DNA of 64,000 bases from a virus (IMGVR_UViG_3300008267_000039:61-64060); one strand, 5' to 3'. Shown: positions 1-64,000, numbered from the stretch's first letter. The notes: generated by a model not told the origin, from the sequence alone. Numbers and translations are program-made.

Positions 1-67
1 CAGAACTGGTTATTCTGCAACCCTTCTAATGCTTTAGTGGTTTTTAGCACTAGAGGGGAATCCAAAT

Positions 68-108
68 CCCCTAAAGAGTTCTGTGGTGGTTCTCTTTAGG
101 GGGTTTTT
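68..108 (+). terminator. Rho-independent terminator-like hairpin
   Basis: CCCCTAAAGAG (68-78) pairs with CTCTTTAGGGG (92-102), followed by TTTTT. Confidence 0.6.
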
Positions 109-277
109 GTTTTTAAATTCCATTTGCAATGTGTAGCGGAATATGCGATAGACTGCAAATGTTTTTTCCCCACCCCATTCATATTGGAAATACAAACAAA
201 AACAAATCAATTCAAATATAATTGAGGAGTTCAGAATATACGCATTATTACAAACTCTGGATATTCTGCATATTCTG

Positions 278-343
278 GGCGTATAATTATAAGATGGGGA
301 GTCTAGGCGTATAGTATTATGTTATGGGTATTGTAGGCGTATA
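278..343 (+). repeat. Three spaced GGCGTATA direct repeats
   Basis: Copies at 278-285, 306-313 and 336-343; another TAGGCGTATA at 7342-7351. Confidence 0.6.
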
Positions 344-364
344 TTAAAAAAGTTTATTTTTTTC

Positions 365-394
365 TTGACAGGAATATGATTTTTGTGGTAAAAT
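365..394 (+). promoter_or_regulatory. sigma70-like promoter
   Basis: TTGACA-N18-TAAAAT with extended TG and a T-rich upstream tract. Confidence 0.6.
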
Positions 395-487
395 GATCCA
401 AAGGGTCTTTGCATAAAATTAAATCTGGGCAGGCTCCGTCCCCCTTCGCTTGGTTTTCGCGTTGACCCCTTCCTTTATTCTGGAAAT

Positions 488-516
488 ATCATAGCAGAAG
501 GGTATCCACATGGCAA
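488..516 (-). promoter_or_regulatory. sigma70-like early promoter on the minus strand
   Basis: TTGCCA-N17-TATGAT, preceded by ATTGATTTTTTTTC like the other early promoters. Confidence 0.65.
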
Positions 517-710
517 GAAAAAAAATCAATTAAAACAAAAAAAATTGATGTCTCTAAAATCGCTTAAAAATCGTTTGATTTATTTTTTAGGGGTAAGGGT
601 GCGGAAAAGGGGTAAAACGATTCTAGGGGCATTTTAGAGCAAACAAAAAGGAATTGGTTTTTTGTGGTATTTAAAAATGGATTGTTTTTTTAATGTGTGG
701 AAGATTGTTC

Positions 711-739
711 TTGCAATGTGGGGGGATTTCTGGTTCAAT
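711..739 (+). promoter_or_regulatory. Early promoter
   Basis: TTGCAA-N17-TTCAAT, with ATG 6 nt downstream. Confidence 0.5.
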
Positions 740-745
740 TGGGGC

Positions 746-970
746 ATGATTCAAACCACATTGCAGGAAATAAAAAAAGCATTTGATTCGGGTTTCAATG
801 TCATTGCATCAATCAAATTGAATAGACTGGAACAGACCAAAAAAGTTACAGGTCTTGAGTTTAATTCCTCTGGTTTCAAATTCAATCTGGAGAATGGATA
901 TTGCATCTTTGCGGCGGAAAGATGTTTTAACTACTACAAAGGGAATGATTTTTATCTCATTGAAAAATAA
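746..970 (+). CDS. Small early hypothetical protein (74 aa, MIQTTLQEIK...)
   Basis: Start reassigned to the ATG just after the promoter. Confidence 0.6.
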   Translation: MIQTTLQEIKKAFDSGFNVIASIKLNRLEQTKKVTGLEFNSSGFKFNLENGYCIFAAERCFNYYKGNDFYLIEK

Positions 971-1011
971 ATTGATTTTTTCCTTGCAATGTGTGGGGAT
1001 TTCCCTATGAT
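963..1011 (+). promoter_or_regulatory. Early promoter with conserved upstream motif
   Basis: AAAAATAAATTGATTTTTTCC, then TTGCAA-N16-TATGAT. Confidence 0.7.
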
Positions 1012-1038
1012 TCAAACCCTCAAACCAAACCACCACCT

Positions 1039-1191
1039 ATGACCATTGCACAACTCATAAACCATCTGAACACTATCGAGAACAAGGACAAGGAAATCCT
1101 ATTCACCGATATTGCAACCAATTACAAATACAAAATATTCACGATTGATAAAAAGAATGGGGACATCATCATCGAAGATACAGAGGAGTAA
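1039..1191 (+). CDS. Small early hypothetical protein (50 aa, MTIAQLINHL...)
   Basis: ATG follows an A/C-rich leader; MTxxQLIxxL-type N-terminus is common in small phage proteins. Confidence 0.65.
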   Translation: MTIAQLINHLNTIENKDKEILFTDIATNYKYKIFTIDKKNGDIIIEDTEE

Positions 1192-1195
1192 ACAC

Positions 1196-1336
1196 ATGAA
1201 TGGTAAATTGATATTCAAAAACCTGCATGATCTTGCAGAGTTCATTGCACACTTGGAATACCAAAAGGTTCAGTCCAAGTGGATTGTTACAAGGCATCAG
1301 TATACCCAATGTTGGGAACTATGCTTTGAAGAATAA
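1196..1336 (+). CDS. Small early hypothetical protein (46 aa, MNGKLIFKNL...)
   Basis: ATG 4 nt after the previous stop. Confidence 0.55.
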   Translation: MNGKLIFKNLHDLAEFIAHLEYQKVQSKWIVTRHQYTQCWELCFEE

Positions 1337-1350
1337 ATTGAAAAAAAAGC

Positions 1351-1379
1351 TTGCAAGGTTCCATCCTTTCTGGCATAAT
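1351..1379 (+). promoter_or_regulatory. Early promoter
   Basis: TTGCAA-N17-CATAAT. Confidence 0.65.
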
Positions 1380-1440
1380 AGCTCCCATGATTAAGGAATG
1401 GTTCCTTACTCATAACAAACCAAATCAAAAATAGACAAAT

Positions 1441-1977
1441 ATGATTAAGATCAATGCAATAGATAAACTCCGCGATGCCACTAACAATGGTTGCCGCTTC
1501 ATGTCGTTCCTTTACACCTCCAAGGGAACTGGCGAAACCAGCAAATACCAAATCAATTTTGGAATTGATTACCATGCCGCCTGTGCAGAGGACAAGGTAG
1601 CCTTGGAATCCTACACCCCACAGGATGAACTGGAACAGACCGCAAAGGAAGAGATGCTCCAATCCTTAACCGAAACCCTCACCCTTGGGGTTTCATCCTC
1701 TTATACCAATGCTGACAAATTTGTTCCAATCGGAAAAGGAATGCGTCAGCACATCGAGACAAACGAACTCTATGTGTGGGGATTCGTGGAGAATAAACAG
1801 CAGGTTGCACCTCCTACCAATCCCAAGAAGGAAGTGAAATCCCGCCCACTCACTCTTGCAAAACGCTCGATTGAAAAGGCTTGCAATTTCAAACGCCTCA
1901 AGTTTGGGCAGTTCATTCTCAATCCCACAAACATTGCAGGAATTGCAACCTGTGGGGATCATGTTGAAATTCAATAG
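1441..1977 (+). CDS. Early hypothetical protein (178 aa)
   Basis: Long ORF between a promoter and a terminator. Confidence 0.8.
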   Translation: MIKINAIDKLRDATNNGCRFMSFLYTSKGTGETSKYQINFGIDYHAACAEDKVALESYTPQDELEQTAKEEMLQSLTETLTLGVSSSYTNADKFVPIGKGMRQHIETNELYVWGFVENKQQVAPPTNPKKEVKSRPLTLAKRSIEKACNFKRLKFGQFILNPTNIAGIATCGDHVEIQ

Positions 1978-1988
1978 GTAGTGGTTAT

Positions 1989-2022
1989 GGGGCAATGGGG
2001 GTAACACCTCATTGCTCCTTTT
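1989..2022 (+). terminator. Rho-independent terminator
   Basis: GGGGCAATGGGG / CCTCATTGCTCC stem followed by TTTT. Confidence 0.7.
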
Positions 2023-2151
2023 CCCATTTTCCCCTACTCTTGGGGGGAATGAAAACCATGAGAATCGCACTACATCTAGCCTGTCTTTTTAGGAATCCCA
2101 AATGCTGGAGGTTTTATATCTCTGGTATTTTGAGGGAGTTATTCTAAAGAC

Positions 2152-2202
2152 AAAAAATAAATTCATTTTTTCCTTGCAATCTTCGGGGAGATTCTTTAGT
2201 AT
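2152..2202 (+). promoter_or_regulatory. Early promoter with conserved upstream motif
   Basis: AAAAAATAAATTCATTTTTTCC, then TTGCAA-N17-TAGTAT. Confidence 0.7.
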
Positions 2203-2212
2203 GTTTCCCGTT

Positions 2213-2458
2213 ATGAGCAATACCACCACCATCTGCGCCTCCAAAATCAAATGGAACAAAGGACATGGAACCACCAATGCAACTGATCTGTTTGGTTCTT
2301 GGAAAGCACCCCATGAGATCAAAGTCAAGTCACCATTAACTGGAAAAATCAAAACCTTCTCCCTCGATCCAGAGGAAGCAATGAGTGCAGAATATTGGGA
2401 TGGGGAATTTGTTATCCTTCGTTCTGGTAAACTCTCAATCGCAATCTGGAATTACTAA
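2213..2458 (+). CDS. Small early hypothetical protein (81 aa, MSNTTTICAS...)
   Basis: First ATG after the promoter -10 element. Confidence 0.65.
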   Translation: MSNTTTICASKIKWNKGHGTTNATDLFGSWKAPHEIKVKSPLTGKIKTFSLDPEEAMSAEYWDGEFVILRSGKLSIAIWNY

Positions 2459-2462
2459 AATG

Positions 2463-2512
2463 AAAAATAGATTCATTTTTTCCTTGCCAAGTAAACCACC
2501 ATCTGCAATAAT
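2463..2512 (+). promoter_or_regulatory. Early promoter with conserved upstream motif
   Basis: AAAAATAGATTCATTTTTTCC, then TTGCCA-N17-AATAAT; ATG 7 nt downstream. Confidence 0.7.
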
Positions 2513-2519
2513 ACCACCC

Positions 2520-2675
2520 ATGAAACTAAAAAGCCACCAAGTCACCAAGGCAATCGTTCGACTCTATGAGAAAGAAATCTCTGCACTCAAGATGGAGATT
2601 CGGATTCTCAAACTACGAGATGAACATGGTCTTTTACCCTTCTATCAAACCGCACTAGAAACAATCAAAAAATAA
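2520..2675 (+). CDS. Small early hypothetical protein (51 aa, coiled-coil-like)
   Basis: MKLKSHQVTK...; probable leaderless start. Confidence 0.6.
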   Translation: MKLKSHQVTKAIVRLYEKEISALKMEIRILKLRDEHGLLPFYQTALETIKK

Positions 2676-2680
2676 CTCCA

Positions 2681-3265
2681 ATGATCAATCCAACCACCAT
2701 CACCAACTACGACCGCAACCAAAGGGAACTGGAAGAATTTCTTATGTTCGCCATTATGGTTGCAGGAAAATCCGCCAAGCAAACCGCACAAAAATTGAAT
2801 CTGTTTTTATCCAAAAGGGAAAACAATGAATCCCCCCTTGAATATGTAGATGCTCTACTACATGAGGAATTAGGTATCAATCTCGAACAGGCAATGCGAA
2901 ATGTCCGCCTTGGGCAATATGGCAGACTCAAAAAAGCATTTGCTGGTATTCTCCAATTCCAAGGTCATCTGCATGAAGTCTCTGTGGAGGATTTGGAAAG
3001 CATTTATGGTATCTCTAGTAAAACATCGAGGTTTTTCCTCTTGCATTCAAGGCCCGATCAAAGATTGGCAGTATTGGATACCCATTTGCTTGCCCACATG
3101 AGAGAAGATTTGGGAATGGATGTTCCAAAATCAACCCCAAATAAAAACAAATACAAGGTATTGGAACAAAAACTTTTGAAGGTTATAGATGAAAGTGGAA
3201 AGACCTTTGCGGAATATGATTTAGATGTTTGGAAATCTAGATCACAAAAACTTAGCACCCTTTGA
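2681..3265 (+). CDS. HhH-family DNA glycosylase/lyase-like protein (Ogg2-like)
   Basis: LESIYGISSKTSRFFL helix-hairpin-helix with catalytic-position Lys, then AVLDTH with catalytic-position Asp. Confidence 0.7.
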   Translation: MINPTTITNYDRNQRELEEFLMFAIMVAGKSAKQTAQKLNLFLSKRENNESPLEYVDALLHEELGINLEQAMRNVRLGQYGRLKKAFAGILQFQGHLHEVSVEDLESIYGISSKTSRFFLLHSRPDQRLAVLDTHLLAHMREDLGMDVPKSTPNKNKYKVLEQKLLKVIDESGKTFAEYDLDVWKSRSQKLSTL

Positions 3266-3919
3266 GCAATTTTCAGATGCCCATAATGGTTGTAAATTAG
3301 TGTAATGGAAACATTTTTCAATTTCAGTAATATTTGAAAAATCAAATAATGCACAAGGCTTTATATGGTCAATGTGCCATTCACCATAATTATCCCAACT
3401 CATTCCCTTTTTAAATTTTAATTCTAAATACTTTTTAAGTGTAATCATATCACATCCAAGCATTTTTAATGTTTTTGGTTTAATATTAAAGGAATTAATT
3501 GATTTTAAACACCTCCAAAGTCTTTTCGATAAATTTCTCCTCATTCGATATGCTACATCATGTTTTCTTTTATTGTGATAATTAATTCTTTTCTTTCTAG
3601 TGTATTCGATTCGTTGATTAGCCTTTTCCTTTAATTTATCCTTATTTTCCAATCTGTATTTTTTATTATATTCTTTCATGTATGATTTTTTATCCCATTT
3701 TAAATCATCTGAAACTCTTTTATTATCGGCTTGACATTTCCTGCAACCATGACCCATAAGATGACTATTCGCCTCCTGCGCAAACTCTCCATGTTTTTTA
3801 CAAATTATAGTAACTTTGTTTTTAGATAATGTGTAATTCGTTTTTGAGTAATCATATTTTTCACCATGACATATAATGGCATCTTTAATAAAATCTTCTG
3901 TATATTTTTTTAAACTCAT
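3242..3919 (-). CDS. HNH endonuclease, probable free-standing homing endonuclease
   Basis: N-terminal HGEKYDYS...IICKKHGEF...HLMGHGCRKC zinc module; C-terminal MSWDNYGEWHIDHIKP...HYTNLQPLWASEN HNH; start set by TATAAATA at 3925-3932. Confidence 0.85.
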   Translation of the reverse strand: MSLKKYTEDFIKDAIICHGEKYDYSKTNYTLSKNKVTIICKKHGEFAQEANSHLMGHGCRKCQADNKRVSDDLKWDKKSYMKEYNKKYRLENKDKLKEKANQRIEYTRKKRINYHNKRKHDVAYRMRRNLSKRLWRCLKSINSFNIKPKTLKMLGCDMITLKKYLELKFKKGMSWDNYGEWHIDHIKPCALFDFSNITEIEKCFHYTNLQPLWASENCSKGAKFL

Positions 3920-3924
3920 ATAAT

Positions 3925-3932
3925 TATTTATA
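3925..3932 (-). promoter_or_regulatory. T4-type late promoter
   Basis: TATAAATA 5 nt before the HNH ATG. Confidence 0.7.
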
Positions 3933-3987
3933 CAAAGAACCGAAAACTCTTTGTTTCTTTTTTCAACAATATTCTCAAAAATAAATC

Positions 3988-4016
3988 TCGACATTTCAAT
4001 TCAATTAGAATACCAT
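3988..4016 (+). promoter_or_regulatory. Early promoter
   Basis: TCGACA-N17-TACCAT. Confidence 0.6.
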
Positions 4017-4065
4017 CCTTTCAAGATTGGAATGGTTCCAATCTGAAAAACCACCAACAAACCAA

Positions 4066-4224
4066 ATGAAAAAACTACTTAACTTCTTGTTTCCAATCAA
4101 GAAACGCACAACCTCGCTTCTTGCATTGTCGATTGAATCCTTCACCAATGAAACCCATCTTGAACAGATTTTCCGCCAAGGGAGAATCCATGAGTATTCC
4201 TACAAAGCAAGGTATCAAAAATGA
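4066..4224 (+). CDS. Small early hypothetical protein (52 aa, MKKLLNFLFP...)
   Basis: ATG after an A/C-rich leader. Confidence 0.55.
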   Translation: MKKLLNFLFPIKKRTTSLLALSIESFTNETHLEQIFRQGRIHEYSYKARYQK

Positions 4225-4331
4225 AAACCATTGAATCCATTTTCCTTCCCATTGTCTCATGTGCTTTTCTCTATTCCATGTTCTCTCTGGTCTTGGAACT
4301 AGGGAAATATATTGAGCATAATGGATTATAA
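4221..4331 (+). CDS. Small membrane peptide (36 aa, MKTIESIFLPIVSCAFLYSMFSLVLELGKYIEHNGL)
   Basis: ATGA overlap with the previous gene; one hydrophobic stretch; absent from the ORF track. Confidence 0.5.
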   Translation: MKTIESIFLPIVSCAFLYSMFSLVLELGKYIEHNGL

Positions 4332-4339
4332 AAAAGATG

Positions 4340-4389
4340 AAAAATAAATTCATTTTTTTCTTGTAAAGAATATGATTCCAGACTACACT
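4340..4389 (+). promoter_or_regulatory. Early promoter with conserved upstream motif
   Basis: AAAAATAAATTCATTTTTTTC, then TTGTAA-N17-TACACT. Confidence 0.6.
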
Positions 4390-4446
4390 TCTTCTCAACG
4401 ATTGATTAACCACCAATCGCAATCAACCAAACCAAAAACCACCACC

Positions 4447-5256
4447 ATGTCCAAACTATATACCAAGAACCTAGCATCATTTGTCAGCAAAAGAATCAGC
4501 AGAGTAAAAGTTGCCAATGGCATCAAAGAAACAATGAAAGAAGGTAGTGTTATTCACTATCTTGGAGGAACATCCACGCAAACCCCATTCGAGAATAAGT
4601 TCAAGAATAAGGGTGCAACCTTCGTTCGATACGAGAGAATGAAGGCTATTGCCCCAAGTGGATACAACCAAGTCACATTCGACAAGCAAGGCAATGCCCA
4701 CATTCCAGAGAAAGGTGAGAAGGGATACTTTGTGAATGATGATTTTTTCAATTCATTCTTTGAGATCAACAGCAAGGTTACAGGAAACGAAACCCATCTG
4801 TGGCTTGATTTCTGTGGAATGCCCAAAACTGATTTGCTTGAAATGCTTTACTACACATTCCTCCATGAGGATGCTGTGAATTTCAAAAGCCTCTACCTCA
4901 CATTCTTCTTGAAGACAAGGAATTGTGAAGATGTGAAGAAGAATCTATATTGCAATGGGGAAAAAACAATCGAAGAAAAATCCAATACCCTTTTGAATAA
5001 GTTCAAAAGCATGGCAGGAGAGAATGTCGATTGCGAAATTTTTGACAACTACATGAATGGCAAAAGCCCCATGTGTGTAATCAAATTAGAAAGGAGAGAA
5101 GAAATAGAAGATATGGCTAAAACAGCATCAGTTGAAAACTATGTGAAATTGCACAAACGCGGATTCAGCAACAAACAAATTGCAATTTTCTGGAAGGCAG
5201 GAACCATGCAGATTGCAGGTTATGCCGCCAATGCAAAGCGCAAGAAAATGGTTTAA
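4447..5256 (+). CDS. Early protein, possible SAM-methyltransferase-like fold with C-terminal HTH-like tail
   Basis: HLWLDFCG motif; C-terminal SNKQIAIFWKAGTMQIAGY; start set at MSKLY after an A/C-rich leader; function tentative. Confidence 0.5.
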   Translation: MSKLYTKNLASFVSKRISRVKVANGIKETMKEGSVIHYLGGTSTQTPFENKFKNKGATFVRYERMKAIAPSGYNQVTFDKQGNAHIPEKGEKGYFVNDDFFNSFFEINSKVTGNETHLWLDFCGMPKTDLLEMLYYTFLHEDAVNFKSLYLTFFLKTRNCEDVKKNLYCNGEKTIEEKSNTLLNKFKSMAGENVDCEIFDNYMNGKSPMCVIKLERREEIEDMAKTASVENYVKLHKRGFSNKQIAIFWKAGTMQIAGYAANAKRKKMV

Positions 5257-5280
5257 TAGGATTTCCCCCTAAATCCCCCA

Positions 5281-5313
5281 ACCCCACTCTTGGAAACGAG
5301 GGTGGGGTTTTTT
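5281..5313 (+). terminator. Rho-independent terminator
   Basis: ACCCCACTCTTG-GAAA-CGAGGGTGGGGT followed by TTTTT. Confidence 0.8.
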
Positions 5314-5317
5314 GCAT

Positions 5318-5368
5318 TAAAAATAGATTCATTTTTTTCTCGACACTCTCCACTCCTCTTGCTATGAT
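5318..5368 (+). promoter_or_regulatory. Early promoter with conserved upstream motif and no downstream ORF
   Basis: AAAAATAGATTCATTTTTTTC, then TCGACA-N17-TATGAT. Confidence 0.7.
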
Positions 5369-5373
5369 ACATC

Positions 5374-5462
5374 CACAATAAAGCAAAGGGTGAGCCTCGA
5401 ACCAAAAGACAGGGCGAACAGGATTGAAACTCCGAGGGTAGGGTCTCCAACCCTGCCCAAAT
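5374..5462 (+). ncRNA. Candidate small non-coding RNA
   Basis: Follows a promoter with no ORF; hairpin GGGTAGGGT/ACCCTGCCC; 5' part resembles the minus-strand unit at ~420-495. Confidence 0.35.
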
Positions 5463-5480
5463 AAAAAAATAAAGGGGCGA

Positions 5481-5510
5481 ATTGTATCATATTCCCTTGT
5501 GGGTTGTCAA
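5481..5510 (-). promoter_or_regulatory. Convergent sigma70-like promoter
   Basis: TTGACA-N18-TACAAT with extended TG. Confidence 0.55.
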
Positions 5511-5534
5511 GCACCAAATGAAGAAAAATAGATA

Positions 5535-5584
5535 AAAAATAAATTCATTTTTTTCTCGACATTTTCCAATCCATTCTTTATAGT
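5535..5584 (+). promoter_or_regulatory. Early promoter with conserved upstream motif
   Basis: AAAAATAAATTCATTTTTTTC, then TCGACA-N17-TATAGT; ATG 7 nt downstream. Confidence 0.7.
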
Positions 5585-5591
5585 CTTTCCC

Positions 5592-5720
5592 ATGATTACT
5601 ACTACCAATGACAGCGAGATCAACTCCCTCTCTCAACTCTCCACAGAGGAACTGGAAGGATACGATACCTTCCTCTCTCTTTTAGATACCACAGAGTATC
5701 AAGGCGGATTCTCCGAATAA
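5592..5720 (+). CDS. 42-aa acidic early peptide
   Basis: MITTTNDSEINSLSQLSTEELEGYDTFLSLLDTTEYQGGFSE; own promoter; absent from the ORF track. Confidence 0.6.
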   Translation: MITTTNDSEINSLSQLSTEELEGYDTFLSLLDTTEYQGGFSE

Positions 5721-5838
5721 AAAAATAAATTGAAAAAAGATTTGCTAATTTCCAAATAGAATATAATATCAATTTCAAGGTTGGAACAACTCCAATCTGA
5801 AAAACCCAAACCAAACCTAAAATAGAAAAACCAAATAT

Positions 5839-6906
5839 ATGGCACACGGACTCCAACTCCCAATCGACAAAGTATACAGCACATCCGAATACGGATATTC
5901 ATGGCATCAACTTGATACCATTGTTGACAAACCCTCCATTGATATCGAGGACATTAAAGAGATTCTTCCTCCGATCATCGAGGTTCAAGCGGCTGCAAAA
6001 CTCTCTGATGGAACATATAAGGATATCGAAGGACGCAAAATCCTCCTTGCTGATTATTCTGCTGTAAGGGATAATACAGACAACATGGAGGCACTTGTTC
6101 CTCTCCACATTCCAAAGAACTCTTACGGAGTTATTTCAAATCAACAATGGTTTGAATGCTTGCAAAAATCCATTGCTGGAACAGATTGCAAGATCACTAG
6201 TGCAATGACAATCCATGGTGGATTGAAATTCATTGCCTCTGCAAAGGTTGGAGACAATGTGCTGGAATTGAAACGAGCCAATGGTTCCACGGATAAAATC
6301 CTCATGAATCTTATCTTTGCAACTTCACATGATGGCACAATGTCTGGAATTGCATATGATTCTGGAGTGCGCCCAATCTGCCAGAATACATTCAATGCCA
6401 GCATTATGAGCAAAGGAGATATCAACTTGAAGGTTAGGCACACTAAAAATTCTGATGTTGCAATTGAAAACCTTCCTGCGGTCTTGAATGCAATCCTCAC
6501 AAATCGTGTGCAATTGAAAGAGGTCTTGGAATATCTCGACTCCTGCAAGGTGGATCAGAATGATGCACTCGCAATGTGTGCTGGTTATTTCCTTCTTGAT
6601 CAAGAGGAAAAGAAACTATCGACCCGTAGTCTCAACGCCGCCACAGAGATTGTCACTCTCTTCTCTCGTGGAGCAGGAAACAATGGGGAGACCTTGTATG
6701 ACTTGTGGAATGGTGCAACTGATTACTGGACTAATGGTGAGGGAACTGGTAAGAAAGTTGACTCAACCACAAAGCGTTACAAAGCCGCATTCGGTTTTGC
6801 CGCCGATCACAAGCAAAGGTTCTTAGACCTCCTTGCTGATTCGGATCGTCTCAATGATGCAAAAGAGATTGGGCGTGAAGCATTAGCCGAAGCACTCGCA
6901 AGCTAA
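5839..6906 (+). CDS. DUF932 / TIGR03299-like phage-plasmid protein
   Basis: MAH...WHQL N-terminus, TSHDG, RPICQNT, VRHT and TLYDLWNGATDY motifs. Confidence 0.85.
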   Translation: MAHGLQLPIDKVYSTSEYGYSWHQLDTIVDKPSIDIEDIKEILPPIIEVQAAAKLSDGTYKDIEGRKILLADYSAVRDNTDNMEALVPLHIPKNSYGVISNQQWFECLQKSIAGTDCKITSAMTIHGGLKFIASAKVGDNVLELKRANGSTDKILMNLIFATSHDGTMSGIAYDSGVRPICQNTFNASIMSKGDINLKVRHTKNSDVAIENLPAVLNAILTNRVQLKEVLEYLDSCKVDQNDALAMCAGYFLLDQEEKKLSTRSLNAATEIVTLFSRGAGNNGETLYDLWNGATDYWTNGEGTGKKVDSTTKRYKAAFGFAADHKQRFLDLLADSDRLNDAKEIGREALAEALAS

Positions 6907-6927
6907 CAGCAGGGACAGGATAGAATA

Positions 6928-6965
6928 GAAAAGGGGAGGGTATAAAAGCCCTCCCCTTTTCTTTT
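6928..6965. terminator. Bidirectional terminator ending the early region
   Basis: AAAAGGGGAGGG / CCCTCCCCTTTT stem. Confidence 0.8.
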
Positions 6966-7148
6966 GCATTAGAATGGCATAGGATTCTTTGGGGTATCAT
7001 TCCGCACCTCTGCTATTCCCCGCCAATCAAAATCAATTCTGGATCGTTTATGAGAGAAAGAAAAGGGTAATAAAATAGATTCGTTTTTCTATTATGAGTG
7101 TGGGGTATCTGATGTTCTTGCCTATCTGATGTAAAGACTATTGGGAAC

Positions 7149-7270
7149 TTGGCATGGTATCTGAATAGTTCCCCATGTGTGGGGAGCCTCCCGATATGGG
7201 GAACCCTCCCAATATGGCACGGGTTGTGCTATTGGGGAGTTGTGCAGGTTGGCACGATATGTGCTATTGG
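7149..7270 (+). repeat. Tandem TGGCA(C/T)G-N4-(G/C)TG repeats, sigma54 -24/-12-like
   Basis: TTGGCATGGTATCTGAA (7149), TGGCACGGGTTGTGCTATTGG (7215), TTGGCACGATATGTGCTATTGG (7249). Confidence 0.55.
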
Positions 7271-7633
7271 AGAAGCTCCTAATAGGTAAAGTGCTAATAG
7301 GGAGAATTTTGCAATAGGAGCGAGTATGAAAATTTGGATAATAGGCGTATAAAAAAAATAGGGGTGGGGGTGTATGCCGTTTGGACTTTTTTATTATTTT
7401 CTCCACAAATTGGCCCATTGGCAAAATTCTGGTGGTTTCCACAAAAAAACTACACTATTCTAAAATTCTATACATCCCAAGTGTAGAGTTCCCAATTCAT
7501 GTAGTTTCCCCATGGGGGTGGGGGGTTGTTTTAAAACTCCAAATTTTATAAAAATTTTTTTTTATAATTTTTTCATGGATTTCCCTTATAGGAATTTTGA
7601 CATTTTAAAAAAACAATATATAATTAAAAACAA

Positions 7634-8341
7634 ATGAAAAGATTTAGTGAATATCTAAAAGAAGAATTATATGGTTGTTTTTTATTGGAGGGATTGTCGG
7701 CATCCTATGATGTTTCTAGACTTGTGGAGGAACTTAAAAAAACAATTGGAAATATTATAAAGGATATATCGTATACGGAATTACCACAAGAATTAAAAGA
7801 AACAAAATATGGTAATGTATTCACAATTGATATTAAATTAATTTCTCCCTTAAGTATAATGGAAAAAGAAAAGGTTTCCAAGGTATTGGATTTTTTTGGT
7901 TATACAGAATCCATGATGTTTCTAAATCCTTTATCCCTCCAAATTGAACCGAGATATCCTGTTAAAATGAATGGTTTCTTGGAGAAAATGAGTGATTTGG
8001 AATTGTTTCATATTACAGAGAAGAAAAATTTTGATAAAATTAACAGAATAGGACTTGTAACTAAGAAACCAAAAACATCTTTCTATCATCCCTCCAATAG
8101 AATATATTTTCTAACTATATTGAATAATAGTCAAAAAAATAGTGTTTTAAATTCTTGGAGAAATGTTTTATCCAGAGACAAAGGATTGAAACCAAAAGAC
8201 ATGATTGTATTAAAAACTGTTTATAATCCCGACCATGATTATTATTTTGATGATACCTCCAGTATTTTAAATCTTGGAGTTGTTGGTATTTTTTCCTTGA
8301 ACAACGTTTTTCCAAAGGATTTGATTATAGAAGATATGTGA
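7634..8341 (+). CDS. Putative head-packaged protein with C-terminal ART/KptA-like fold
   Basis: MKRFSEYLKEE N-terminus; LFHIT...I...GL...RIYF motif. Confidence 0.55.
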   Translation: MKRFSEYLKEELYGCFLLEGLSASYDVSRLVEELKKTIGNIIKDISYTELPQELKETKYGNVFTIDIKLISPLSIMEKEKVSKVLDFFGYTESMMFLNPLSLQIEPRYPVKMNGFLEKMSDLELFHITEKKNFDKINRIGLVTKKPKTSFYHPSNRIYFLTILNNSQKNSVLNSWRNVLSRDKGLKPKDMIVLKTVYNPDHDYYFDDTSSILNLGVVGIFSLNNVFPKDLIIEDM

Positions 8342-8379
8342 TATAAACTACCCATATATTGTGAATAATAAATATCTCC

Positions 8380-8715
8380 ATGCTCTCAAAGATTAAGGAC
8401 ATTATTCAAGGTAAGGCTTCTCTTTCCTCTCCTTCCAGATCTTCCAAATGGCCAAAGGTTAGAAAAAAACATCTGGAAAAAAATCCATGTTGTGCATTAT
8501 GTGGAGCTACAAGCAAATTAAACGTCCACCACATAAAACCTTATCATTTGTTTCCTGAACTTGAACTAGAAGAGAGTAACCTAATTACCTTATGTGAGAA
8601 CAAAAAGAAGGGAATCAACTGCCATTTGTTTATTGGGCATCTTGGGAATTACAAGAATATAAACCCATGCTCCGTGCAAGATGCGGTCACATGGAATTGT
8701 AAACTTAAAAGTTAA
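8380..8715 (+). CDS. Small HNH endonuclease
   Basis: CALCG...VHHIKP...NLITLCE...CH; TAAATA at 8369-8374. Confidence 0.85.
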   Translation: MLSKIKDIIQGKASLSSPSRSSKWPKVRKKHLEKNPCCALCGATSKLNVHHIKPYHLFPELELEESNLITLCENKKKGINCHLFIGHLGNYKNINPCSVQDAVTWNCKLKS

Positions 8716-9115
8716 GTTTTCTAGATATTATTCCCTTGCTTGTTATTCTTACTGGTTCGTCCAATTTTACCACATCATATAATGGGTATCCATACTTGAC
8801 CCCATCCTTTGGAATATCAAATTTACTTCCTTGTTGTACAAGATGTTTATCTTCATCTTTTCTGAATTCCTTTTCGTTTTCGTATAATTTCGGTTCCCCT
8901 ACTGTACAGAAGCCAACAAGATATGCATTTCCTTTCCCTGTTCTTATTATTCCAACCCTTTCACCTACATATGCTTTTAAACTATTTTTGTTTCTGGTCT
9001 CAATTGTTTTCTCTCCCCTTAATATCTGACCAGTGAAATCTTGGATTTTATCATTGATGTTTATACCCATCTTTGCTTCCATGGATTCTAAAATATATTC
9101 CTTGAACGTAACCAT
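8705..9115 (-). CDS. ASCH/PUA-like domain protein
   Basis: ILRGEKTIETR (GxKxxExR); MVTFKEYILE N-terminus; TATAAATA at 9126-9133. Confidence 0.75.
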   Translation of the reverse strand: MVTFKEYILESMEAKMGININDKIQDFTGQILRGEKTIETRNKNSLKAYVGERVGIIRTGKGNAYLVGFCTVGEPKLYENEKEFRKDEDKHLVQQGSKFDIPKDGVKYGYPLYDVVKLDEPVRITSKGIISRKLNF

Positions 9116-9173
9116 TACAATAAATTATTTATAGAGTTTTGTGATAAACTGTCGGAATATGACATTTTGAAAC

Positions 9174-9210
9174 AAAAAAAGCTCCCAAAGACTAGCTAAG
9201 GGAGCTTTAT
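9174..9210. terminator. Terminator
   Basis: AAAGCTCCC / GGGAGCTTT stem with an A-tract (U-tract on the minus strand). Confidence 0.65.
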
Positions 9211-9220
9211 TAAGAGAAGA

Positions 9221-9475
9221 TTAAACTTCTTCAGAAGCCACTGGAAGAAGAGCATGGAACTCTTCTTCAGAGATTTCTAATGCACCAGCTTTGATGAACT
9301 CTTCTGCAATCGCTGGCATTGCAGCAATCAAGAGATTACCTTGTTCATCCATTGGAGCATCGCTTGCAGGAGCAAACCATGTCTGAGCTTCGTTGGAAGG
9401 ATAACCTGAAGCTTTGTCCATATTGTCTCTGATGGTTTCGTATGTTACTGAATTAGTTTTGAAGTATTTGTTCAT
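9221..9475 (-). CDS. Small acidic hypothetical protein
   Basis: 84-aa ORF downstream of the lectin-like gene. Confidence 0.65.
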   Translation of the reverse strand: MNKYFKTNSVTYETIRDNMDKASGYPSNEAQTWFAPASDAPMDEQGNLLIAAMPAIAEEFIKAGALEISEEEFHALLPVASEEV

Positions 9476-9492
9476 AAGATTTTATTAATAGA

Positions 9493-10368
9493 TTAGATTG
9501 CCCATTTAGCAGAAAGATAATTCCATACATTCGTTCTTTGTTCAGCATTTAAAACGCTATTGTAAATTAAGAACTCACATACTCTGTTTTGAGGACCAAA
9601 TGGTGACCAAGAAGCTGAGTTTAAGTAAATAACATCACTAGATGTATATCCAATTGCTGAAGGACTAGTATTCATTGTAGTAGAGGTGCTTGCACCATAG
9701 GTAAGATTTAAAGCGACTTCTGCAGAATTTGCGTATAATTTAGTACCTGTATTTGAAAAGCTTGTTGTTATAATCTGAGCAGTGTTTGCTGCTCTTCTGT
9801 AAGTGCTTGAAGCTAAACGCCTCTGAACACCATTTGAGTTAATAAGTATTATATATTCTCCTGACATCAAACCGGTGGTGCCAAACAAACCCAACCCCCT
9901 ATACGCTCCTGCTCCAGAACCTGTATCATTTCCCCAAGCCCAACCAAACATACTGTTTGTGTCTGCTGCGGCAGCAGCAACTGGTTTAGCTACGTAAAAT
10001 ATAGTTGTGGCGCCTAAGGATTTAAAACCAGTAACGCTGCCGTTAATACCATCGTTTACTCCGTCAAAATATATTACGTTTTTACCATTTTGGTTTGAGG
10101 TATTGAGAACGGGACGAGCATTAGCTGTAGACTGAGTGAAATGTCTATTATTTCCAGACTTATCAGCCCATCGAGCCACTGCAGAATTATTTGCAGTTAC
10201 TAAGTTGCCACCAACAGTTGCATCATAGAGAGTTGATGTATCCGCAGCATCCAACCAGAGTTGAAGACCAGAGATATCTATAGGAGCAAAAGCAGGAGCC
10301 TGTTGAGCCGTTTCAAAGATCGTTTTCCCTTGTATTTTTGTGTTACCTTGTAGTTTAATTAGTGCCAT
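9493..10368 (-). CDS. LamG/concanavalin-like virion decoration or fiber protein
   Basis: GLQLWLDAAD...WADKSGNNRH...FDG...EFLIYN...YLSAKW. Confidence 0.75.
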   Translation of the reverse strand: MALIKLQGNTKIQGKTIFETAQQAPAFAPIDISGLQLWLDAADTSTLYDATVGGNLVTANNSAVARWADKSGNNRHFTQSTANARPVLNTSNQNGKNVIYFDGVNDGINGSVTGFKSLGATTIFYVAKPVAAAAADTNSMFGWAWGNDTGSGAGAYRGLGLFGTTGLMSGEYIILINSNGVQRRLASSTYRRAANTAQIITTSFSNTGTKLYANSAEVALNLTYGASTSTTMNTSPSAIGYTSSDVIYLNSASWSPFGPQNRVCEFLIYNSVLNAEQRTNVWNYLSAKWAI

Positions 10369-10478
10369 AGTATATATTATTTATCAAAAAAAAAACGATT
10401 TTGTTCATATTTGAAACGAAAAAATTTCAGGGACATTTCAATTCGGAGCTACAGGCGTTTTTCTTTCTAAATATTAAT

Positions 10479-10712
10479 ATGCCAAAGGTTCCTGTTGATT
10501 TTCTAATTGGATTTTTGCTGGGCTGTGTTTTTAGTATTGGATATTATGATGGAATTGTTTCCAGAGAATACAAGGAGAAGATCCAAAGGGCATCGGATGG
10601 TTTAAAACGTGCAGGGCAGGTGATTGATTCCAAGGAAGCGGAAAAACAAATCCTTCTTCGTTATATAGAGGAGATGAGAGCCTATGATGCCAAGGTTTTC
10701 AAGAACATTTGA
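10479..10712 (+). CDS. Small protein with N-terminal membrane helix and coiled coil
   Basis: MPKVPVDFLIGFLLGCVFSIG; CTAAATA just upstream of this ATG. Confidence 0.5.
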   Translation: MPKVPVDFLIGFLLGCVFSIGYYDGIVSREYKEKIQRASDGLKRAGQVIDSKEAEKQILLRYIEEMRAYDAKVFKNI

Positions 10713-11190
10713 TTAGTTTCTTCAAATCGATTAAATCCTTTATCTTCATATTATAGGAATCTTCCTTGAATTCCATCCAGTTGCTCTTATCCACTTCTCC
10801 CTTTTTGTAGAGCCTTGCATTCTTGAAGAAATTCTCTTTGGATATAATCCCACATATCCAGCCTGTTTTGAAATCATCCATGATTCTTGTAAACACATAG
10901 TAGTCGCATTTTTGCTTTGTATTATATGCAGGAACACTACAGTCGTATTCCGGTTTTGGTATTGATGTGCATTTCTTACTCTTTACATCAATCTTGAAAT
11001 CACATTTCGTGATGTCAAAATCGTAAGTATTTTCTATCTTGGCTTTTAAAAAATCCGCCACCATGAACTCTCCAACAAAGCCTGTTAAGTTTCCATTTCC
11101 CTTTAAAATAGAATGTCTAAGGTGGCCCATTTCTTCGGCTTTCTTTTTTGCCTCTTCCACCCATTCTTCTTTGATTTCCACTTGAATCAT
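10699..11190 (-). CDS. PD-(D/E)XK-like nuclease-fold protein
   Basis: GFVGE...YDFDI...IDVKSK; TTGACA-N17-TATCAT promoter upstream. Confidence 0.6.
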   Translation of the reverse strand: MIQVEIKEEWVEEAKKKAEEMGHLRHSILKGNGNLTGFVGEFMVADFLKAKIENTYDFDITKCDFKIDVKSKKCTSIPKPEYDCSVPAYNTKQKCDYYVFTRIMDDFKTGWICGIISKENFFKNARLYKKGEVDKSNWMEFKEDSYNMKIKDLIDLKKLIKCS

Positions 11191-11241
11191 TTTATAGTAT
11201 GATATAATGGTTTTGAAGATTTGTCAAACCTAAATAACACT

Positions 11242-11679
11242 ATGAACAAAAACAAAATGACACTGAGAGAAGTTTACAAGACAGTGGGGAGAACTCTTCT
11301 GGAACAATCTGAGAACGATTTTATGGCAGAAGTCGATGTGGATGTATACATGGAAGGCGATAGAGGTTACGATGAACCCCTGCTTGATGTTGTAGATAGA
11401 AAACTAAGAGTCGTTTATAATATAGATGTGGAATACCGCTCGTATGGTATCAAGGAAATAAATGCCATAAATTTTAAAATACTCCCATTTGAATTGGAAG
11501 ATACGAATAGGGAAGAGTCTGAAGTTGTAATGACACAAAGGGAAGTCATTGATGCAAGTGGAATTAGAGTGGAACGTGATAGTGATTCCTCTTTCGGTTC
11601 ATTCTATCCAAAAAAGATTGAACTTCGCATCGACAGGGATGGAAATGTTCTTGTGGAAAGAAGCACGATTTATTTCTAA
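11242..11679 (+). CDS. Acidic hypothetical late protein
   Basis: TAAATA at 11231-11236, ATG 5 nt later. Confidence 0.7.
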   Translation: MNKNKMTLREVYKTVGRTLLEQSENDFMAEVDVDVYMEGDRGYDEPLLDVVDRKLRVVYNIDVEYRSYGIKEINAINFKILPFELEDTNREESEVVMTQREVIDASGIRVERDSDSSFGSFYPKKIELRIDRDGNVLVERSTIYF

Positions 11680-12152
11680 TGCGCGACAAAGATTCCATTA
11701 TTCTAGAAGGTCTTTATGAGGATGTTTCCTCTGAAGATAAATTCAAATACCCCTTAACTGTTTTTCACGGAACAGATAAAGAATCAGCCAAAGATATCTT
11801 GGAGAATGGTTTGAATATAAACAAATGCGAAAGAGGTTATTTTGGAAAGGCATTCTATGTCACAACCGATGAAGAACTTGCAAGAAGCAATTATGCAGAT
11901 TTCTCCGATGATGAAGATGGAGGCGTTGTTTTGAAGTTTGAACTAACTCCAATTTCAAGGGTCTTGGACTTAAGAGATTCGGAAGATTGGGATTATTATC
12001 AGAATTTAAAACATAAAGGAACGGAAATCGGACGTTATATGGGCTTTGATGAATTTCCAAATATTATGAAAGAAAAAGGAATTGATGCATTATATGATAG
12101 ATCCAACGATGCCTTTGCAGTTTATAACTTGGAAGCATTGAAACTTCACTAA
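11679..12152 (+). CDS. ADP-ribosyltransferase-fold protein
   Basis: VFHGT...GL...YFGKAFYVTT...ARSNYA; MRDKDSIILE N-terminus. Confidence 0.7.
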   Translation: MRDKDSIILEGLYEDVSSEDKFKYPLTVFHGTDKESAKDILENGLNINKCERGYFGKAFYVTTDEELARSNYADFSDDEDGGVVLKFELTPISRVLDLRDSEDWDYYQNLKHKGTEIGRYMGFDEFPNIMKEKGIDALYDRSNDAFAVYNLEALKLH

Positions 12153-12160
12153 ATAAATTC

Positions 12161-13273
12161 ATGATTACTTTTAAGAAATACGTTGAACAGCTTTGCGAAG
12201 CCATTGATCCTGAAATGGGAACAATGCGCCCAATTGATTCTCAAAAACTTGTAGACTATATTAACAGGGTTGTGGAAAAGAAAAGAGTTGGAAAGATCGA
12301 TCCGAAGACTCAAAAAGTAGACTATCTTCACATGCCACATATTCATCCTTCGATTGCCCAGAAGGTTCTGGTTTCCACTCCAGAAGGCGAAACAGTTGAT
12401 CTAGAAGAGTTCAAAAAGATTTTATCAAAACGTCCAAGTGAACTTCTCCGTAAGAATGAGAAGATGCAAAAGAGTGCCACGGAACAAACCGTGTTCTATA
12501 ATACAACTCTTCCTGCCTTGAAGGGTCTTGTTGTTGATGAAGATACTGGTGAATTTAAAATCGTGGATACCTGCCCATCGGCTGGTGCATGTCAACTCGT
12601 TTGCTATGCGAAGCACGGCTCTTATGTGATGTATCCCGATGTTTCCATGTTCCAACACAAAACTCTCAATTATCTTTTCAATGATCCAGAGGGTTTCAAG
12701 GATCAAATGGAAGCGGAAATTAAACTTGCTAGTGTAAAGAATAGGGGAAAGAAAGTCCAAATCCGTTGGAATGATTCGGGTGATCTGCTATCTCCAAAGT
12801 TTTTCAATATGGTAATGACAATCGCGGGAAATACTCCATTTGCAGACCATTACATTTATACAAAAGAAATTGCCCAAGCAAAGAACAATCCAAACATTCC
12901 AGATAATGTTATCTTTAATTTTTCTTATGGTGCAAGAAAAGAACAAGAGGCATTGATCGAACCAAAGAAAGATAAGGTTTCCTTTATTGTAAACATTCAA
13001 GATAATGTGAAAGAACCACTTCTTAATAATATTTCCAAGTTCAAGTACATTGATAGGGAGAATAAAAAATGGGTATATAAAAACCAAGATGCTGTAAAGG
13101 AAATCATTGCCCAAAGGTATGATGCTGATCCAAAATCGATTCTCACGATTGATGAATTGAAGGACACGCCAAAGGGTGAAGTGGGAGAATACAACGTCAT
13201 CGTAATGCCCGGCGAATCGGACCTGTCCGCCTCTCGCCGTGATGTAAGAGCAACTTATCTGATTATCCACTAA
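12161..13273 (+). CDS. Gp88-like (radical-SAM-related) protein
   Basis: TCPSAGACQLVCYA, IRWNDSGD and YIYTK motifs; TAAATA at 12150-12155. Confidence 0.75.
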   Translation: MITFKKYVEQLCEAIDPEMGTMRPIDSQKLVDYINRVVEKKRVGKIDPKTQKVDYLHMPHIHPSIAQKVLVSTPEGETVDLEEFKKILSKRPSELLRKNEKMQKSATEQTVFYNTTLPALKGLVVDEDTGEFKIVDTCPSAGACQLVCYAKHGSYVMYPDVSMFQHKTLNYLFNDPEGFKDQMEAEIKLASVKNRGKKVQIRWNDSGDLLSPKFFNMVMTIAGNTPFADHYIYTKEIAQAKNNPNIPDNVIFNFSYGARKEQEALIEPKKDKVSFIVNIQDNVKEPLLNNISKFKYIDRENKKWVYKNQDAVKEIIAQRYDADPKSILTIDELKDTPKGEVGEYNVIVMPGESDLSASRRDVRATYLIIH

Positions 13274-13507
13274 ATGCTTTCTTTCAAAGAATATATTCTT
13301 CTAGAGCAACTTTCAAAAGGAAAAACCTTGGAAGATATTGCAACATCGCACAATGTTGATGTGGAAGAATTGAAGAAAGAACTCTTGATGGGAATTGAAG
13401 TGGAGAAAGAACACACTCCTTCAGAAAAAATAGCATCTCAAATTGCCATGGATCACTTAACAGAAGATCCCGAATATTACAGCAAGTTGAAGCAAATTAG
13501 ATTGTAA
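13274..13507 (+). CDS. DUF5661-like protein
   Basis: GIEVEKEHT...IAMDHLTEDPEYYSKL. Confidence 0.75.
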   Translation: MLSFKEYILLEQLSKGKTLEDIATSHNVDVEELKKELLMGIEVEKEHTPSEKIASQIAMDHLTEDPEYYSKLKQIRL

Positions 13508-13543
13508 AAAACCCCTTGGAAGTTTTAATTCCCAAGGGGTTTA
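13506..13543. terminator. Bidirectional terminator between convergent genes
   Basis: AAACCCCTTGG / CCAAGGGGTTT; same stem as at 61709-61739. Confidence 0.75.
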
Positions 13544-13557
13544 ATTGTTTCAAGTTA

Positions 13558-13767
13558 TTATTCCTTTTCGGAAACAAACTTGTATAGTTCTTCGGCTCTT
13601 GCGATGATGTCGCTTGTCTTCGGTGTCAATGCATCAATTGCACTGGCATCATCCAACATTCCGTGACTATTGCGAACAGTATCCAACTTGTGGTGATACT
13701 TGTCATATTCGTCACTATGCGCCATTTGAAGAACTTCCAAACGGATTTCGTATGCGTTTTTGGTCAT
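13558..13767 (-). CDS. Conserved T4-like phage small protein
   Basis: NAYEIRLEVLQMA...IIARAEELYKFV; strong AAAGGAGG Shine-Dalgarno. Confidence 0.75.
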   Translation of the reverse strand: MTKNAYEIRLEVLQMAHSDEYDKYHHKLDTVRNSHGMLDDASAIDALTPKTSDIIARAEELYKFVSEKE

Positions 13768-13818
13768 GTGTGTGTGTCCTCCTTTCTTAAGAAGAAGTTA
13801 ACACGCTCTCTGAAAAAG

Positions 13819-13902
13819 TCAAATAGTCCAGAAATAATTCTTTGCAATTTCCCCAATACCCCAACCAATTGCATAGAACATAATAGCGTCAATAATCATC
13901 AT
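13819..13902 (-). CDS. 27-aa hydrophobic peptide after the holin
   Basis: MMIIDAIMFYAIGWGIGEIAKNYFWTI; starts immediately after the holin stop. Confidence 0.35.
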   Translation of the reverse strand: MMIIDAIMFYAIGWGIGEIAKNYFWTI

Positions 13903-13903
13903 A

Positions 13904-14539
13904 TTATGCCTCCAAGTATCCCGCAAGGTTTGATGCTGCAATAACAAGATTGTCGATATCTTCTTCTGTTATAACAAGATCGTTAATTACACCATCCAAG
14001 CAAAGAAATCCCACAAAGTTACCCTCAATATCCTTAATAGAAACACAGATAAAGCTGGAAACTCCCCTATCACCCCAAAAGTTTTGCATTGCAAATGACA
14101 TTGGATCATCGGTCTTATTGACATTTTGAGTATAATAATGTCCAATTTCCATGAGCTTTTTAAAGAAAAGAGCAAATATAGAGGTTGGAATGTTTTGAGT
14201 ATTGACTGATTCTGTTGCGACACCTTGGGTCACTACTTCATATGTTGTGGAAAATCTTTGGAAACTTTTACCGGAATATGTTTTACCTCCGTTGTGGAAT
14301 TCACCAATCCATACACGGTCACAATGATACTTCGACATTATGTTTTTTAATTTAGAAGTAATCTGTTCATCTGTATGAATGGCCTCATTTTGATTTAAAG
14401 AATGCTTTACTTTTTTTGAATCATTTCTTTTTTTCAAATAATATTGCATTAACTGTAATGTTATGGGTGATACCACGCCTGTTATGAGTGCCACTATGAT
14501 AAGAGTCAAGTGGTATGTGTCGAAACTTATAAAATTCAT
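13904..14539 (-). CDS. Holin T-like protein (single membrane helix plus GAF-like domain)
   Basis: N-terminal hydrophobic helix; DRVWIGEFHNG...FVGFLCLD GAF-like domain, the architecture of T4 holin T. Confidence 0.55.
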   Translation of the reverse strand: MNFISFDTYHLTLIIVALITGVVSPITLQLMQYYLKKRNDSKKVKHSLNQNEAIHTDEQITSKLKNIMSKYHCDRVWIGEFHNGGKTYSGKSFQRFSTTYEVVTQGVATESVNTQNIPTSIFALFFKKLMEIGHYYTQNVNKTDDPMSFAMQNFWGDRGVSSFICVSIKDIEGNFVGFLCLDGVINDLVITEEDIDNLVIAASNLAGYLEA

Positions 14540-14599
14540 GATCTGCGTTGTCCAAGTATTTATCGTGAGTCGCTTGACTTTTTTTAACTAAATATTACT

Positions 14600-14956
14600 A
14601 TGGGGATGGTGAAAAATATGAATCCAAAAGATATGAATCGGAATAAACTTCGATACATTTTTCGCAGGGTTCTCCAGAGAATAAAAGAGAAGCCAGAGGG
14701 GTTCTTTAAATTTCGTAAGATGAGAGGAATCAGAGGTTTATGGTGTGGGGGAGATATGATCGAAATAGACCACAGAAAGGAAATTGTTCCGACTATAATC
14801 CATGAAGTCTTGCACGATTTATATGAAACAAAAACAGAAAAATGGGTATACCATGTGGAGTCTAAGATCTCCCAAATTCTAAGACCATTTGATGTTTATA
14901 GACTTATGAATTCTTTCTTTTCCAAAATGGAAATTCCAAAAAGAAAGAAAAAATAA
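14600..14956 (+). CDS. Zincin-like HExxH protein
   Basis: TIIHEVLH. Confidence 0.6.
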   Translation: MGMVKNMNPKDMNRNKLRYIFRRVLQRIKEKPEGFFKFRKMRGIRGLWCGGDMIEIDHRKEIVPTIIHEVLHDLYETKTEKWVYHVESKISQILRPFDVYRLMNSFFSKMEIPKRKKK

Positions 14957-16093
14957 TTAATTTATAGATCCCGACCAGAATGCTTTTTCATTCTGCATTG
15001 TATATAATGTTTTATTTGGGACTTTGATTTGGGTGATTGTGTTGCTTTGAGTTTCTATTTTTTCAATTTGAAGGAATCTTTTGTCCAAGTGGATGTTTTT
15101 TGTTGTGGCGATTGAGAGGAAATAGAGAGGTGCGCAGTTTTCAGCTTTTATAACCCTACCCTTTATTAAAAAATCTTTTTTAGGGATATGCATGTGCATA
15201 TTTCCGCAACCGCCTGATTTTAATAATACTTCGTTGAAATCTAACATCAATTGTTTGGACGTGGAGAAAATATCACGTTTACAATATGTTCCACAGTTTT
15301 GAGTGATTTTGCTAAATCTACCATCACCTAAATTATACCAATACACCATTTCATTTAAAAGATTAGAAGAAAGGTTTTTAAATTCTTTTGGAATTCTTTT
15401 ATTATAACAAATTGTTCCAAAATTTTCTCTCAATAATTTACATAATCTAAAATCTTTTAAATAAAAGGTCGTTTTATCCATATCTTCACTTCTTTCTCTC
15501 CATTTCATTTCTTTTGGAAATCTCAAAAGCATTTCTCTTATTTGATTTTTCACATCCTCTTTCTTTTGACATATAAAAACACCAGAATCATTTCCTTTAT
15601 CTGTCCACCCTTCCGCAAGCCATATTCCCAAAAATTGTGCAAATGTTTTATAGTCAATATCTGTATCAATTTCCGGATCAATTAAATAATTTCCCTTTTT
15701 GGGAACATTTTTAAGTCCTTTTAATGTATAAAATTCTGGACTTTTTACATTCCATAAACCGGATTTAGGAATATGGGAATGACTGTATTTTGTTCTATCG
15801 TTATAAATCTCTTCTATTGTTAGAAAATCTTGTTTATCATATCTATGTAAAACTAAAAATTTCTGATCAGGATTAAGAATAGTATTTATATTTCTACCTT
15901 TTATGCGAAAAACATATCCATTATGTGTTATTTCTTGCTTTTCTTGGACTTGTTGAATTTCTATTTCTTTGGTATTTGGATTTAATGTATAAACATTTTC
16001 ACCTTTTTGAATATCTCTAGCATCTTTCCAACCTTCTTCGGAAAGAATTAAGGGAAAAATTGAAAATGATTCTATAGTTGGGTAATGCAGCAT
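14957..16093 (-). CDS. Free-standing intein-derived LAGLIDADG endonuclease with degenerate Hint domain
   Basis: Intein-like ILSEEGWK...VYTLNP and VPNKTLY...KAFWSG ends; FLGIWLAEGW and YNLGDGR motifs; TAAATA at 16100-16105. Confidence 0.75.
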   Translation of the reverse strand: MLHYPTIESFSIFPLILSEEGWKDARDIQKGENVYTLNPNTKEIEIQQVQEKQEITHNGYVFRIKGRNINTILNPDQKFLVLHRYDKQDFLTIEEIYNDRTKYSHSHIPKSGLWNVKSPEFYTLKGLKNVPKKGNYLIDPEIDTDIDYKTFAQFLGIWLAEGWTDKGNDSGVFICQKKEDVKNQIREMLLRFPKEMKWRERSEDMDKTTFYLKDFRLCKLLRENFGTICYNKRIPKEFKNLSSNLLNEMVYWYNLGDGRFSKITQNCGTYCKRDIFSTSKQLMLDFNEVLLKSGGCGNMHMHIPKKDFLIKGRVIKAENCAPLYFLSIATTKNIHLDKRFLQIEKIETQSNTITQIKVPNKTLYTMQNEKAFWSGSIN

Positions 16094-16127
16094 GTAATTT
16101 ATTTAGTTCTCGGGTGAACTAAGTCAA

Positions 16128-16802
16128 TTACATTACCTTCGAAATTTTTTGAAAGAATTCCATGATTTGGTCTTTCAAATAATCTTCCACATTTTTTCTT
16201 GGGAGTTTGGAGATGCGATCTTGAAATGAATCATAGGATTCTTCGAATGATCCATCTTCTGCAAGAACAAATTCACGTGATTCTAAAATACCATTAACAA
16301 ATGCTTTAGGGCATGATGGATCAGCAACACAATCCACGCCGATCAATCTAAAATCGCTTACACGGTTTGTTCCATTGTAGTTTTCTGTGAGTTTTCCAAG
16401 AGCTTTTGTGGACATGCCAATACGAACACCGTCATCGATCAATGCTTGGACGATCATTCCACATGGTGTTGAAAGAATTTTAGATCTTCCAATATATGTG
16501 TTGCCTTCATTTTTTAATTCTGTAACCAAATGACAAGCTCTGTCTAAATTAATCTCCGGTGCAGAATTATGGTTCAATTCTCCGAGTGATCTCTTTGCAT
16601 TAATCATCTCATTAGTATAACGCTGAACTTCTCTGCGCATTTCTTCACGATCATAAATACGTTTGTTCTTGTTGACCTCTTCACACATCATATAAGGTCC
16701 AGCTACATAATAAGAAGGCTTGGCCCTGTTGTTTGCTTCTTCTTTAATGATTTCGAATTCCTCGTTATCAGCGTATTGATCAACTAATAGTTTAAATGCC
16801 AT
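16128..16802 (-). CDS. gp21: Prohead core protease
   Basis: NKNKRIY, LGELNH, ILSTPCG, GMSTKALG and DCVADPS motifs. Confidence 0.92.
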   Translation of the reverse strand: MAFKLLVDQYADNEEFEIIKEEANNRAKPSYYVAGPYMMCEEVNKNKRIYDREEMRREVQRYTNEMINAKRSLGELNHNSAPEINLDRACHLVTELKNEGNTYIGRSKILSTPCGMIVQALIDDGVRIGMSTKALGKLTENYNGTNRVSDFRLIGVDCVADPSCPKAFVNGILESREFVLAEDGSFEESYDSFQDRISKLPRKNVEDYLKDQIMEFFQKISKVM

Positions 16803-16825
16803 ATGTTTTATTTATTTATAGTGAT

Positions 16826-17290
16826 TCACAAAATTCCAAGTTCTTTTTCTGTAATAATTGTAAATTCATAGTCATATTTTGAGCACCAAGCCCTTGCGCT
16901 TGCCCATTTTGCCTGATTCTTTAGGTAATTTAAATTCTCGTAAATTATTGTCTTCTTTTGTTTTCTACCATGATCAATTGTTTTTGGATCTATGGTTTGC
17001 CTGTGTGGTTTTACTTCCACAAGATATTTTTTTAATACTCCATTTACTTTCATTTTTATTGCAACATCTGGAAAATATACAGAAGTTTTTTCTGTTACTG
17101 GATTTTGATATTGTATTGCGATTCCCTCTGAACTCCATTCAATTACATCTTCATTTGCATCACACCAACGAAATAGTTTCAATTCCCAAGAAGAAAGAAA
17201 CCTTGGATAGTCGTTGCCCCTATATTTTTTCTCGTTTACTGGTTTATAAATTCCTTGTCGGAATTTTTTGTTAATCGATGTAAGTTTCAC
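16826..17290 (-). CDS. gp4: Head completion nuclease (TnsA-like)
   Basis: YKPVNEKKY, SSWE...WCD...WSSE, YFPD, EVKP, NQAKW, ITEKEL. Confidence 0.9.
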   Translation of the reverse strand: MKLTSINKKFRQGIYKPVNEKKYRGNDYPRFLSSWELKLFRWCDANEDVIEWSSEGIAIQYQNPVTEKTSVYFPDVAIKMKVNGVLKKYLVEVKPHRQTIDPKTIDHGRKQKKTIIYENLNYLKNQAKWASARAWCSKYDYEFTIITEKELGIL

Positions 17291-17750
17291 TTATGGAATA
17301 AAATATTTCATCTGGTCTATCGCTTTCAGTTGTTTGTATCCCATTGTTTGATAATATTATTTTAACAAAACTCCCACAATTAACCGCTTTTTTATTTTTA
17401 TCTTTTATATCGCAAACAATTTTATCAGGAACATTAATCATAAAAGGTAGATTGATTTCATCATATAATTTATGATTTTTAGCCTCTATTTTTGATTTGG
17501 GCATATTGAATAATTTTTCAATATCTTCAAATTTATATTTAACTGGAGGCATTGGTTCCTTTCCATCTTTCGTATATCGATGACCACTCATATCTTTCAT
17601 TATTCCATTTTTAAGAACAAATCCTATATGGTCATAGTCCCAACCCTTTGGCGTGTATGGTGATTTCATAACAAATATAGTATTCGAAAAATCGCCTATA
17701 TTTTTTTCATTTTCCTCCAATATATAATTTACTAGATTATTAAATTTCAT
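17271..17750 (-). CDS. Permuted papain-like (NlpC/P60-related) protein
   Basis: His motif DHIGFV precedes Cys motif NCGSFV; MKFNNLVNYILEE N-terminus. Confidence 0.5.
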   Translation of the reverse strand: MKFNNLVNYILEENEKNIGDFSNTIFVMKSPYTPKGWDYDHIGFVLKNGIMKDMSGHRYTKDGKEPMPPVKYKFEDIEKLFNMPKSKIEAKNHKLYDEINLPFMINVPDKIVCDIKDKNKKAVNCGSFVKIILSNNGIQTTESDRPDEIFYSISETYID

Positions 17751-17764
17751 TATTTTATAACTAT

Positions 17765-17968
17765 TTATTTTTCCAAACTTTTTAGCATTTCTAGTAATTC
17801 CCTCGCTGCTTGGTCTGGCGAAATCATGGGGTGCAATCCACCTGAAATATAATCCGGTTCTTTCTGGGGTGCATGATGATTGAGAATTTCCGTCATCTGG
17901 GAAAACATATCATTCAAACCCTTTTGTGGCTCGTAGTTTCCTTCAAATTGAACTCTTCCACCAAACAT
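17765..17968 (-). CDS. Small hypothetical protein
   Basis: ORF in the same operon direction between neck and head genes. Confidence 0.5.
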   Translation of the reverse strand: MFGGRVQFEGNYEPQKGLNDMFSQMTEILNHHAPQKEPDYISGGLHPMISPDQAARELLEMLKSLEK

Positions 17969-17989
17969 AAGTTGTTTATTATTAAAAAA

Positions 17990-19006
17990 TTACCCAACGC
18001 AGAACAAAATTGGGTCACTAGAACCCATCCCAGCGGATGCACCAGTGAATAATTGTTGTTCTAGGGAATCTTTTTCTTTTAAACCTTGGGATAATAGATC
18101 GTTATAGTTAATGACTCCACCTCCGAATAATGGAGCACCAGTATATTTTCCTCTAACATTACCAATCGAAATCTTGGTTAGTGCTAGGGCATATTGATAT
18201 ACCCATGGTTCTTTAATAATATCAGCCAGAGGTCTTTCTACATAACAAGAAACAGCACCCCAGAATCTAGATGGAGATGAACCCATTTTAGGTTGCGGTG
18301 TGATTCTCATGTATTGGGTTCTCTCATCGAACTGAATATCACGTCTCAGTGCAAGGAGTTTTTCTCTATCTTCCAACCAGTTTTTAAGAATGTGCCAAGA
18401 AACTAGATCGAACCCATAGTTGCCCATGGAATAAGAAAAGTAAGTTTGCTGGGCCATTGTTTGTTCAATTGTAAAGAGAGTATTGACACCTGTGGAAGAT
18501 CCTTCTTCAAAATCTGTTACAGAAATAACTTTTCTATAACTGTCCATCATGTAGTCATAGGAATTAAGAAGATCAAGAACTGGTTTTCCCACACTGTTTT
18601 GTTTTGCAACTTGATAAATCCAAGGAGCATTCGGATCACCAATAACCATCTTGCCAATAGTGTATGCTTTTTGAATATCTTTGTTTGGGTTTTCAATTTC
18701 CAGTCTTGCATTGAAATCTCTGGAAAGGGAGAACAATACATCAAGTCTTATTCCCTTGTCTTTTTCATAGAGTTCAGAATCAAATACAAGATATTCCCTA
18801 GTATAACCTGCAAATCTTGTGAACATTTCCGATGCAATGGAAATAAACTCATTTAATTGATCTTCATGTACCTCCAAATTGATCATTGGAGCACCAAGGC
18901 TTCTACATATCCTTTGACCAACCCTCTCATAGCTATCCATGATGCTATTGAGGTTGCTACTGAAAAAAGAAGAGACGGGTAGAGATGTTGTACAATCCAA
19001 TGCCAT
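17990..19006 (-). CDS. gp13: Neck protein
   Basis: LGAPMINLEV; WVYQYALALTK...KY...GG..N C-terminus. Confidence 0.85.
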   Translation of the reverse strand: MALDCTTSLPVSSFFSSNLNSIMDSYERVGQRICRSLGAPMINLEVHEDQLNEFISIASEMFTRFAGYTREYLVFDSELYEKDKGIRLDVLFSLSRDFNARLEIENPNKDIQKAYTIGKMVIGDPNAPWIYQVAKQNSVGKPVLDLLNSYDYMMDSYRKVISVTDFEEGSSTGVNTLFTIEQTMAQQTYFSYSMGNYGFDLVSWHILKNWLEDREKLLALRRDIQFDERTQYMRITPQPKMGSSPSRFWGAVSCYVERPLADIIKEPWVYQYALALTKISIGNVRGKYTGAPLFGGGVINYNDLLSQGLKEKDSLEQQLFTGASAGMGSSDPILFCVG

Positions 19007-19050
19007 AATATTAATTATTTAGTGGCAATGTTGAAAAGAATCAAAAGGGT

Positions 19051-19461
19051 TTAACGGAGAATTTCTGGCCAAGTGGCTTTAATTTCTTCTAAAGTATCTG
19101 GAAGTTCTGTTTTAGTGACATCTCGAAGAGCTTGTTTATTAGCGGCTATTTCTTTTTGTAAGGTTGTGTTAACAGATTCCACCGCCTTCATAAAGTCTAC
19201 ATCAAGAGCAGCTAGGAGAGGAGTCCTTGCTCTTCTATAATGTTCTAGCCAGATTTCTTTTGCTTTTGAGATGTTTACTTTGGCTCCTATTTCTTGGTCA
19301 AATTCATAAGCATCAAAAAAGGTTTTGTCGATGTTTAAAGATTCCACAATTTTGTAGGGAGTATTAGGAGGAACTGTGTCACTAACTACAACATCAGTGT
19401 TTTTTAAACAAGGAAAAACGACCGAGATGTTATCACTTTCTTTATATATTATGTAGTTCAT
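19051..19461 (-). CDS. Tail fiber assembly chaperone-like protein
   Basis: KAKEI...RRARTPLLAALDVDFMKA...KQALRD...WP. Confidence 0.65.
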   Translation of the reverse strand: MNYIIYKESDNISVVFPCLKNTDVVVSDTVPPNTPYKIVESLNIDKTFFDAYEFDQEIGAKVNISKAKEIWLEHYRRARTPLLAALDVDFMKAVESVNTTLQKEIAANKQALRDVTKTELPDTLEEIKATWPEILR

Positions 19462-19464
19462 GTT

Positions 19465-19926
19465 TTAATAAAAAATAACGTTTACGTCTGTTACATCATT
19501 ATAATTTCCTCCGCCGCCGACACCAGTATCGCATCTCAAGGTTATAGAATTTGTTGTTCTTGAAGTTATAGACCCGTATAGCGGATAGCCGCCTGAAGTA
19601 TTGAATCCTGCTGTTATTGAAACTGGTCTTCCTGTAACAGTAAATGGAACAGTTACTACATATCGTCCACTACTTCCTGCTGTCACTCCTGTAACATTAA
19701 AATTACTGTTTATCGAAACTATCTGTGAACTACTTGCATTAAAATTCACCCAAGCTTTGGCAGAGGCAGGAGAAGCACTTAAACTTGTACCAATCCAAGT
19801 AGACCCATCGTAACCCAAGACTTGTCCATTACTTGGAGACGCTGGTTTTGCAATAAAAGTATTTGCACTTGTTATTGTGCTTGCATCGTTAAAAGTAATA
19901 CCTGCGGAGTCGATTGTTGTTGGCAT
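19465..19926 (-). CDS. Short tail fiber / receptor-binding protein
   Basis: GQVLGYDGSTW repeat unit and AKAWVNF...SFNV-type C-terminal domain. Confidence 0.65.
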   Translation of the reverse strand: MPTTIDSAGITFNDASTITSANTFIAKPASPSNGQVLGYDGSTWIGTSLSASPASAKAWVNFNASSSQIVSINSNFNVTGVTAGSSGRYVVTVPFTVTGRPVSITAGFNTSGGYPLYGSITSRTTNSITLRCDTGVGGGGNYNDVTDVNVIFY

Positions 19927-19936
19927 ATGATATTAT

Positions 19937-20590
19937 TTATCCTTCGTAAGCTATATTAATTGTTCCAGCATCAAATGTATCTGTTCCGTTTACTGTGGTA
20001 ATGCTGATACGGTCGAGCGTTGATGTTAGCGATTTGATTCCATTAATTGTTGATGTTGTATTAGTCGAATCTTCAAATGCTGATCCACTTATAATCCAAT
20101 CATTTGAATTAATATTTATCATTGAAATAGTCCCATATCTTAAGTGCGCTGCACCATTACCTGGAACCGTAATTCCATTAGTAGGTGATGTTAATGAACA
20201 AAGATTGGTTCCTGATATGTTTCCAGATACAACAATATATCCAGTTGATTCTACTCCACCAGAATCACCGATTCGAATTTGAACTTCACTTGTTCCATTA
20301 GTACTAACACCATTTAATATTACGGTAATCCTCTTCACCCAACTTGGAATTCCAGTAAAGTCAACAGCAGTTCCAGATGCAGTTTTTGCGGTGGCAAGCG
20401 TCAAAGAACCCCCTGCGGTAAGCAAACCAGTTAAATTTCCTGTAACATTACCAGTAACATTACCAGTAACATTTCCAGTTAGATTTCCAATAATTTCACT
20501 TTCCGTAATAGTAGCGGCAGTAGTGCCATTTACCTTCAAATAACCTTGCGGTGAAATTGGATCATTTTGTAATGTAAGTGATGTTGCCAT
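19937..20590 (-). CDS. Short fiber protein, paralog 1
   Basis: GNVT shaft repeats; VDFTGIPSWVKRIT...TFDAGTINIAYE head. Confidence 0.75.
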   Translation of the reverse strand: MATSLTLQNDPISPQGYLKVNGTTAATITESEIIGNLTGNVTGNVTGNVTGNLTGLLTAGGSLTLATAKTASGTAVDFTGIPSWVKRITVILNGVSTNGTSEVQIRIGDSGGVESTGYIVVSGNISGTNLCSLTSPTNGITVPGNGAAHLRYGTISMININSNDWIISGSAFEDSTNTTSTINGIKSLTSTLDRISITTVNGTDTFDAGTINIAYEG

Positions 20591-20600
20591 GTGTTATTAT

Positions 20601-21254
20601 TTATCCTTCGTAAGCTATATTAATTGTTCCAGCATCAAATGTATCCGTTTCATTGATTGTAGTAATGCGAACTCTATCAAGTGTTGATGTCAATGACTTG
20701 CTTCCGTTAATTCTCGTTGTAGTATTACCAATATCCTCAACTCCTGATCCGCTTATAATCCAATTATTTAAATTAATATTTATCATTGAAATAGTTGCAT
20801 ATCTTATGTGTGTTGCAAGAAGACCCGCTACAATAATTCCGGTAGTATATCCAAGTAATGAACAAGTGTTAGTTCCAGTTATGCCTCCGTTTGCATTACT
20901 ATATCCAGTTGATTCTACTCCACCAGAATTACCGAGTTGAATTTGAACTGCACTTGTTCCATTAGTACTAACACCATTTAATATTACAGTAATCCGCTTT
21001 ACCCAACTTGGAATACCAGTAAAGTCAACAGCAGTTCCAGATGCAGTTTTTACTGTTGCGCGAGTAAGTGATCCTCCAGTGGTGAGTGAACCAGTTAAAT
21101 TTCCTGTAACATTACCAATTAAATTTCCTGTAACATTTCCAGTAACATTACTGGTAATGCCGCTTTCCGTAATAGTAGCAGCAGTAATCCCATTGACCTT
21201 CAAATAACCTCGATCCAAAATTGCATCATTTTGTAATGTAAATGAGGTTGCCAT
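20601..21254 (-). CDS. Short fiber protein, paralog 2
   Basis: Same length (217 aa) and architecture as 19937-20590. Confidence 0.75.
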   Translation of the reverse strand: MATSFTLQNDAILDRGYLKVNGITAATITESGITSNVTGNVTGNLIGNVTGNLTGSLTTGGSLTRATVKTASGTAVDFTGIPSWVKRITVILNGVSTNGTSAVQIQLGNSGGVESTGYSNANGGITGTNTCSLLGYTTGIIVAGLLATHIRYATISMININLNNWIISGSGVEDIGNTTTRINGSKSLTSTLDRVRITTINETDTFDAGTINIAYEG

Positions 21255-21264
21255 GTGTTATTAT

Positions 21265-21585
21265 TTATTCTGGTTTGTTTGGAAATGCAACTTCTTCTGG
21301 TTTGGAAAATGCTTGTGGAATGTCTCTGAGAGCTTGGCGATATGTTAACCATGCTTCTTTAGAAGGCTTTGGATTTGCATCAGAAGCAACAGACCAGTCA
21401 GAGTCTTTTAAAAGAACATCGCGCTGGCTTCTAATTTGTTCCCAAGTAGGAGGATAAACCTTGTTCAACCACGCTACATACTCTGGATTGTCAACGGACA
21501 TTTTCTCCCCGTTCTCTGCGTGAGTTGCAGAACCCGTGATCTCTCCGTTCTCATCCCTATATACATATACATATACAAATTCCAT
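21265..21585 (-). CDS. Tail fiber assembly chaperone
   Basis: WEQIRSQRDVLLKDSDW...YRQALRDIPQ...FPNKP. Confidence 0.8.
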   Translation of the reverse strand: MEFVYVYVYRDENGEITGSATHAENGEKMSVDNPEYVAWLNKVYPPTWEQIRSQRDVLLKDSDWSVASDANPKPSKEAWLTYRQALRDIPQAFSKPEEVAFPNKPE

Positions 21586-21586
21586 A

Positions 21587-21940
21587 TTATTTTAGAATGT
21601 AAAAGATTGAAAATCTAGCCAAAGCAAGTGCTGAAGAACCTCCTGAAAAATTAGCTGATGTCGATAATTTAATTCCGTTTGGACAATCTATTCCAGATGC
21701 AATTTGATTGAGTCCTGCATCGGGATAATTTGGGTACGTTGTTCCAATAATAATTGGAGTACTTCCGTTTTTAATTTGGAAATCATAGTAGTAATTAGTG
21801 GTATTGGTCGCTCCGGTGATTAATCCTCCAGCATGATAGCCAAGTAAAATAGCAGGACTTGCAGTGATTACGGAATCTGTAACTCCTCCAGAAATTACGG
21901 AAGTTTCAGCAGGACGAAGAAGAAAAGATGATAGTGTCAT
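21587..21940 (-). CDS. Small structural protein
   Basis: Beta-rich ORF inside the fiber cluster. Confidence 0.55.
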   Translation of the reverse strand: MTLSSFLLRPAETSVISGGVTDSVITASPAILLGYHAGGLITGATNTTNYYYDFQIKNGSTPIIIGTTYPNYPDAGLNQIASGIDCPNGIKLSTSANFSGGSSALALARFSIFYILK

Positions 21941-21952
21941 AGTTTTATTTAG

Positions 21953-22282
21953 TTAAGCGTAGATTTGCCATGTTGATCCATTGTAGATGAGAGTAATATT
22001 CGCACCTTGAATATCGCAAATGAGGTTTTCGGAAAGGCCATTGATTGTATTTCCGTTCCTTGCAATTGTGAGATTGTTCGTGTCCCAAGTATTAAACTTG
22101 TCAGCAAAAGTAATTGCCTCGTTAGTCGCTGGTGTAGTTGGGAGCGTCAATGTAATCACTCCAGCAGATGTGTCTGCCATGATGTGCTGACCAGCATAGA
22201 CTGTTGAGCTTGTACTAACAGATACCCAGCTTTGAATCGCTGGTGTTGAAATTCCTGTTGTTCCGTTTAGTGTAATTGGCAT
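21953..22282 (-). CDS. gp9/gp10-like adaptor domain protein
   Basis: DTSAGVITLTLP...D...WDTNNLTIARNGNTING...LIY...W. Confidence 0.65.
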   Translation of the reverse strand: MPITLNGTTGISTPAIQSWVSVSTSSTVYAGQHIMADTSAGVITLTLPTTPATNEAITFADKFNTWDTNNLTIARNGNTINGLSENLICDIQGANITLIYNGSTWQIYA

Positions 22283-22295
22283 AAAAAAATATCTT

Positions 22296-22613
22296 CTAAA
22301 TTACAGTCCATGTTGATCCTGCTGGAACTGTTACGCTTACTCCAGCAGCAACCGTAACTGGTCCCACTGTCATTGCATTTTTGTTATTTGTGACAGTATA
22401 ATTTTGTGTTACTGTTTGGGAATTTTCCCAGAAAATTTTATCGTTTCCTCCACCAGTTGGATAAATCGAACCAATTTGAGCACTCAATTCACTTCTGAGT
22501 GTTCCATAGGTCCATTTTCTTTCTCCACCGGATTCGTTTTTTTCGTATCCGACGAAATAAGCTGATGTTGGTATTGTTGATGATGGTGAAAAATCACTGA
22601 AATCGACGGCCAT
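22296..22613 (-). CDS. Small fiber adaptor protein
   Basis: N-terminal SDF...VGY...GERKWT motif; C-terminal GGGNDKIFWEN...NAMTVGP...STWTVI. Confidence 0.7.
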   Translation of the reverse strand: MAVDFSDFSPSSTIPTSAYFVGYEKNESGGERKWTYGTLRSELSAQIGSIYPTGGGNDKIFWENSQTVTQNYTVTNNKNAMTVGPVTVAAGVSVTVPAGSTWTVI

Positions 22614-22657
22614 ATACTTTTATTTATATTCGAGCATTCACTTTTTCAAAAAAAAAA

Positions 22658-22800
22658 TCAAAAAGGATTCATATTTTCTCCATCGAATCCTTGGACTTGA
22701 TAATCCTCAAATGTCACAATTCCTTTCAATGGATAAATGTCCGCTCCATCTATTTCAGTTATTTGAACTCCATCAATCAAAGTCACTATTCCAGCACCCA
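22658..22800. repeat. 143-nt dispersed repeat, copy 1 (copy 2 at 36058-36200)
   Basis: 13 mismatches in 143 nt by manual alignment; 63 nt identical (22673-22735). Confidence 0.9.
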
Positions 22801-24733
22801 ATACAACGTTTGTGGGAGTAATTGATGGCGTGGGAGTTGGGGATGTTCCAATTGTTGGTGTAACAGTTGGAGTTACTGTGACAGTTGGAGTGGGAGTGGG
22901 AGTTGCAACAGGAGTTGCCGTTGGAGTTGGCCTTAACAAAGGAGCGGACAATGGTGGGCAATATAGATTATAAATTTCTATAAAATCATTTTCCACACTT
23001 TCGGAAAAAGGAACACCCACTGCAAGAATATCTCCAAAGATGTTGAGTTGTGTTCCATAATTTCTTTCTCCATCAAGTAGAGAAACAGAAGTGGGATAAT
23101 ATATTGTTCTATTTGTAAAATATCCAAATTGATCTTTTTCCAGCAAATATACTTTACCTTGGTTTGCCACTTCCAGTAAAGGATAATCGTCCAAATAAAA
23201 TGTTTCAAATGGTGCGGATATTGCAGCGCGTTTTCCAGAAATTTTAACGGAATATCCAAATGCACCAGACAATGTATCCATGTTGAAGTATTGCCCCATT
23301 TCGGAAATAAGAATCCATTCTTTACTGACAGGAGATAATACATAATGGAAAGCCTCTCCTTGATTGTTTCCAGCAATGTATCTCTTCTCCCCAAATGGAG
23401 CACCAACAATCATTTCATTGTCGTTTTGGATACTCATGGAATACCCAAATCCCCTTGCACCACTATAAGGTGGATTTATAGTTTGATGGTATTGGTATCC
23501 GAAGTCTGGATCTTTTTTGAAAGAAACTATTTTATCATCTGTGGAATAAGAGAGAAGATAATTCTCACTCATTTCAATATTTGTTCCAAGTCCAGTTACT
23601 GTGGAATTAAATGTCTGGTAAAACCTCCAAGTACCAATTGTGGAAAGAACATTTGATTCCGTGACATAATTGTAAACGTGATGGTTTTCTCCAGTGGAGG
23701 AAGATGCAATAACAAGAGTATCCCCATATCCTGCACAGGAAGTAATATCATCACTACTTATTGGAAGAGTAATTGTATTTTGTCTTATTGTCTTGTTTCC
23801 AAGAAATTCATATATGAGGAGTTTATTATCGGATTTTGCAAATATTAAATTCTCATGGTAATTTAATATTTTTAAAGGGTTTGTGCTTCTAAATTGTTGA
23901 CTTTTTACAAAATCTTTTCCATTGTATTTGTATATATTGAATCCCTTTTCTTGAGGGGATGCGATCCATTTTCCATTTGATGGAAGTCTATTTCCTTTTA
24001 GATTTGCTTCTGTGTTTATATCTTGGACACAGACTGTGTTTATTTTTTCCTCTTTCTTTGCGGGAAATCCTGCAACGTTGAATTGTTTTACATTGAATCT
24101 ACTATGTTGATCTAAGGAAGTATAGAACAATCCGACCTTGACTGACTTTTTATCATATACTGGAAGGTTTGTTTCAAGTACTGTTGTGAATTCCTTTTGG
24201 TTATCTTTTTTTACTTGAACCCTCAATTGGCTCATGCACTTGGAAAAAACAACTCTTGCTTGTTTATAAACAACTTCTTCTCCTGTGGAAGTTAATTGTT
24301 GGGATATTGTAAAATCTTTTGAATATTGTAGATTTTCAGTTTGTTTAAGAACTTTATAATCGTTTCTTATGCCGTCTCTAAGACAAATGGAATTTGCAGT
24401 TGTATGTTCCACACCTTGGACATAAGGTGTTCTTTTTGCAAAAATGCCATTTATATCAAAACCAATTCCATATACAGCCGCTTCCAGACCCTTTAATGTG
24501 GGTTCATTGCATTCTCTTGATTCACTTGGAGTATAGGCGAGGCTATATCTAATTCCCCCACCTCTTGGCTTGTCATTGATGCTTTCAAATAGAGCTATGC
24601 AAAATCCACAACTCGGAGTATCATCTATGTTGTATAAGGAATAATCAACACTGATTATGATATCATGGTGAGTATCTAGTGCCTGATCGTTCCAAAATTG
24701 AACAAACTTTTCTGTTGATTCGTTTTGTTGCAT
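22658..24733 (-). CDS. Structural protein: lectin-like domain, FG-GAP-like propeller, PT linker, C-terminal tandem modules
   Basis: GIGFDING; FGYSMSI...VGAP and FGYSVKI...ISAP repeats; PTPT linker. Confidence 0.7.
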   Translation of the reverse strand: MQQNESTEKFVQFWNDQALDTHHDIIISVDYSLYNIDDTPSCGFCIALFESINDKPRGGGIRYSLAYTPSESRECNEPTLKGLEAAVYGIGFDINGIFAKRTPYVQGVEHTTANSICLRDGIRNDYKVLKQTENLQYSKDFTISQQLTSTGEEVVYKQARVVFSKCMSQLRVQVKKDNQKEFTTVLETNLPVYDKKSVKVGLFYTSLDQHSRFNVKQFNVAGFPAKKEEKINTVCVQDINTEANLKGNRLPSNGKWIASPQEKGFNIYKYNGKDFVKSQQFRSTNPLKILNYHENLIFAKSDNKLLIYEFLGNKTIRQNTITLPISSDDITSCAGYGDTLVIASSSTGENHHVYNYVTESNVLSTIGTWRFYQTFNSTVTGLGTNIEMSENYLLSYSTDDKIVSFKKDPDFGYQYHQTINPPYSGARGFGYSMSIQNDNEMIVGAPFGEKRYIAGNNQGEAFHYVLSPVSKEWILISEMGQYFNMDTLSGAFGYSVKISGKRAAISAPFETFYLDDYPLLEVANQGKVYLLEKDQFGYFTNRTIYYPTSVSLLDGERNYGTQLNIFGDILAVGVPFSESVENDFIEIYNLYCPPLSAPLLRPTPTATPVATPTPTPTVTVTPTVTPTIGTSPTPTPSITPTNVVLGAGIVTLIDGVQITEIDGADIYPLKGIVTFEDYQVQGFDGENMNPF

Positions 24734-24783
24734 TGCGCCTTTTTATTATTTAAGGCGTTGGATTGTTAATTCAAAAAATATAG

Positions 24784-26310
24784 TTATTTATTTTCCAAGA
24801 CTTGTACGCGAACTTGAAGTTCTTCGTTTTCTGCTTTCAATTCTTGAACTGCTTTGATGAGAGGCCCAATCAATTCGCTATAACCAATAGAGAGAACATC
24901 GTCTCCACCTTTTACGGAGTGATCTTGGAAGCCACCAAAATCAATACCTTTAGCGTCAAGAACTGCTTTCACTTCTTGAGCAATCAATCCATGATGGAAT
25001 CGGCTGCGCTTCTTGCTGCCATCGTGAGTGATGTTGGCAAGTTTTACATCTTCAAGCCATTTGTCTTTAGCAACAACATAAGCATTGTAAGCTGCAAGTT
25101 CTTCTGCATATTTAGCTTTATCTTCATCAGAAGCGTCTTCTTTAAGTCCTATTGGTTTAGCAACAAATTTAGGTGCTTCTGGACGATAGTCCTCACGCAT
25201 ATCCCACTTAAAGTCAACTGGGCGAAGCGAATTTACAAATTCAAGGCCAAGAGTTGTGTCACGAATATCAGCTTTATCTCTGATGTCAGAACGATTTTGG
25301 ACAGCGCCATATGCATAAGTTGTTGTTGCGGAATTGCCAAGCTGAACTTGGTTTGATCCTGTTACTTGAGCATTATATCCAACCCCAGAACTATTAACTC
25401 CAGTTATATTATTATCAATCGCACCAAACCCAATTGCCGTGTTTTGATTTCCTGATGTATTCCCACCAAGTGCATTATACCCAACTGCCGTATTAGTGTC
25501 ACCGCCTATATTGGCTTGAAGCGCAAGCATCCCAACTGCGGTGTTATTGGTTCCAGTTGTGTTATCATTAAGTGCAGCACTTCCAACTGCTGTGTTGTTG
25601 ACTCCAGTTGTGTTAAGTAATAGTGCGCTTCTGCCAACTGCTGTGTTGTCTGTTCCAGTTGTGTTTGTGGAGAGTGCATTTACACCAACTGCGGTGTTGT
25701 CGACTCCAGTTGTGTTGTTAAGAAGTGCCTGTAATCCAACTGCTGTGTTGTTGGTTCCAGTGTTTGACCGAAGGGCGCGTTTTCCAATTGCTGTGTTATT
25801 TATACCAGTTGTGTTGTTGTAGAGTGCGCTTACCCCAACTGCGGTGTTGTCTGTTCCTGTTGTGTTGTTAAGAAGTGCCTGTAATCCAACTGCTGTGTTG
25901 TCGACTCCAGTTGTGTTGTTAAGAAGTGCCTGTAATCCAACTGCTGTGTTGTTGGATCCGGTTGTGTTAGAAGGCAGTGCAGAAACTCCAATTGCCGTGT
26001 TGTTTATTCCAGTTGTGTTTGATTGAAGTGCAATTCTTCCAACTGCCGTGTTAGATGTTCCAATTGTATTAAGTTCAAGCGCAGACTCTCCAACTGCGGT
26101 GTTGTTGATTCCAGTTGTGTTTGCGGCGAGCGAAGTAACACCAAAAGCGGTATTGTAATTACCAATATCGTTTTTTCTAGTTACGGTATTTGCAATTGTT
26201 GAAACAGTCCAACGTCTTTCTCCGTTTAATGCGGCTTCATCGTAACCGACAATGAAATCGTCCGGTGCGGCTGCTGCTGATAATGTGAAGTCTGATAATG
26301 TAGATGCCAT
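24784..26310 (-). CDS. Tail fiber/spike with YadA-head-like repeats and C-terminal S74 intramolecular chaperone
   Basis: Many 14-aa NTAVGxxALxxNTTG repeats; SDIRDK cleavage motif, GLIAQEV, Y.ELI.PLIKAVQEL. Confidence 0.88.
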   Translation of the reverse strand: MASTLSDFTLSAAAAPDDFIVGYDEAALNGERRWTVSTIANTVTRKNDIGNYNTAFGVTSLAANTTGINNTAVGESALELNTIGTSNTAVGRIALQSNTTGINNTAIGVSALPSNTTGSNNTAVGLQALLNNTTGVDNTAVGLQALLNNTTGTDNTAVGVSALYNNTTGINNTAIGKRALRSNTGTNNTAVGLQALLNNTTGVDNTAVGVNALSTNTTGTDNTAVGRSALLLNTTGVNNTAVGSAALNDNTTGTNNTAVGMLALQANIGGDTNTAVGYNALGGNTSGNQNTAIGFGAIDNNITGVNSSGVGYNAQVTGSNQVQLGNSATTTYAYGAVQNRSDIRDKADIRDTTLGLEFVNSLRPVDFKWDMREDYRPEAPKFVAKPIGLKEDASDEDKAKYAEELAAYNAYVVAKDKWLEDVKLANITHDGSKKRSRFHHGLIAQEVKAVLDAKGIDFGGFQDHSVKGGDDVLSIGYSELIGPLIKAVQELKAENEELQVRVQVLENK

Positions 26311-26356
26311 ATATTTTTATTTATATCTAAAGTTTCTTTTTTTTTAAAAGAAATTA

Positions 26357-27304
26357 TCAAAAAGGATCAAGTATTTCTCCATCAAATCCAAACATCTGGA
26401 AATCTTCAAAACTAACTATTCCTCTATCTTTTAATGGATATATGTCTTGACCACCACCCAATTCTCTAATCTGAATCCTATCTATAAGAGTTACAATGCC
26501 TTGACCATAAATTGGAGTTGGTGTTGGCGTTGGAGAAGGAGGTGATACAAGTTGATACAAAGATGATTTTCCATGCAAATATTGACCATCCGATAAAAAT
26601 TGAAATTTTCTTAAAAATATTCCGCTTGATGTGTTATATGTATTCTGATCGCTTGGAAATTTATATTTTGCACTATTAAATGTAACTTGAACGGGATTAC
26701 TACTCGCATCCATCATCAAAACAAAATGATATATGCCTCCCTTTTTATTTCCACTGAAATCTGAAATATACGAATCTGTATCTGTTATATATGTTGTTAC
26801 TTGACCCGCACTTAAATCCAACACAATGTTCAACGGATTGCTTGGATATATAAAATCATTCTTGAATGTTTTTTGTCTTGTTGATTCTTGAACCTTGTTT
26901 GTATACATCGTATTTTCGTTGTATACAGCATTCCAATAATCCAGATTGGCGCATAATGTTAAAAAGGTGGATTGATAATTCGCGGAAAGTGGTTTTAATT
27001 TGTTATATACAGTCCAATATTCATTCCAAAATGCACTGTTTGAACAAACCGTTGTATATGTTGTTAAATATTTTTCCCAAGTTGCGGAATTTGAATTTGT
27101 TATACTATATGCACTCCACCAGTCATAACTATCCGTTTTTGCAATAAAATTTCCATCTATTGTGTAAAGATCGTTATAAAATATTCCTTGAAAAGGAAAT
27201 TGCAAAGAAGCAATCGGATCTTTTGCCGACTCAGGATATCCAAAAGATGATACCGTGTGGTGATTGCTTCTGTGAAAATTGTTGTGGAAAATGAGGTTGT
27301 TCAT
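26357..27304 (-). CDS. Structural fiber-like protein, paralog of 27311-28312
   Basis: FHRSNHHT...DPIAS N-terminus, YTTVCSNSAFW repeats, PT linker and C-terminal modules. Confidence 0.7.
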   Translation of the reverse strand: MNNLIFHNNFHRSNHHTVSSFGYPESAKDPIASLQFPFQGIFYNDLYTIDGNFIAKTDSYDWWSAYSITNSNSATWEKYLTTYTTVCSNSAFWNEYWTVYNKLKPLSANYQSTFLTLCANLDYWNAVYNENTMYTNKVQESTRQKTFKNDFIYPSNPLNIVLDLSAGQVTTYITDTDSYISDFSGNKKGGIYHFVLMMDASSNPVQVTFNSAKYKFPSDQNTYNTSSGIFLRKFQFLSDGQYLHGKSSLYQLVSPPSPTPTPTPIYGQGIVTLIDRIQIRELGGGQDIYPLKDRGIVSFEDFQMFGFDGEILDPF

Positions 27305-27310
27305 GTCTCA

Positions 27311-28312
27311 TTATTGGAATCCAATCAAATTATCCCCACTTCCGAAAAATACTATTGGGTCATTATCGACAAATGTTGTAATTTGATTCGACGGAGTTGG
27401 AGTGGGTGGAAATAAGATCAAATTATCCCCACTTCCGAAAAATACTATCGGATCATTGTTAACAAACGATATGACTTGATTCAACGGTGTTGGTGTTGGA
27501 GTGGGTGTTTTTGTTGGAGTTACTGTTGGTGTTGGAGTTGGGCTAACGGGAATTAGATTTGTTTTATAAAATTCCCCATACATGAAATAGGAATCGCAGA
27601 GAAAATTGAATATCGTGGTTCCAGATAATGCGAAATTTATATCTGTTGCAATATTAACTCCAACAGGAAACAAATAGTTGCTCTCAAAAGTCAAACTATA
27701 TCCCCCAGATGGGGAACCTTGCACAACATATAAATTATACAATCCACCATTTTTCATTGTGGAAGGAACTGGGTTTTTAATTGTGACGTTTCTATCAAGA
27801 GTTAAAAATGCAACTTGTGCGATATCCAAGTTCCAATCTACCGTATTATCGCCATTGATTGTTAAATTATATCCACTGAATGTTTTTGATCTTGTGTTTT
27901 CTTGGACTCTGTTAGTATAGAGAACATATTCATTAGCCCAATTTGCACTGTTTGCACACACTGTGGTATATGTCGAACTCCAATTTGCAGAATTTGCACA
28001 CAATGTAGAATATGCACTGAAGCCCTTTCCCCAATTCGCACTATTAGCCTTTACTGTGGTGTATGTTGTTCCAATTGAATCCCAATTGGAAGACAATGAA
28101 CAAACTGAGGCATATGTACTATACCATTCATAGGAATTTGTGGGGATTTCATACGACCCTTGTTGATCTGTTAAGATATTATAAAAAATACCATTGAATG
28201 GTTCTTGCTGGCTCGCAATCGGATCAATGCCTTGATCCAACACCGATGCACTGGACAAGGTGTGGTGCGATGATCTGTGAAATTTGTTGTGAAGTCTAAA
28301 AAAACCAGCCAT
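27311..28312 (-). CDS. Structural fiber-like protein
   Basis: FHRSSHHT...DPIAS, YTTVxANSANW repeats, WNLDIAQVA domain, PT linker, duplicated C-terminal module. Confidence 0.7.
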   Translation of the reverse strand: MAGFFRLHNKFHRSSHHTLSSASVLDQGIDPIASQQEPFNGIFYNILTDQQGSYEIPTNSYEWYSTYASVCSLSSNWDSIGTTYTTVKANSANWGKGFSAYSTLCANSANWSSTYTTVCANSANWANEYVLYTNRVQENTRSKTFSGYNLTINGDNTVDWNLDIAQVAFLTLDRNVTIKNPVPSTMKNGGLYNLYVVQGSPSGGYSLTFESNYLFPVGVNIATDINFALSGTTIFNFLCDSYFMYGEFYKTNLIPVSPTPTPTVTPTKTPTPTPTPLNQVISFVNNDPIVFFGSGDNLILFPPTPTPSNQITTFVDNDPIVFFGSGDNLIGFQ

Positions 28313-28323
28313 AATGTTATTTA

Positions 28324-30156
28324 TTAATTAAAGGGTAACAGAGGATCGTTGCTGTCAAATCTCACAATATCCGATGAATTGATAAATGTTACAATTCCTT
28401 TTTGCATTTGAGTAAAGAGAAATAGAGGATCGTTGCTGTCAAATCTCACAATATCCGATGAATTGATAAATGTCACAAGCCCTTGTTGTCCTTGAGTTGG
28501 AGTTGGAGTTACGGTTGGAGTTGGTGTTGGAGTTTCGACATCAATATTCGCATAGTAATCCAAAGAATTGTCCAAATCAACGAAATCTAATGTTTTTTCT
28601 TGGAGATCGTAAAGTTTTTCAAATTCCCTGTTTATTACAGAATATTGGAAGTTTTCATTCACTCCAATAACAAAATCTGTTTTATATTGCAATGGTTCCA
28701 AATTGAATATAAATTTGTTGTAGATTTTTCTAATATCTGTAATTGAACCGAAATCCCCGTCTTTTCTTATTAGGTTGTAGTAAATATTATTTTTTAATAC
28801 ATCCAAATTTTTTGCGATTTTCTTGAAATTCTTTTCATAGACCCATGCTTGGTTCCATTCGTTTCTCTTTACTAAAATTTCATCTCTTGAATAAACATCA
28901 AAATCATCATTTCCAAGAACACTTATCAAATCGAGTTCATCTTCATAAATTAAAATTTGATAAGCATTTGCGGTTGAATTCCAAGTATAAATGTATATAT
29001 TGTCAGATGAAAAGGTTTTGGTTGCTGTGGTAAACCATTTGAATTCCGAATTGTTTCCAAAGTCCGAAACATTTTTTCTTCCTATAATTTCATCCTTTCT
29101 ATATTCCCACTTTTTAATAAGTGCCTTGTCTGTCAATATGTAAATTATATCATTCTCGTATTTGCAAAATTCCAAGTCCAATATGATTTCATTATCATAT
29201 AGAACGGATGAGAGAGACTGGAAAGAATTCAATGTGATTTGGTAATTTTCCAAATTCAAATCAAATACATAATAACCATCTTTCGTTATACCATAAATTG
29301 TATTTTCATCCTTGAATTTGATATTTTGAAAAGATGTGATGTTCTTATAAAGAGTTAATAGTGTTTTATAAGAAAGAAAATCTAAACTGGAATCATAGAG
29401 TTTCAGTATTTTATTACCATAATCTTCTACAAGAATAAATTCCCCATATGTCGCCATATTTGTGGGAGTTTCAAATTTTATGGAATTGTATCTTTCACCT
29501 TGACCTCCCACACTGTCTTGCAAAAACAATCTTCTTCCAAATGGGGATGATGGTGATTTGAAAATATTGTCATTGGAAAAATATGTTTCCAAATCATATT
29601 TGTATATCGTGTCCAGTTTTTCATCCGATACACAAAGATATTTGTCATTGAAAACGGAAATGTCACTTATCTTTTGAAATTTCAATTCACCGGAAATTGG
29701 ATCAACGGTTGAAACAATATTCGGGCAAACTTGGCAAAAATTATTATTTCCGTAATATCTTAGGACATTAATAGCGGACAAACAGTTGATAAAAAAGTAA
29801 TAAGAATCACCATCTTTATAAACTGTGGCATTTTTCGCATTATCCAAATTTCCAAATCCAGCATCCGCAAAAGGAGATGAATTTGTGAAATCTTGATAGA
29901 TTCCAATATCTGTCCCAGTGACTCCAATAAATCCAGTATATGTTGTTGGAACTTCAAAATTTGCAACAAAACATCTGCTGTACAAATAAAGAAAATTATC
30001 ATAGAGATATGATAATTTCATGTTAAATGCCTTATAATAAGACAACTCATTTGGTTGGATCAAATATTCGATCTTAAAAGGCAATGCATCATTGACATTC
30101 AACCTTCTATCATAGTTGAAATTACTCTTTGAAAATTCTGTCCTGATGCTTGTCAT
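28324..30156 (-). CDS. Baseplate-associated structural protein, propeller-like, with C-terminal tandem modules
   Basis: IGVNE...VINR motif; 50-nt exact duplication 28340-28389 / 28424-28473. Confidence 0.65.
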   Translation of the reverse strand: MTSIRTEFSKSNFNYDRRLNVNDALPFKIEYLIQPNELSYYKAFNMKLSYLYDNFLYLYSRCFVANFEVPTTYTGFIGVTGTDIGIYQDFTNSSPFADAGFGNLDNAKNATVYKDGDSYYFFINCLSAINVLRYYGNNNFCQVCPNIVSTVDPISGELKFQKISDISVFNDKYLCVSDEKLDTIYKYDLETYFSNDNIFKSPSSPFGRRLFLQDSVGGQGERYNSIKFETPTNMATYGEFILVEDYGNKILKLYDSSLDFLSYKTLLTLYKNITSFQNIKFKDENTIYGITKDGYYVFDLNLENYQITLNSFQSLSSVLYDNEIILDLEFCKYENDIIYILTDKALIKKWEYRKDEIIGRKNVSDFGNNSEFKWFTTATKTFSSDNIYIYTWNSTANAYQILIYEDELDLISVLGNDDFDVYSRDEILVKRNEWNQAWVYEKNFKKIAKNLDVLKNNIYYNLIRKDGDFGSITDIRKIYNKFIFNLEPLQYKTDFVIGVNENFQYSVINREFEKLYDLQEKTLDFVDLDNSLDYYANIDVETPTPTPTVTPTPTQGQQGLVTFINSSDIVRFDSNDPLFLFTQMQKGIVTFINSSDIVRFDSNDPLLPFN

Positions 30157-33100
30157 AAATTTTTAATATTTGTGAGAGAGTTTGAAACGTTATAATCTCC
30201 TTCCAGTACAAGAGGTTTTGCTATAGTATTAAGCCATTCAAATCCCAAAAGTTTTCCATAAAATGGAAGGAACTCCTCAATTCGTGTTGAAATATAATCT
30301 TCCATGTCTTTTTGGATATTTCTATCCACAATTCCGGAATTCAAAACAGTGAATTTGAAACTTCCACTCTTGTACATTGGAACATTGAAATTGAAAAGTT
30401 TGTCCATGCTGTCGATAAAGCTTCTTGTTCCGGATGGCATATTGTATTTCAAATCATTTGGAGGGTTAATCTTACAATAAAAATAAAGAGATTCAAACTC
30501 ATCCAAAAACTTGTTGATAATAAAGTTTTCTTTTAATTTCAGTTTGGAACAAGTGAAATCACTCTCATCTTTCATATATTGAAATGCAGGAACACCGTTG
30601 AAATAGACATTTGCACCATAATATAGTCTTTCATTGAATGTTTTGGAAAGAATGTATTTTCTTGGTTCAAAATTCACGGTTCCATACAATCTTCCGTCCA
30701 AATAGAATTTCGCAACACCCTTATAACAATCAATGCTGAAAACAAAGTGCCTGTATCCTGTTGCAAGATCATTTTTATCAATAATAAAAACAACATCTGT
30801 AAAATCTTCAATATTGAGTCGATTTAAAATTCTCACCTTGAAGTGATATGTTTTTTCGTTATAGGTCGCACTCAAGCATTGAATGTTGTGATTGTAGTTT
30901 GAAATATCCAAATTGTTCTGAATCAAATCATACTTTTGATTTAATTTAATAACTTTTTGATTATATTTTTCATCCAGTTGAATGACATATGATGCACTTA
31001 AATTTTGACAAAATACATTTTTGAATTTTCTTAGTTCACCATATTCGAATTTTTCACAATAACTTATTTGTTTTGCACTTAGGGAATATGCACTAAGTGA
31101 TAATGTGAATGCACGTTTCAATTCATCTTGTTCGTATTGGAGGAAATCACTTCCAGAAACAATATCGATTTTTTCATCTTTTGTTACTCCAAAACAATCT
31201 ATATTTTTATTCAGTGTGATTAGAGAAGAAATAGAACTTAAAGTTGTGGAATAAGTTTTAATCTCATTGGAAGAGAGATAATAGATGTTTGTGTTTCTAA
31301 TGACTGGTTGTTTTCCATAAACCTTGTAAAGGTTTTGATTGTTATCTACAAGCAATTCAAAAGAGGAACCAACATCAATTGATGTTTTTTCCACTACAAC
31401 CGATGCATTGTTTGAGTTCAAATCAACTGCTGCAATTCCATTTGATGTTGCGACATAGAAATAATTTTCATCATTTGTTGTGGAAAATACTTGATCTGTT
31501 GGTTGAAGGGATAATATATCCGCAATAGCTGAATTGGAATCGACAATTGTTCCCCTCAAGTTCAATTCAATCAATCTAAAATCTTCTGCAACAGCATGGA
31601 TGTTTTCAAAACCATTTCTTCTCGCTATCCCAACAATTGAACAGAGGCTCATATTCTCTGTGGAAAGATCATCAATTTTTTTAAAATTATTGTTTAGAAT
31701 TGAAATGGTTGTATCGTCTTTTTTTAGAATATTATATGGTGTTGTTAAAATATAATTATAGAAGCCAAATCCATTGTTTACATAATTTCCAAATATCAGG
31801 TTTCCGCTTGGAACACTCCAATCTTCTTTTTCCAAGAAGAATGAAAATGTTGCAACATTTTGGTCAAAGTTCTTGTTGGATTCCACGAATCCAAATGTTT
31901 TACCATCAAAAGTGTATTCTCCTGTTTTATTTTCTAATTCTAAAAAATTTGTTTTTCTGTATGCATCTAAATCGGTGTGCAAAATTTTAGATGAAAGGGA
32001 CTCAACTATGAGATTTTCGTAATCGTTTTGACCCAAGTGCATGTAGGCATAGTAACAACCTTTTTCAAAGGTAAGACTGCTTTTGACATCGGAAACGTCT
32101 TCTTTCAAGTCCAAACAATCGAAACTATTTTTATATATGATTTCTGTTGCAGTCGCGGATAATGCAACATAAGGAGTTGTTTTGGATGGTTTATAGTAAC
32201 GATCCATCCAAATTGGTCTTGTATTCGGGTTTCCAGCGGACAACCAAGCACATAACCATTGACCCGTGTTTTCTTCGCTTGGATTGGAATATGGGGAGGT
32301 ATTACGGTAATCTTTAAGTTTTTTCCAAATCTTATCACTGTTTAAAGGACAATTTCCACCAACAGCACCAGATTCCGCGAGTTTACTGGAATTAACATTC
32401 AATTTTTCGTATGGATATATGTCATGGGGTACGTGAAAATATGTCGTCTTTCCGCTTTTAAAAACAAATGGAGTCGTATATGCGGAATATCCCAAGTTGA
32501 TTTTATCGTACCCTTCATTTCTATATCCACCTGTAAAAATACTTTCGTATTCTTTTAAATTGGTTTCATTCTCTCCGAGAAATACGTTTCCCCTGCTTTG
32601 ATCGTTCTCTTGGTTTAATTGATTTTTCAATGTCATCACATTGACAGGAAGAGAAGAAACAATCGAATTGATTGTTGTTGTAAAAAGTTGATTGTTTTTT
32701 ACATCAAAATGACTTCTTGTTTTGCTGACTTCCAAATTATTTTGATTGAAAGTATCATTATACGATACCCAATTGTTTACATTTGACATTCCATCTACTT
32801 CTTGTTTTCTTTTTATATAAAAATTGTTATCATTTGAAAACGCGGAAACGTATGTCATTAAAAGATCGCTGTTCTTTTTTTTGATCGCATAATTTCCAAT
32901 TTTACTTTGAACGTAGAAAATTATTCCGTTTTCATTTAAAATATAATTCAATTCGGTTGGATAATTGTCTATATTCGTTGCAGTTAAACATATCATTTTA
33001 ACAGAACTTAGTGCAAGAGAATAAGCAAGTATATATTTTAAATTATTTTTTTCGTGATAAATTTTACATTTATCATCGTTCAAAAAATCGACTTGGAATA

Positions 33101-33467
33101 TGTTTTTTCTTCCCAAATCTTCAAACAATCCATTGACTTTTACATTTTCCCCATCATTTATCCAAAATGTTGCATTATTATTAAATGCACCAGTAGAACT
33201 GGAATATATGTATGCAAGTTCATTTTGACCATCCAATGTTTCGTGTTTGAAGTCCAAAAATCCACTGAGATTATCATTTCTGGATAAAATTGTTACAGTG
33301 TAATTGTTTGTCTTAATATCTTTTGTATTTTTAAAACTCGGAATGATATTGTAATTTAAATTCCCATCAACATTCAATTGAATGTTTTTAATATCCATAT
33401 TATCATCAAATGGATATTCCACATTCATTGTATCGTAACTTTTGTCTGAAATGAATCTTGTAAGCAT
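30153..33467 (-). CDS. Large baseplate-associated protein with LamG-like segments
   Basis: 1104 aa; YRHFVFSID...KFYLDG; lies in the baseplate cluster. Confidence 0.65.
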   Translation of the reverse strand: MLTRFISDKSYDTMNVEYPFDDNMDIKNIQLNVDGNLNYNIIPSFKNTKDIKTNNYTVTILSRNDNLSGFLDFKHETLDGQNELAYIYSSSTGAFNNNATFWINDGENVKVNGLFEDLGRKNIFQVDFLNDDKCKIYHEKNNLKYILAYSLALSSVKMICLTATNIDNYPTELNYILNENGIIFYVQSKIGNYAIKKKNSDLLMTYVSAFSNDNNFYIKRKQEVDGMSNVNNWVSYNDTFNQNNLEVSKTRSHFDVKNNQLFTTTINSIVSSLPVNVMTLKNQLNQENDQSRGNVFLGENETNLKEYESIFTGGYRNEGYDKINLGYSAYTTPFVFKSGKTTYFHVPHDIYPYEKLNVNSSKLAESGAVGGNCPLNSDKIWKKLKDYRNTSPYSNPSEENTGQWLCAWLSAGNPNTRPIWMDRYYKPSKTTPYVALSATATEIIYKNSFDCLDLKEDVSDVKSSLTFEKGCYYAYMHLGQNDYENLIVESLSSKILHTDLDAYRKTNFLELENKTGEYTFDGKTFGFVESNKNFDQNVATFSFFLEKEDWSVPSGNLIFGNYVNNGFGFYNYILTTPYNILKKDDTTISILNNNFKKIDDLSTENMSLCSIVGIARRNGFENIHAVAEDFRLIELNLRGTIVDSNSAIADILSLQPTDQVFSTTNDENYFYVATSNGIAAVDLNSNNASVVVEKTSIDVGSSFELLVDNNQNLYKVYGKQPVIRNTNIYYLSSNEIKTYSTTLSSISSLITLNKNIDCFGVTKDEKIDIVSGSDFLQYEQDELKRAFTLSLSAYSLSAKQISYCEKFEYGELRKFKNVFCQNLSASYVIQLDEKYNQKVIKLNQKYDLIQNNLDISNYNHNIQCLSATYNEKTYHFKVRILNRLNIEDFTDVVFIIDKNDLATGYRHFVFSIDCYKGVAKFYLDGRLYGTVNFEPRKYILSKTFNERLYYGANVYFNGVPAFQYMKDESDFTCSKLKLKENFIINKFLDEFESLYFYCKINPPNDLKYNMPSGTRSFIDSMDKLFNFNVPMYKSGSFKFTVLNSGIVDRNIQKDMEDYISTRIEEFLPFYGKLLGFEWLNTIAKPLVLEGDYNVSNSLTNIKNL

Positions 33468-33492
33468 TTTGGAAAATGTCCCTAGAAACTAT

Positions 33493-34572
33493 TTAGATGA
33501 ACGTTTCCAGTTCTGATCCACCAAAGCGAATAACATTTCCACCATTAACAAATGTAACAATGTTGGGATTGAATCCTGTAATGAATGGATACATGTCTTG
33601 ATTCGCAAAAGATACTATCTGATAATCTTCAAAGCTAACTATTCCCTTGTCTGTCAATGGATAAATGTCTTCCCCTCCACCGAGTTCTCTCATTTGTATT
33701 TTATCCACAAGAGTCACAATACCCTTATCATATACAGGTGTTGGTGTGGGACTTGGCTGCGGTGGAATGACGGGATTTACATTTACAGGTGGAATTGGAA
33801 TCTGTATTGTCGTTGTAGAAATTTGTTGCAACAATCCAATACCAAGAGGAATTGCAAGTGGTGCTTCAGTTGCGAATGGTAATTGTTGAACAGTTTCTTC
33901 CAACTCAAATTTCAATGAAGTTGAAATGTTTGTGAGTATTAAATCATCCTGTAAATTATCATTTACAAACAATAATACATTTGATGATTTTTTGTAAAAA
34001 GGAACAACCTCAACTATTGTTTTATCCTTATAAGAATCAAAAATACCACATTGAACAGAAGTTAAAGGAATTGTTATGTTTACAACATTTCCATCCTCAT
34101 AATAAATTTCAAACTTGGGATAAAACAAAGTATAAAATTCTTCACTTGGATAGTAGGTAGATTGTATTGAACTTAATACTGGATAATACAATTGACTATT
34201 TTGTATTTTTGAATCAAACGTTTGTGATTCCAATCCATTATCTGGATTAAAAATGAGTTTGATTATTTTAGATTCTGTCTGATCAAACTCTGATAAATCA
34301 AAAGTAACATCTGAATTACAAAAAACATAGTGACCCTCCAGAATTAATTCATTTTCGGGTAAATCATCATATGCCAATTCAGTTTGCCCACCGCTTAAAT
34401 ATTCTGTAAAAATTGTTGCGATTTCTCCACCAAATACGCTTGTTGGGTAAAAAAACGACAAAGGTGATGCCATCGGATCAAGCAAATATCCACCATGCAA
34501 AACGTTATAAGTGTCCGATGCGCTGAATGGTGATAGATATGTGCCTGTGACAACAATGGTCAACGATGTCAT
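33493..34572 (-). CDS. Structural protein with Pro-rich linker and three C-terminal modules
   Basis: TAAATA at 34578-34583; GIVTLVD..., GIVSFED... and NIVTFVN... modules. Confidence 0.65.
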   Translation of the reverse strand: MTSLTIVVTGTYLSPFSASDTYNVLHGGYLLDPMASPLSFFYPTSVFGGEIATIFTEYLSGGQTELAYDDLPENELILEGHYVFCNSDVTFDLSEFDQTESKIIKLIFNPDNGLESQTFDSKIQNSQLYYPVLSSIQSTYYPSEEFYTLFYPKFEIYYEDGNVVNITIPLTSVQCGIFDSYKDKTIVEVVPFYKKSSNVLLFVNDNLQDDLILTNISTSLKFELEETVQQLPFATEAPLAIPLGIGLLQQISTTTIQIPIPPVNVNPVIPPQPSPTPTPVYDKGIVTLVDKIQMRELGGGEDIYPLTDKGIVSFEDYQIVSFANQDMYPFITGFNPNIVTFVNGGNVIRFGGSELETFI

Positions 34573-34600
34573 ATGATTATTTAATAGATTGGCGATAGAA

Positions 34601-36031
34601 TCACGACCAACCTATGAATTGACTTTCAAATCCAGCGGATGCAATTAAAGTTAAAGTTGTTCCAATTGGATACATGTATTCACAATAATCATTGCAATAT
34701 ATACAGTTATTCTCATCTAACAACACATAACCATAACCTGATCCTGTTTTATCAATTGAAAGTATGGCATAGATTGAATCATCACATAAATTAGCAGAAA
34801 ATACAGTCCCGCTTGTTGAATAAACGTTTAAATACAGGATTTCGTTATCAGGATACGTTGGTCTAACAACATCAACTTTAAATTCTTCGCTACCTATGTA
34901 AAAATTGGAAATTTCATAAACTTTATTTGAAACACTCAAATATTGAAATTCTGTTCCATAATTTAAAATAAGGTCACTTACGTTATCTTTAACATTAATT
35001 GCGGAACAACCAATGAAAAAATTAACATTGTTATATGACTCCCAATCGAATTGAATCACATATTTTCCAATTTTATTGATTTGTAAAACATCGGAATTTG
35101 ATGCAAAAACATAATTTAAACCATTTTCATCGACGTTTTCTACGATTTTTAATTTATAATCATCTTTTCCACCAAGATATGCCGCTTTATTTGAAATTCC
35201 TCTCACATAATAAGGCATTTCTGGATTGGAATAATTATTGTCCAATATATAGTAAAAAGGCTTCAACAATATCGGAGTTTCCGATATAAATGTATTATTT
35301 TCAGATTGATAATATAATTTTTCACTGACAACAAATGGCAATGCATTCACATTTCTGGCCATATATGTCAGATTGAATTCATTCAATACAGGATTTTTCT
35401 TGAACGATCCACCCACGTATTCAAATAAATTTATTTCAGGAAGATCGCCCAAAGATGTGGAGAGAGAATAAACTCTGGTGTCCGTGTCATTAAGTGGATA
35501 TATTTTTTTATAATCCACTTTTTTCACATCTGTTGCATAAATCTCAGGTATGATTTGTTTATAGTTTGAAGATGAGAGAGAATTTTTTTGGGTCGTTAAA
35601 AAAACCAAAAACATTCTTTGGAATTTTTCATCGTACCAAGGATTGATGAAAACATCCAAATATTTGCTGACTTCTCCTTTTTTCTTATAAAATGGTTTTG
35701 TATTTGTATTTTTAAATACATTTGTTTCAATATCATACAAATAAGAGTCACTGACGACATAATTATCTGTTTCTATGACAAATATGTTGTTTATCAGGAA
35801 AAATTTTAAACTTTTATTTTCAACTTCTTCTTTTACAGTATTTGGATATTTGAAAAAAATAGAGGAAAGAGTATCGACAATGTTGTTCGTTTTCCCATGG
35901 TAATTGTTTCTAACAAATATTTTACCCTCAACCACATTTTTTCTTTGATACAAAGAAACGTTTTGCGGCTCCCTTTCTTGGAAAACTGTATTTGAGTCGG
36001 AAATTAATCCACCATCATTCAACATTGACAT
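34601..36031 (-). CDS. Baseplate-associated protein ending in a truncated InlB B-repeat-like domain
   Basis: TAAATA at 36037-36042; ends KTGSGYG...C...C...GTTLTLIAS...FIGWS-stop. Confidence 0.65.
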   Translation of the reverse strand: MSMLNDGGLISDSNTVFQEREPQNVSLYQRKNVVEGKIFVRNNYHGKTNNIVDTLSSIFFKYPNTVKEEVENKSLKFFLINNIFVIETDNYVVSDSYLYDIETNVFKNTNTKPFYKKKGEVSKYLDVFINPWYDEKFQRMFLVFLTTQKNSLSSSNYKQIIPEIYATDVKKVDYKKIYPLNDTDTRVYSLSTSLGDLPEINLFEYVGGSFKKNPVLNEFNLTYMARNVNALPFVVSEKLYYQSENNTFISETPILLKPFYYILDNNYSNPEMPYYVRGISNKAAYLGGKDDYKLKIVENVDENGLNYVFASNSDVLQINKIGKYVIQFDWESYNNVNFFIGCSAINVKDNVSDLILNYGTEFQYLSVSNKVYEISNFYIGSEEFKVDVVRPTYPDNEILYLNVYSTSGTVFSANLCDDSIYAILSIDKTGSGYGYVLLDENNCIYCNDYCEYMYPIGTTLTLIASAGFESQFIGWS

Positions 36032-36057
36032 ATTATTATTTAATGGTGAACGCTAAA

Positions 36058-36200
36058 TCAAAAAGGATTAACATTTTCTCCATCGAATCCTTGGACTTGA
36101 TAATCCTCAAATGTCACAATTCCTTTCAATGGATATATATCTTCACCATCTATTTCAGTCATTTGAACTCCGTTAATCAAAGTTACTATTCCAAGACCCA
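36058..36200. repeat. 143-nt dispersed repeat, copy 2
   Basis: About 91% identical to 22658-22800. Confidence 0.9.
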
Positions 36201-36597
36201 TAATTGTCTGAGTTGGAGTTACTGTAGGAGTGACCGTTGGAGTCGGCGTTGGAGTAACTGTTTTAGTTGGAGTTATGCTTGGTGTTGGAGTAACAGTTGG
36301 AGTTATTGTATTAGTTGGTGTTATGCTTGGAGTTGGAGTAACAGTTGGTGTTTGAGTATTGGCTGGAGTCTGAGTTATGGTTGGAGTTATGCTTGGTGTT
36401 GGGGTAACTGTTGGAGTTATTGAAGTTGTTGGAGTTACCGTTTGAGTCGGTGTTGGAGTAATAGTCGAGGTTGGAGTTATCGTTGGAGTGACGGAAGATG
36501 TGGGGGTCTGAGTTGGCGTTGGAGTTAACTTGAAAAAGTTACAACAGACCTTAACATTCCCCCTAATTTCAACTGTCAAATCATTTGTTTCAATCAT
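36058..36597 (-). CDS. Small protein: B-repeat end, long PT linker, tandem C-terminal modules
   Basis: ATGA overlap with the upstream gene; about 105 aa of TPT repeats. Confidence 0.7.
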
Positions 36598-38435
36598 GGT
36601 ATTTCACTGGAAGTTGGTGTGACTGTTGGTGTCGGAGTTGTAGTCTCGGTTGGAGTATTCGTTAAGGTTGGAGTTGGCGTAGAAGTGCTTGACGGTGTGA
36701 CAGTTGGAGTTGGGGTAGGTGTCGGTGTTAATTCTTCTGTTGGTGTAACAGTTGACGTGATTGTCGGTGTTGGAGTTGGCGTAGAAGTGCTTGACGGTGT
36801 GACAGTTGGAGTTAAAGTATTTGTCGGAGTTATGCTTGGGGTTGGTGTGGGGGTGGAATCCGGTGTCGGTGTTGGGGTTTGAGATGGAGGAGGTGTTGGG
36901 CTTGGTGCTATTCCAGTCTTAAAATAACTTCCAACTTTTTTATAAAGACCAAACTCATTAGAAGATTCATCACAGTACCAATCGACCACTACTCCTTCAT
37001 CTAACAATAATTCTTTTTTATCTTCTTCTATTGGGAAGCCATTTAAATCAAATGATCCATCCCAAATGAAATTTTTATCTCCTTTCCAAAATGTGACATT
37101 ATCCGTTACTTTTGCTATTCCTTCGGTTGATACTTTTGTATTTTGTTGTCTGCTTTGATAACCATAAAAAAGTTGATTGTAATTATTACTCAATACATCA
37201 TTGAACCTATAACCATTTGAAATTTTTGTTCTATTCCATTCAACATCTATCAAATAAACGAGTGGTACATTTTCATTTTCTTGACCAGATGTGTAAATTG
37301 TATTTCCAATTTTATTTGGATCTGGGAAAATATAAATTTTATCTCTATCAATTTTAGAAGAATCAATTTGATATGCTTTCTTTGGTGTATTATAAATTAG
37401 AATTCCTTGGTTTTGAGGAACAAAAAATCCACCAACTTCATATATGCTATAAATGTTTTCCAACGATTCCGTTAAAATTGTTGTTGCAAAATGTTTGTTT
37501 AAATATTGCCCATCAAATGAATTGGAATCAAAAAGCAAACCGGAAACACTTTTGTTTTCCGAATTTGTGGAAAGATAATAAAAATTTGTTCCAATAAACT
37601 TTGGATAAAGTGATTTGAAAATATTTATTTTTAAACTATCCTGACCATTTTGAATGTAATCGATAAAATCTCTTGATTTCAAATATTGTAGTTCAGTTCC
37701 ACTTAAAATTGGATTATATGTAAAATTAGAAATATATGAGGTTTCTGAATTTTTCAAATAAAATGGATAAGCTGATATCGCATCAACAATTGATTGTTTA
37801 ATGTTTATGAAAATATTTGGATCTATTTTATTTGTAAATGTATGTTCCGTATTTTCAGGATTATCGTAAAAAATATCCGAATCGGAGTATGTTTCAACTA
37901 TGGAAACGTCAAAGTTTGTATGAAAAGATGATAATTGTTTTCTATTTGTTCTTAAATTGTTATCAATATAGTCATAAACAAGTTTTTTAACAATAGTCTC
38001 AACACCGAAGTTACTACCCTTTAGATTGTATTTTATGAGGCTGTTTTTTACTTCTTTTCTCTTGTCACTATAATACAGGGAAATTTGTTTTAATTTTTGA
38101 ATGAAAAAAGGAATAATGATATCCAAATCGGAGTCGTCATTGAAGTCGGCATTTAATATAAACCTTTTCTCTTCTTCTGTGGAAAAATTCAAAGTGATTT
38201 CCCGCATCAAATTCACATAGGCATCTCTGACAATGGCATTTTCTTCTGATTTTTTAAGATTCTTTTTACTTGCCCAAGTGTTTACGTATTGTTGATATGA
38301 TTTAAGTTGTTCATTCACATCAATATTGGAAAAATTCTGATATTGCATGAATGCAAGAAAAGAATACGGTGAATCCCAATCCTTTGGATTTTGGGAATCG
38401 TTTACAATACTGTATGGTAGAAATGAAAACACCAT
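36594..38435 (-). CDS. Baseplate-associated protein with C-terminal PT-rich tail
   Basis: 613 aa; IIIPFF..KLK motif; PT repeats without terminal modules. Confidence 0.7.
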
Positions 38436-38486
38436 GTTCGTTCAACTATTTAACATAATGTGAGAGAAATCCTATAGGTTTTTAGC

Positions 38487-41400
38487 CTATGGGACGCAAG
38501 TTGCTTTTTCGCTGTCACCAATCAACTTCAACCCTTTATAAAATCCATAAGAGATGATCTTGTCCATAAATCCACCAAATTTCGACCAATCGTTGAAAGA
38601 AGATTGGGATGGTGCGATAGTTGTGAAATCCGAATCGAAATTAATGATATTGTCTTTTAGTTCCAATGTTTTATTTGGAACGTGTTCATAAAATTTATAA
38701 TATTGTGATATTTCAGATCCCGATTGTTCTCTTGTTCCTGTTACAAGATTCCACCCCCAATTATAATTAACACCTGATAATGGAACGCTATCCCCATAAT
38801 TGTAACTATCTACAACTGTATTCGTAATAAGTTGATATTTTTCAGAAAACAATTCATAAGTCACAATAGGTTGCCCTGCGATAAAATATCCATTGTTTAT
38901 ATCAATTTCTCTTCCAAGATTGTTATTCTCTAGGTAAGTATAGGCCGACAATGCAAAGTTTCTGTTATATGAATTCGGTGTCCCAAAGAGTCTTTTGTGG
39001 CAAATCGAAAGAAGATCAATCGCCCTTCTAATGGAAGGAGGATATGAATATAGATATTCATTTAAATCCGTTCCAGTTTCATCCGCAAAAGAAATAAGTT
39101 GTTGGATATTGCACGTTTCTATATCGGAATTATTTGCAACAAAATTTGAAATTTTTTCATATATAACTTTACCAATTTCTTCGATATTTTCATTTTTACC
39201 CAAAATTTGACCGATAAAATCATCAAGTAAAACCTTTCTATCAAACAATGATTCTTGGAGAATATATGATTTAATTTGGGTCAGATAATCGAATTCTTCT
39301 CCATATTTTATAACTGTCGGAGATGGATTTAGAATATCAAAATAAGTACTGAGTCCTGTTATAATTCTTGGTTCAGGAATTTCAGTTTTTATGAATTTAT
39401 TGATCCATCTAAATCCGGTCCAATCTCCCAGAACAGCATAAACAGCTTGCATGTTTTGAATTGGCCTGAGACTTAAATCTCTTAATTTTTCAGAAGGAAG
39501 TCCGGAAAGCGGAAGTGAGAGATTGTTGGTATCGGCAAAATAAAGAAGACCGTCCACATTGTTGACAACCCAAAGCTCACCAGAGGAGTCCACGGCTATT
39601 CCTCCGATATCTTTTATATAATAGTTTTGATCACCTAAAGATCCAAATATATAATCACTTTTTACTTTTGTAACAGAGTTTATTTTAGAAATGGTGTTTG
39701 TTTTATGGAGAACATATACATTCTGATTGGAATCAATGCTCATCGTTCCAAGTCCCTGAATTCCTCTTATTGTTGTTTTATCAAAAGTAATCCCATCTAT
39801 GAAATAAACCAAATCATCCCTTTCGGAATTAATTGAAGAGGATTGATTTATGTTTTCAATTCCAACCCAAATATTTTTATTTGCATCGATTATGATTTCT
39901 TGAGGAACTTCTAGTGAATTAAAATATATCGCATTTTCAAATGTCCCATCGTTTTTGAATTTACAAATGAAATTGGATAGAGGATGCGTGTATGCAATAT
40001 AAACATTGTTATCGAAATCCACGTCAATACAGCTTGGTATTATTGTATTTTCTCCAGCGAATCCTTGATAATTTAAATAATCGTTTGAATCGTAAATCTC
40101 CAAATTTTCAAAAGGTGGACGATAGAGGACACTGACAATATCTGTTCCATAATTTATTTTCATTGCGGAGGTTGCGTCCGCCAAACTGACATATGCATTT
40201 CCGTTTTTATCGGTTGCACACCATACAGGAGAAGACATTCCGTAATCGTTTAAGAACGAATGTGGAACAGGGGCCAATGTTAGGTCTGGTTGATATTGCA
40301 TCGACGATAATGCCATTGTTGATACAATGTTTCCATCCACATCTGTCTTGAAAATTCTTTCGTTGTCCGCATCCAATATAAAAACTCTGTTTTCTTTATT
40401 ATTGTCTAGATATTTCAATGGAGAAAAGCATATATGCATATTCGCCGTTGAAGTTTCAGACAAAGTTGAAAGATTTGTATCGTAATAAAATTCAATATCG
40501 GAAGTTGCACAATGATCGAAAACATTAAGTTTTTCGTATCTCTTCACCTTTGGTAATCCAATTTGTGCTAGAAATCCATAAATTGTGAAATTTTTGGAGA
40601 TAGGTGTGTCTTGGATTTTTAGAGTCGCGGATATTGCAACTGTAGTGGATTCACATGGAAGTTTAACTGTTCCAGCGAAATATGGGGAATTATTATATTG
40701 TGGGACTTTATTGTTTTTTTCAAACAATGCATCAGTTAATTCAACTGGTGGTAAATCGGTGTTTATATATTTCACCAATTTGAGATTTACATCATTTAAA
40801 TTGTTGTTGAATGTTCCGCTGTGAAAATTATAAATCGGATCATATGTTTTCACAGTATAGTTTTCCGAATCTTTGAATGTAAGGACAAATGGAATTTTTG
40901 TTTTTGTCCATTTTATCGGATACACGTCAAATGGATAAAGAATTTGACCGGAAAGGCTTCCAATTGTGGAGTTGGTTCCTTCCACGGATATTCCGTTACT
41001 TGTAATTCGTAAATTATCTGCGGAATTGAAAATGGATTTCAATACTTGACCAGACCAAGGGAGATTGAAATAACCTTGATCTAATTTCTTAAAAATGTTT
41101 TGAAGATTGTTTCTTTCTATATCTTTATCATTAAAATTTTTAGAATCAAAAGATGCATAAATAATATCAACTTCATTTGAGGGATTTCCTGATGTTTTTT
41201 GATCTACGAAATAAACATAATCTATTCCGAAATTTGTACCACTTGATCCTACAAATGATGAGCCATCGACTTCTTTGTTATGGAAATTTAGTTTTATACT
41301 CCAATCCCCATCTATTGGGCCAGTTGTATATGGGACGGCATAAACAGAAACAGAATCGGTTTTTGTGCTTTCCACAAGTTTACTTTGGAGGTAATTATTA

Positions 41401-41978
41401 TCGTTTGTAAAAACATTTACAAATCCATGATAGGCTTTAAGGTGGCTATATTTGTTGGAATAATAAGAGGAAAGTCCCATGTAATCACTTTTGCTTCCAG
41501 ACACATACAGATTGATCGTATAATTGTTATCTTTTAAAAATTCTTCGTTTTGCCAAGAATTGTATCTTGTGACAATTATTTGATTGCTTGGTTTTCCGGA
41601 GGGAAGGAAATAAGAATTTCCGTCAGGATTGAGGGGGTGTAGATATACGTAATCTGGAAAAATATTCGATGCCGTTAAAGTTTCTTCCAAAGATATAATA
41701 TAAGATTCTCCGTTTTTATCAAAAATCGTTGCACTTACATTGTAAAGATCTGGAAACTTGTAAAAATGTTTAGCGGATGCTCCCGTGTATGTTGTACCAT
41801 CTCCGAAATCCCAAACTACAACATCATTTGAATAAAAGGATCTATTTGTGAAATTTCCACTCCAGCTTAGTGAAAAATAAAAACTAGTGGCATCAACGGT
41901 ATACGATTCAAAAGACTCCGGAGCCTTTATATCATCAAATACTTTGCAAATTATTTTTACATCCGATGCGGAGATCAT
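38487..41978 (-). CDS. Baseplate wedge-like protein with PKD domain and beta-propeller, in the gp7 position
   Basis: WDFGDG...HFY..P..Y.V PKD; GIAVDSSGELWV NHL-like repeats; follows gp6. Confidence 0.7.
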   Translation of the reverse strand: MISASDVKIICKVFDDIKAPESFESYTVDATSFYFSLSWSGNFTNRSFYSNDVVVWDFGDGTTYTGASAKHFYKFPDLYNVSATIFDKNGESYIISLEETLTASNIFPDYVYLHPLNPDGNSYFLPSGKPSNQIIVTRYNSWQNEEFLKDNNYTINLYVSGSKSDYMGLSSYYSNKYSHLKAYHGFVNVFTNDNNYLQSKLVESTKTDSVSVYAVPYTTGPIDGDWSIKLNFHNKEVDGSSFVGSSGTNFGIDYVYFVDQKTSGNPSNEVDIIYASFDSKNFNDKDIERNNLQNIFKKLDQGYFNLPWSGQVLKSIFNSADNLRITSNGISVEGTNSTIGSLSGQILYPFDVYPIKWTKTKIPFVLTFKDSENYTVKTYDPIYNFHSGTFNNNLNDVNLKLVKYINTDLPPVELTDALFEKNNKVPQYNNSPYFAGTVKLPCESTTVAISATLKIQDTPISKNFTIYGFLAQIGLPKVKRYEKLNVFDHCATSDIEFYYDTNLSTLSETSTANMHICFSPLKYLDNNKENRVFILDADNERIFKTDVDGNIVSTMALSSMQYQPDLTLAPVPHSFLNDYGMSSPVWCATDKNGNAYVSLADATSAMKINYGTDIVSVLYRPPFENLEIYDSNDYLNYQGFAGENTIIPSCIDVDFDNNVYIAYTHPLSNFICKFKNDGTFENAIYFNSLEVPQEIIIDANKNIWVGIENINQSSSINSERDDLVYFIDGITFDKTTIRGIQGLGTMSIDSNQNVYVLHKTNTISKINSVTKVKSDYIFGSLGDQNYYIKDIGGIAVDSSGELWVVNNVDGLLYFADTNNLSLPLSGLPSEKLRDLSLRPIQNMQAVYAVLGDWTGFRWINKFIKTEIPEPRIITGLSTYFDILNPSPTVIKYGEEFDYLTQIKSYILQESLFDRKVLLDDFIGQILGKNENIEEIGKVIYEKISNFVANNSDIETCNIQQLISFADETGTDLNEYLYSYPPSIRRAIDLLSICHKRLFGTPNSYNRNFALSAYTYLENNNLGREIDINNGYFIAGQPIVTYELFSEKYQLITNTVVDSYNYGDSVPLSGVNYNWGWNLVTGTREQSGSEISQYYKFYEHVPNKTLELKDNIINFDSDFTTIAPSQSSFNDWSKFGGFMDKIISYGFYKGLKLIGDSEKATCVP

Positions 41979-41979
41979 A

Positions 41980-43812
41980 TTATTCTATGACAATGTTTCC
42001 TTTCAAAACATCATAATTACCATAATAAGGTGCCTTGAAAAAAGGAAGAATGAGTGATTGATTGATAATTTGAATATCTTCCTCTGGTGCGGAATAAACG
42101 GGATTGAAAACCATCAAGCTTAATCCATTCACATTGATCTTTTGACCATTTACGGTTCTTTCCGTAGAAAAGGATTCTATTCCGTTTATACCGAGCAAAC
42201 CAGTGTTTAATGTATCAATTTGAATTGTTTTTCCAAGACTTTGATTGTCAAAGAAATTTTTAAAAACATTGACTATATTTTCAACTATCGAATTGTTGCT
42301 GATAAATGATTGGTTTCTTTTTTTGATAATTAGTTTTGTTTCAGATATAATCTCCGGATAAAGTCTTGTATTGTTTATTTCATCGGATGATGCAATGCCG
42401 ATTCCAACTTCAATGTAGACCGGATCTTGAAAAACAATTTCTGACGTGAGAATCTTCAAGGGATTCAATGCATCTTTTATTCTATTTTTCAAACCAACAC
42501 TCAAGAATTTATTGAAATTGGCGGTTTCATTTTGAGGAATCTTAGGAATACAATAGCAATTCACATTGTTAAAATTACATGAATTTGAGAAATTGACTTG
42601 ATTGAACAAGATGCGGCTATCCAAGTTTGGCTCGGATAATCCGATCTCGTTCAAATATTGCAAATGACCAGATACATAGTCATTGTTGTTGACGACTTTA
42701 ACATCTTGAATCAAATTTGAAAAATTGTTTTTAATGTAATTTTCAAAATCTGTCGAATTTATAAGTCGATATTGAGTTTTGTAAGTATTTCTTGCATTGT
42801 TTTTAATGCTTTTAGAATCTTCTTGATATGTAAATTTGGAAGAAGGGAGAGAATTTGTGAAATTCAATTGAGCAGCTTCGCTTAAATTCAATATTTTTAT
42901 TCCTGTCGGCCTGATTTGATTCATTATATCGGAATAAAGTTCCGTATCATAGGTGAACAATCTAGATCCGTTCAGTACATTTGGCCCAGCTTCACCATTA
43001 GGCCCATCGCTTTTTAGATAAAAAACAGAAACAAAATCACCTTGGCTTAGTTTTTTTCCAGTAACACCGTTTCCAAATTTAATCGTATATCTTTGGTTTT
43101 CATTCAATCGTAATTCATAGGATTCCGAAAGAGGGTTTTCCAAATATAAACTATTCACGTTCTCGTATTGTTTCCAGAGATTGTTTCCGGATTTTACATA
43201 AACATGAACGTGGTTATGGTCGATCAAGTCATTGTTCCCGTCTATATCAGTGGAAACGATATTAAATTCCTCAAATTCTTCACCTGTAGCAAGATATATC
43301 GGATATTGAACAAATGAACCTTGATAAAGCAATGCGGATTCATTTAGGTCATTCAATACTTCAATTCCGCTTGTTGATTTGGAGAATGTAATGTCTTCTG
43401 TGAATGAATAATTAACATCATTTATTGCAAAATATGCATATCTTGGAATTGTGTAAATTCCTTGGGATAAAACATCGCTTGCAACAGCTGAGAATGAAAC
43501 AACGGATGTTTGGATACCAATCGGATTATAGTTGAGAACTTTAACAATTCTATTCACATTCTCATAAAGTTGGGCATTTGTGAAGGATGCTTCATTTGCT
43601 GTCCTGTTCAAATAAAATAGAAGAACATGGTAGCTGTATGCGATGACATCTAGTAAGCTATTGAAGTTGGAGCCTTCAAATATTTGATCGGTGAAAACTC
43701 CACCATCAATTAACCTTTGTTGCATCAGGGTTTTAAGCGAAGTAGCATCAAATGCCGCATAGCTATTGAATGATAAAGGAAAATTTTGATTTGTTATTTC
43801 GTTGTCAGCCAT
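41980..43812 (-). CDS. gp6: Baseplate wedge subunit
   Basis: FEGSNFNSLLDVIAY...EASFTNAQL..NV...LNYNP; IKFGNGVTGKKL. Confidence 0.9.
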   Translation of the reverse strand: MADNEITNQNFPLSFNSYAAFDATSLKTLMQQRLIDGGVFTDQIFEGSNFNSLLDVIAYSYHVLLFYLNRTANEASFTNAQLYENVNRIVKVLNYNPIGIQTSVVSFSAVASDVLSQGIYTIPRYAYFAINDVNYSFTEDITFSKSTSGIEVLNDLNESALLYQGSFVQYPIYLATGEEFEEFNIVSTDIDGNNDLIDHNHVHVYVKSGNNLWKQYENVNSLYLENPLSESYELRLNENQRYTIKFGNGVTGKKLSQGDFVSVFYLKSDGPNGEAGPNVLNGSRLFTYDTELYSDIMNQIRPTGIKILNLSEAAQLNFTNSLPSSKFTYQEDSKSIKNNARNTYKTQYRLINSTDFENYIKNNFSNLIQDVKVVNNNDYVSGHLQYLNEIGLSEPNLDSRILFNQVNFSNSCNFNNVNCYCIPKIPQNETANFNKFLSVGLKNRIKDALNPLKILTSEIVFQDPVYIEVGIGIASSDEINNTRLYPEIISETKLIIKKRNQSFISNNSIVENIVNVFKNFFDNQSLGKTIQIDTLNTGLLGINGIESFSTERTVNGQKINVNGLSLMVFNPVYSAPEEDIQIINQSLILPFFKAPYYGNYDVLKGNIVIE

Positions 43813-43813
43813 A

Positions 43814-44287
43814 TTAGTTAAAATAGTATCCAGATTCAGCCAAAGTTCCCTTTACCTGCAATCCTTTAATATTTAATGAGGGAACCGATAAAAACAGGTC
43901 TATTGTGTATTGTTGATTATCATAATCCGTTGTTATGTTTATATTGTCCACGGTCACTCTCGGTTCAAACTTTGTAATTCCTTTAATAATTGTATCTCCA
44001 AGCATTCTCGCATTTTCTGCGGTAATTCCTGTAAAAAGATAATATAGAAGATTTAAACCAAATATGGGATTAAGAATTTTTTGGCCAGGTATCGTAGTGA
44101 AAATATTAAAAATACTGTTTTTTATTGCCGCCACATCGTAATCGACAACAATATCTCTTTGCTCCTTGAAATTATTTAAAGGGTTTGTTTTCGTGTAATC
44201 TATCGTCAAATCCACCTCTAGATCTTTATATGTATAATCCCTTTCTTTTGGGAACTTGTTGAGTTCTGTGATTACAATGGATGCCAT
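43814..44287 (-). CDS. gp25: Baseplate wedge / sheath initiator
   Basis: AIKNSIFNIFTTIPGQKILNPIFG...FEPRV. Confidence 0.9.
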   Translation of the reverse strand: MASIVITELNKFPKERDYTYKDLEVDLTIDYTKTNPLNNFKEQRDIVVDYDVAAIKNSIFNIFTTIPGQKILNPIFGLNLLYYLFTGITAENARMLGDTIIKGITKFEPRVTVDNINITTDYDNQQYTIDLFLSVPSLNIKGLQVKGTLAESGYYFN

Positions 44288-44345
44288 AGAAATATTTATG
44301 GAAAAATATCGAAATCGTCAACGCTAAATATAAATAATTGTAATC

Positions 44346-44963
44346 ATGGGTAAATTCACAAAATTATACGAGTCCGCAATTCAACGTTTCACCAGAGGTG
44401 GATTGCTTGTTGGTGATTTGGTAAAAATCAAAGAAGGAGCATATGGTGATGATTTCTTTAAGAAACAAAGTGGAAATTATGTTGAAAAGCTGAAAAGTTT
44501 CGCCAATAGCGGACTTAATATCAGAGTTTCCAGCATTAAGACCGTGCGCCCCTCCTACCAGCCTGGTAACGTCTACAACGAGGGCGGTGAGTTTATCGTG
44601 GATATTGTGCTAGAGAAGGCACCGGGTCTCTATTATGACTTCATCACCGTTCCAATGCACATCTTGGAACACATCGACACTGGTGTAAATCTTGCACCAG
44701 TTCCAGATGCCCTCCGTTACGATGACAGATCATCAACAGATGTAAATGAACTTGGTTTGGCTAAAAAGGGTGCAGAAACCATTCTAGATCCATATCGTCA
44801 AACCAGAACCGCTGATTTTGGAGACGGTAAAGATACAAAAACACGCACAGAACTTGGAATGGACAATATCAAAATCCCATCTAAGCCTTCTGAAGACGCT
44901 AAAAGCCCCTCAGTTTATTCTCCGCAAAAGGACTATACCAAGAATTATCTTCCTAAAAAGTAA
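44346..44963 (+). CDS. Late hypothetical protein
   Basis: TATAAATA at 44329-44336; MGKFTKLYESA N-terminus. Confidence 0.75.
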   Translation: MGKFTKLYESAIQRFTRGGLLVGDLVKIKEGAYGDDFFKKQSGNYVEKLKSFANSGLNIRVSSIKTVRPSYQPGNVYNEGGEFIVDIVLEKAPGLYYDFITVPMHILEHIDTGVNLAPVPDALRYDDRSSTDVNELGLAKKGAETILDPYRQTRTADFGDGKDTKTRTELGMDNIKIPSKPSEDAKSPSVYSPQKDYTKNYLPKK

Positions 44964-44964
44964 T

Positions 44965-45903
44965 TTAGTTTTCTAAAATTCCACCAAGGGCTAGAATCAA
45001 ACAATAAAAGTTGATCTCTTGGTCAACGACAAATGCGGATTTGTACATGTATTCTCCAATTGCAACAAGCCACATTTTTTTCTTTGCTTCGGTAAATGTA
45101 TTGTTCGTTTGAGTATCGCAGACGACATCGAATAAACCTTTCATTAATAGAGAATAATCGCCTTTAAAATCCGTTTCATTCTCAATGATATATTTGCGGA
45201 TTTCTATTTCCCTTTTCTTAAAAAGAAGTTCTAAAATCCTATCAACGAAATTATCAACCTTGGAAATATCTGGAATCGTTAAAATGCCATTGATGCAATA
45301 TTTCTGAACCTCATTGATTGTTTTCCTGATGTCGGGATAATGTTTCTTGATCGTATGTCCCAATTTTATTCTATTGGAATCGTCCAGTTTAATGCTCTGG
45401 CTCTTTAGTATAAAGCCAATTCTTTTAACAATTAAATTAATGGGAGCGGAAAGTTGAATCGTTTGACATCTGGATTGTAGAGGAACAATGACATTATGAA
45501 TGTAGTTGGAGGTTAAGATATATCTACAATATGCTGCATTTTCCTCCATTGTATTTCTCAAGCCTCTTTGTGCTGCGGGTGAGGCTGAGTCAATTTCATC
45601 TAAAAATACAATCTTCTTTTTACCATTGAAACTTTTAGTTTTACTGAAATTTGTGATCGTGTTTCTGACTTCATCAATTCCAACTTCTGCACAATTTAAA
45701 AACAAGTCCTCTGCATCCAGTGCGGTAATTAGAATTTTACCAGTAGTTGTTTTTCCTGTTCCAGCGTTTCCATAAAATAAAAGATTTGGAATTTCATCAT
45801 TCTTGATAAAATTCTCAATAATGTTTTTATCACTTTCACACAATACCAAATCTTCAATATGTTTAGGTCTATATTTTTCAGACCACAATCCGTTTACATC
45901 CAT
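44965..45903 (-). CDS. gp44: Clamp loader AAA+ subunit
   Basis: WSEKYRP, GNAGTGKTT, LDEID, LQSRC, DQEIN. Confidence 0.93.
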   Translation of the reverse strand: MDVNGLWSEKYRPKHIEDLVLCESDKNIIENFIKNDEIPNLLFYGNAGTGKTTTGKILITALDAEDLFLNCAEVGIDEVRNTITNFSKTKSFNGKKKIVFLDEIDSASPAAQRGLRNTMEENAAYCRYILTSNYIHNVIVPLQSRCQTIQLSAPINLIVKRIGFILKSQSIKLDDSNRIKLGHTIKKHYPDIRKTINEVQKYCINGILTIPDISKVDNFVDRILELLFKKREIEIRKYIIENETDFKGDYSLLMKGLFDVVCDTQTNNTFTEAKKKMWLVAIGEYMYKSAFVVDQEINFYCLILALGGILEN

Positions 45904-45906
45904 AAA

Positions 45907-46365
45907 TTATTTTCCCGTTGAACCGAAACCATTTGACCCCCTTTGAGTTGGAACTGTTTTTCCCCACTCGACTCCGAAGTTTGTGATAGAATATTTTACA
46001 AGAATCTGTGCCGCTCTTTCTCCCGCCTTGATGGTATAATTTTCATTTGAGAAGTTGAATAACAAAATCCCAAGCTCACCTCGAAACCCAGCATCTACTA
46101 TACCGGAAAAACAGAAAATACCATGTTTAAATGCCAATCCTGAACGAGATTCAACTTTGATCCAATATCCTTCATCCAAAAATGCCAGTTTCAATCCAAC
46201 TTTTACAACTGCTGAACCTTTTGCTTCAATTGTTTGATCTTCTACTGCAAACAAGTCCCAACCCTCGTCATTTGGGTGTGCTTTTTTTGGAAGCTGGGCA
46301 TTGGGATGAATCTTTTCAAATACCATTTTTGGTTGACGCATTTCTTCTAGGATTGATTTTGTCAT
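45907..46365 (-). CDS. dut: Trimeric dUTPase
   Basis: GWDL, RSGLA, GIVDAGFRGE, RAAQ, RGSNGFGSTG. Confidence 0.95.
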   Translation of the reverse strand: MTKSILEEMRQPKMVFEKIHPNAQLPKKAHPNDEGWDLFAVEDQTIEAKGSAVVKVGLKLAFLDEGYWIKVESRSGLAFKHGIFCFSGIVDAGFRGELGILLFNFSNENYTIKAGERAAQILVKYSITNFGVEWGKTVPTQRGSNGFGSTGK

Positions 46366-46371
46366 GCTGGA

Positions 46372-46408
46372 ATGATAGCATGGCTTTTCCGCCTGTCAAA
46401 TCTAAATA
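46372..46408. promoter_or_regulatory. Back-to-back sigma70 (minus) and late (plus) promoters
   Basis: Minus: TTGACA-N16-TATCAT, 6 nt before the dut ATG; plus: CTAAATA at 46402-46408. Confidence 0.65.
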
Positions 46409-46417
46409 ATCAAACGC

Positions 46418-46924
46418 ATGAGTAATCAACTAACGCCCTTATCTGGATTCTTGGGTTCCAATGATTTAACTGATAAATTGAAACAAACCGTTGGAGTAAT
46501 CAGTACAAAAGCGAAAGAAAACAAAATAAATCACAGTGAGGATTTGGAGGATTTTATTTTAAGAAATTCCAAGGAATTGGTTGAAGTCGGTATTGATGCG
46601 ATTCACGAAATCAAAGAAACCGTAATGCTCAATCCTCAATCTGATGAAGTTGAATCTTTGGCAGAGATTTTCAAGGGCGTATCCACTGCAATGAATATTT
46701 TAAAAGATATTCAAATCACCAAAATGAAGATCAATACGACCAAGGAAATAAAGGAAATGGATATTCAAAGCAAGAAGCAACAATTGGAAGAAATTTCTGA
46801 TACTCCAACCGGAATGAGAATGACAAGGGATGAAATCTTTAAGCTCCTAAAAGACAACGGTGATATCGTGGATGCGGAGATTATCACTCCTGCATCTTCG
46901 GGAGGAAAGGATTCCCCGCAATAG
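46418..46924 (+). CDS. Probable terminase small subunit (gp16-like)
   Basis: Helical pattern ELVEVGIDAI...EVESLAEIFK resembles T4 gp16; late promoter. Confidence 0.55.
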   Translation: MSNQLTPLSGFLGSNDLTDKLKQTVGVISTKAKENKINHSEDLEDFILRNSKELVEVGIDAIHEIKETVMLNPQSDEVESLAEIFKGVSTAMNILKDIQITKMKINTTKEIKEMDIQSKKQQLEEISDTPTGMRMTRDEIFKLLKDNGDIVDAEIITPASSGGKDSPQ

Positions 46925-47717
46925 GTTGCTTCACAGTTGGACCATAAAGACTGGAATTTACAACCGTGTCTCCTACTTTTGTGGGGATTTTAATACTTGG
47001 AGCACCAGTCTGAACATTGTTCGTTGCTGGTTTGAATCTAAAGTTATCCATGACGTATTTTGCATTGTCACCCATCAGCTTTTGAATCTTGCTCATGTAT
47101 TCTGTTGCAATTTTTCCCATTCTTTTTGGAAACTCATAATCACCAACAAGAGGTTGACCATGTGATGCTGTCGGTGCAGCTACTTTTGGAATAACAGGTC
47201 CAATTGATCTGTCCTTGCATATTCTAATTCTTGCCATTTTTGAGGCATACAATGCTAGATCGGCACTATTCACGTTTTTCGGCAATGTTCCCATGTTGCA
47301 AGGGACTTTTTGATTCAATGTTCCAACTGGTGGAAGACTGTTTGGCGTGAACCAATTTAAGGAGTTAACAACCCCATTCATGCAATCAAATGCATAGTTT
47401 TTATCCAATGATTTCAGCGGACCTTGTTCAAGAACCAGTGCTTTTGCTTCAGGAGAAAGCCGATTCTTGTAAAATTTCTTAAACCAATCTTGAAATGGGG
47501 TTGGAAGTGAAGGCAATTGACCGTCCAACTTTCTAAAGAAATTTGCAATATTTTGATTTCTTCTTGTGATGTTGGAAGTCATCGTAGTTTTAAGTTCTAT
47601 GATGAGATTCAAAGTCTCTTCCCCAACGCTTTCGAATTGTTTATAAAATTCGGGAGAAACCGTTTTGGTTAAAGGGTCGATTGCCTGATAAAGTATATTT
47701 CCGTCAATTGAGTTCAT
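46884..47717 (-). CDS. Hypothetical protein in the baseplate hub operon
   Basis: ATGA overlap with the hub gene. Confidence 0.65.
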   Translation of the reverse strand: MNSIDGNILYQAIDPLTKTVSPEFYKQFESVGEETLNLIIELKTTMTSNITRRNQNIANFFRKLDGQLPSLPTPFQDWFKKFYKNRLSPEAKALVLEQGPLKSLDKNYAFDCMNGVVNSLNWFTPNSLPPVGTLNQKVPCNMGTLPKNVNSADLALYASKMARIRICKDRSIGPVIPKVAAPTASHGQPLVGDYEFPKRMGKIATEYMSKIQKLMGDNAKYVMDNFRFKPATNNVQTGAPSIKIPTKVGDTVVNSSLYGPTVKQPIAGNPFLPKMQE

Positions 47718-49390
47718 TTCATTCCAGCGAAGTTTTGTTTTTCAGAAGAAGAAGATTTTGTACCATATATGTGATTATAATACATACCTTTTTTAAATTC
47801 ATGAATAACCATTGTTGTGAAATATTTACCTAGAAGATTCTTGTCGTGTTCATTTGACAATTGATTATCCGTTCTGTTCACATTAAAAAATGTACCGGAT
47901 TTTCTCCTTGTCAATCCTTTTACTCTAAAATATATAGCAGTGTTCTTGAACACAGATGCAATAAGAGCCTTGTTTCTTCCAGAATTTAATTTTTGAAATT
48001 GTTGACCTGTTCCTAGACCGGACTGATATACGTGTTGAACGTTTTTATTTTCTTCTCTTAATTGATTCTTTGGTAGAACATCGTACATTTGAGAGTTGGG
48101 AGAATCCGATAAATTTTTAACGTTATCTTTGAATATTGAATTTGTTGAATTTTTGAAATTATTGGATTTTATGGAACATGTAAAAAATCCACTTGGATCG
48201 TAAGAATGTACAAAATGCGTGGATATGTCTTTTTGAACAATATCAGCATCGGCTTTTAAGAACGAATAGTTTTCAATGATATTGTAATTCACGGCATTGA
48301 AAGAATTTGGAGAATTGGTTGAGCCAAAATTAATCGGACTTCCCAAACCAGATCCAGCTGTATCTTGTTTGCTTAGATAAAAATCCTCACTTAGGCTTCT
48401 ACCTCCACCCAATCCAACAAGTCCAGCCAAACCGGATGCAATTGCACCCAAGCCTCCCCCACTTCCTTTAAACATGGAATTTTGCAAATAAACTGTAATT
48501 GGAATAAATGTGTATTCTTCAGTATATCTCGTTTTTTTGAGAATGCATGGAACATAGTCATATCCCTTTTCACTGACATGATATTCTATCAAATATTGAA
48601 GATCATCAATTGCCTTATATCCAGCATTTGTATGGTATTCTAAGAGAGAACCACCCTTGTCCCATTCAGAAGATGCTTTGAATCCAGCGGTTGTTATCTT
48701 GTTCAAGCATTTATCTAAAAGAGCTTTAATAATATCTCCAGTATATCTCTGAAAACTATCTGTATTTTTTACTTTTTTTTCAGATGTTGTTTTATCTGAT
48801 AATGTCGTTGTGGCTTGCTGCTGTGATCCCGCCGCACCACCAGATGCACTATCTTTTATTGGAACATCCGAACTACTGAAGTGGGAATCGACTTCATTTA
48901 ATAATTGATAATCAACGTCCCAGAAATACAGTCTTTTATATTTCACGCCTTTGTCTTCGGTCATCTCTTCCTCGATTTTATATATGGAAAAAGTATATTT
49001 TAAACAAAATTCCTCTCTGTCTTGTTCCGATACAGAATTCACGCAAGTATCGTCTTGTTTCATTTGAGGCATGATTTCCACTTGAAGATAATCTCTACCA
49101 TCTCCACGGAAATTATAGGGCTTCACTTTGCTTGCACCATCAATTCCGTTAAAACTTTCTATGACATCTTGACTGTCATTGAAAACCAAATATCCATAAG
49201 AAAAGAAATATCTCAAATCATCCACGATTTTAAATTCTTCAATAGATGCATATGTTAATCCCATTTTGGTTTCACCATTATATAGATAAACATCGAAAAT
49301 ATAATTGTTATCTCCTATCTGAACAACATTTCCAGACGCTCCACTTTCGTCCCCCCTTGTAAAATTTGATAAAACGCTTTTAAGACTCAT
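47714..49390 (-). CDS. Baseplate hub protein (gp27-like)
   Basis: C-terminal VKGLTRRKSG...LLGKYFTTMVIHEF pattern; position. Confidence 0.6.
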   Translation of the reverse strand: MSLKSVLSNFTRGDESGASGNVVQIGDNNYIFDVYLYNGETKMGLTYASIEEFKIVDDLRYFFSYGYLVFNDSQDVIESFNGIDGASKVKPYNFRGDGRDYLQVEIMPQMKQDDTCVNSVSEQDREEFCLKYTFSIYKIEEEMTEDKGVKYKRLYFWDVDYQLLNEVDSHFSSSDVPIKDSASGGAAGSQQQATTTLSDKTTSEKKVKNTDSFQRYTGDIIKALLDKCLNKITTAGFKASSEWDKGGSLLEYHTNAGYKAIDDLQYLIEYHVSEKGYDYVPCILKKTRYTEEYTFIPITVYLQNSMFKGSGGGLGAIASGLAGLVGLGGGRSLSEDFYLSKQDTAGSGLGSPINFGSTNSPNSFNAVNYNIIENYSFLKADADIVQKDISTHFVHSYDPSGFFTCSIKSNNFKNSTNSIFKDNVKNLSDSPNSQMYDVLPKNQLREENKNVQHVYQSGLGTGQQFQKLNSGRNKALIASVFKNTAIYFRVKGLTRRKSGTFFNVNRTDNQLSNEHDKNLLGKYFTTMVIHEFKKGMYYNHIYGTKSSSSEKQNFAGMK

Positions 49391-49772
49391 TTTTCAATTT
49401 GGTTAAAACGGCTCTTACGAATTGAGGGTATAATATCTTCAATTTCGTTCCAGCCTGTGGAAATTCCATTGGATTGTTTATTTTATTTACAACCATCATA
49501 AGCCACCACAAATCCATTGTTCTATATTCATTGTAACTTATAGCAGTCCAAGGCATGGATCTGTCCATTTGTATCTCATAAAAAGAAGACGGATCTAATT
49601 CGTCCAATATGTATACGGAAAAAGAAAGCAAATTGTAAAAATATTGAGAATCTTCGGTTAAATACATTTTGAAGAAATTTTCATATTGATAATCGCTAAG
49701 TCTAGGAAGACTTAATACGTTTTTTTGGTAATCACCAATTGCTGAAATTCCATCTGTATAAGAAGTTATCAT
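49380..49772 (-). CDS. gp53: Baseplate wedge LysM-like subunit
   Basis: WTAISYNEY....LWWLMMVVNKINNP...G..LKI. Confidence 0.8.
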   Translation of the reverse strand: MITSYTDGISAIGDYQKNVLSLPRLSDYQYENFFKMYLTEDSQYFYNLLSFSVYILDELDPSSFYEIQMDRSMPWTAISYNEYRTMDLWWLMMVVNKINNPMEFPQAGTKLKILYPQFVRAVLTKLKNES

Positions 49773-51091
49773 TTTCTAACCTGTGTTGTTTTGTTTGTTT
49801 TTTGTGAAATATCGTTAAGATTATCATTGTTAAGCTCTCTTCGGAATCCGCTCAAGAAATCATCAATAATTCCAACACCAGAACTTTCTAAAACATTTAC
49901 TTTGTTTTGTTTTTCAAAAAGCATATGGTAAAGGAAATTCCTGCTTTCTGCAATAAGAGATGATAATTGTATACTAACCACATATGCGTCCGGTATAATA
50001 GTTTGTATTCTGGATGTGCCACCATTTGCACTTGGAACATTTACATAATAGCTTCTTCTGGAACCCATGAAATCCACGGAAAGAGAACTCACATATGCAT
50101 ATGGCATATATTTGACGCCCGGTATCATGACCTCGTACAGACAAGGAGGTTCTATTAAGTCCCTGCTTTTTCTGTTTGGTCTATTTTGATAAACAAGCAT
50201 GTATATCAATTGCCAATTTCTTTGAACGTCTTCAAATGTGGCCCAGCCTGTATTGATTAGCGGAAAACTAAAGGCCAATCTTTCTCCGGATGCTCCGAAT
50301 TGATAAAACTGCGGTTTCTCAATGTAAATACCCGGTTCCATGATGTTCATTGAGGTCGAAAGTCCATAAGCCAATCCTTCGGCGGTTTTTGCACCAGCCG
50401 ATGCAAGTGCTCCAAGTCCCATGGTTCCGGTTAAAACTTTATCATCGCTTCCAAATGCATTCGAAACAGCGTGTGCCGCATTGCTGAAATAAGGCATTTT
50501 ATATACAAATTTTGTATCTTCCGTGATATATAACCCTTCATATGGGGCTAGAACATCTGACGATGCGGATTCAGCCGTTAATGCTCCCAATATGCCCGAT
50601 GCACTCTTTCCTGTGATTGTTTGAAGGATACCGGAACCCATGAACCCCTTACCAAAGTTGGATGCTGCTCCTACAATTTTTTGTCCTATTCCCGTAACCG
50701 CTCTGCCAACGGTATTATTTAAAAAATTACCAAATGCACCAGACCCAGCCGATGTTGATACTAAATTCGCAAGCCGTCCCGTTGCCTCTCCTCCTTTTTC
50801 ACTGGCAATTGCACTATAATATGCCAATTGTGCAATTAATGAATTTGTCTTAAGTCTTTTTTCTTTCAGCATTACAGCAGGAATGTCTTGTCTACTGCTT
50901 AACTGCGAATTTGTCCAATAGAATCCGTTAACCACATCTATCATTCCAGCAGAATCTCCCGTTATTGAATCATTTTTAAGAAAATTCTTAGATAAAGATA
51001 ACGAAAGACCTCCTCCAGCAGGTACTAATTTTGGAGATCCAGATGGGGTGTTGCAATCGGAATTTGATTGAAATCTAAACAAATTTTTCAC
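49769..51091 (-). CDS. Baseplate/tail-tube cap-like protein (gp48-like)
   Basis: FSFPLINT...PPCLYEV..PG...IPDAY.V tube-like fold; position. Confidence 0.55.
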   Translation of the reverse strand: MKNLFRFQSNSDCNTPSGSPKLVPAGGGLSLSLSKNFLKNDSITGDSAGMIDVVNGFYWTNSQLSSRQDIPAVMLKEKRLKTNSLIAQLAYYSAIASEKGGEATGRLANLVSTSAGSGAFGNFLNNTVGRAVTGIGQKIVGAASNFGKGFMGSGILQTITGKSASGILGALTAESASSDVLAPYEGLYITEDTKFVYKMPYFSNAAHAVSNAFGSDDKVLTGTMGLGALASAGAKTAEGLAYGLSTSMNIMEPGIYIEKPQFYQFGASGERLAFSFPLINTGWATFEDVQRNWQLIYMLVYQNRPNRKSRDLIEPPCLYEVMIPGVKYMPYAYVSSLSVDFMGSRRSYYVNVPSANGGTSRIQTIIPDAYVVSIQLSSLIAESRNFLYHMLFEKQNKVNVLESSGVGIIDDFLSGFRRELNNDNLNDISQKTNKTTQVRK

Positions 51092-51100
51092 TTCAATTAT

Positions 51101-52216
51101 TTAGAGGTATGATCCGATGTTATTAGCTTTCAATTCAAGCCCTTTTATCCCAACAAAACCGTTAATTGGAGCATTTGACCTTAAGCTTTCCCTATATTCC
51201 TCTATATAATTCTTTTGCGGAGTTTTCGGTTTATCTTGAACATCGGATGCACCTTGCGGTTGAGGTTGTTTGGGAGCCTCGGAAGGTTCCTGTGGTTTTT
51301 CTTTTTGTGGTTCTGAACCGCCTTTGTTTATTCCTTGTATAGCGTTTAATACAGACTCGAAACCTTTACGCATTTCTTCGGATAAAGATGAAACATCACT
51401 TCCTGTTTCTTTTGTTTTTTCTTCCGATTTTGAAGGAACGGAGGAACTATCGACTTTTTCCATATTCGATATTGGATTTTGATTTGTATTTGAAGTTTCC
51501 TTGATTGGAACATCTGAGACCTCTTCTTTAACAACCTCTTCTTTTGGAGTGCTTAAAAACTCTTCCTCTTCCTTAACAACCTCTTCTTTTGGAGTGCTTA
51601 AAAACTCTTCCTCTTCTTTAACGGCTTCTTCTTTTGGAGTGTTTTCTTTTTCTATATCTTTTTCCTGTTCTTTTGATTCAACGACATTCGATTTTTGATC
51701 ATTCAACGCCATATTCAAAATCGTATTTTTGGTTTCGAAGTTTACATTTTTTGAATTTTCTGTTTTATTTTCGTTGAAAATATTATTGATTGTGGATTTT
51801 ATATTGTCTTCTTTTTTTTGCTTTTCAACATTAAGATCCGCTAGTTGTTTTTCAATTTGAGATATTTTCGAAGTTATAAGTTTATTAGAATCTTCCCCAA
51901 TTTTCCCTTCTTCTGTTTTATTTGAAAATTCTTTTTTAGCATCTTCTAGTTCTTTAATTGTTTGATTGTATTCTGTTACGTATTTTTTATTCTCAACAAT
52001 TTGATTGTAATAATTTTGAATATTCTCTTCATTTACGGTTATATTGTTTTTTTGAAGATGTGCTTTCAAATCATCCAAAGTCATTTCTTTGTTCTCCGGA
52101 ACAATATTTTCTTCGGATTGATTTTCTGACGATTCCATTCCAGAACCTTTATTTGCCGATGATATATTGATCTCATCCGCTATTCCGAAAACATTTTCTG
52201 GAGCATTTTTTTCCAT
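51101..52216 (-). CDS. Glu/Lys-rich coiled-coil protein with 15-aa tandem repeats
   Basis: TPKEE(A/V)VKEEEEFLS repeated nearly three times (~51520-51640). Confidence 0.65.
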   Translation of the reverse strand: MEKNAPENVFGIADEINISSANKGSGMESSENQSEENIVPENKEMTLDDLKAHLQKNNITVNEENIQNYYNQIVENKKYVTEYNQTIKELEDAKKEFSNKTEEGKIGEDSNKLITSKISQIEKQLADLNVEKQKKEDNIKSTINNIFNENKTENSKNVNFETKNTILNMALNDQKSNVVESKEQEKDIEKENTPKEEAVKEEEEFLSTPKEEVVKEEEEFLSTPKEEVVKEEVSDVPIKETSNTNQNPISNMEKVDSSSVPSKSEEKTKETGSDVSSLSEEMRKGFESVLNAIQGINKGGSEPQKEKPQEPSEAPKQPQPQGASDVQDKPKTPQKNYIEEYRESLRSNAPINGFVGIKGLELKANNIGSYL

Positions 52217-52221
52217 TTCAA

Positions 52222-52881
52222 TTATTTATTGTTAAGAAACATGTCCATTTCCTTCGGACTCATTTCATATATTTCGGAAAGAAGAAAACTATAATCCTTT
52301 TTAAGTATCTTTATTTTCTTATAAAGATTTTTAATATTTGTTGAATAAACGAGCTTTAAAAAGTGGAAAAGACTGTTATCAAAGCAATTAAAATATATTT
52401 TTGGTACATTTTTAATTATTTCTGGAACTTCAAACATAATAATTTTATTTTCTTCTATATGTTCCTTTATCTCTTCTATGTTTTTTCCAGTTTCTTTTAA
52501 TATATCATTCGCATCGGAATAATATAGATATCGTGGAATTGTGAAGTTATCAAAATTATATTTTTTAGACTCTTTAATAACATTCTTTAAAATTACCTCA
52601 TATGTTATTGGATTTAAATCTTCATCTTTCGCTGATAATTTCAATATGGGTTCAAGGTATTCACAATTCAAATGCATTAAAATTACAAACTTGTCTAAAT
52701 TTGTTAAATTCTGGCTATTTTTCAATGATTTTTGACAAATTGATTCAAATGTTTCATTTGTATTTTCAAAATCTTTATTAATAATATAAGAGTTTAATTG
52801 AAAATAATCTCCAAAGCAAAGTTTGTTTATTTTTAATTCTCTACCAATGCTCGGAATGTGGCATTTTGTGAAAAAATCCAT
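52222..52881 (-). CDS. Baseplate hub assembly-like protein (gp26/gp51-like)
   Basis: IPS...LTNLDKF N-terminus; LSEIYEMSPKE C-terminus. Confidence 0.5.
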   Translation of the reverse strand: MDFFTKCHIPSIGRELKINKLCFGDYFQLNSYIINKDFENTNETFESICQKSLKNSQNLTNLDKFVILMHLNCEYLEPILKLSAKDEDLNPITYEVILKNVIKESKKYNFDNFTIPRYLYYSDANDILKETGKNIEEIKEHIEENKIIMFEVPEIIKNVPKIYFNCFDNSLFHFLKLVYSTNIKNLYKKIKILKKDYSFLLSEIYEMSPKEMDMFLNNK

Positions 52882-52887
52882 AAAATC

Positions 52888-53829
52888 TTAGAAAAATCCT
52901 GAGATGTTTTGTGGGAAATTTCCATTGTTCTTTCCACCTTGTAATGGACTAATTCTCGAAAAATTCCCATTGAATGCACTTGAAATTTTATCTATAATAT
53001 TAGGGAGAGGTAGATAAAGAGAATTGGATAATGCATAATCAGTATATGTCCAATTTGTTGATATGGTGGGTGCTGCGTTAGGCTCGTCGTATCCAAGCGT
53101 TTTAGTTTCAACAGATGTTGGAACACAATTGAAAAAAGTCCAAACTTTTCTAGGTATCATTGAAACATTTTGAAATGTTCTCGTATATTGTAAAACATAT
53201 ACTGTGGATTTAACGTTTCTTGAGTCTCTTTTTGTTCTTGTATCGTTTTCCCTTGCAACAAAACCGAAATGCTCGGCTGCGATAACCCAAGGTCTAATTA
53301 TAAAGTCTGAGAATGAAGTGTTTGTCTCCAAGAAAGATATATTCAATGTACTAGCTGGGGTTCTACCATTGGAGAGGATGCCTGGTAAAAACCCCCTTGC
53401 ATTATCAACATTCGCAGTTGTCGTTTGCATCGTCTCACTTGGAAGTGTGACGCTTTGGGCAAATAAACAACCATTTACTTTCTGGAATCCATAAGATGTC
53501 AACAAGTTCTTGGCTTGATCAATGTTATAGTTTTTATAATCTCCGCCAGTTCTTTCCAATCCTTGAAGAATGTTGGTATTGATGCATTGTGGAAATGGTT
53601 GAATGAGTACAATCCATTGAGATTGAAGCGGTATTGCTGTTAACCAAGATTCGAGTTGAAGAAGAAAGTAATCTCTAGTGGAAATTAACGGAGCACCTTG
53701 AATATTAAACCCAAAAAGCTCTCCAATTTGAGGTTGAGTCAAAGGATTTCTTCCGGAGAATACTCCTCCGATATTATCTTTAATGCCGTTTAATGCATTA
53801 TTAAATGCATCGCTTAATCCAGATCCCAT
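52888..53829 (-). CDS. Tail tube initiator-like protein (gp54-like)
   Basis: AQSVTLPSE, ISFLET...IRPW, FFNCVP tube-fold motifs. Confidence 0.6.
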   Translation of the reverse strand: MGSGLSDAFNNALNGIKDNIGGVFSGRNPLTQPQIGELFGFNIQGAPLISTRDYFLLQLESWLTAIPLQSQWIVLIQPFPQCINTNILQGLERTGGDYKNYNIDQAKNLLTSYGFQKVNGCLFAQSVTLPSETMQTTTANVDNARGFLPGILSNGRTPASTLNISFLETNTSFSDFIIRPWVIAAEHFGFVARENDTRTKRDSRNVKSTVYVLQYTRTFQNVSMIPRKVWTFFNCVPTSVETKTLGYDEPNAAPTISTNWTYTDYALSNSLYLPLPNIIDKISSAFNGNFSRISPLQGGKNNGNFPQNISGFF

Positions 53830-53857
53830 TTGAATTATTTATGGGGGATTATGTGTT

Positions 53858-54409
53858 TTAACTACCTCTAACTTCTCTCCAATAGTGATAGGCAAGTTTA
53901 ACGTTGAAGCTCAATACTCCACCAGTTCCTTCTGACATTGTATATGCCAAAGGACCGACATCTCTGATGCTAACACCAACCAGTTGATATTGGTTGACCT
54001 TTTCAAAGTTAACATCAAGTTGAACGAGATCAATTGTTGAATTTTGGGTTGGGGTTAGATAATTCCCTGTGCTGTTGGCATCGTTGAAAGTATCATTGGT
54101 CCATTGAAGGAACTTCTTTCTGAGATCGGAGTTGGCACTGCAATAGAAAGCAATTTCATAGCCCTCGGAACCTGGATACGTTGCAAGACCGGGTATATTG
54201 AAGGTCAGCCCCATATATTTCGTTGGAACGTTTCCAATCGATCTAGCGGGAAGTGCTGCTGTTTTTGCATAAACAAGATCGTTTTCATCAAATGTTATTG
54301 ATGTTCCTTGTGGGGTGATGTTTAAGAGTCTAAATTGGACATCACGTGCGAAATCTCGCTCTGATGCTACTCTGTAGAAGTCTTGAATGGTTTGTTTTGT
54401 TGCGGCCAT
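53858..54409 (-). CDS. gp19: Tail tube protein
   Basis: KTAALP...YMG...IPG...LVQLD...Y.L.G...F.V.LAYHYW; follows the sheath gene. Confidence 0.88.
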   Translation of the reverse strand: MAATKQTIQDFYRVASERDFARDVQFRLLNITPQGTSITFDENDLVYAKTAALPARSIGNVPTKYMGLTFNIPGLATYPGSEGYEIAFYCSANSDLRKKFLQWTNDTFNDANSTGNYLTPTQNSTIDLVQLDVNFEKVNQYQLVGVSIRDVGPLAYTMSEGTGGVLSFNVKLAYHYWREVRGS

Positions 54410-54426
54410 AGTATTTTAATTATTTA

Positions 54427-56841
54427 TTATCCTCCGATTAGTTCATCGAAATTCGTTCCAGTTCTGGTTGCATAGAAGTTTACAAGGATAAACTCTGCGG
54501 TTCTTACTGGTTGAATGTAGATATCAATTTTAAGCTCGTTATTGTCGATTACATCAGGTGTATTGTTCAGTTCAGAACAAACGATTCGATAATCATAGAC
54601 ACCTTCAGTGTTCTTGGCATTTTCGAAAATAGGAGCAAGAACGTTGACAACTTGGGTTCTTGTAAAGAGAGTATTTGGCTCGAATACAAAGAACTTGGCT
54701 GTTTGTTTTGTTGCTTTTTCCAAATTAAGGAACAAGCGGCGAACGTTAATGCGATCAAAAGCTGAAGGTTTCTTCAAGAGTGTTTTTTGACCAAAGATTA
54801 CGAATCCTTCATTCGGGAAGAATGGAACTGGATTCATGGAAATCTTATAAAGTTGATCACGTTGCTTTTGTTTTGGATAGATGGCAAGATCATTGACTCC
54901 AATCAGAACGCCGCGAGTAAAACCAGCGGGTGCTGACCAAGGTTGGAAGTTTGAATCTGTGTTTGCCATTGCTGAACCAGCGAATCCTGAGAAAGGAATC
55001 CAAATTTGGCGATTGGTTTGGGGATCTAGAACTTGCGCCCATGTTGCATAAGTTGTTGCATAGGAGCAATTGGTTGTTCCAAATTGATGTCTCAAAGGCC
55101 AATAAATGTGCTGGGAGAAGTTGGTTGTAACATAACCAGCGGCGTTTGGGTCTGGATCGTTACCAGCATTTGGGGACCAGAGTTTTTTGGTATTAATGAC
55201 CTTACTATTGGCACCTTGAACAAAAATATTTCTAATAGGATCAAGTACAACCAAAAAGTCTTTTCTTACTTTTTCAGCATAGTTAATGAGGATGTTGGAA
55301 ATGGCAGTGTAGTTTCCACGGATTCTTAGACCATCATCATTTAGGTTTTCGGAATTTGTGGTATAGAATGCGGAGAGGGCATTGAGAGGAGTGCTCTCAA
55401 CATACTCACCAGCGGATAGATAGCTAGTATCATTCGTGAATCCCGATTGCTCGATTGCATTTACATAAATAGTGCCAAGTCCACCTTCCAAGGCAAGGTC
55501 GATTGGGTAAAGTTCATCACTTTCAACAAGCTCAAGAGCGCGATCCAATTTCTTTGGAAGAGCACCGATGGTTTTGTTTACTGTAACGGTATTGTTGTAA
55601 ACGCCCAGAGGGAAAATGGCATCGGCATATCCATAAACCGATGCAATTGATGTAACGGTTGCGGATGGTGCTCCAACTCTTGCGACGAAAGAGGAAAGGG
55701 TATCAACGTAACCGGGCACGGTGTACATCGTCTCCAATTGTTTTGTCAAAAATCTGACTTTTTTGATAGGAATTCCGCTGTCATCCAACCAAGTTTCGGT
55801 GAATCGGTTGCTGAGATAAGGATTAACGAGAACATTGATATTAGCAGAGTCTTCTGCAATTCTCGCAAGGTTGAATGTTCTGGCAGCACCACCATTTTGA
55901 TCTCCAACTTGTCTGTGGTAATCGAATGATCCAGTATAGTTTTCGGTCAATACATAATCGAGAGAAATGGTATCTGGAGTAAAGATGCTTTGGCGAAGCT
56001 TGAAAACCGCAAGCGATGCACTGTCTTGATATGCTGTTTCGCTGATATCAAACTTGGAAAGGTTTTCCATGACTTCGGAAATTGAATCGCCACTTCCAAA
56101 TTTGGTCGCAGAAAGGGAAAAATTGAGACGATTCTTCGGAACTGTTGTATAGGTTGAAATGGAATCCAAGGATGATTGGATACCTTGAACTCTGAGAACC
56201 GAATCAAATGGAGTTGCAGGGTTGAAGTTGCTGTTATCGGCAAAACCAACATAGTAACCTTCGAATTTGTTGTTTACAGTGGTTTGGGATTTATTAAGAA
56301 CAATAATGGCGGAATCACCAAGTGTATTATATTCAAAAGAACCAGATGCAGTTGGAGTATTTGTCCAATTGATATTTCCTTCAATGATGCTTTGATATTG
56401 TTCCGCACTGAGTTCAACGTGGGTTGGTTTACCAACGAAATAGGTTTGGGCATCCGAGAGGCTTGTAGAGGCGGTTGGAAACGATGGGCTTGCCATGTTA
56501 GCCGAGAGAGCCTTAACAGGGTAGGCAAGAGCACTATATCTCCAAGAAGCGAATCCATCGCCCTTGTCATTACCATATGGAAGGCGGGTTACCAACAAGC
56601 GGCCTGGCGAGGAATTTACAACATTCTTAACGGTGTGGTAAAAATAACGCTCCGCTGCATTTGTTGGTGATCCGTAAATTTGTTCGAATTCAGAAATGCT
56701 GGTCGGTTGAAGAACCTCATCAATTGGGCCTTGGGCTGCGAAACCTGCAATAAAAACAGAAGTTCCTTCAATTGTAACGGGTCTTAGTGTAAGGTCGATT
56801 TCTTTGATTTCGACGCCTGGTGATTGAATTGTTCTTGCCAT
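54427..56841 (-). CDS. gp18: Contractile tail sheath protein
   Basis: SPGVEIKEIDLT; PWSAPAGFTRG; FGQKTL...SAFDRINVRRL; FEPN; TATAAATA at 56848-56855. Confidence 0.96.
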   Translation of the reverse strand: MARTIQSPGVEIKEIDLTLRPVTIEGTSVFIAGFAAQGPIDEVLQPTSISEFEQIYGSPTNAAERYFYHTVKNVVNSSPGRLLVTRLPYGNDKGDGFASWRYSALAYPVKALSANMASPSFPTASTSLSDAQTYFVGKPTHVELSAEQYQSIIEGNINWTNTPTASGSFEYNTLGDSAIIVLNKSQTTVNNKFEGYYVGFADNSNFNPATPFDSVLRVQGIQSSLDSISTYTTVPKNRLNFSLSATKFGSGDSISEVMENLSKFDISETAYQDSASLAVFKLRQSIFTPDTISLDYVLTENYTGSFDYHRQVGDQNGGAARTFNLARIAEDSANINVLVNPYLSNRFTETWLDDSGIPIKKVRFLTKQLETMYTVPGYVDTLSSFVARVGAPSATVTSIASVYGYADAIFPLGVYNNTVTVNKTIGALPKKLDRALELVESDELYPIDLALEGGLGTIYVNAIEQSGFTNDTSYLSAGEYVESTPLNALSAFYTTNSENLNDDGLRIRGNYTAISNILINYAEKVRKDFLVVLDPIRNIFVQGANSKVINTKKLWSPNAGNDPDPNAAGYVTTNFSQHIYWPLRHQFGTTNCSYATTYATWAQVLDPQTNRQIWIPFSGFAGSAMANTDSNFQPWSAPAGFTRGVLIGVNDLAIYPKQKQRDQLYKISMNPVPFFPNEGFVIFGQKTLLKKPSAFDRINVRRLFLNLEKATKQTAKFFVFEPNTLFTRTQVVNVLAPIFENAKNTEGVYDYRIVCSELNNTPDVIDNNELKIDIYIQPVRTAEFILVNFYATRTGTNFDELIGG

Positions 56842-56892
56842 ATTAGTTATTTATATTTTTTCAAGAACGTTTTTTGAAAAAATGATCAAAAA

Positions 56893-57471
56893 TTATTCTT
56901 CTGGCAATAATTCCGCCTCAAATTGGTGATAGGCATACTGAAACGATGATTCCATTTCACTAGCATCTCTATCCGAATAACCTATTCCACCGAGATTTAC
57001 AGGAAAACAATGATAAAAATTAAATTTTATAACGTTTTTATTATATTCATCCCTACCATAAACTGAAATTGTAGTTTGGTAATCTGGCATTAAACCCTTA
57101 GATGGAATCGGGGTTTTATATATTCCTTTTTTTCCATCGTTGAAACAGTTTAACCATCTATATAATACCCAATAGTTGTTGAAAAGATTGTCCACCGTGA
57201 AATTCACAGTCATATTTTCAAATGCAGGACGTGCAAATGTTGTGACTTTTGGAACTTGTCCACCGTATGGAACATTTGTGGAAGGTATATTAAGTGCTGG
57301 AATTACTGTTCCATAAAGAGAATATTGAACAGTATCTGGCATTACTTTATTATTTCCTCTTTCCAGTATGGATTTTTCCGGTTTCAAAATCTTCGGAAGA
57401 TCAAAGACCATAATGAATTTGTCTTTTCTTTGCTTGTTGAATGAAGATTGGAAAATGGACAAGTTGGACAT
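56893..57471 (-). CDS. Tail tube terminator-like protein (gp3-like)
   Basis: VNFTVD...NYW.LY.W...F..CFP..LG. Confidence 0.65.
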   Translation of the reverse strand: MSNLSIFQSSFNKQRKDKFIMVFDLPKILKPEKSILERGNNKVMPDTVQYSLYGTVIPALNIPSTNVPYGGQVPKVTTFARPAFENMTVNFTVDNLFNNYWVLYRWLNCFNDGKKGIYKTPIPSKGLMPDYQTTISVYGRDEYNKNVIKFNFYHCFPVNLGGIGYSDRDASEMESSFQYAYHQFEAELLPEE

Positions 57472-57483
57472 GTTAACTATTTA

Positions 57484-59676
57484 TTAAAAATTATAATCCT
57501 TCGTGAAAACATCCCAACCATCTTTTTTCAGGATTTCGTAATCCGGTATGTTGGAAAATTCGTCTTTTATTCCAATCGGATCACTAAAAACAGTTGGAAG
57601 TGGCATAAATGCCTGACCATCTTTTTCGTTGACATATATATTACTCGGAGAAACAATGTCAGTAATTCCATAATCTATTGGTTTTATTTTAAGGGGTCTC
57701 TGATTGTCATCCATTGCAATCATCTCATAATATCTTTTGCAGATATCGTTGAGAAAAACGGCAGTTGCCCAGACAAGGGCCATAACCCTGTCATCTAAAG
57801 TATTTGCTGTTCTACCACTCCACGTTCCATTTGGGTGTCGAATGAAGTCCTTGATTTCATTTAGGGTTTTAATATCCCTTATTTTGATACTTCTCATTTC
57901 GTTGAGAAAATATCTCATATTTGTAACGGCTTCGATTTTTGAATTGAAGTGGCTAACAATACCTGCCTTGTTGTTGACTTTGAATTCATTTGCAACAACA
58001 CCTCTTGTTCCCCAAGTTACGACATTTTCATAACCATAGTTCATTTTTAAAGAATCGATAACTTGTGCTCCACATCCGTTTCTTTCAACGAGAACTGGCG
58101 GTCTTCCCCATTGTTGTAGGAGATCGTGTAATTTTTGGGCGAAATAATATGGAGATATTTTCTTTGTATAATAGACCGCATCTTGTGTGATGTTTGTAAG
58201 GTCTGTGATGTTTAGAATCTGACATACTGTGGCATTTTGATTCAATCCCTCTCCTACGTCCACACCAATAACATAGTGACATTTTTCATTTGGTTCATCC
58301 CATACCACATATTGACCATCATCGAAAACATATTCTGGGTCTTTGCATCCAGATTCAAGCATTTTATAAACATCCTCGTCAATTGGAATTTCACCAGATG
58401 CTAAGAATGCATTTTCGAATTCTTGTGCAAAAAGTTCTCTTGAACCAATCGTTCTCATGGTTTCTGCTTTCCATTTTTCGTCTCTATTTGGAACTTCCCA
58501 CCAATCCACTCTTTCTGGATGCCATCCATTCCAACCATCTCCTTTTTTATTGGAATCTTCCCAAAGGTTGTGAAAAAGATTTCCTATGCCTTTTGGTGTG
58601 GATGCGACAAGAATTTTGGATTTTTTTGCAGATGAAATAATTGGATAAACTGATGCCCAGAAATCGGATAATAATCCGCTGTCAATATGCGCAATTTCAT
58701 CAACCACAAGCACATTTACAGATTCGCCACGACCCGCATCACTACTTGTTGTTGAAATACCAATAGAAGAGCCATTGGAAAGCATGATATTTGTTTGACC
58801 ATATTCCACAGCACCAGCCTTAATAAAATTTGGCATCATTTCAAATGCTGTTTTAATTCTTTTGAGAATCATTTTTGCAGTTTGTTCCTTGTTTGCGACA
58901 ACAAGAATTCTTTGATCTTCTTCAAAAAGAGCAACCCAAAGAGCATAAATTGTCATCAAAGTTGTGTTTGATGTTGCAATGTTTGTTTTTCCACAGAGAA
59001 ATAAACTATCCTTGGAATCCACAGTAATGCAACGGACTGGAACGGATTCCACTTCTTTAATGGAAACAATATTATCAAAATCCCTTTGTTCCGGATTCAA
59101 TTCAGTGTTTTTACATCTTGGAATTTTGTGGAATATTTTACTATCCACAATTTCTTGTGTGGTTTTAACAGAACCTGAATTTTCTTTTTCTGAAATTGTA
59201 AACCAACGATGATCCGCATCTGCAACAATCTTTTCTCCATTTTCAAATTCTATTTCGTAACATTTTCTATCATGTAAAATATCATGGGCTTTGACAACAT
59301 TACAGGGATTTCCATCGAGACCAAAAACAACATCTCCGTCTTTTAATTCTCCCATTGTTGTCCAACCGTTTGGGGTTTTAATTGGAGTATCCAGTGCCAA
59401 TGCTTTTCCTATCTGTCTAGAAGCCAACAAAATGTTGAATCTATTTTCGCTCAATGCCTTCAAAATTCTTTTTTGAAACTTGTGTAATTTAATTTTCTGT
59501 CTACCTTCATCCACATTGATGATATAAAAGTAATTGCTTGCAAAGTGTAGAATATTTTTTCTACATTTCGCAATCTCCTTGATCATATCAGGAGTGTAAT
59601 CGTATTCCGTCTGTGCTGTGGGAAGGTTTGTATTCCCCAAATAAAATTTTTCTTTTGGACCTTTTTTTGCTGCCAT
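57484..59676 (-). CDS. gp17: Terminase large subunit with intein
   Basis: SRQIGK|TT Walker A, VVDE Walker B, STPKG, GVDVGEG nuclease, DDRVMAL. Confidence 0.96.
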   Translation of the reverse strand: MAAKKGPKEKFYLGNTNLPTAQTEYDYTPDMIKEIAKCRKNILHFASNYFYIINVDEGRQKIKLHKFQKRILKALSENRFNILLASRQIGKALALDTPIKTPNGWTTMGELKDGDVVFGLDGNPCNVVKAHDILHDRKCYEIEFENGEKIVADADHRWFTISEKENSGSVKTTQEIVDSKIFHKIPRCKNTELNPEQRDFDNIVSIKEVESVPVRCITVDSKDSLFLCGKTNIATSNTTLMTIYALWVALFEEDQRILVVANKEQTAKMILKRIKTAFEMMPNFIKAGAVEYGQTNIMLSNGSSIGISTTSSDAGRGESVNVLVVDEIAHIDSGLLSDFWASVYPIISSAKKSKILVASTPKGIGNLFHNLWEDSNKKGDGWNGWHPERVDWWEVPNRDEKWKAETMRTIGSRELFAQEFENAFLASGEIPIDEDVYKMLESGCKDPEYVFDDGQYVVWDEPNEKCHYVIGVDVGEGLNQNATVCQILNITDLTNITQDAVYYTKKISPYYFAQKLHDLLQQWGRPPVLVERNGCGAQVIDSLKMNYGYENVVTWGTRGVVANEFKVNNKAGIVSHFNSKIEAVTNMRYFLNEMRSIKIRDIKTLNEIKDFIRHPNGTWSGRTANTLDDRVMALVWATAVFLNDICKRYYEMIAMDDNQRPLKIKPIDYGITDIVSPSNIYVNEKDGQAFMPLPTVFSDPIGIKDEFSNIPDYEILKKDGWDVFTKDYNF
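58966..59403 (-). mobile_element. Class-3 mini-intein (146 aa) in the terminase Walker A motif
   Basis: Starts ALALDT (Ala1); ADADHRW, VRCITV; ends IATSN with Thr at +1; no endonuclease domain. Confidence 0.9.
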
Positions 59677-59731
59677 TTCAAATATTTAGAACGAGTTTGA
59701 AAAAATAAAACGAAATCTTAAATAATTCAAA

Positions 59732-60214
59732 ATGGAAATGTTTTCAAAATATTCAAAGAATGATAATGCAATGTGCGGTCTTTTTGGAAAGTTTTCAGAA
59801 AATTTTGAAACTATTAATTCGACAGTCATAGGTGTGATCACTCAAGAAGAATATTTGGGTGTTAGATTTTTAATAGATTGTATAGATGATAGGTTTTTTT
59901 CCGATGAAAATTTAATTGATTATTTTGAAAATTTCGTAGAAAATATTTCTTTCAAATCCATAACATCTGTGAAATTTAAAAATTACAACGAAAAAGACGA
60001 TATTGAACTTCTTGTCAAAGAAATCATGCAATATAGTGAAGAAATAATAAATCAAAACGAAACGATTGCGATAGAGATACCAACAACAGATAATAAAACA
60101 TTTGATTTGAAAACAAATTTCTCAAAAACCTTTATTTCAACTAACCAAAAAAACAAAAAAATTCTATTACTAACAAACAATAAATCTTTAATTGAACTTT
60201 ATGAAAAAATTTAA
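59732..60214 (+). CDS. Hypothetical protein
   Basis: 160-aa ORF with TAAATA upstream. Confidence 0.65.
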   Translation: MEMFSKYSKNDNAMCGLFGKFSENFETINSTVIGVITQEEYLGVRFLIDCIDDRFFSDENLIDYFENFVENISFKSITSVKFKNYNEKDDIELLVKEIMQYSEEIINQNETIAIEIPTTDNKTFDLKTNFSKTFISTNQKNKKILLLTNNKSLIELYEKI

Positions 60215-60788
60215 TACTTTAGTCAAAAAATTGTTGTTAAACGAAGCTCCTATGTTTTTTGAGAAAATCTTACCAATAAATTTAAACGATGAATCAAAAA
60301 ATGAAGAAATTGTAAAGAGTTGTTTTAAAAATGGAGAAAAACTCAATTCATTTGAAGGTAGAGATGTTTACAAAAATATCATCAGTCAAAACTATTATTA
60401 TTTTTGTTTTATTCAAAACGATGTAGCTGATGCATATGTTGAATTTTCAATAGATGGTGACGGGATAATGAATAGCGGAACCGTTGTACAAAGAAAATCC
60501 GAAGATACTAAAGGTTTTTTGAGGCGAGTTTTTTTAAATTATTTTTCACAAAGTTTCCCTAGTGTAACGTTGGATCAAGTTGCAAATACGTTAGGTACAA
60601 ATTTTTTCAAAAAACTTTTAAATGAAGCGAATAAAAAAGGATTTAGAGCAACCGTTTTCAATAATAGAACAAAAGAAGAAACAGATTACATAGAAGAAGA
60701 TTTTGAAAAATATTGGGCTGGCCTGAGCCATATAAAAGATAAAAAACCAAATCCAACTAATTTGGTTTTTAAAATATATTTCAAGTAG
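60201..60788 (+). CDS. Hypothetical protein, possible GNAT-like fold
   Basis: MKKFNTLVKKLLLNEA N-terminus; fold call tentative. Confidence 0.5.
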   Translation: MKKFNTLVKKLLLNEAPMFFEKILPINLNDESKNEEIVKSCFKNGEKLNSFEGRDVYKNIISQNYYYFCFIQNDVADAYVEFSIDGDGIMNSGTVVQRKSEDTKGFLRRVFLNYFSQSFPSVTLDQVANTLGTNFFKKLLNEANKKGFRATVFNNRTKEETDYIEEDFEKYWAGLSHIKDKKPNPTNLVFKIYFK

Positions 60789-60830
60789 TTTGTTATTTTT
60801 GCACATCAAAAGCATAAATAAATTCAAACT

Positions 60831-61682
60831 ATGATGAACAGAGCAAAATCAATCAAAGACATCGGTGATATCTACCGTGCAATGCAACAAGCCAGTGCAG
60901 CAGTTGCTGGACAGCTTAACGAATCAGTATCCAATAGCAAGAAGAGCCAAAAAGTCAAGGCCAAATTCCCAAAGGATACATTTAAAAAATCTGAAGAGAC
61001 TGTAAAAGAACCTTCGACATTTAAAAAGGGCGGACCAAAAAATGTAAAAAATCTCGCCAAGGCAAAGAAAAATGAAAAATTTTCACAAAAAACCAAAAAA
61101 GTTGTGAAGGAAGATATAAATAACTTTATGAGCATATTTGATAAACTCTACGAAGATGTCATGAAAAATGACGAACTAAATCTAAACACAGGCATTGGAA
61201 TGGGACCGGAAGGTTCTGCTGGAGATGTCGAAGACCTTGGTATGGACAGCGATGTCGATACCGACTCTGAAGGCGATGAATCTCCAAAAGACATGCTTCA
61301 AAAGGCAATCGATCTCCTTCAAAAAGTAGCCGATTCAATGGGCGAAGATGAAGGTGAAGACAGCGATCTCGAAGACCTCGGCGTTGAAGATAAAGACGAA
61401 GACGAAGATTACGAAGACCAAGACGATCAAGATGAAGATGATGGTATGTATGAAACCACCGACATCGAGAAACTTCCTGATTCGGCTGGTCACAAGCTCC
61501 AAAAGGGAATGGATGCCGCTGGAAACATCAAGGCTTCTTCTGGTAAAGCCAATGCATCAGTAACCGATACTGTCGGTATCGAGACTGGCAAGCACCCAAT
61601 GGATCACAAGTCAGAGCTTACCAATCCTTCCAAGAACAAAGTTGGAAGCCTCAAGACTGGTAAATCCCTCTTTGATCAATAA
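60831..61682 (+). CDS. Prohead core/scaffold-like protein (basic N-half, acidic C-half)
   Basis: Low complexity; LNE and MYE possible gp21 sites; internal TATAAATA before Met100. Confidence 0.6.
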   Translation: MMNRAKSIKDIGDIYRAMQQASAAVAGQLNESVSNSKKSQKVKAKFPKDTFKKSEETVKEPSTFKKGGPKNVKNLAKAKKNEKFSQKTKKVVKEDINNFMSIFDKLYEDVMKNDELNLNTGIGMGPEGSAGDVEDLGMDSDVDTDSEGDESPKDMLQKAIDLLQKVADSMGEDEGEDSDLEDLGVEDKDEDEDYEDQDDQDEDDGMYETTDIEKLPDSAGHKLQKGMDAAGNIKASSGKANASVTDTVGIETGKHPMDHKSELTNPSKNKVGSLKTGKSLFDQ

Positions 61683-61708
61683 GATTCTAACGACATATTA
61701 AAAACAAG

Positions 61709-61739
61709 AAAACCCCTTGGGATTACCAAGGGGTTTTTT
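61709..61739. terminator. Bidirectional terminator
   Basis: AAAACCCCTTGG / CCAAGGGGTTTTT. Confidence 0.8.
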
Positions 61740-61750
61740 ATTGTGGGGAA

Positions 61751-63313
61751 TTATTGGGGAATTAGTTCGTATTTTAAACTTCCACAGTCGTAGATTCTCT
61801 TGTATCCATTCATTACCATATTTTCTCTTTCAGATAATGCGGGGTCGAAGTTTTCAAGTTTCTCTGCCAAGAATTGTTTTGCAAATGCAAACCTGTGGAA
61901 TCTTTTTCTACAAGTTTTATCCACATACCAATAATTAACATCTGTTTTTTTAACAAGATTAAAATTAAGCCTCTCATATAATTCACCATTTGACCATCTT
62001 CTATCACAAAAGCTCATTACTTTTTTTGGTGCATAATTCTTGATAAAACGAGATAATAGTTTCTGTGCTCCACCATTTATTGTAACATTTCCCATAGAAC
62101 AAAATCTGGTCAATTCGTATTCACCTTCTTGTAGGTTTTGGCCAAGTGCTTTTCTGGATTTGGAAAATGTCATAACAGATAGAAGTCTTTTTCCTTTGAA
62201 CAATCCAAGTCTAATAGATGCGATATCTGCACCCTGTAGATGGTATTTGTTTAGGAATTTGGATGATGTTTCGTGACTAATTGGTTCAATGTGACAATCT
62301 CTTGCATTTACTCTTACTTTATTAAGTCCAAAAATACTCCTCAATCTATTTTCAACTTGTCTTGGTTTTGATTCAATTTCATCTTCAAATATGTGAATTA
62401 ATTTTATTCCCAATTCTAGGCACATTTCAGTCTTCATAAGATGATATCCTTTATCCTTTTTTTCATCACTGTGCCAATGTAAACCATTACATTCTATTGC
62501 AATATTATGTGAAGGAATTTTAAAATCCAACTCGAATTTTTTCAATGTCATTTTGTCTCTTTTTATATGTGCGATACCATATCTTTTTAGAAAATCCTCA
62601 ACAAAGACTTCAATGCTTGTTCCGCTTTTATCGCACAACTTACATCTTATATCGTAATTATTGTTAAGCCAGTGAAGGAAAATATTTCCACAATTTTTAC
62701 ACTTCCATTCGTATTTTGGACCGTAATCATGTGCTCCTTTATATTCATCAAATGTAAACAATGGAATGAGCTTATTATATCGATTTGGAAGATTGCTGAA
62801 ATATCTTTTCTTAATAGCGAGTCCTGTTTTATCTCCAACATATGGTCTTACGATATCGCCATTTTTTAACCTTTCTTTATACTCATCCGTTTTGCAATAA
62901 TTATCCACACCATATTTCGTCAAATTGGTTTGTTTAATCTTTTCCATTCCATACTTTGATGCAAATACATTCTCTGCTCCATATTTTTCCAAATTGGTTT
63001 TTGATGCTTTTTCTTTAATGTGATCATTGTCAGCAAATCTGCAAGGATTACTACAATATGTTTGAAATCTCAATTCCGTTGGATTAAATTTAACATCTTT
63101 TCCGCACATTTTACATACTGGTTTTTCTAGAATATCATTTATATAACAGAAAACTTTTAATGAAAAAGGTTCGGTTATCCAAGGAATGGTTGATTCGATT
63201 AATTCATATGCTTCTTTTCCGAAGTTTTCTATAAACATTTTAGGTTTAAGAAACCGTGTTGTGCCTTTGTATTTTTCGTTTAGAAATGTGATTATTTTTT
63301 CTTTCATACACAA
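61751..63313 (-). CDS. Hef-like putative homing endonuclease
   Basis: Zn-ribbons and TNLEKYG repeats; ELDF...AIECNGLHWHS...IHIFEDE nuclease; C-terminal HLQG...ELTRF...DRRWSNG...IYDCG domain. Confidence 0.75.
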   Translation of the reverse strand: MCMKEKIITFLNEKYKGTTRFLKPKMFIENFGKEAYELIESTIPWITEPFSLKVFCYINDILEKPVCKMCGKDVKFNPTELRFQTYCSNPCRFADNDHIKEKASKTNLEKYGAENVFASKYGMEKIKQTNLTKYGVDNYCKTDEYKERLKNGDIVRPYVGDKTGLAIKKRYFSNLPNRYNKLIPLFTFDEYKGAHDYGPKYEWKCKNCGNIFLHWLNNNYDIRCKLCDKSGTSIEVFVEDFLKRYGIAHIKRDKMTLKKFELDFKIPSHNIAIECNGLHWHSDEKKDKGYHLMKTEMCLELGIKLIHIFEDEIESKPRQVENRLRSIFGLNKVRVNARDCHIEPISHETSSKFLNKYHLQGADIASIRLGLFKGKRLLSVMTFSKSRKALGQNLQEGEYELTRFCSMGNVTINGGAQKLLSRFIKNYAPKKVMSFCDRRWSNGELYERLNFNLVKKTDVNYWYVDKTCRKRFHRFAFAKQFLAEKLENFDPALSERENMVMNGYKRIYDCGSLKYELIPQ

Positions 63314-63358
63314 CTACCTTATCGCCACCTTTAATTTTGTCAAATGATTATTTTAGAA

Positions 63359-63397
63359 CAAAAAAAGAGAGCCAAGAATTTCTTCTTGACTCTCTTA
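63359..63397 (-). terminator. Terminator downstream of the major capsid gene
   Basis: AAGAGAGTCAAGAA / TTCTTGGCTCTCTT stem with a U-tract on the minus strand. Confidence 0.7.
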
Positions 63398-63417
63398 GAG
63401 TTTTGCCTTGACTTCTA

Positions 63418-64000
63418 TTAGAAGTAGACCGAAGTGTTCGCGGGTGTAAACCCTTCACCGAGACCTGCTAACAGAATAGTATGGTAATACAGGTTGGCTC
63501 CGAAGATATTGTCAACAACACCATAGCGGGTCATAAGACCAACACGTGGGCTGAAGTCATTCGGTCCAATTGTCCTTTGGATCATCACGGGGATGTAAGG
63601 GCAATAGATAATACCAGTATCGTAGAACTCTGGGCCTTTGTAACCAAGTAGTGCATATTCGACGCGATTTGCGCGAACTTGCCCTGGTGAAAGGTAAGTT
63701 GAACTACGACCTTGCTCAAATTGAGCTTCTGTACGAGTATCACGGTAAACATTGAACCTTCCTCCGAGATTACCAACCTTTGCGACACCGACAGGCTGAG
63801 TATTTACATTACCTTGGACAGGTACCCACTGAAATTCAGGGAGCATCTCAAGGATGGCAGCAACACGAGGAGTGCAAACGATGAAGTTTGCTGCACCACG
63901 GCGGTTGCGGATTGCAATACGGTTAGCTTCGATGATCAAACGTTGATAGAAATCGCGGTTGCGCTCGACGAGCCAGCGGCCATCGGCAGAAGCAGGACTC
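63418..64000 (-). CDS. gp23: Major capsid protein, 3' part; runs off the window
   Basis: ADGRWLVE...RRGAANF...GYKG...D.G..YCPYIP...F.PR.G..TRYG. Confidence 0.96.
   Translation of the reverse strand, partial: SPASADGRWLVERNRDFYQRLIIEANRIAIRNRRGAANFIVCTPRVAAILEMLPEFQWVPVQGNVNTQPVGVAKVGNLGGRFNVYRDTRTEAQFEQGRSSTYLSPGQVRANRVEYALLGYKGPEFYDTGIIYCPYIPVMIQRTIGPNDFSPRVGLMTRYGVVDNIFGANLYYHTILLAGLGEGFTPANTSVYF

Follow-up and report, generated by a model that had tools for sequence, protein, structure and literature searches.

A tethered cassette of ~22-residue modules on baseplate-cluster proteins of one uncultured, distantly T4-like myovirus lineage

Type I dockerins (Dockerin_1) of cellulosomal enzymes are ~22-residue segments, mostly paired, that sit at the C-terminus behind a Pro/Thr-rich linker on many otherwise unrelated carriers in one genome. 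They have acidic D/N/G-rich turns and come in several subtypes, and their signature is two ~22-aa EF-hand-like Ca-binding loop-helix segments. PT linkers also carry the binding modules of glycoside hydrolases, and accessory Ig-like or carbohydrate-binding domains are found on phage structural proteins. T4 Hoc, the C-terminal domain of lambda gpV and lactococcal BppA are autonomous folds of 80-150 aa, spread over many phage groups; they look dispensable, are present or absent between close relatives, and are credited with weak adhesion to cell surfaces through avidity. The foldon, a beta-hairpin unit of <30 residues at the C-terminus of the fibrous protein fibritin of phage T4, folds only by chain association. 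Choline/cell-wall repeats (CW_binding_1), known from phage lysins and from surface proteins, are ~20-aa aromatic hairpin repeats, tandem and C-terminal, usually in four or more copies, which attach by avidity to a repetitive polymer on the cell surface. In the branched tailspikes of CBA120 and G7C, conserved N-terminal adaptor regions mount several receptor-binding proteins on one baseplate; the branching is made by the spikes' own folded N-terminal domains, without PT-tethered C-terminal peptides.

How does a viral locus compare in which several structural proteins end in such short units? The window, the whole 64,000-nucleotide stretch of viral DNA analysed here (IMGVR_UViG_3300008267_000039:61-64060), encodes 13 modules of ~22 aa on six minus-strand ORFs (carriers A to F, with 2, 2, 2, 2, 3 and 2 copies, respectively), behind P/T-rich linkers. 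All six ORFs and 13 modules of the original prediction were found in place by translation and by HMM scan. An HMM built from the 13 modules and run against the 1859 six-frame segments of >=20 aa returned exactly 13 domains (i-Evalue 7e-11 to 4e-7) and none outside the six ORFs, the next best segment having a full-sequence E of 2.1. A less circular test is provided by HMMs that leave out one protein at a time. These recovered both modules of A, B and F, all three of E (the weakest at 0.06), both of D, weakly (6e-4 and 0.058), and neither of the two in C, with a best E of 0.23 to 3.4 among the other 1853 segments. Kinship of the C-type copies to the other modules is therefore not demonstrable by sequence alone. 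In orthologues of C, the same tail position is held by a D-type module (G003) or by a pair of types 1 and 2 rather than the C type (P0013).

The module period is 21-23 aa, and three subtypes are distinguished: types 1 and 2 stand closely paired, 1-3 residues apart, while type 3 is a stand-alone unit. Hydrophobic and aromatic positions are conserved and plentiful in the alignments, and acidic D/N/G-rich turns follow the second strand. According to a low-confidence model, the module is a strand-turn-strand mini-unit of ~22 residues: modules 1 and 3 of the AF2 monomer contain strand pairs, and neither the tail of E, modelled with a 12-row alignment (pLDDT 43.5), nor full-length E (pLDDT 35.7) was predicted with confidence.

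All features listed in this paragraph lie on the minus strand. Carrier A (691 aa; 22658..24733) has an FG-GAP repeat body (PF14312 FG-GAP_2, 3.5e-8), a PT linker (~22811-22930) and a tail (22661..22792) of type 1 (22727-22792) and type 2 (22661-22723). The bodies of B (315 aa; 26357..27304) and C (333 aa; 27311..28312) are paralogous; the tail of B (26360..26500) consists of type 1 (26432-26500) and type 2 (26360-26422), that of C (27314..27475) of two C-type, type 3-like modules (27410-27475 and 27317-27382) joined by a 9-aa mini PT linker. D (610 aa; 28324..30156) ends (28327..28482) in two type 3 modules (28414-28482 and 28330-28398) that are identical to each other at 63 of 69 nt, and E (359 aa; 33493..34572) ends (33496..33723) in type 1 (33655-33723), type 2 (33583-33645) and type 3 (33499-33564). 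F (179 aa; 36058..36597) has an anchor-shaft-tip layout and nothing else: a conserved 24-aa N-terminal peptide as head, a PT tether of ~110 aa, and modules at 36127-36192 and 36061-36123. The F start codon and the G stop codon overlap in an ATGA; G, a seventh PT-linker ORF (613 aa; 36594..38435), closes with a ~100-aa PT linker (~36606-36905) and bears no module here. A 476-aa protein (34601..36031) and a PKD/beta-propeller protein of 1163 aa (38487..41978) are without a tail in the window. Baseplate wedge genes stand at the head of the cluster (41980..44287; gp6-like, 41980-43812, and gp25-like, 43814-44287). Directly downstream of B lies a tailspike (508 aa; 24784..26310; phrog_4636) with a Peptidase_S74 chaperone, and directly downstream of A a fibre-tip protein (105 aa; 22296..22613); the two share an N-terminal motif of ~45 aa.

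The carrier bodies had been described as all different, which holds for every pair but B and C, whose bodies are 40% identical over 249 aa; body-versus-body comparison matched no other pair at E <= 0.01. A Pro/Thr linker, expected in all six, precedes the modules of A, B, C, D and F, whereas E has a shorter P-rich linker. PT-rich stretches occur in 6 of the 52 minus-strand ORFs of >=80 aa (A, B, C, D, F and G), and none was found in the plus-strand frames of the window. The pairs of F and A are indeed nearly the same, their tails being identical at 40 of 44 aa and 121 of 132 nt.

Three further carrier families bear the cassette in relatives. It is grafted onto at least eight baseplate/fibre-cluster protein families, with a ninth context beside the 1163-aa gene, where the region in G001 continues with a PT linker, a small domain, another PT linker, a frame change, two modules and a ~240-aa domain. 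Module number varies from 1 to 3 between orthologues, and subtypes are swapped between carriers. Among 53 distinct tails, many of them orthologues and hence not independent events, each protein has 1-3 copies, and 11 tails have a single module. C and D have two modules in the window and one in G001, G002, G003 and L036; A has two in 10 distinct tails and one in L047; F has two, three or one. Orthologues of G end in one module in G001 and L054, and the 476-aa protein has gained a PT linker and one type 3 module in G002, L051, L052 and L053. In two orthologues of E (P0018, P0020) an unrelated Trp-rich motif stands in place of the third module. Between A and F, the final 143 nt agree at 91% and identity drops to 73-78% in the linker; in L036, L039 and L045 the A tail has an F-like linker end. 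In 12 orthologue pairs, tail identity was lower than body identity in nine, equal in one and higher in two. F measures 173-293 aa in relatives, and tether length is therefore free to vary; the tether spans ~15 to at least 110 residues, and more in some F orthologues, judged by total lengths. The cassette is lineage-specific and mobile between carriers. The view of the modules as tethered, reusable, autonomous and of several subtypes is upheld by the exchange of cassettes, by the differing copy number and by F, which is anchor, tether and modules only.

What might such tails do? Our leading candidate, which we hold tentatively and with somewhat less than even confidence, is that they are flexible tentacles whose tips adhere to the host surface weakly and multivalently. 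The body, or the 24-aa peptide in F, would fix the tentacle to the baseplate, the tether would let it sweep a large volume, and the terminal modules would be weak binding units acting by avidity. Their likeliest target would be a constituent that is common and repetitive on the host cell surface, and binding to it would give a first, reversible capture. Fine host specificity would reside elsewhere, in fibres with the shared N-terminal motif such as the tailspike of the window or, in a relative, an Mtd-like fibre diversified by a DGR. That the cassette binds anything, and what its target may be, we infer.

Like Hoc, gpV and BppA, the modules look like dispensable additions, present or absent between close relatives; unlike them, they are 22-aa units on long PT tethers in one lineage, and Pfam scans of the tails gave no match to Ig-like, FN3 or CBM families. 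Modules are gained, lost and changed in number while bodies remain 69-100% identical, which is more readily explained by an accessory role than by an obligatory plug-and-socket. Because subtype order is reversed in none of the 42 multi-module tails, it suggests positional specialisation, by co-folding modules or a polar partner, as opposed to simple additive avidity. This module, restricted to a single lineage, differs in that from known adhesion domains, which usually span many phage groups. Such confinement fits a phage-encoded partner at least as well as a host target.

Could the partner lie within the virion? The original prediction had the modules as plugs and sockets, with tethered docking peptides bringing fibres or adaptors to several baseplate proteins in a branched, re-wirable, dockerin-cohesin-like apparatus, which we consider unlikely, though still a live alternative. 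The layout resembles that of a dockerin, with ~22-aa segments, mostly paired, C-terminal behind PT linkers on many otherwise unrelated carriers in one genome (six here, at least eight families across relatives), with acidic turns and several subtypes; restriction to one lineage is as expected of a partner from the same phage. The modules differ from dockerins in being strand-prone (in the low-confidence model) rather than loop-helix, in having one to three copies rather than a fixed pair, and in their carriers, which are virion proteins and not secreted enzymes. Neither the 12 tails (Pfam-A, E <= 10) nor the six whole carriers matched the Dockerin signature (PF00404), and a cohesin-like partner was not found among the scanned proteins: Pfam scans of some proteins of the window, whose record covers ~30% of the genome, and of relatives gave neither Cohesin nor Dockerin.

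Gene order argues for docking. In three contigs a gene ending in types 1 and 2 lies directly 5' of a gene for the N-terminal motif. In the window, B is followed by the tailspike and A by the 105-aa protein; in G001, B is followed by the Mtd-like fibre and A by the orthologue of the 105-aa protein; in G003, B is followed by a 112-aa protein with the motif. The G001 pair that directly precedes the further ~240-aa domain, and so is not C-terminal, points the same way, as do the fixed subtype order and the close likeness of same-subtype modules on different carriers in one genome (in G001, F and the ORF next to it have modules with only 2 differences in 24 positions). Module presence and number nevertheless shift between close relatives that retain their fibres, and 13 modules on six proteins face only two motif-bearing proteins in the window. 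Motif and module do co-occur, as proposed, but since both keep to one and the same lineage, this is a single phylogenetic event without independent weight. Synechococcus phage S-CAM7 encodes a protein that matches the 105-aa fibre-tip protein over residues 12-105; tblastn with full-length E, including its tail, found no match in 50,697 phage records. The specific proposal that the modules are sockets for fibres with the shared motif has gained no support, nor has any observation refuted docking.

The ~45-aa motif itself is joined to differing C-terminal domains in 11 proteins, a conserved N-terminus with swapped C-terminal domains that is reminiscent of CBA120 and G7C. The Mtd-like fibre of G001 that carries it is a DGR target, with 8 of 8 VR/TR mismatches at TR adenines and the reverse transcriptase adjoining; it accounts for the sole VR/TR pair found, and none lies in any module.

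A bolder version of docking, which we regard as unlikely, is a virion-borne equivalent of cohesin-dockerin, in which each of the three subtypes would act as a PT-tethered plug and capture partners encoded by the phage, either the motif-bearing fibres or adhesin domains that carry modules themselves, as in the G001 ORF. Recombination in the PT-coding repeats could then change the pairing of receptor-binding proteins with the baseplate proteins that carry them. If true, it would show a new way in which a branched adsorption apparatus can be built and can evolve.

Alternatively, the modules could bind one another, either as small foldon-like knots at the tether ends of an oligomeric carrier, with one layer per subtype, or as a net that cross-links baseplate proteins. 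Self-association, too, is unlikely but a live alternative. A folding nucleus beyond a disordered tether of up to ~100 residues or more has no obvious use, and modules are gained and lost between orthologues; yet a 22-aa unit is too small for stable folding alone, and single modules occur in 11 of the 53 tails. The strictly kept register of subtypes is what parallel chains stacking like on like would produce, and the many conserved hydrophobic and aromatic positions, together with the strand pairs of the AF2 monomer model (not confident), are compatible with folding on association. The modules differ from the foldon in their tandem copies of three subtypes and in the disordered tether that parts them from the body, and a profile of the 12 tails found none of the 177,635 distinct PDB sequences, the foldon included, at E <= 10.

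It is very improbable that the module is merely a diverged form of a known short repeat, such as dockerin, the RTX nonapeptide or a choline/cell-wall-binding repeat, and hence nothing new. A period of ~20-22 aa and the acidic D/N/G-rich turns after the second strand are shared with such repeats. Against this, hmmscan of the 12 tails against Pfam-A (E <= 10) matched no family save one chance match (Pedibin, 0.27), and gave neither RTX (HemolysinCabind, GGxGxDxUx; the period here is 21-23 aa) nor CW_binding_1, from which the module also differs in copy number and in its conserved positions. The ESM Atlas held no usable neighbour. Among 1.84 billion representative proteins, the module profile found four true matches, all from its own lineage; it also reached nine long repeat proteins, in which no module-like stretch exceeded 3.5 bits and none had a PT linker. 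The module was found in 16 proteins among 5.8 billion and in 11 IMG/VR contigs, and is restricted to one uncultured, distantly T4-like myovirus lineage. Folding as a known autonomous domain, which the original prediction had named as one outcome to speak against it, did not emerge from these searches; its view that the motif is not a described family agrees with the lack of matches in Pfam, PHROGs and PDB sequences, in which the linker and module cassette is undescribed.

That the tails are functionless, as hitch-hiking products of recombination-prone PT-coding repeats or as assembly artefacts, is scarcely credible: PT-coding DNA is repetitive, and two metagenome assemblies show frame changes within it, in G001 where the 1314-aa ORF gives way to the next frame and in the F gene of G002, but the modules are terminal and in frame in independent assemblies, namely 11 IMG/VR contigs and 11 metagenome loci, and purifying selection is seen in every comparison. 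The cassette is translated and kept by such selection: pN is below pS in all 11 orthologous tail comparisons, and the protein is conserved where synonymous sites are near saturation (pS 0.32-0.89). Tail dN/dS is 0.05-0.28 in the nine comparisons where dS is computable. Tail pN exceeds body pN in nine of 11 pairs.

A mobile C-terminal cassette that is under selection and belongs to no described family is carried by proteins of at least eight families from a single baseplate cluster. In the window, six minus-strand proteins, here called carriers A to F, end in a P/T-rich linker with tandem modules of 21–23 residues behind it: two each in A (22658-24733), B (26357-27304), C (27311-28312), D (28324-30156) and F (36058-36597), and three in E (33493-34572). 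An HMM built from the 13 modules and run over the window's 1859 six-frame segments returned exactly those 13 (i-Evalue 7e-11 to 4e-7), with the next best segment at E = 2.1, which bears out the original prediction of six ORFs ending in a linker plus tandem ~22-aa modules, 13 copies in all. The bodies, that is, the carriers without their cassettes, had been described as otherwise different; this applies to all except B and C, which are paralogues (40% identity over 249 aa), the remaining bodies being unrelated. Of the 52 minus-strand ORFs that reach 80 aa or more, six contain PT-rich stretches (A, B, C, D, F and G); the plus-strand frames of the window contain none. The last of the six, G (36594-38435, minus strand), is the neighbouring ORF 5' of F, and its ~100-aa terminal PT linker carries no module.

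Three module subtypes can be told apart. Carriers A, B, E and F have type 1, and type 2 comes 1–3 residues after it. Type 3, the third module of E, includes the forms found in D and C; it is single or doubled and has its own short spacer, which in C is a mini PT linker. In all subtypes a first strand of hydrophobic residues (G-I-V-T-F/L) leads through a turn to a second one with F, L or I at its end; next come an acidic turn rich in D, N and G and a last hydrophobic stretch, and the module usually ends in P-F/L, often exactly at the C-terminus. When each protein in turn was left out of the HMM, the modules of A, B, E and F were recovered clearly and those of D weakly (6e-4 and 0.058), the best E in the other 1853 segments being 0.23–3.4; those of C were not recovered. 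The C-type copies are therefore tied to the family mainly by position. Orthologues of C elsewhere have a D-type module or a pair of type 1 and type 2 in the equivalent place, the pair being seen on the orthologue P0013. AlphaFold2 gave unusable models both for the E tail (76 aa, 12-row alignment; mean pLDDT 43.5, pTM 0.25) and for full-length E (12 orthologues; mean pLDDT 35.7), and the strand pairs predicted in modules 1 and 3 of the tail are only a hint.

Which kind of virus carries these tails? The window is nearly the entire 64,060-base IMG/VR record, whose completeness is about 30% (CheckV). It encodes gp25-like (43814-44287) and gp6-like (41980-43812) baseplate wedge proteins, both on the minus strand, a tail sheath (54427-56841), a large terminase (57484-59676) and a minus-strand tailspike with a Peptidase_S74 chaperone (24784-26310). 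The genes that make up the finding all sit downstream of the wedge genes, on the same minus strand. Sheaths of T4-like phages from many different hosts match that of the window at no more than 34–39% identity, across the C-terminal third to half of the protein, and neither the 14.3-kb region nor protein E has a match among 50,697 deposited phage records in near or protein-level searches. We thus regard the virus as an uncultured, distantly T4-like myovirus; a sequenced isolate of its lineage is absent from that collection. The window has no tRNA genes, and no host-specific families were found in 10 further ORFs. In the 1163-aa protein beside the wedge genes (38487-41978), a PKD domain lies close to the N-terminus and beta-propeller repeats are matched weakly, and carrier A contains an FG-GAP repeat, so that adhesion-type folds are found on several proteins of the cluster.

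Outside a single lineage the module family is essentially absent. Scored against 1.84 billion representative proteins, a profile of the six tails gave 13 matches at E <= 1e-3, four of which are to orthologues of E, F and C; the remaining nine were rejected as long repeat proteins with no single module-like stretch above 3.5 bits, without a PT run and matched away from the C-terminus. A word-indexed search of 5.8 billion proteins yielded 16, all orthologues of A, B or E. The module was further found on 11 of 2.9 million IMG/VR contigs besides the window's record, at 11 loci of a metagenome collection, and on one contig of a 185,579-species genome collection. That contig (C10, 32.6 kb) is 99.9–100% identical to the IMG/VR contig G001 and is binned in a 2.9-Mb bacterial MAG (G004); this may be mis-binning or a clue to the host, binning being weak evidence for a host. 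Pfam, PHROGs and PDB sequences contain nothing like the modules, and the ESM Atlas offered no usable neighbour; the only PHROG match, to phrog_15511, falls on the PT linkers in A and F. Sequence tests for membership in dockerin, RTX or cell-wall-binding repeats were negative. No such tails on phage proteins were found in the full-text literature, as judged from listings and the opening lines of abstracts. As far as sequence can tell, the family is new.

Synteny with the window extends to three related contigs, G001 (39 kb), G002 (18.6 kb) and G003 (28.7 kb), with bodies 69–100% identical, and together with shorter loci they provided 53 distinct tails. Of these, 28 have the architecture T1-T2, ten T1-T2-T3, eight T3, two T3-T3, two T1, and one each T1-T3, T2-T3 and T2. 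The reversed order occurs in none of the 42 multi-module tails, many of which are orthologous and hence do not represent 42 independent events. Each of C and D has two modules in the window but a single one in G001, G002, G003 and L036; on A, ten distinct tails have two, and one locus (L047) has type 2 alone; F has two, three or one across relatives. Modules also appear on proteins that lack them in the window: in G001 and L054 a single module closes G, and in G002 and three further loci (L051, L052, L053) the 476-aa protein, at 34601-36031 in the window, bears a PT linker with one module. Subtypes have also passed from carrier to carrier. Within the window, the tails of A and F are 91% identical in the last 143 nt and only 73–78% in the linker. 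Among relatives, A has in L042 and L058 the type 1 variant found on F of G001, and in L036, L039 and L045 the linker end of the window's F. Two orthologues of E (P0018, P0020) carry an unrelated ~23-aa Trp-rich C-terminal motif in place of the third module, which may be another kind of terminal unit.

Beside the 1163-aa orthologue of G001, a module pair behind a PT linker lies directly before a further ~240-aa domain. This domain has no Pfam match; our impression is of a putatively lectin-like appearance. A frame change in PT-coding repeat DNA (~13,590-13,610 of G001, in L031) parts a 1314-aa ORF from the 349-aa open frame with the two modules and the ~240-aa domain, and another was seen in PT-coding DNA of F in G002 (L033). 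These may be assembly errors or real frame variation; the break in G001 recurs in the 99.9%-identical MAG contig, which is probably not an independent assembly.

Carrier F consists of a 24-aa N-terminal peptide, the PT tether and the modules. Its total length in the window and relatives is 173, 177, 179, 189, 223 or 293 aa, and the tether varies widely. The stop codon of G overlaps the F start within an ATGA (window 36594-36600), also in G002 and L054. A single broken gene made up of G and F is ruled out by the recurrence of this overlap and of the 24-aa head in these two relatives, and is further opposed by the intact F of five loci (L050, L051, L053, L054, L055). F is a real, conserved gene.

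The tailspike (24784-26310) and a 105-aa fibre-tip protein (22296-22613) have a ~45-aa N-terminal motif in common, which in the collection of 5.8 billion proteins heads 11 proteins of 282–387 aa with differing C-terminal parts. Six of the 11 have an Mtd second domain according to precomputed Pfam annotation, one being confirmed by a Pfam scan. In G001, a 387-aa fibre with this motif and an Mtd second domain is the target of a complete-looking DGR (L032:7810-10600, ~26.8-29.6 kb of G001); the Peptidase_S74 tailspike occupies its position in the window. The 119-nt VR (27837-27955) differs from the TR (28363-28481) at eight positions, all eight at TR adenines, and a 322-aa reverse transcriptase (RVT_1, 1.5e-21) adjoins the pair. 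The C-terminal half of the 105-aa protein is 52–67% identical to fibre tips of T7-like cyanophages (P-SSP7, S-SBP1), Lentibacter phages and others, and residues 12–105 can be aligned with a Synechococcus phage S-CAM7 protein. This fibre-tip domain is common to podo- and myoviruses, and its likeness gives a weak hint to the kind of host. Given the swapped C-terminal parts, the DGR target and the fibre-tip likeness, the motif-bearing fibres look like the specificity determinants.

What, then, do the tails do? Accessory adhesion domains on phage structural proteins are known, and we file the tail system with such accessory modules. Our tentative preference is that the tails act as adhesion tentacles, which would make the first, reversible capture of the host surface. 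This function is suggested by modules that are gained, lost and varied in number as accessories would be, by F being little else than a tether of free length, by the location of specificity elsewhere, and by the precedent of accessory domains; against it count the confinement of the modules to a single lineage and the fact that their subtypes keep a fixed order. If it is correct, a 22-aa tip on a cheap PT tether, copyable to any baseplate protein through recombination in linker DNA, would be a very economical enlargement of the capture radius for a phage in dilute water. Labelled tails could in addition serve as probes for the host of this uncultured lineage.

The tails had initially been read as docking peptides that recruit fibres or adaptors to baseplate proteins. 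Modular, tethered units they are, but a role as fibre sockets fits poorly with the mismatch in number between modules and fibres and with modules that are easily gained and lost. Putative docking inside the virion is for these reasons unlikely in our estimate, even though the modules are restricted to one lineage and alike within one genome, some carrier genes adjoin motif-bearing genes, and G001 has an internal pair. Co-occurrence of motif and module, put forward as a check, does exist, and several of the 11 motif-headed proteins appear to lie on contigs that also have modules; both are confined to this one lineage, so the check cannot discriminate. A multimer model of three copies of the 105-aa protein with the three-subtype E tail scored 0.15 against a mark of 0.32, a result that counts neither for nor against docking. 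A dockerin-like assembly system, the first in a virion and categorically new if the modules were docking plugs, seems improbable. The modules might instead associate with one another, a putative role that we consider doubtful; it would agree with a unit that is small yet also found singly and with the in-register subtype order.

Whichever reading holds, the modules form a compact protein family that is undescribed and subject to selection. All 11 comparisons of orthologous tails put pN far below pS, with a tail dN/dS of 0.05–0.28 in the nine comparisons with computable dS, so the modules are translated and constrained. This rules out a DNA-level repeat without protein meaning and disfavours tails as a non-functional by-product. 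The modules change faster than the bodies, tail pN exceeding body pN in nine of the 11 comparisons. Across 12 orthologue pairs, tail identity is lower than body identity in nine, equal in one and higher in two; the latter, D and E of G002, look like tail recombination.

Further ORFs of the window deserve mention. Tandem 217-aa paralogues (19937-20590 and 20601-21254) with N-terminal (N-V-T-G)n-like repeats and no Pfam match are probably further small fibres. A LAGLIDADG-type homing endonuclease ORF lies at 14957-16093, and 61751-63313 encodes a 520-aa protein with DUF7487 and weak, below-cut-off matches to Mom-like and REase_MTES_1575 families.
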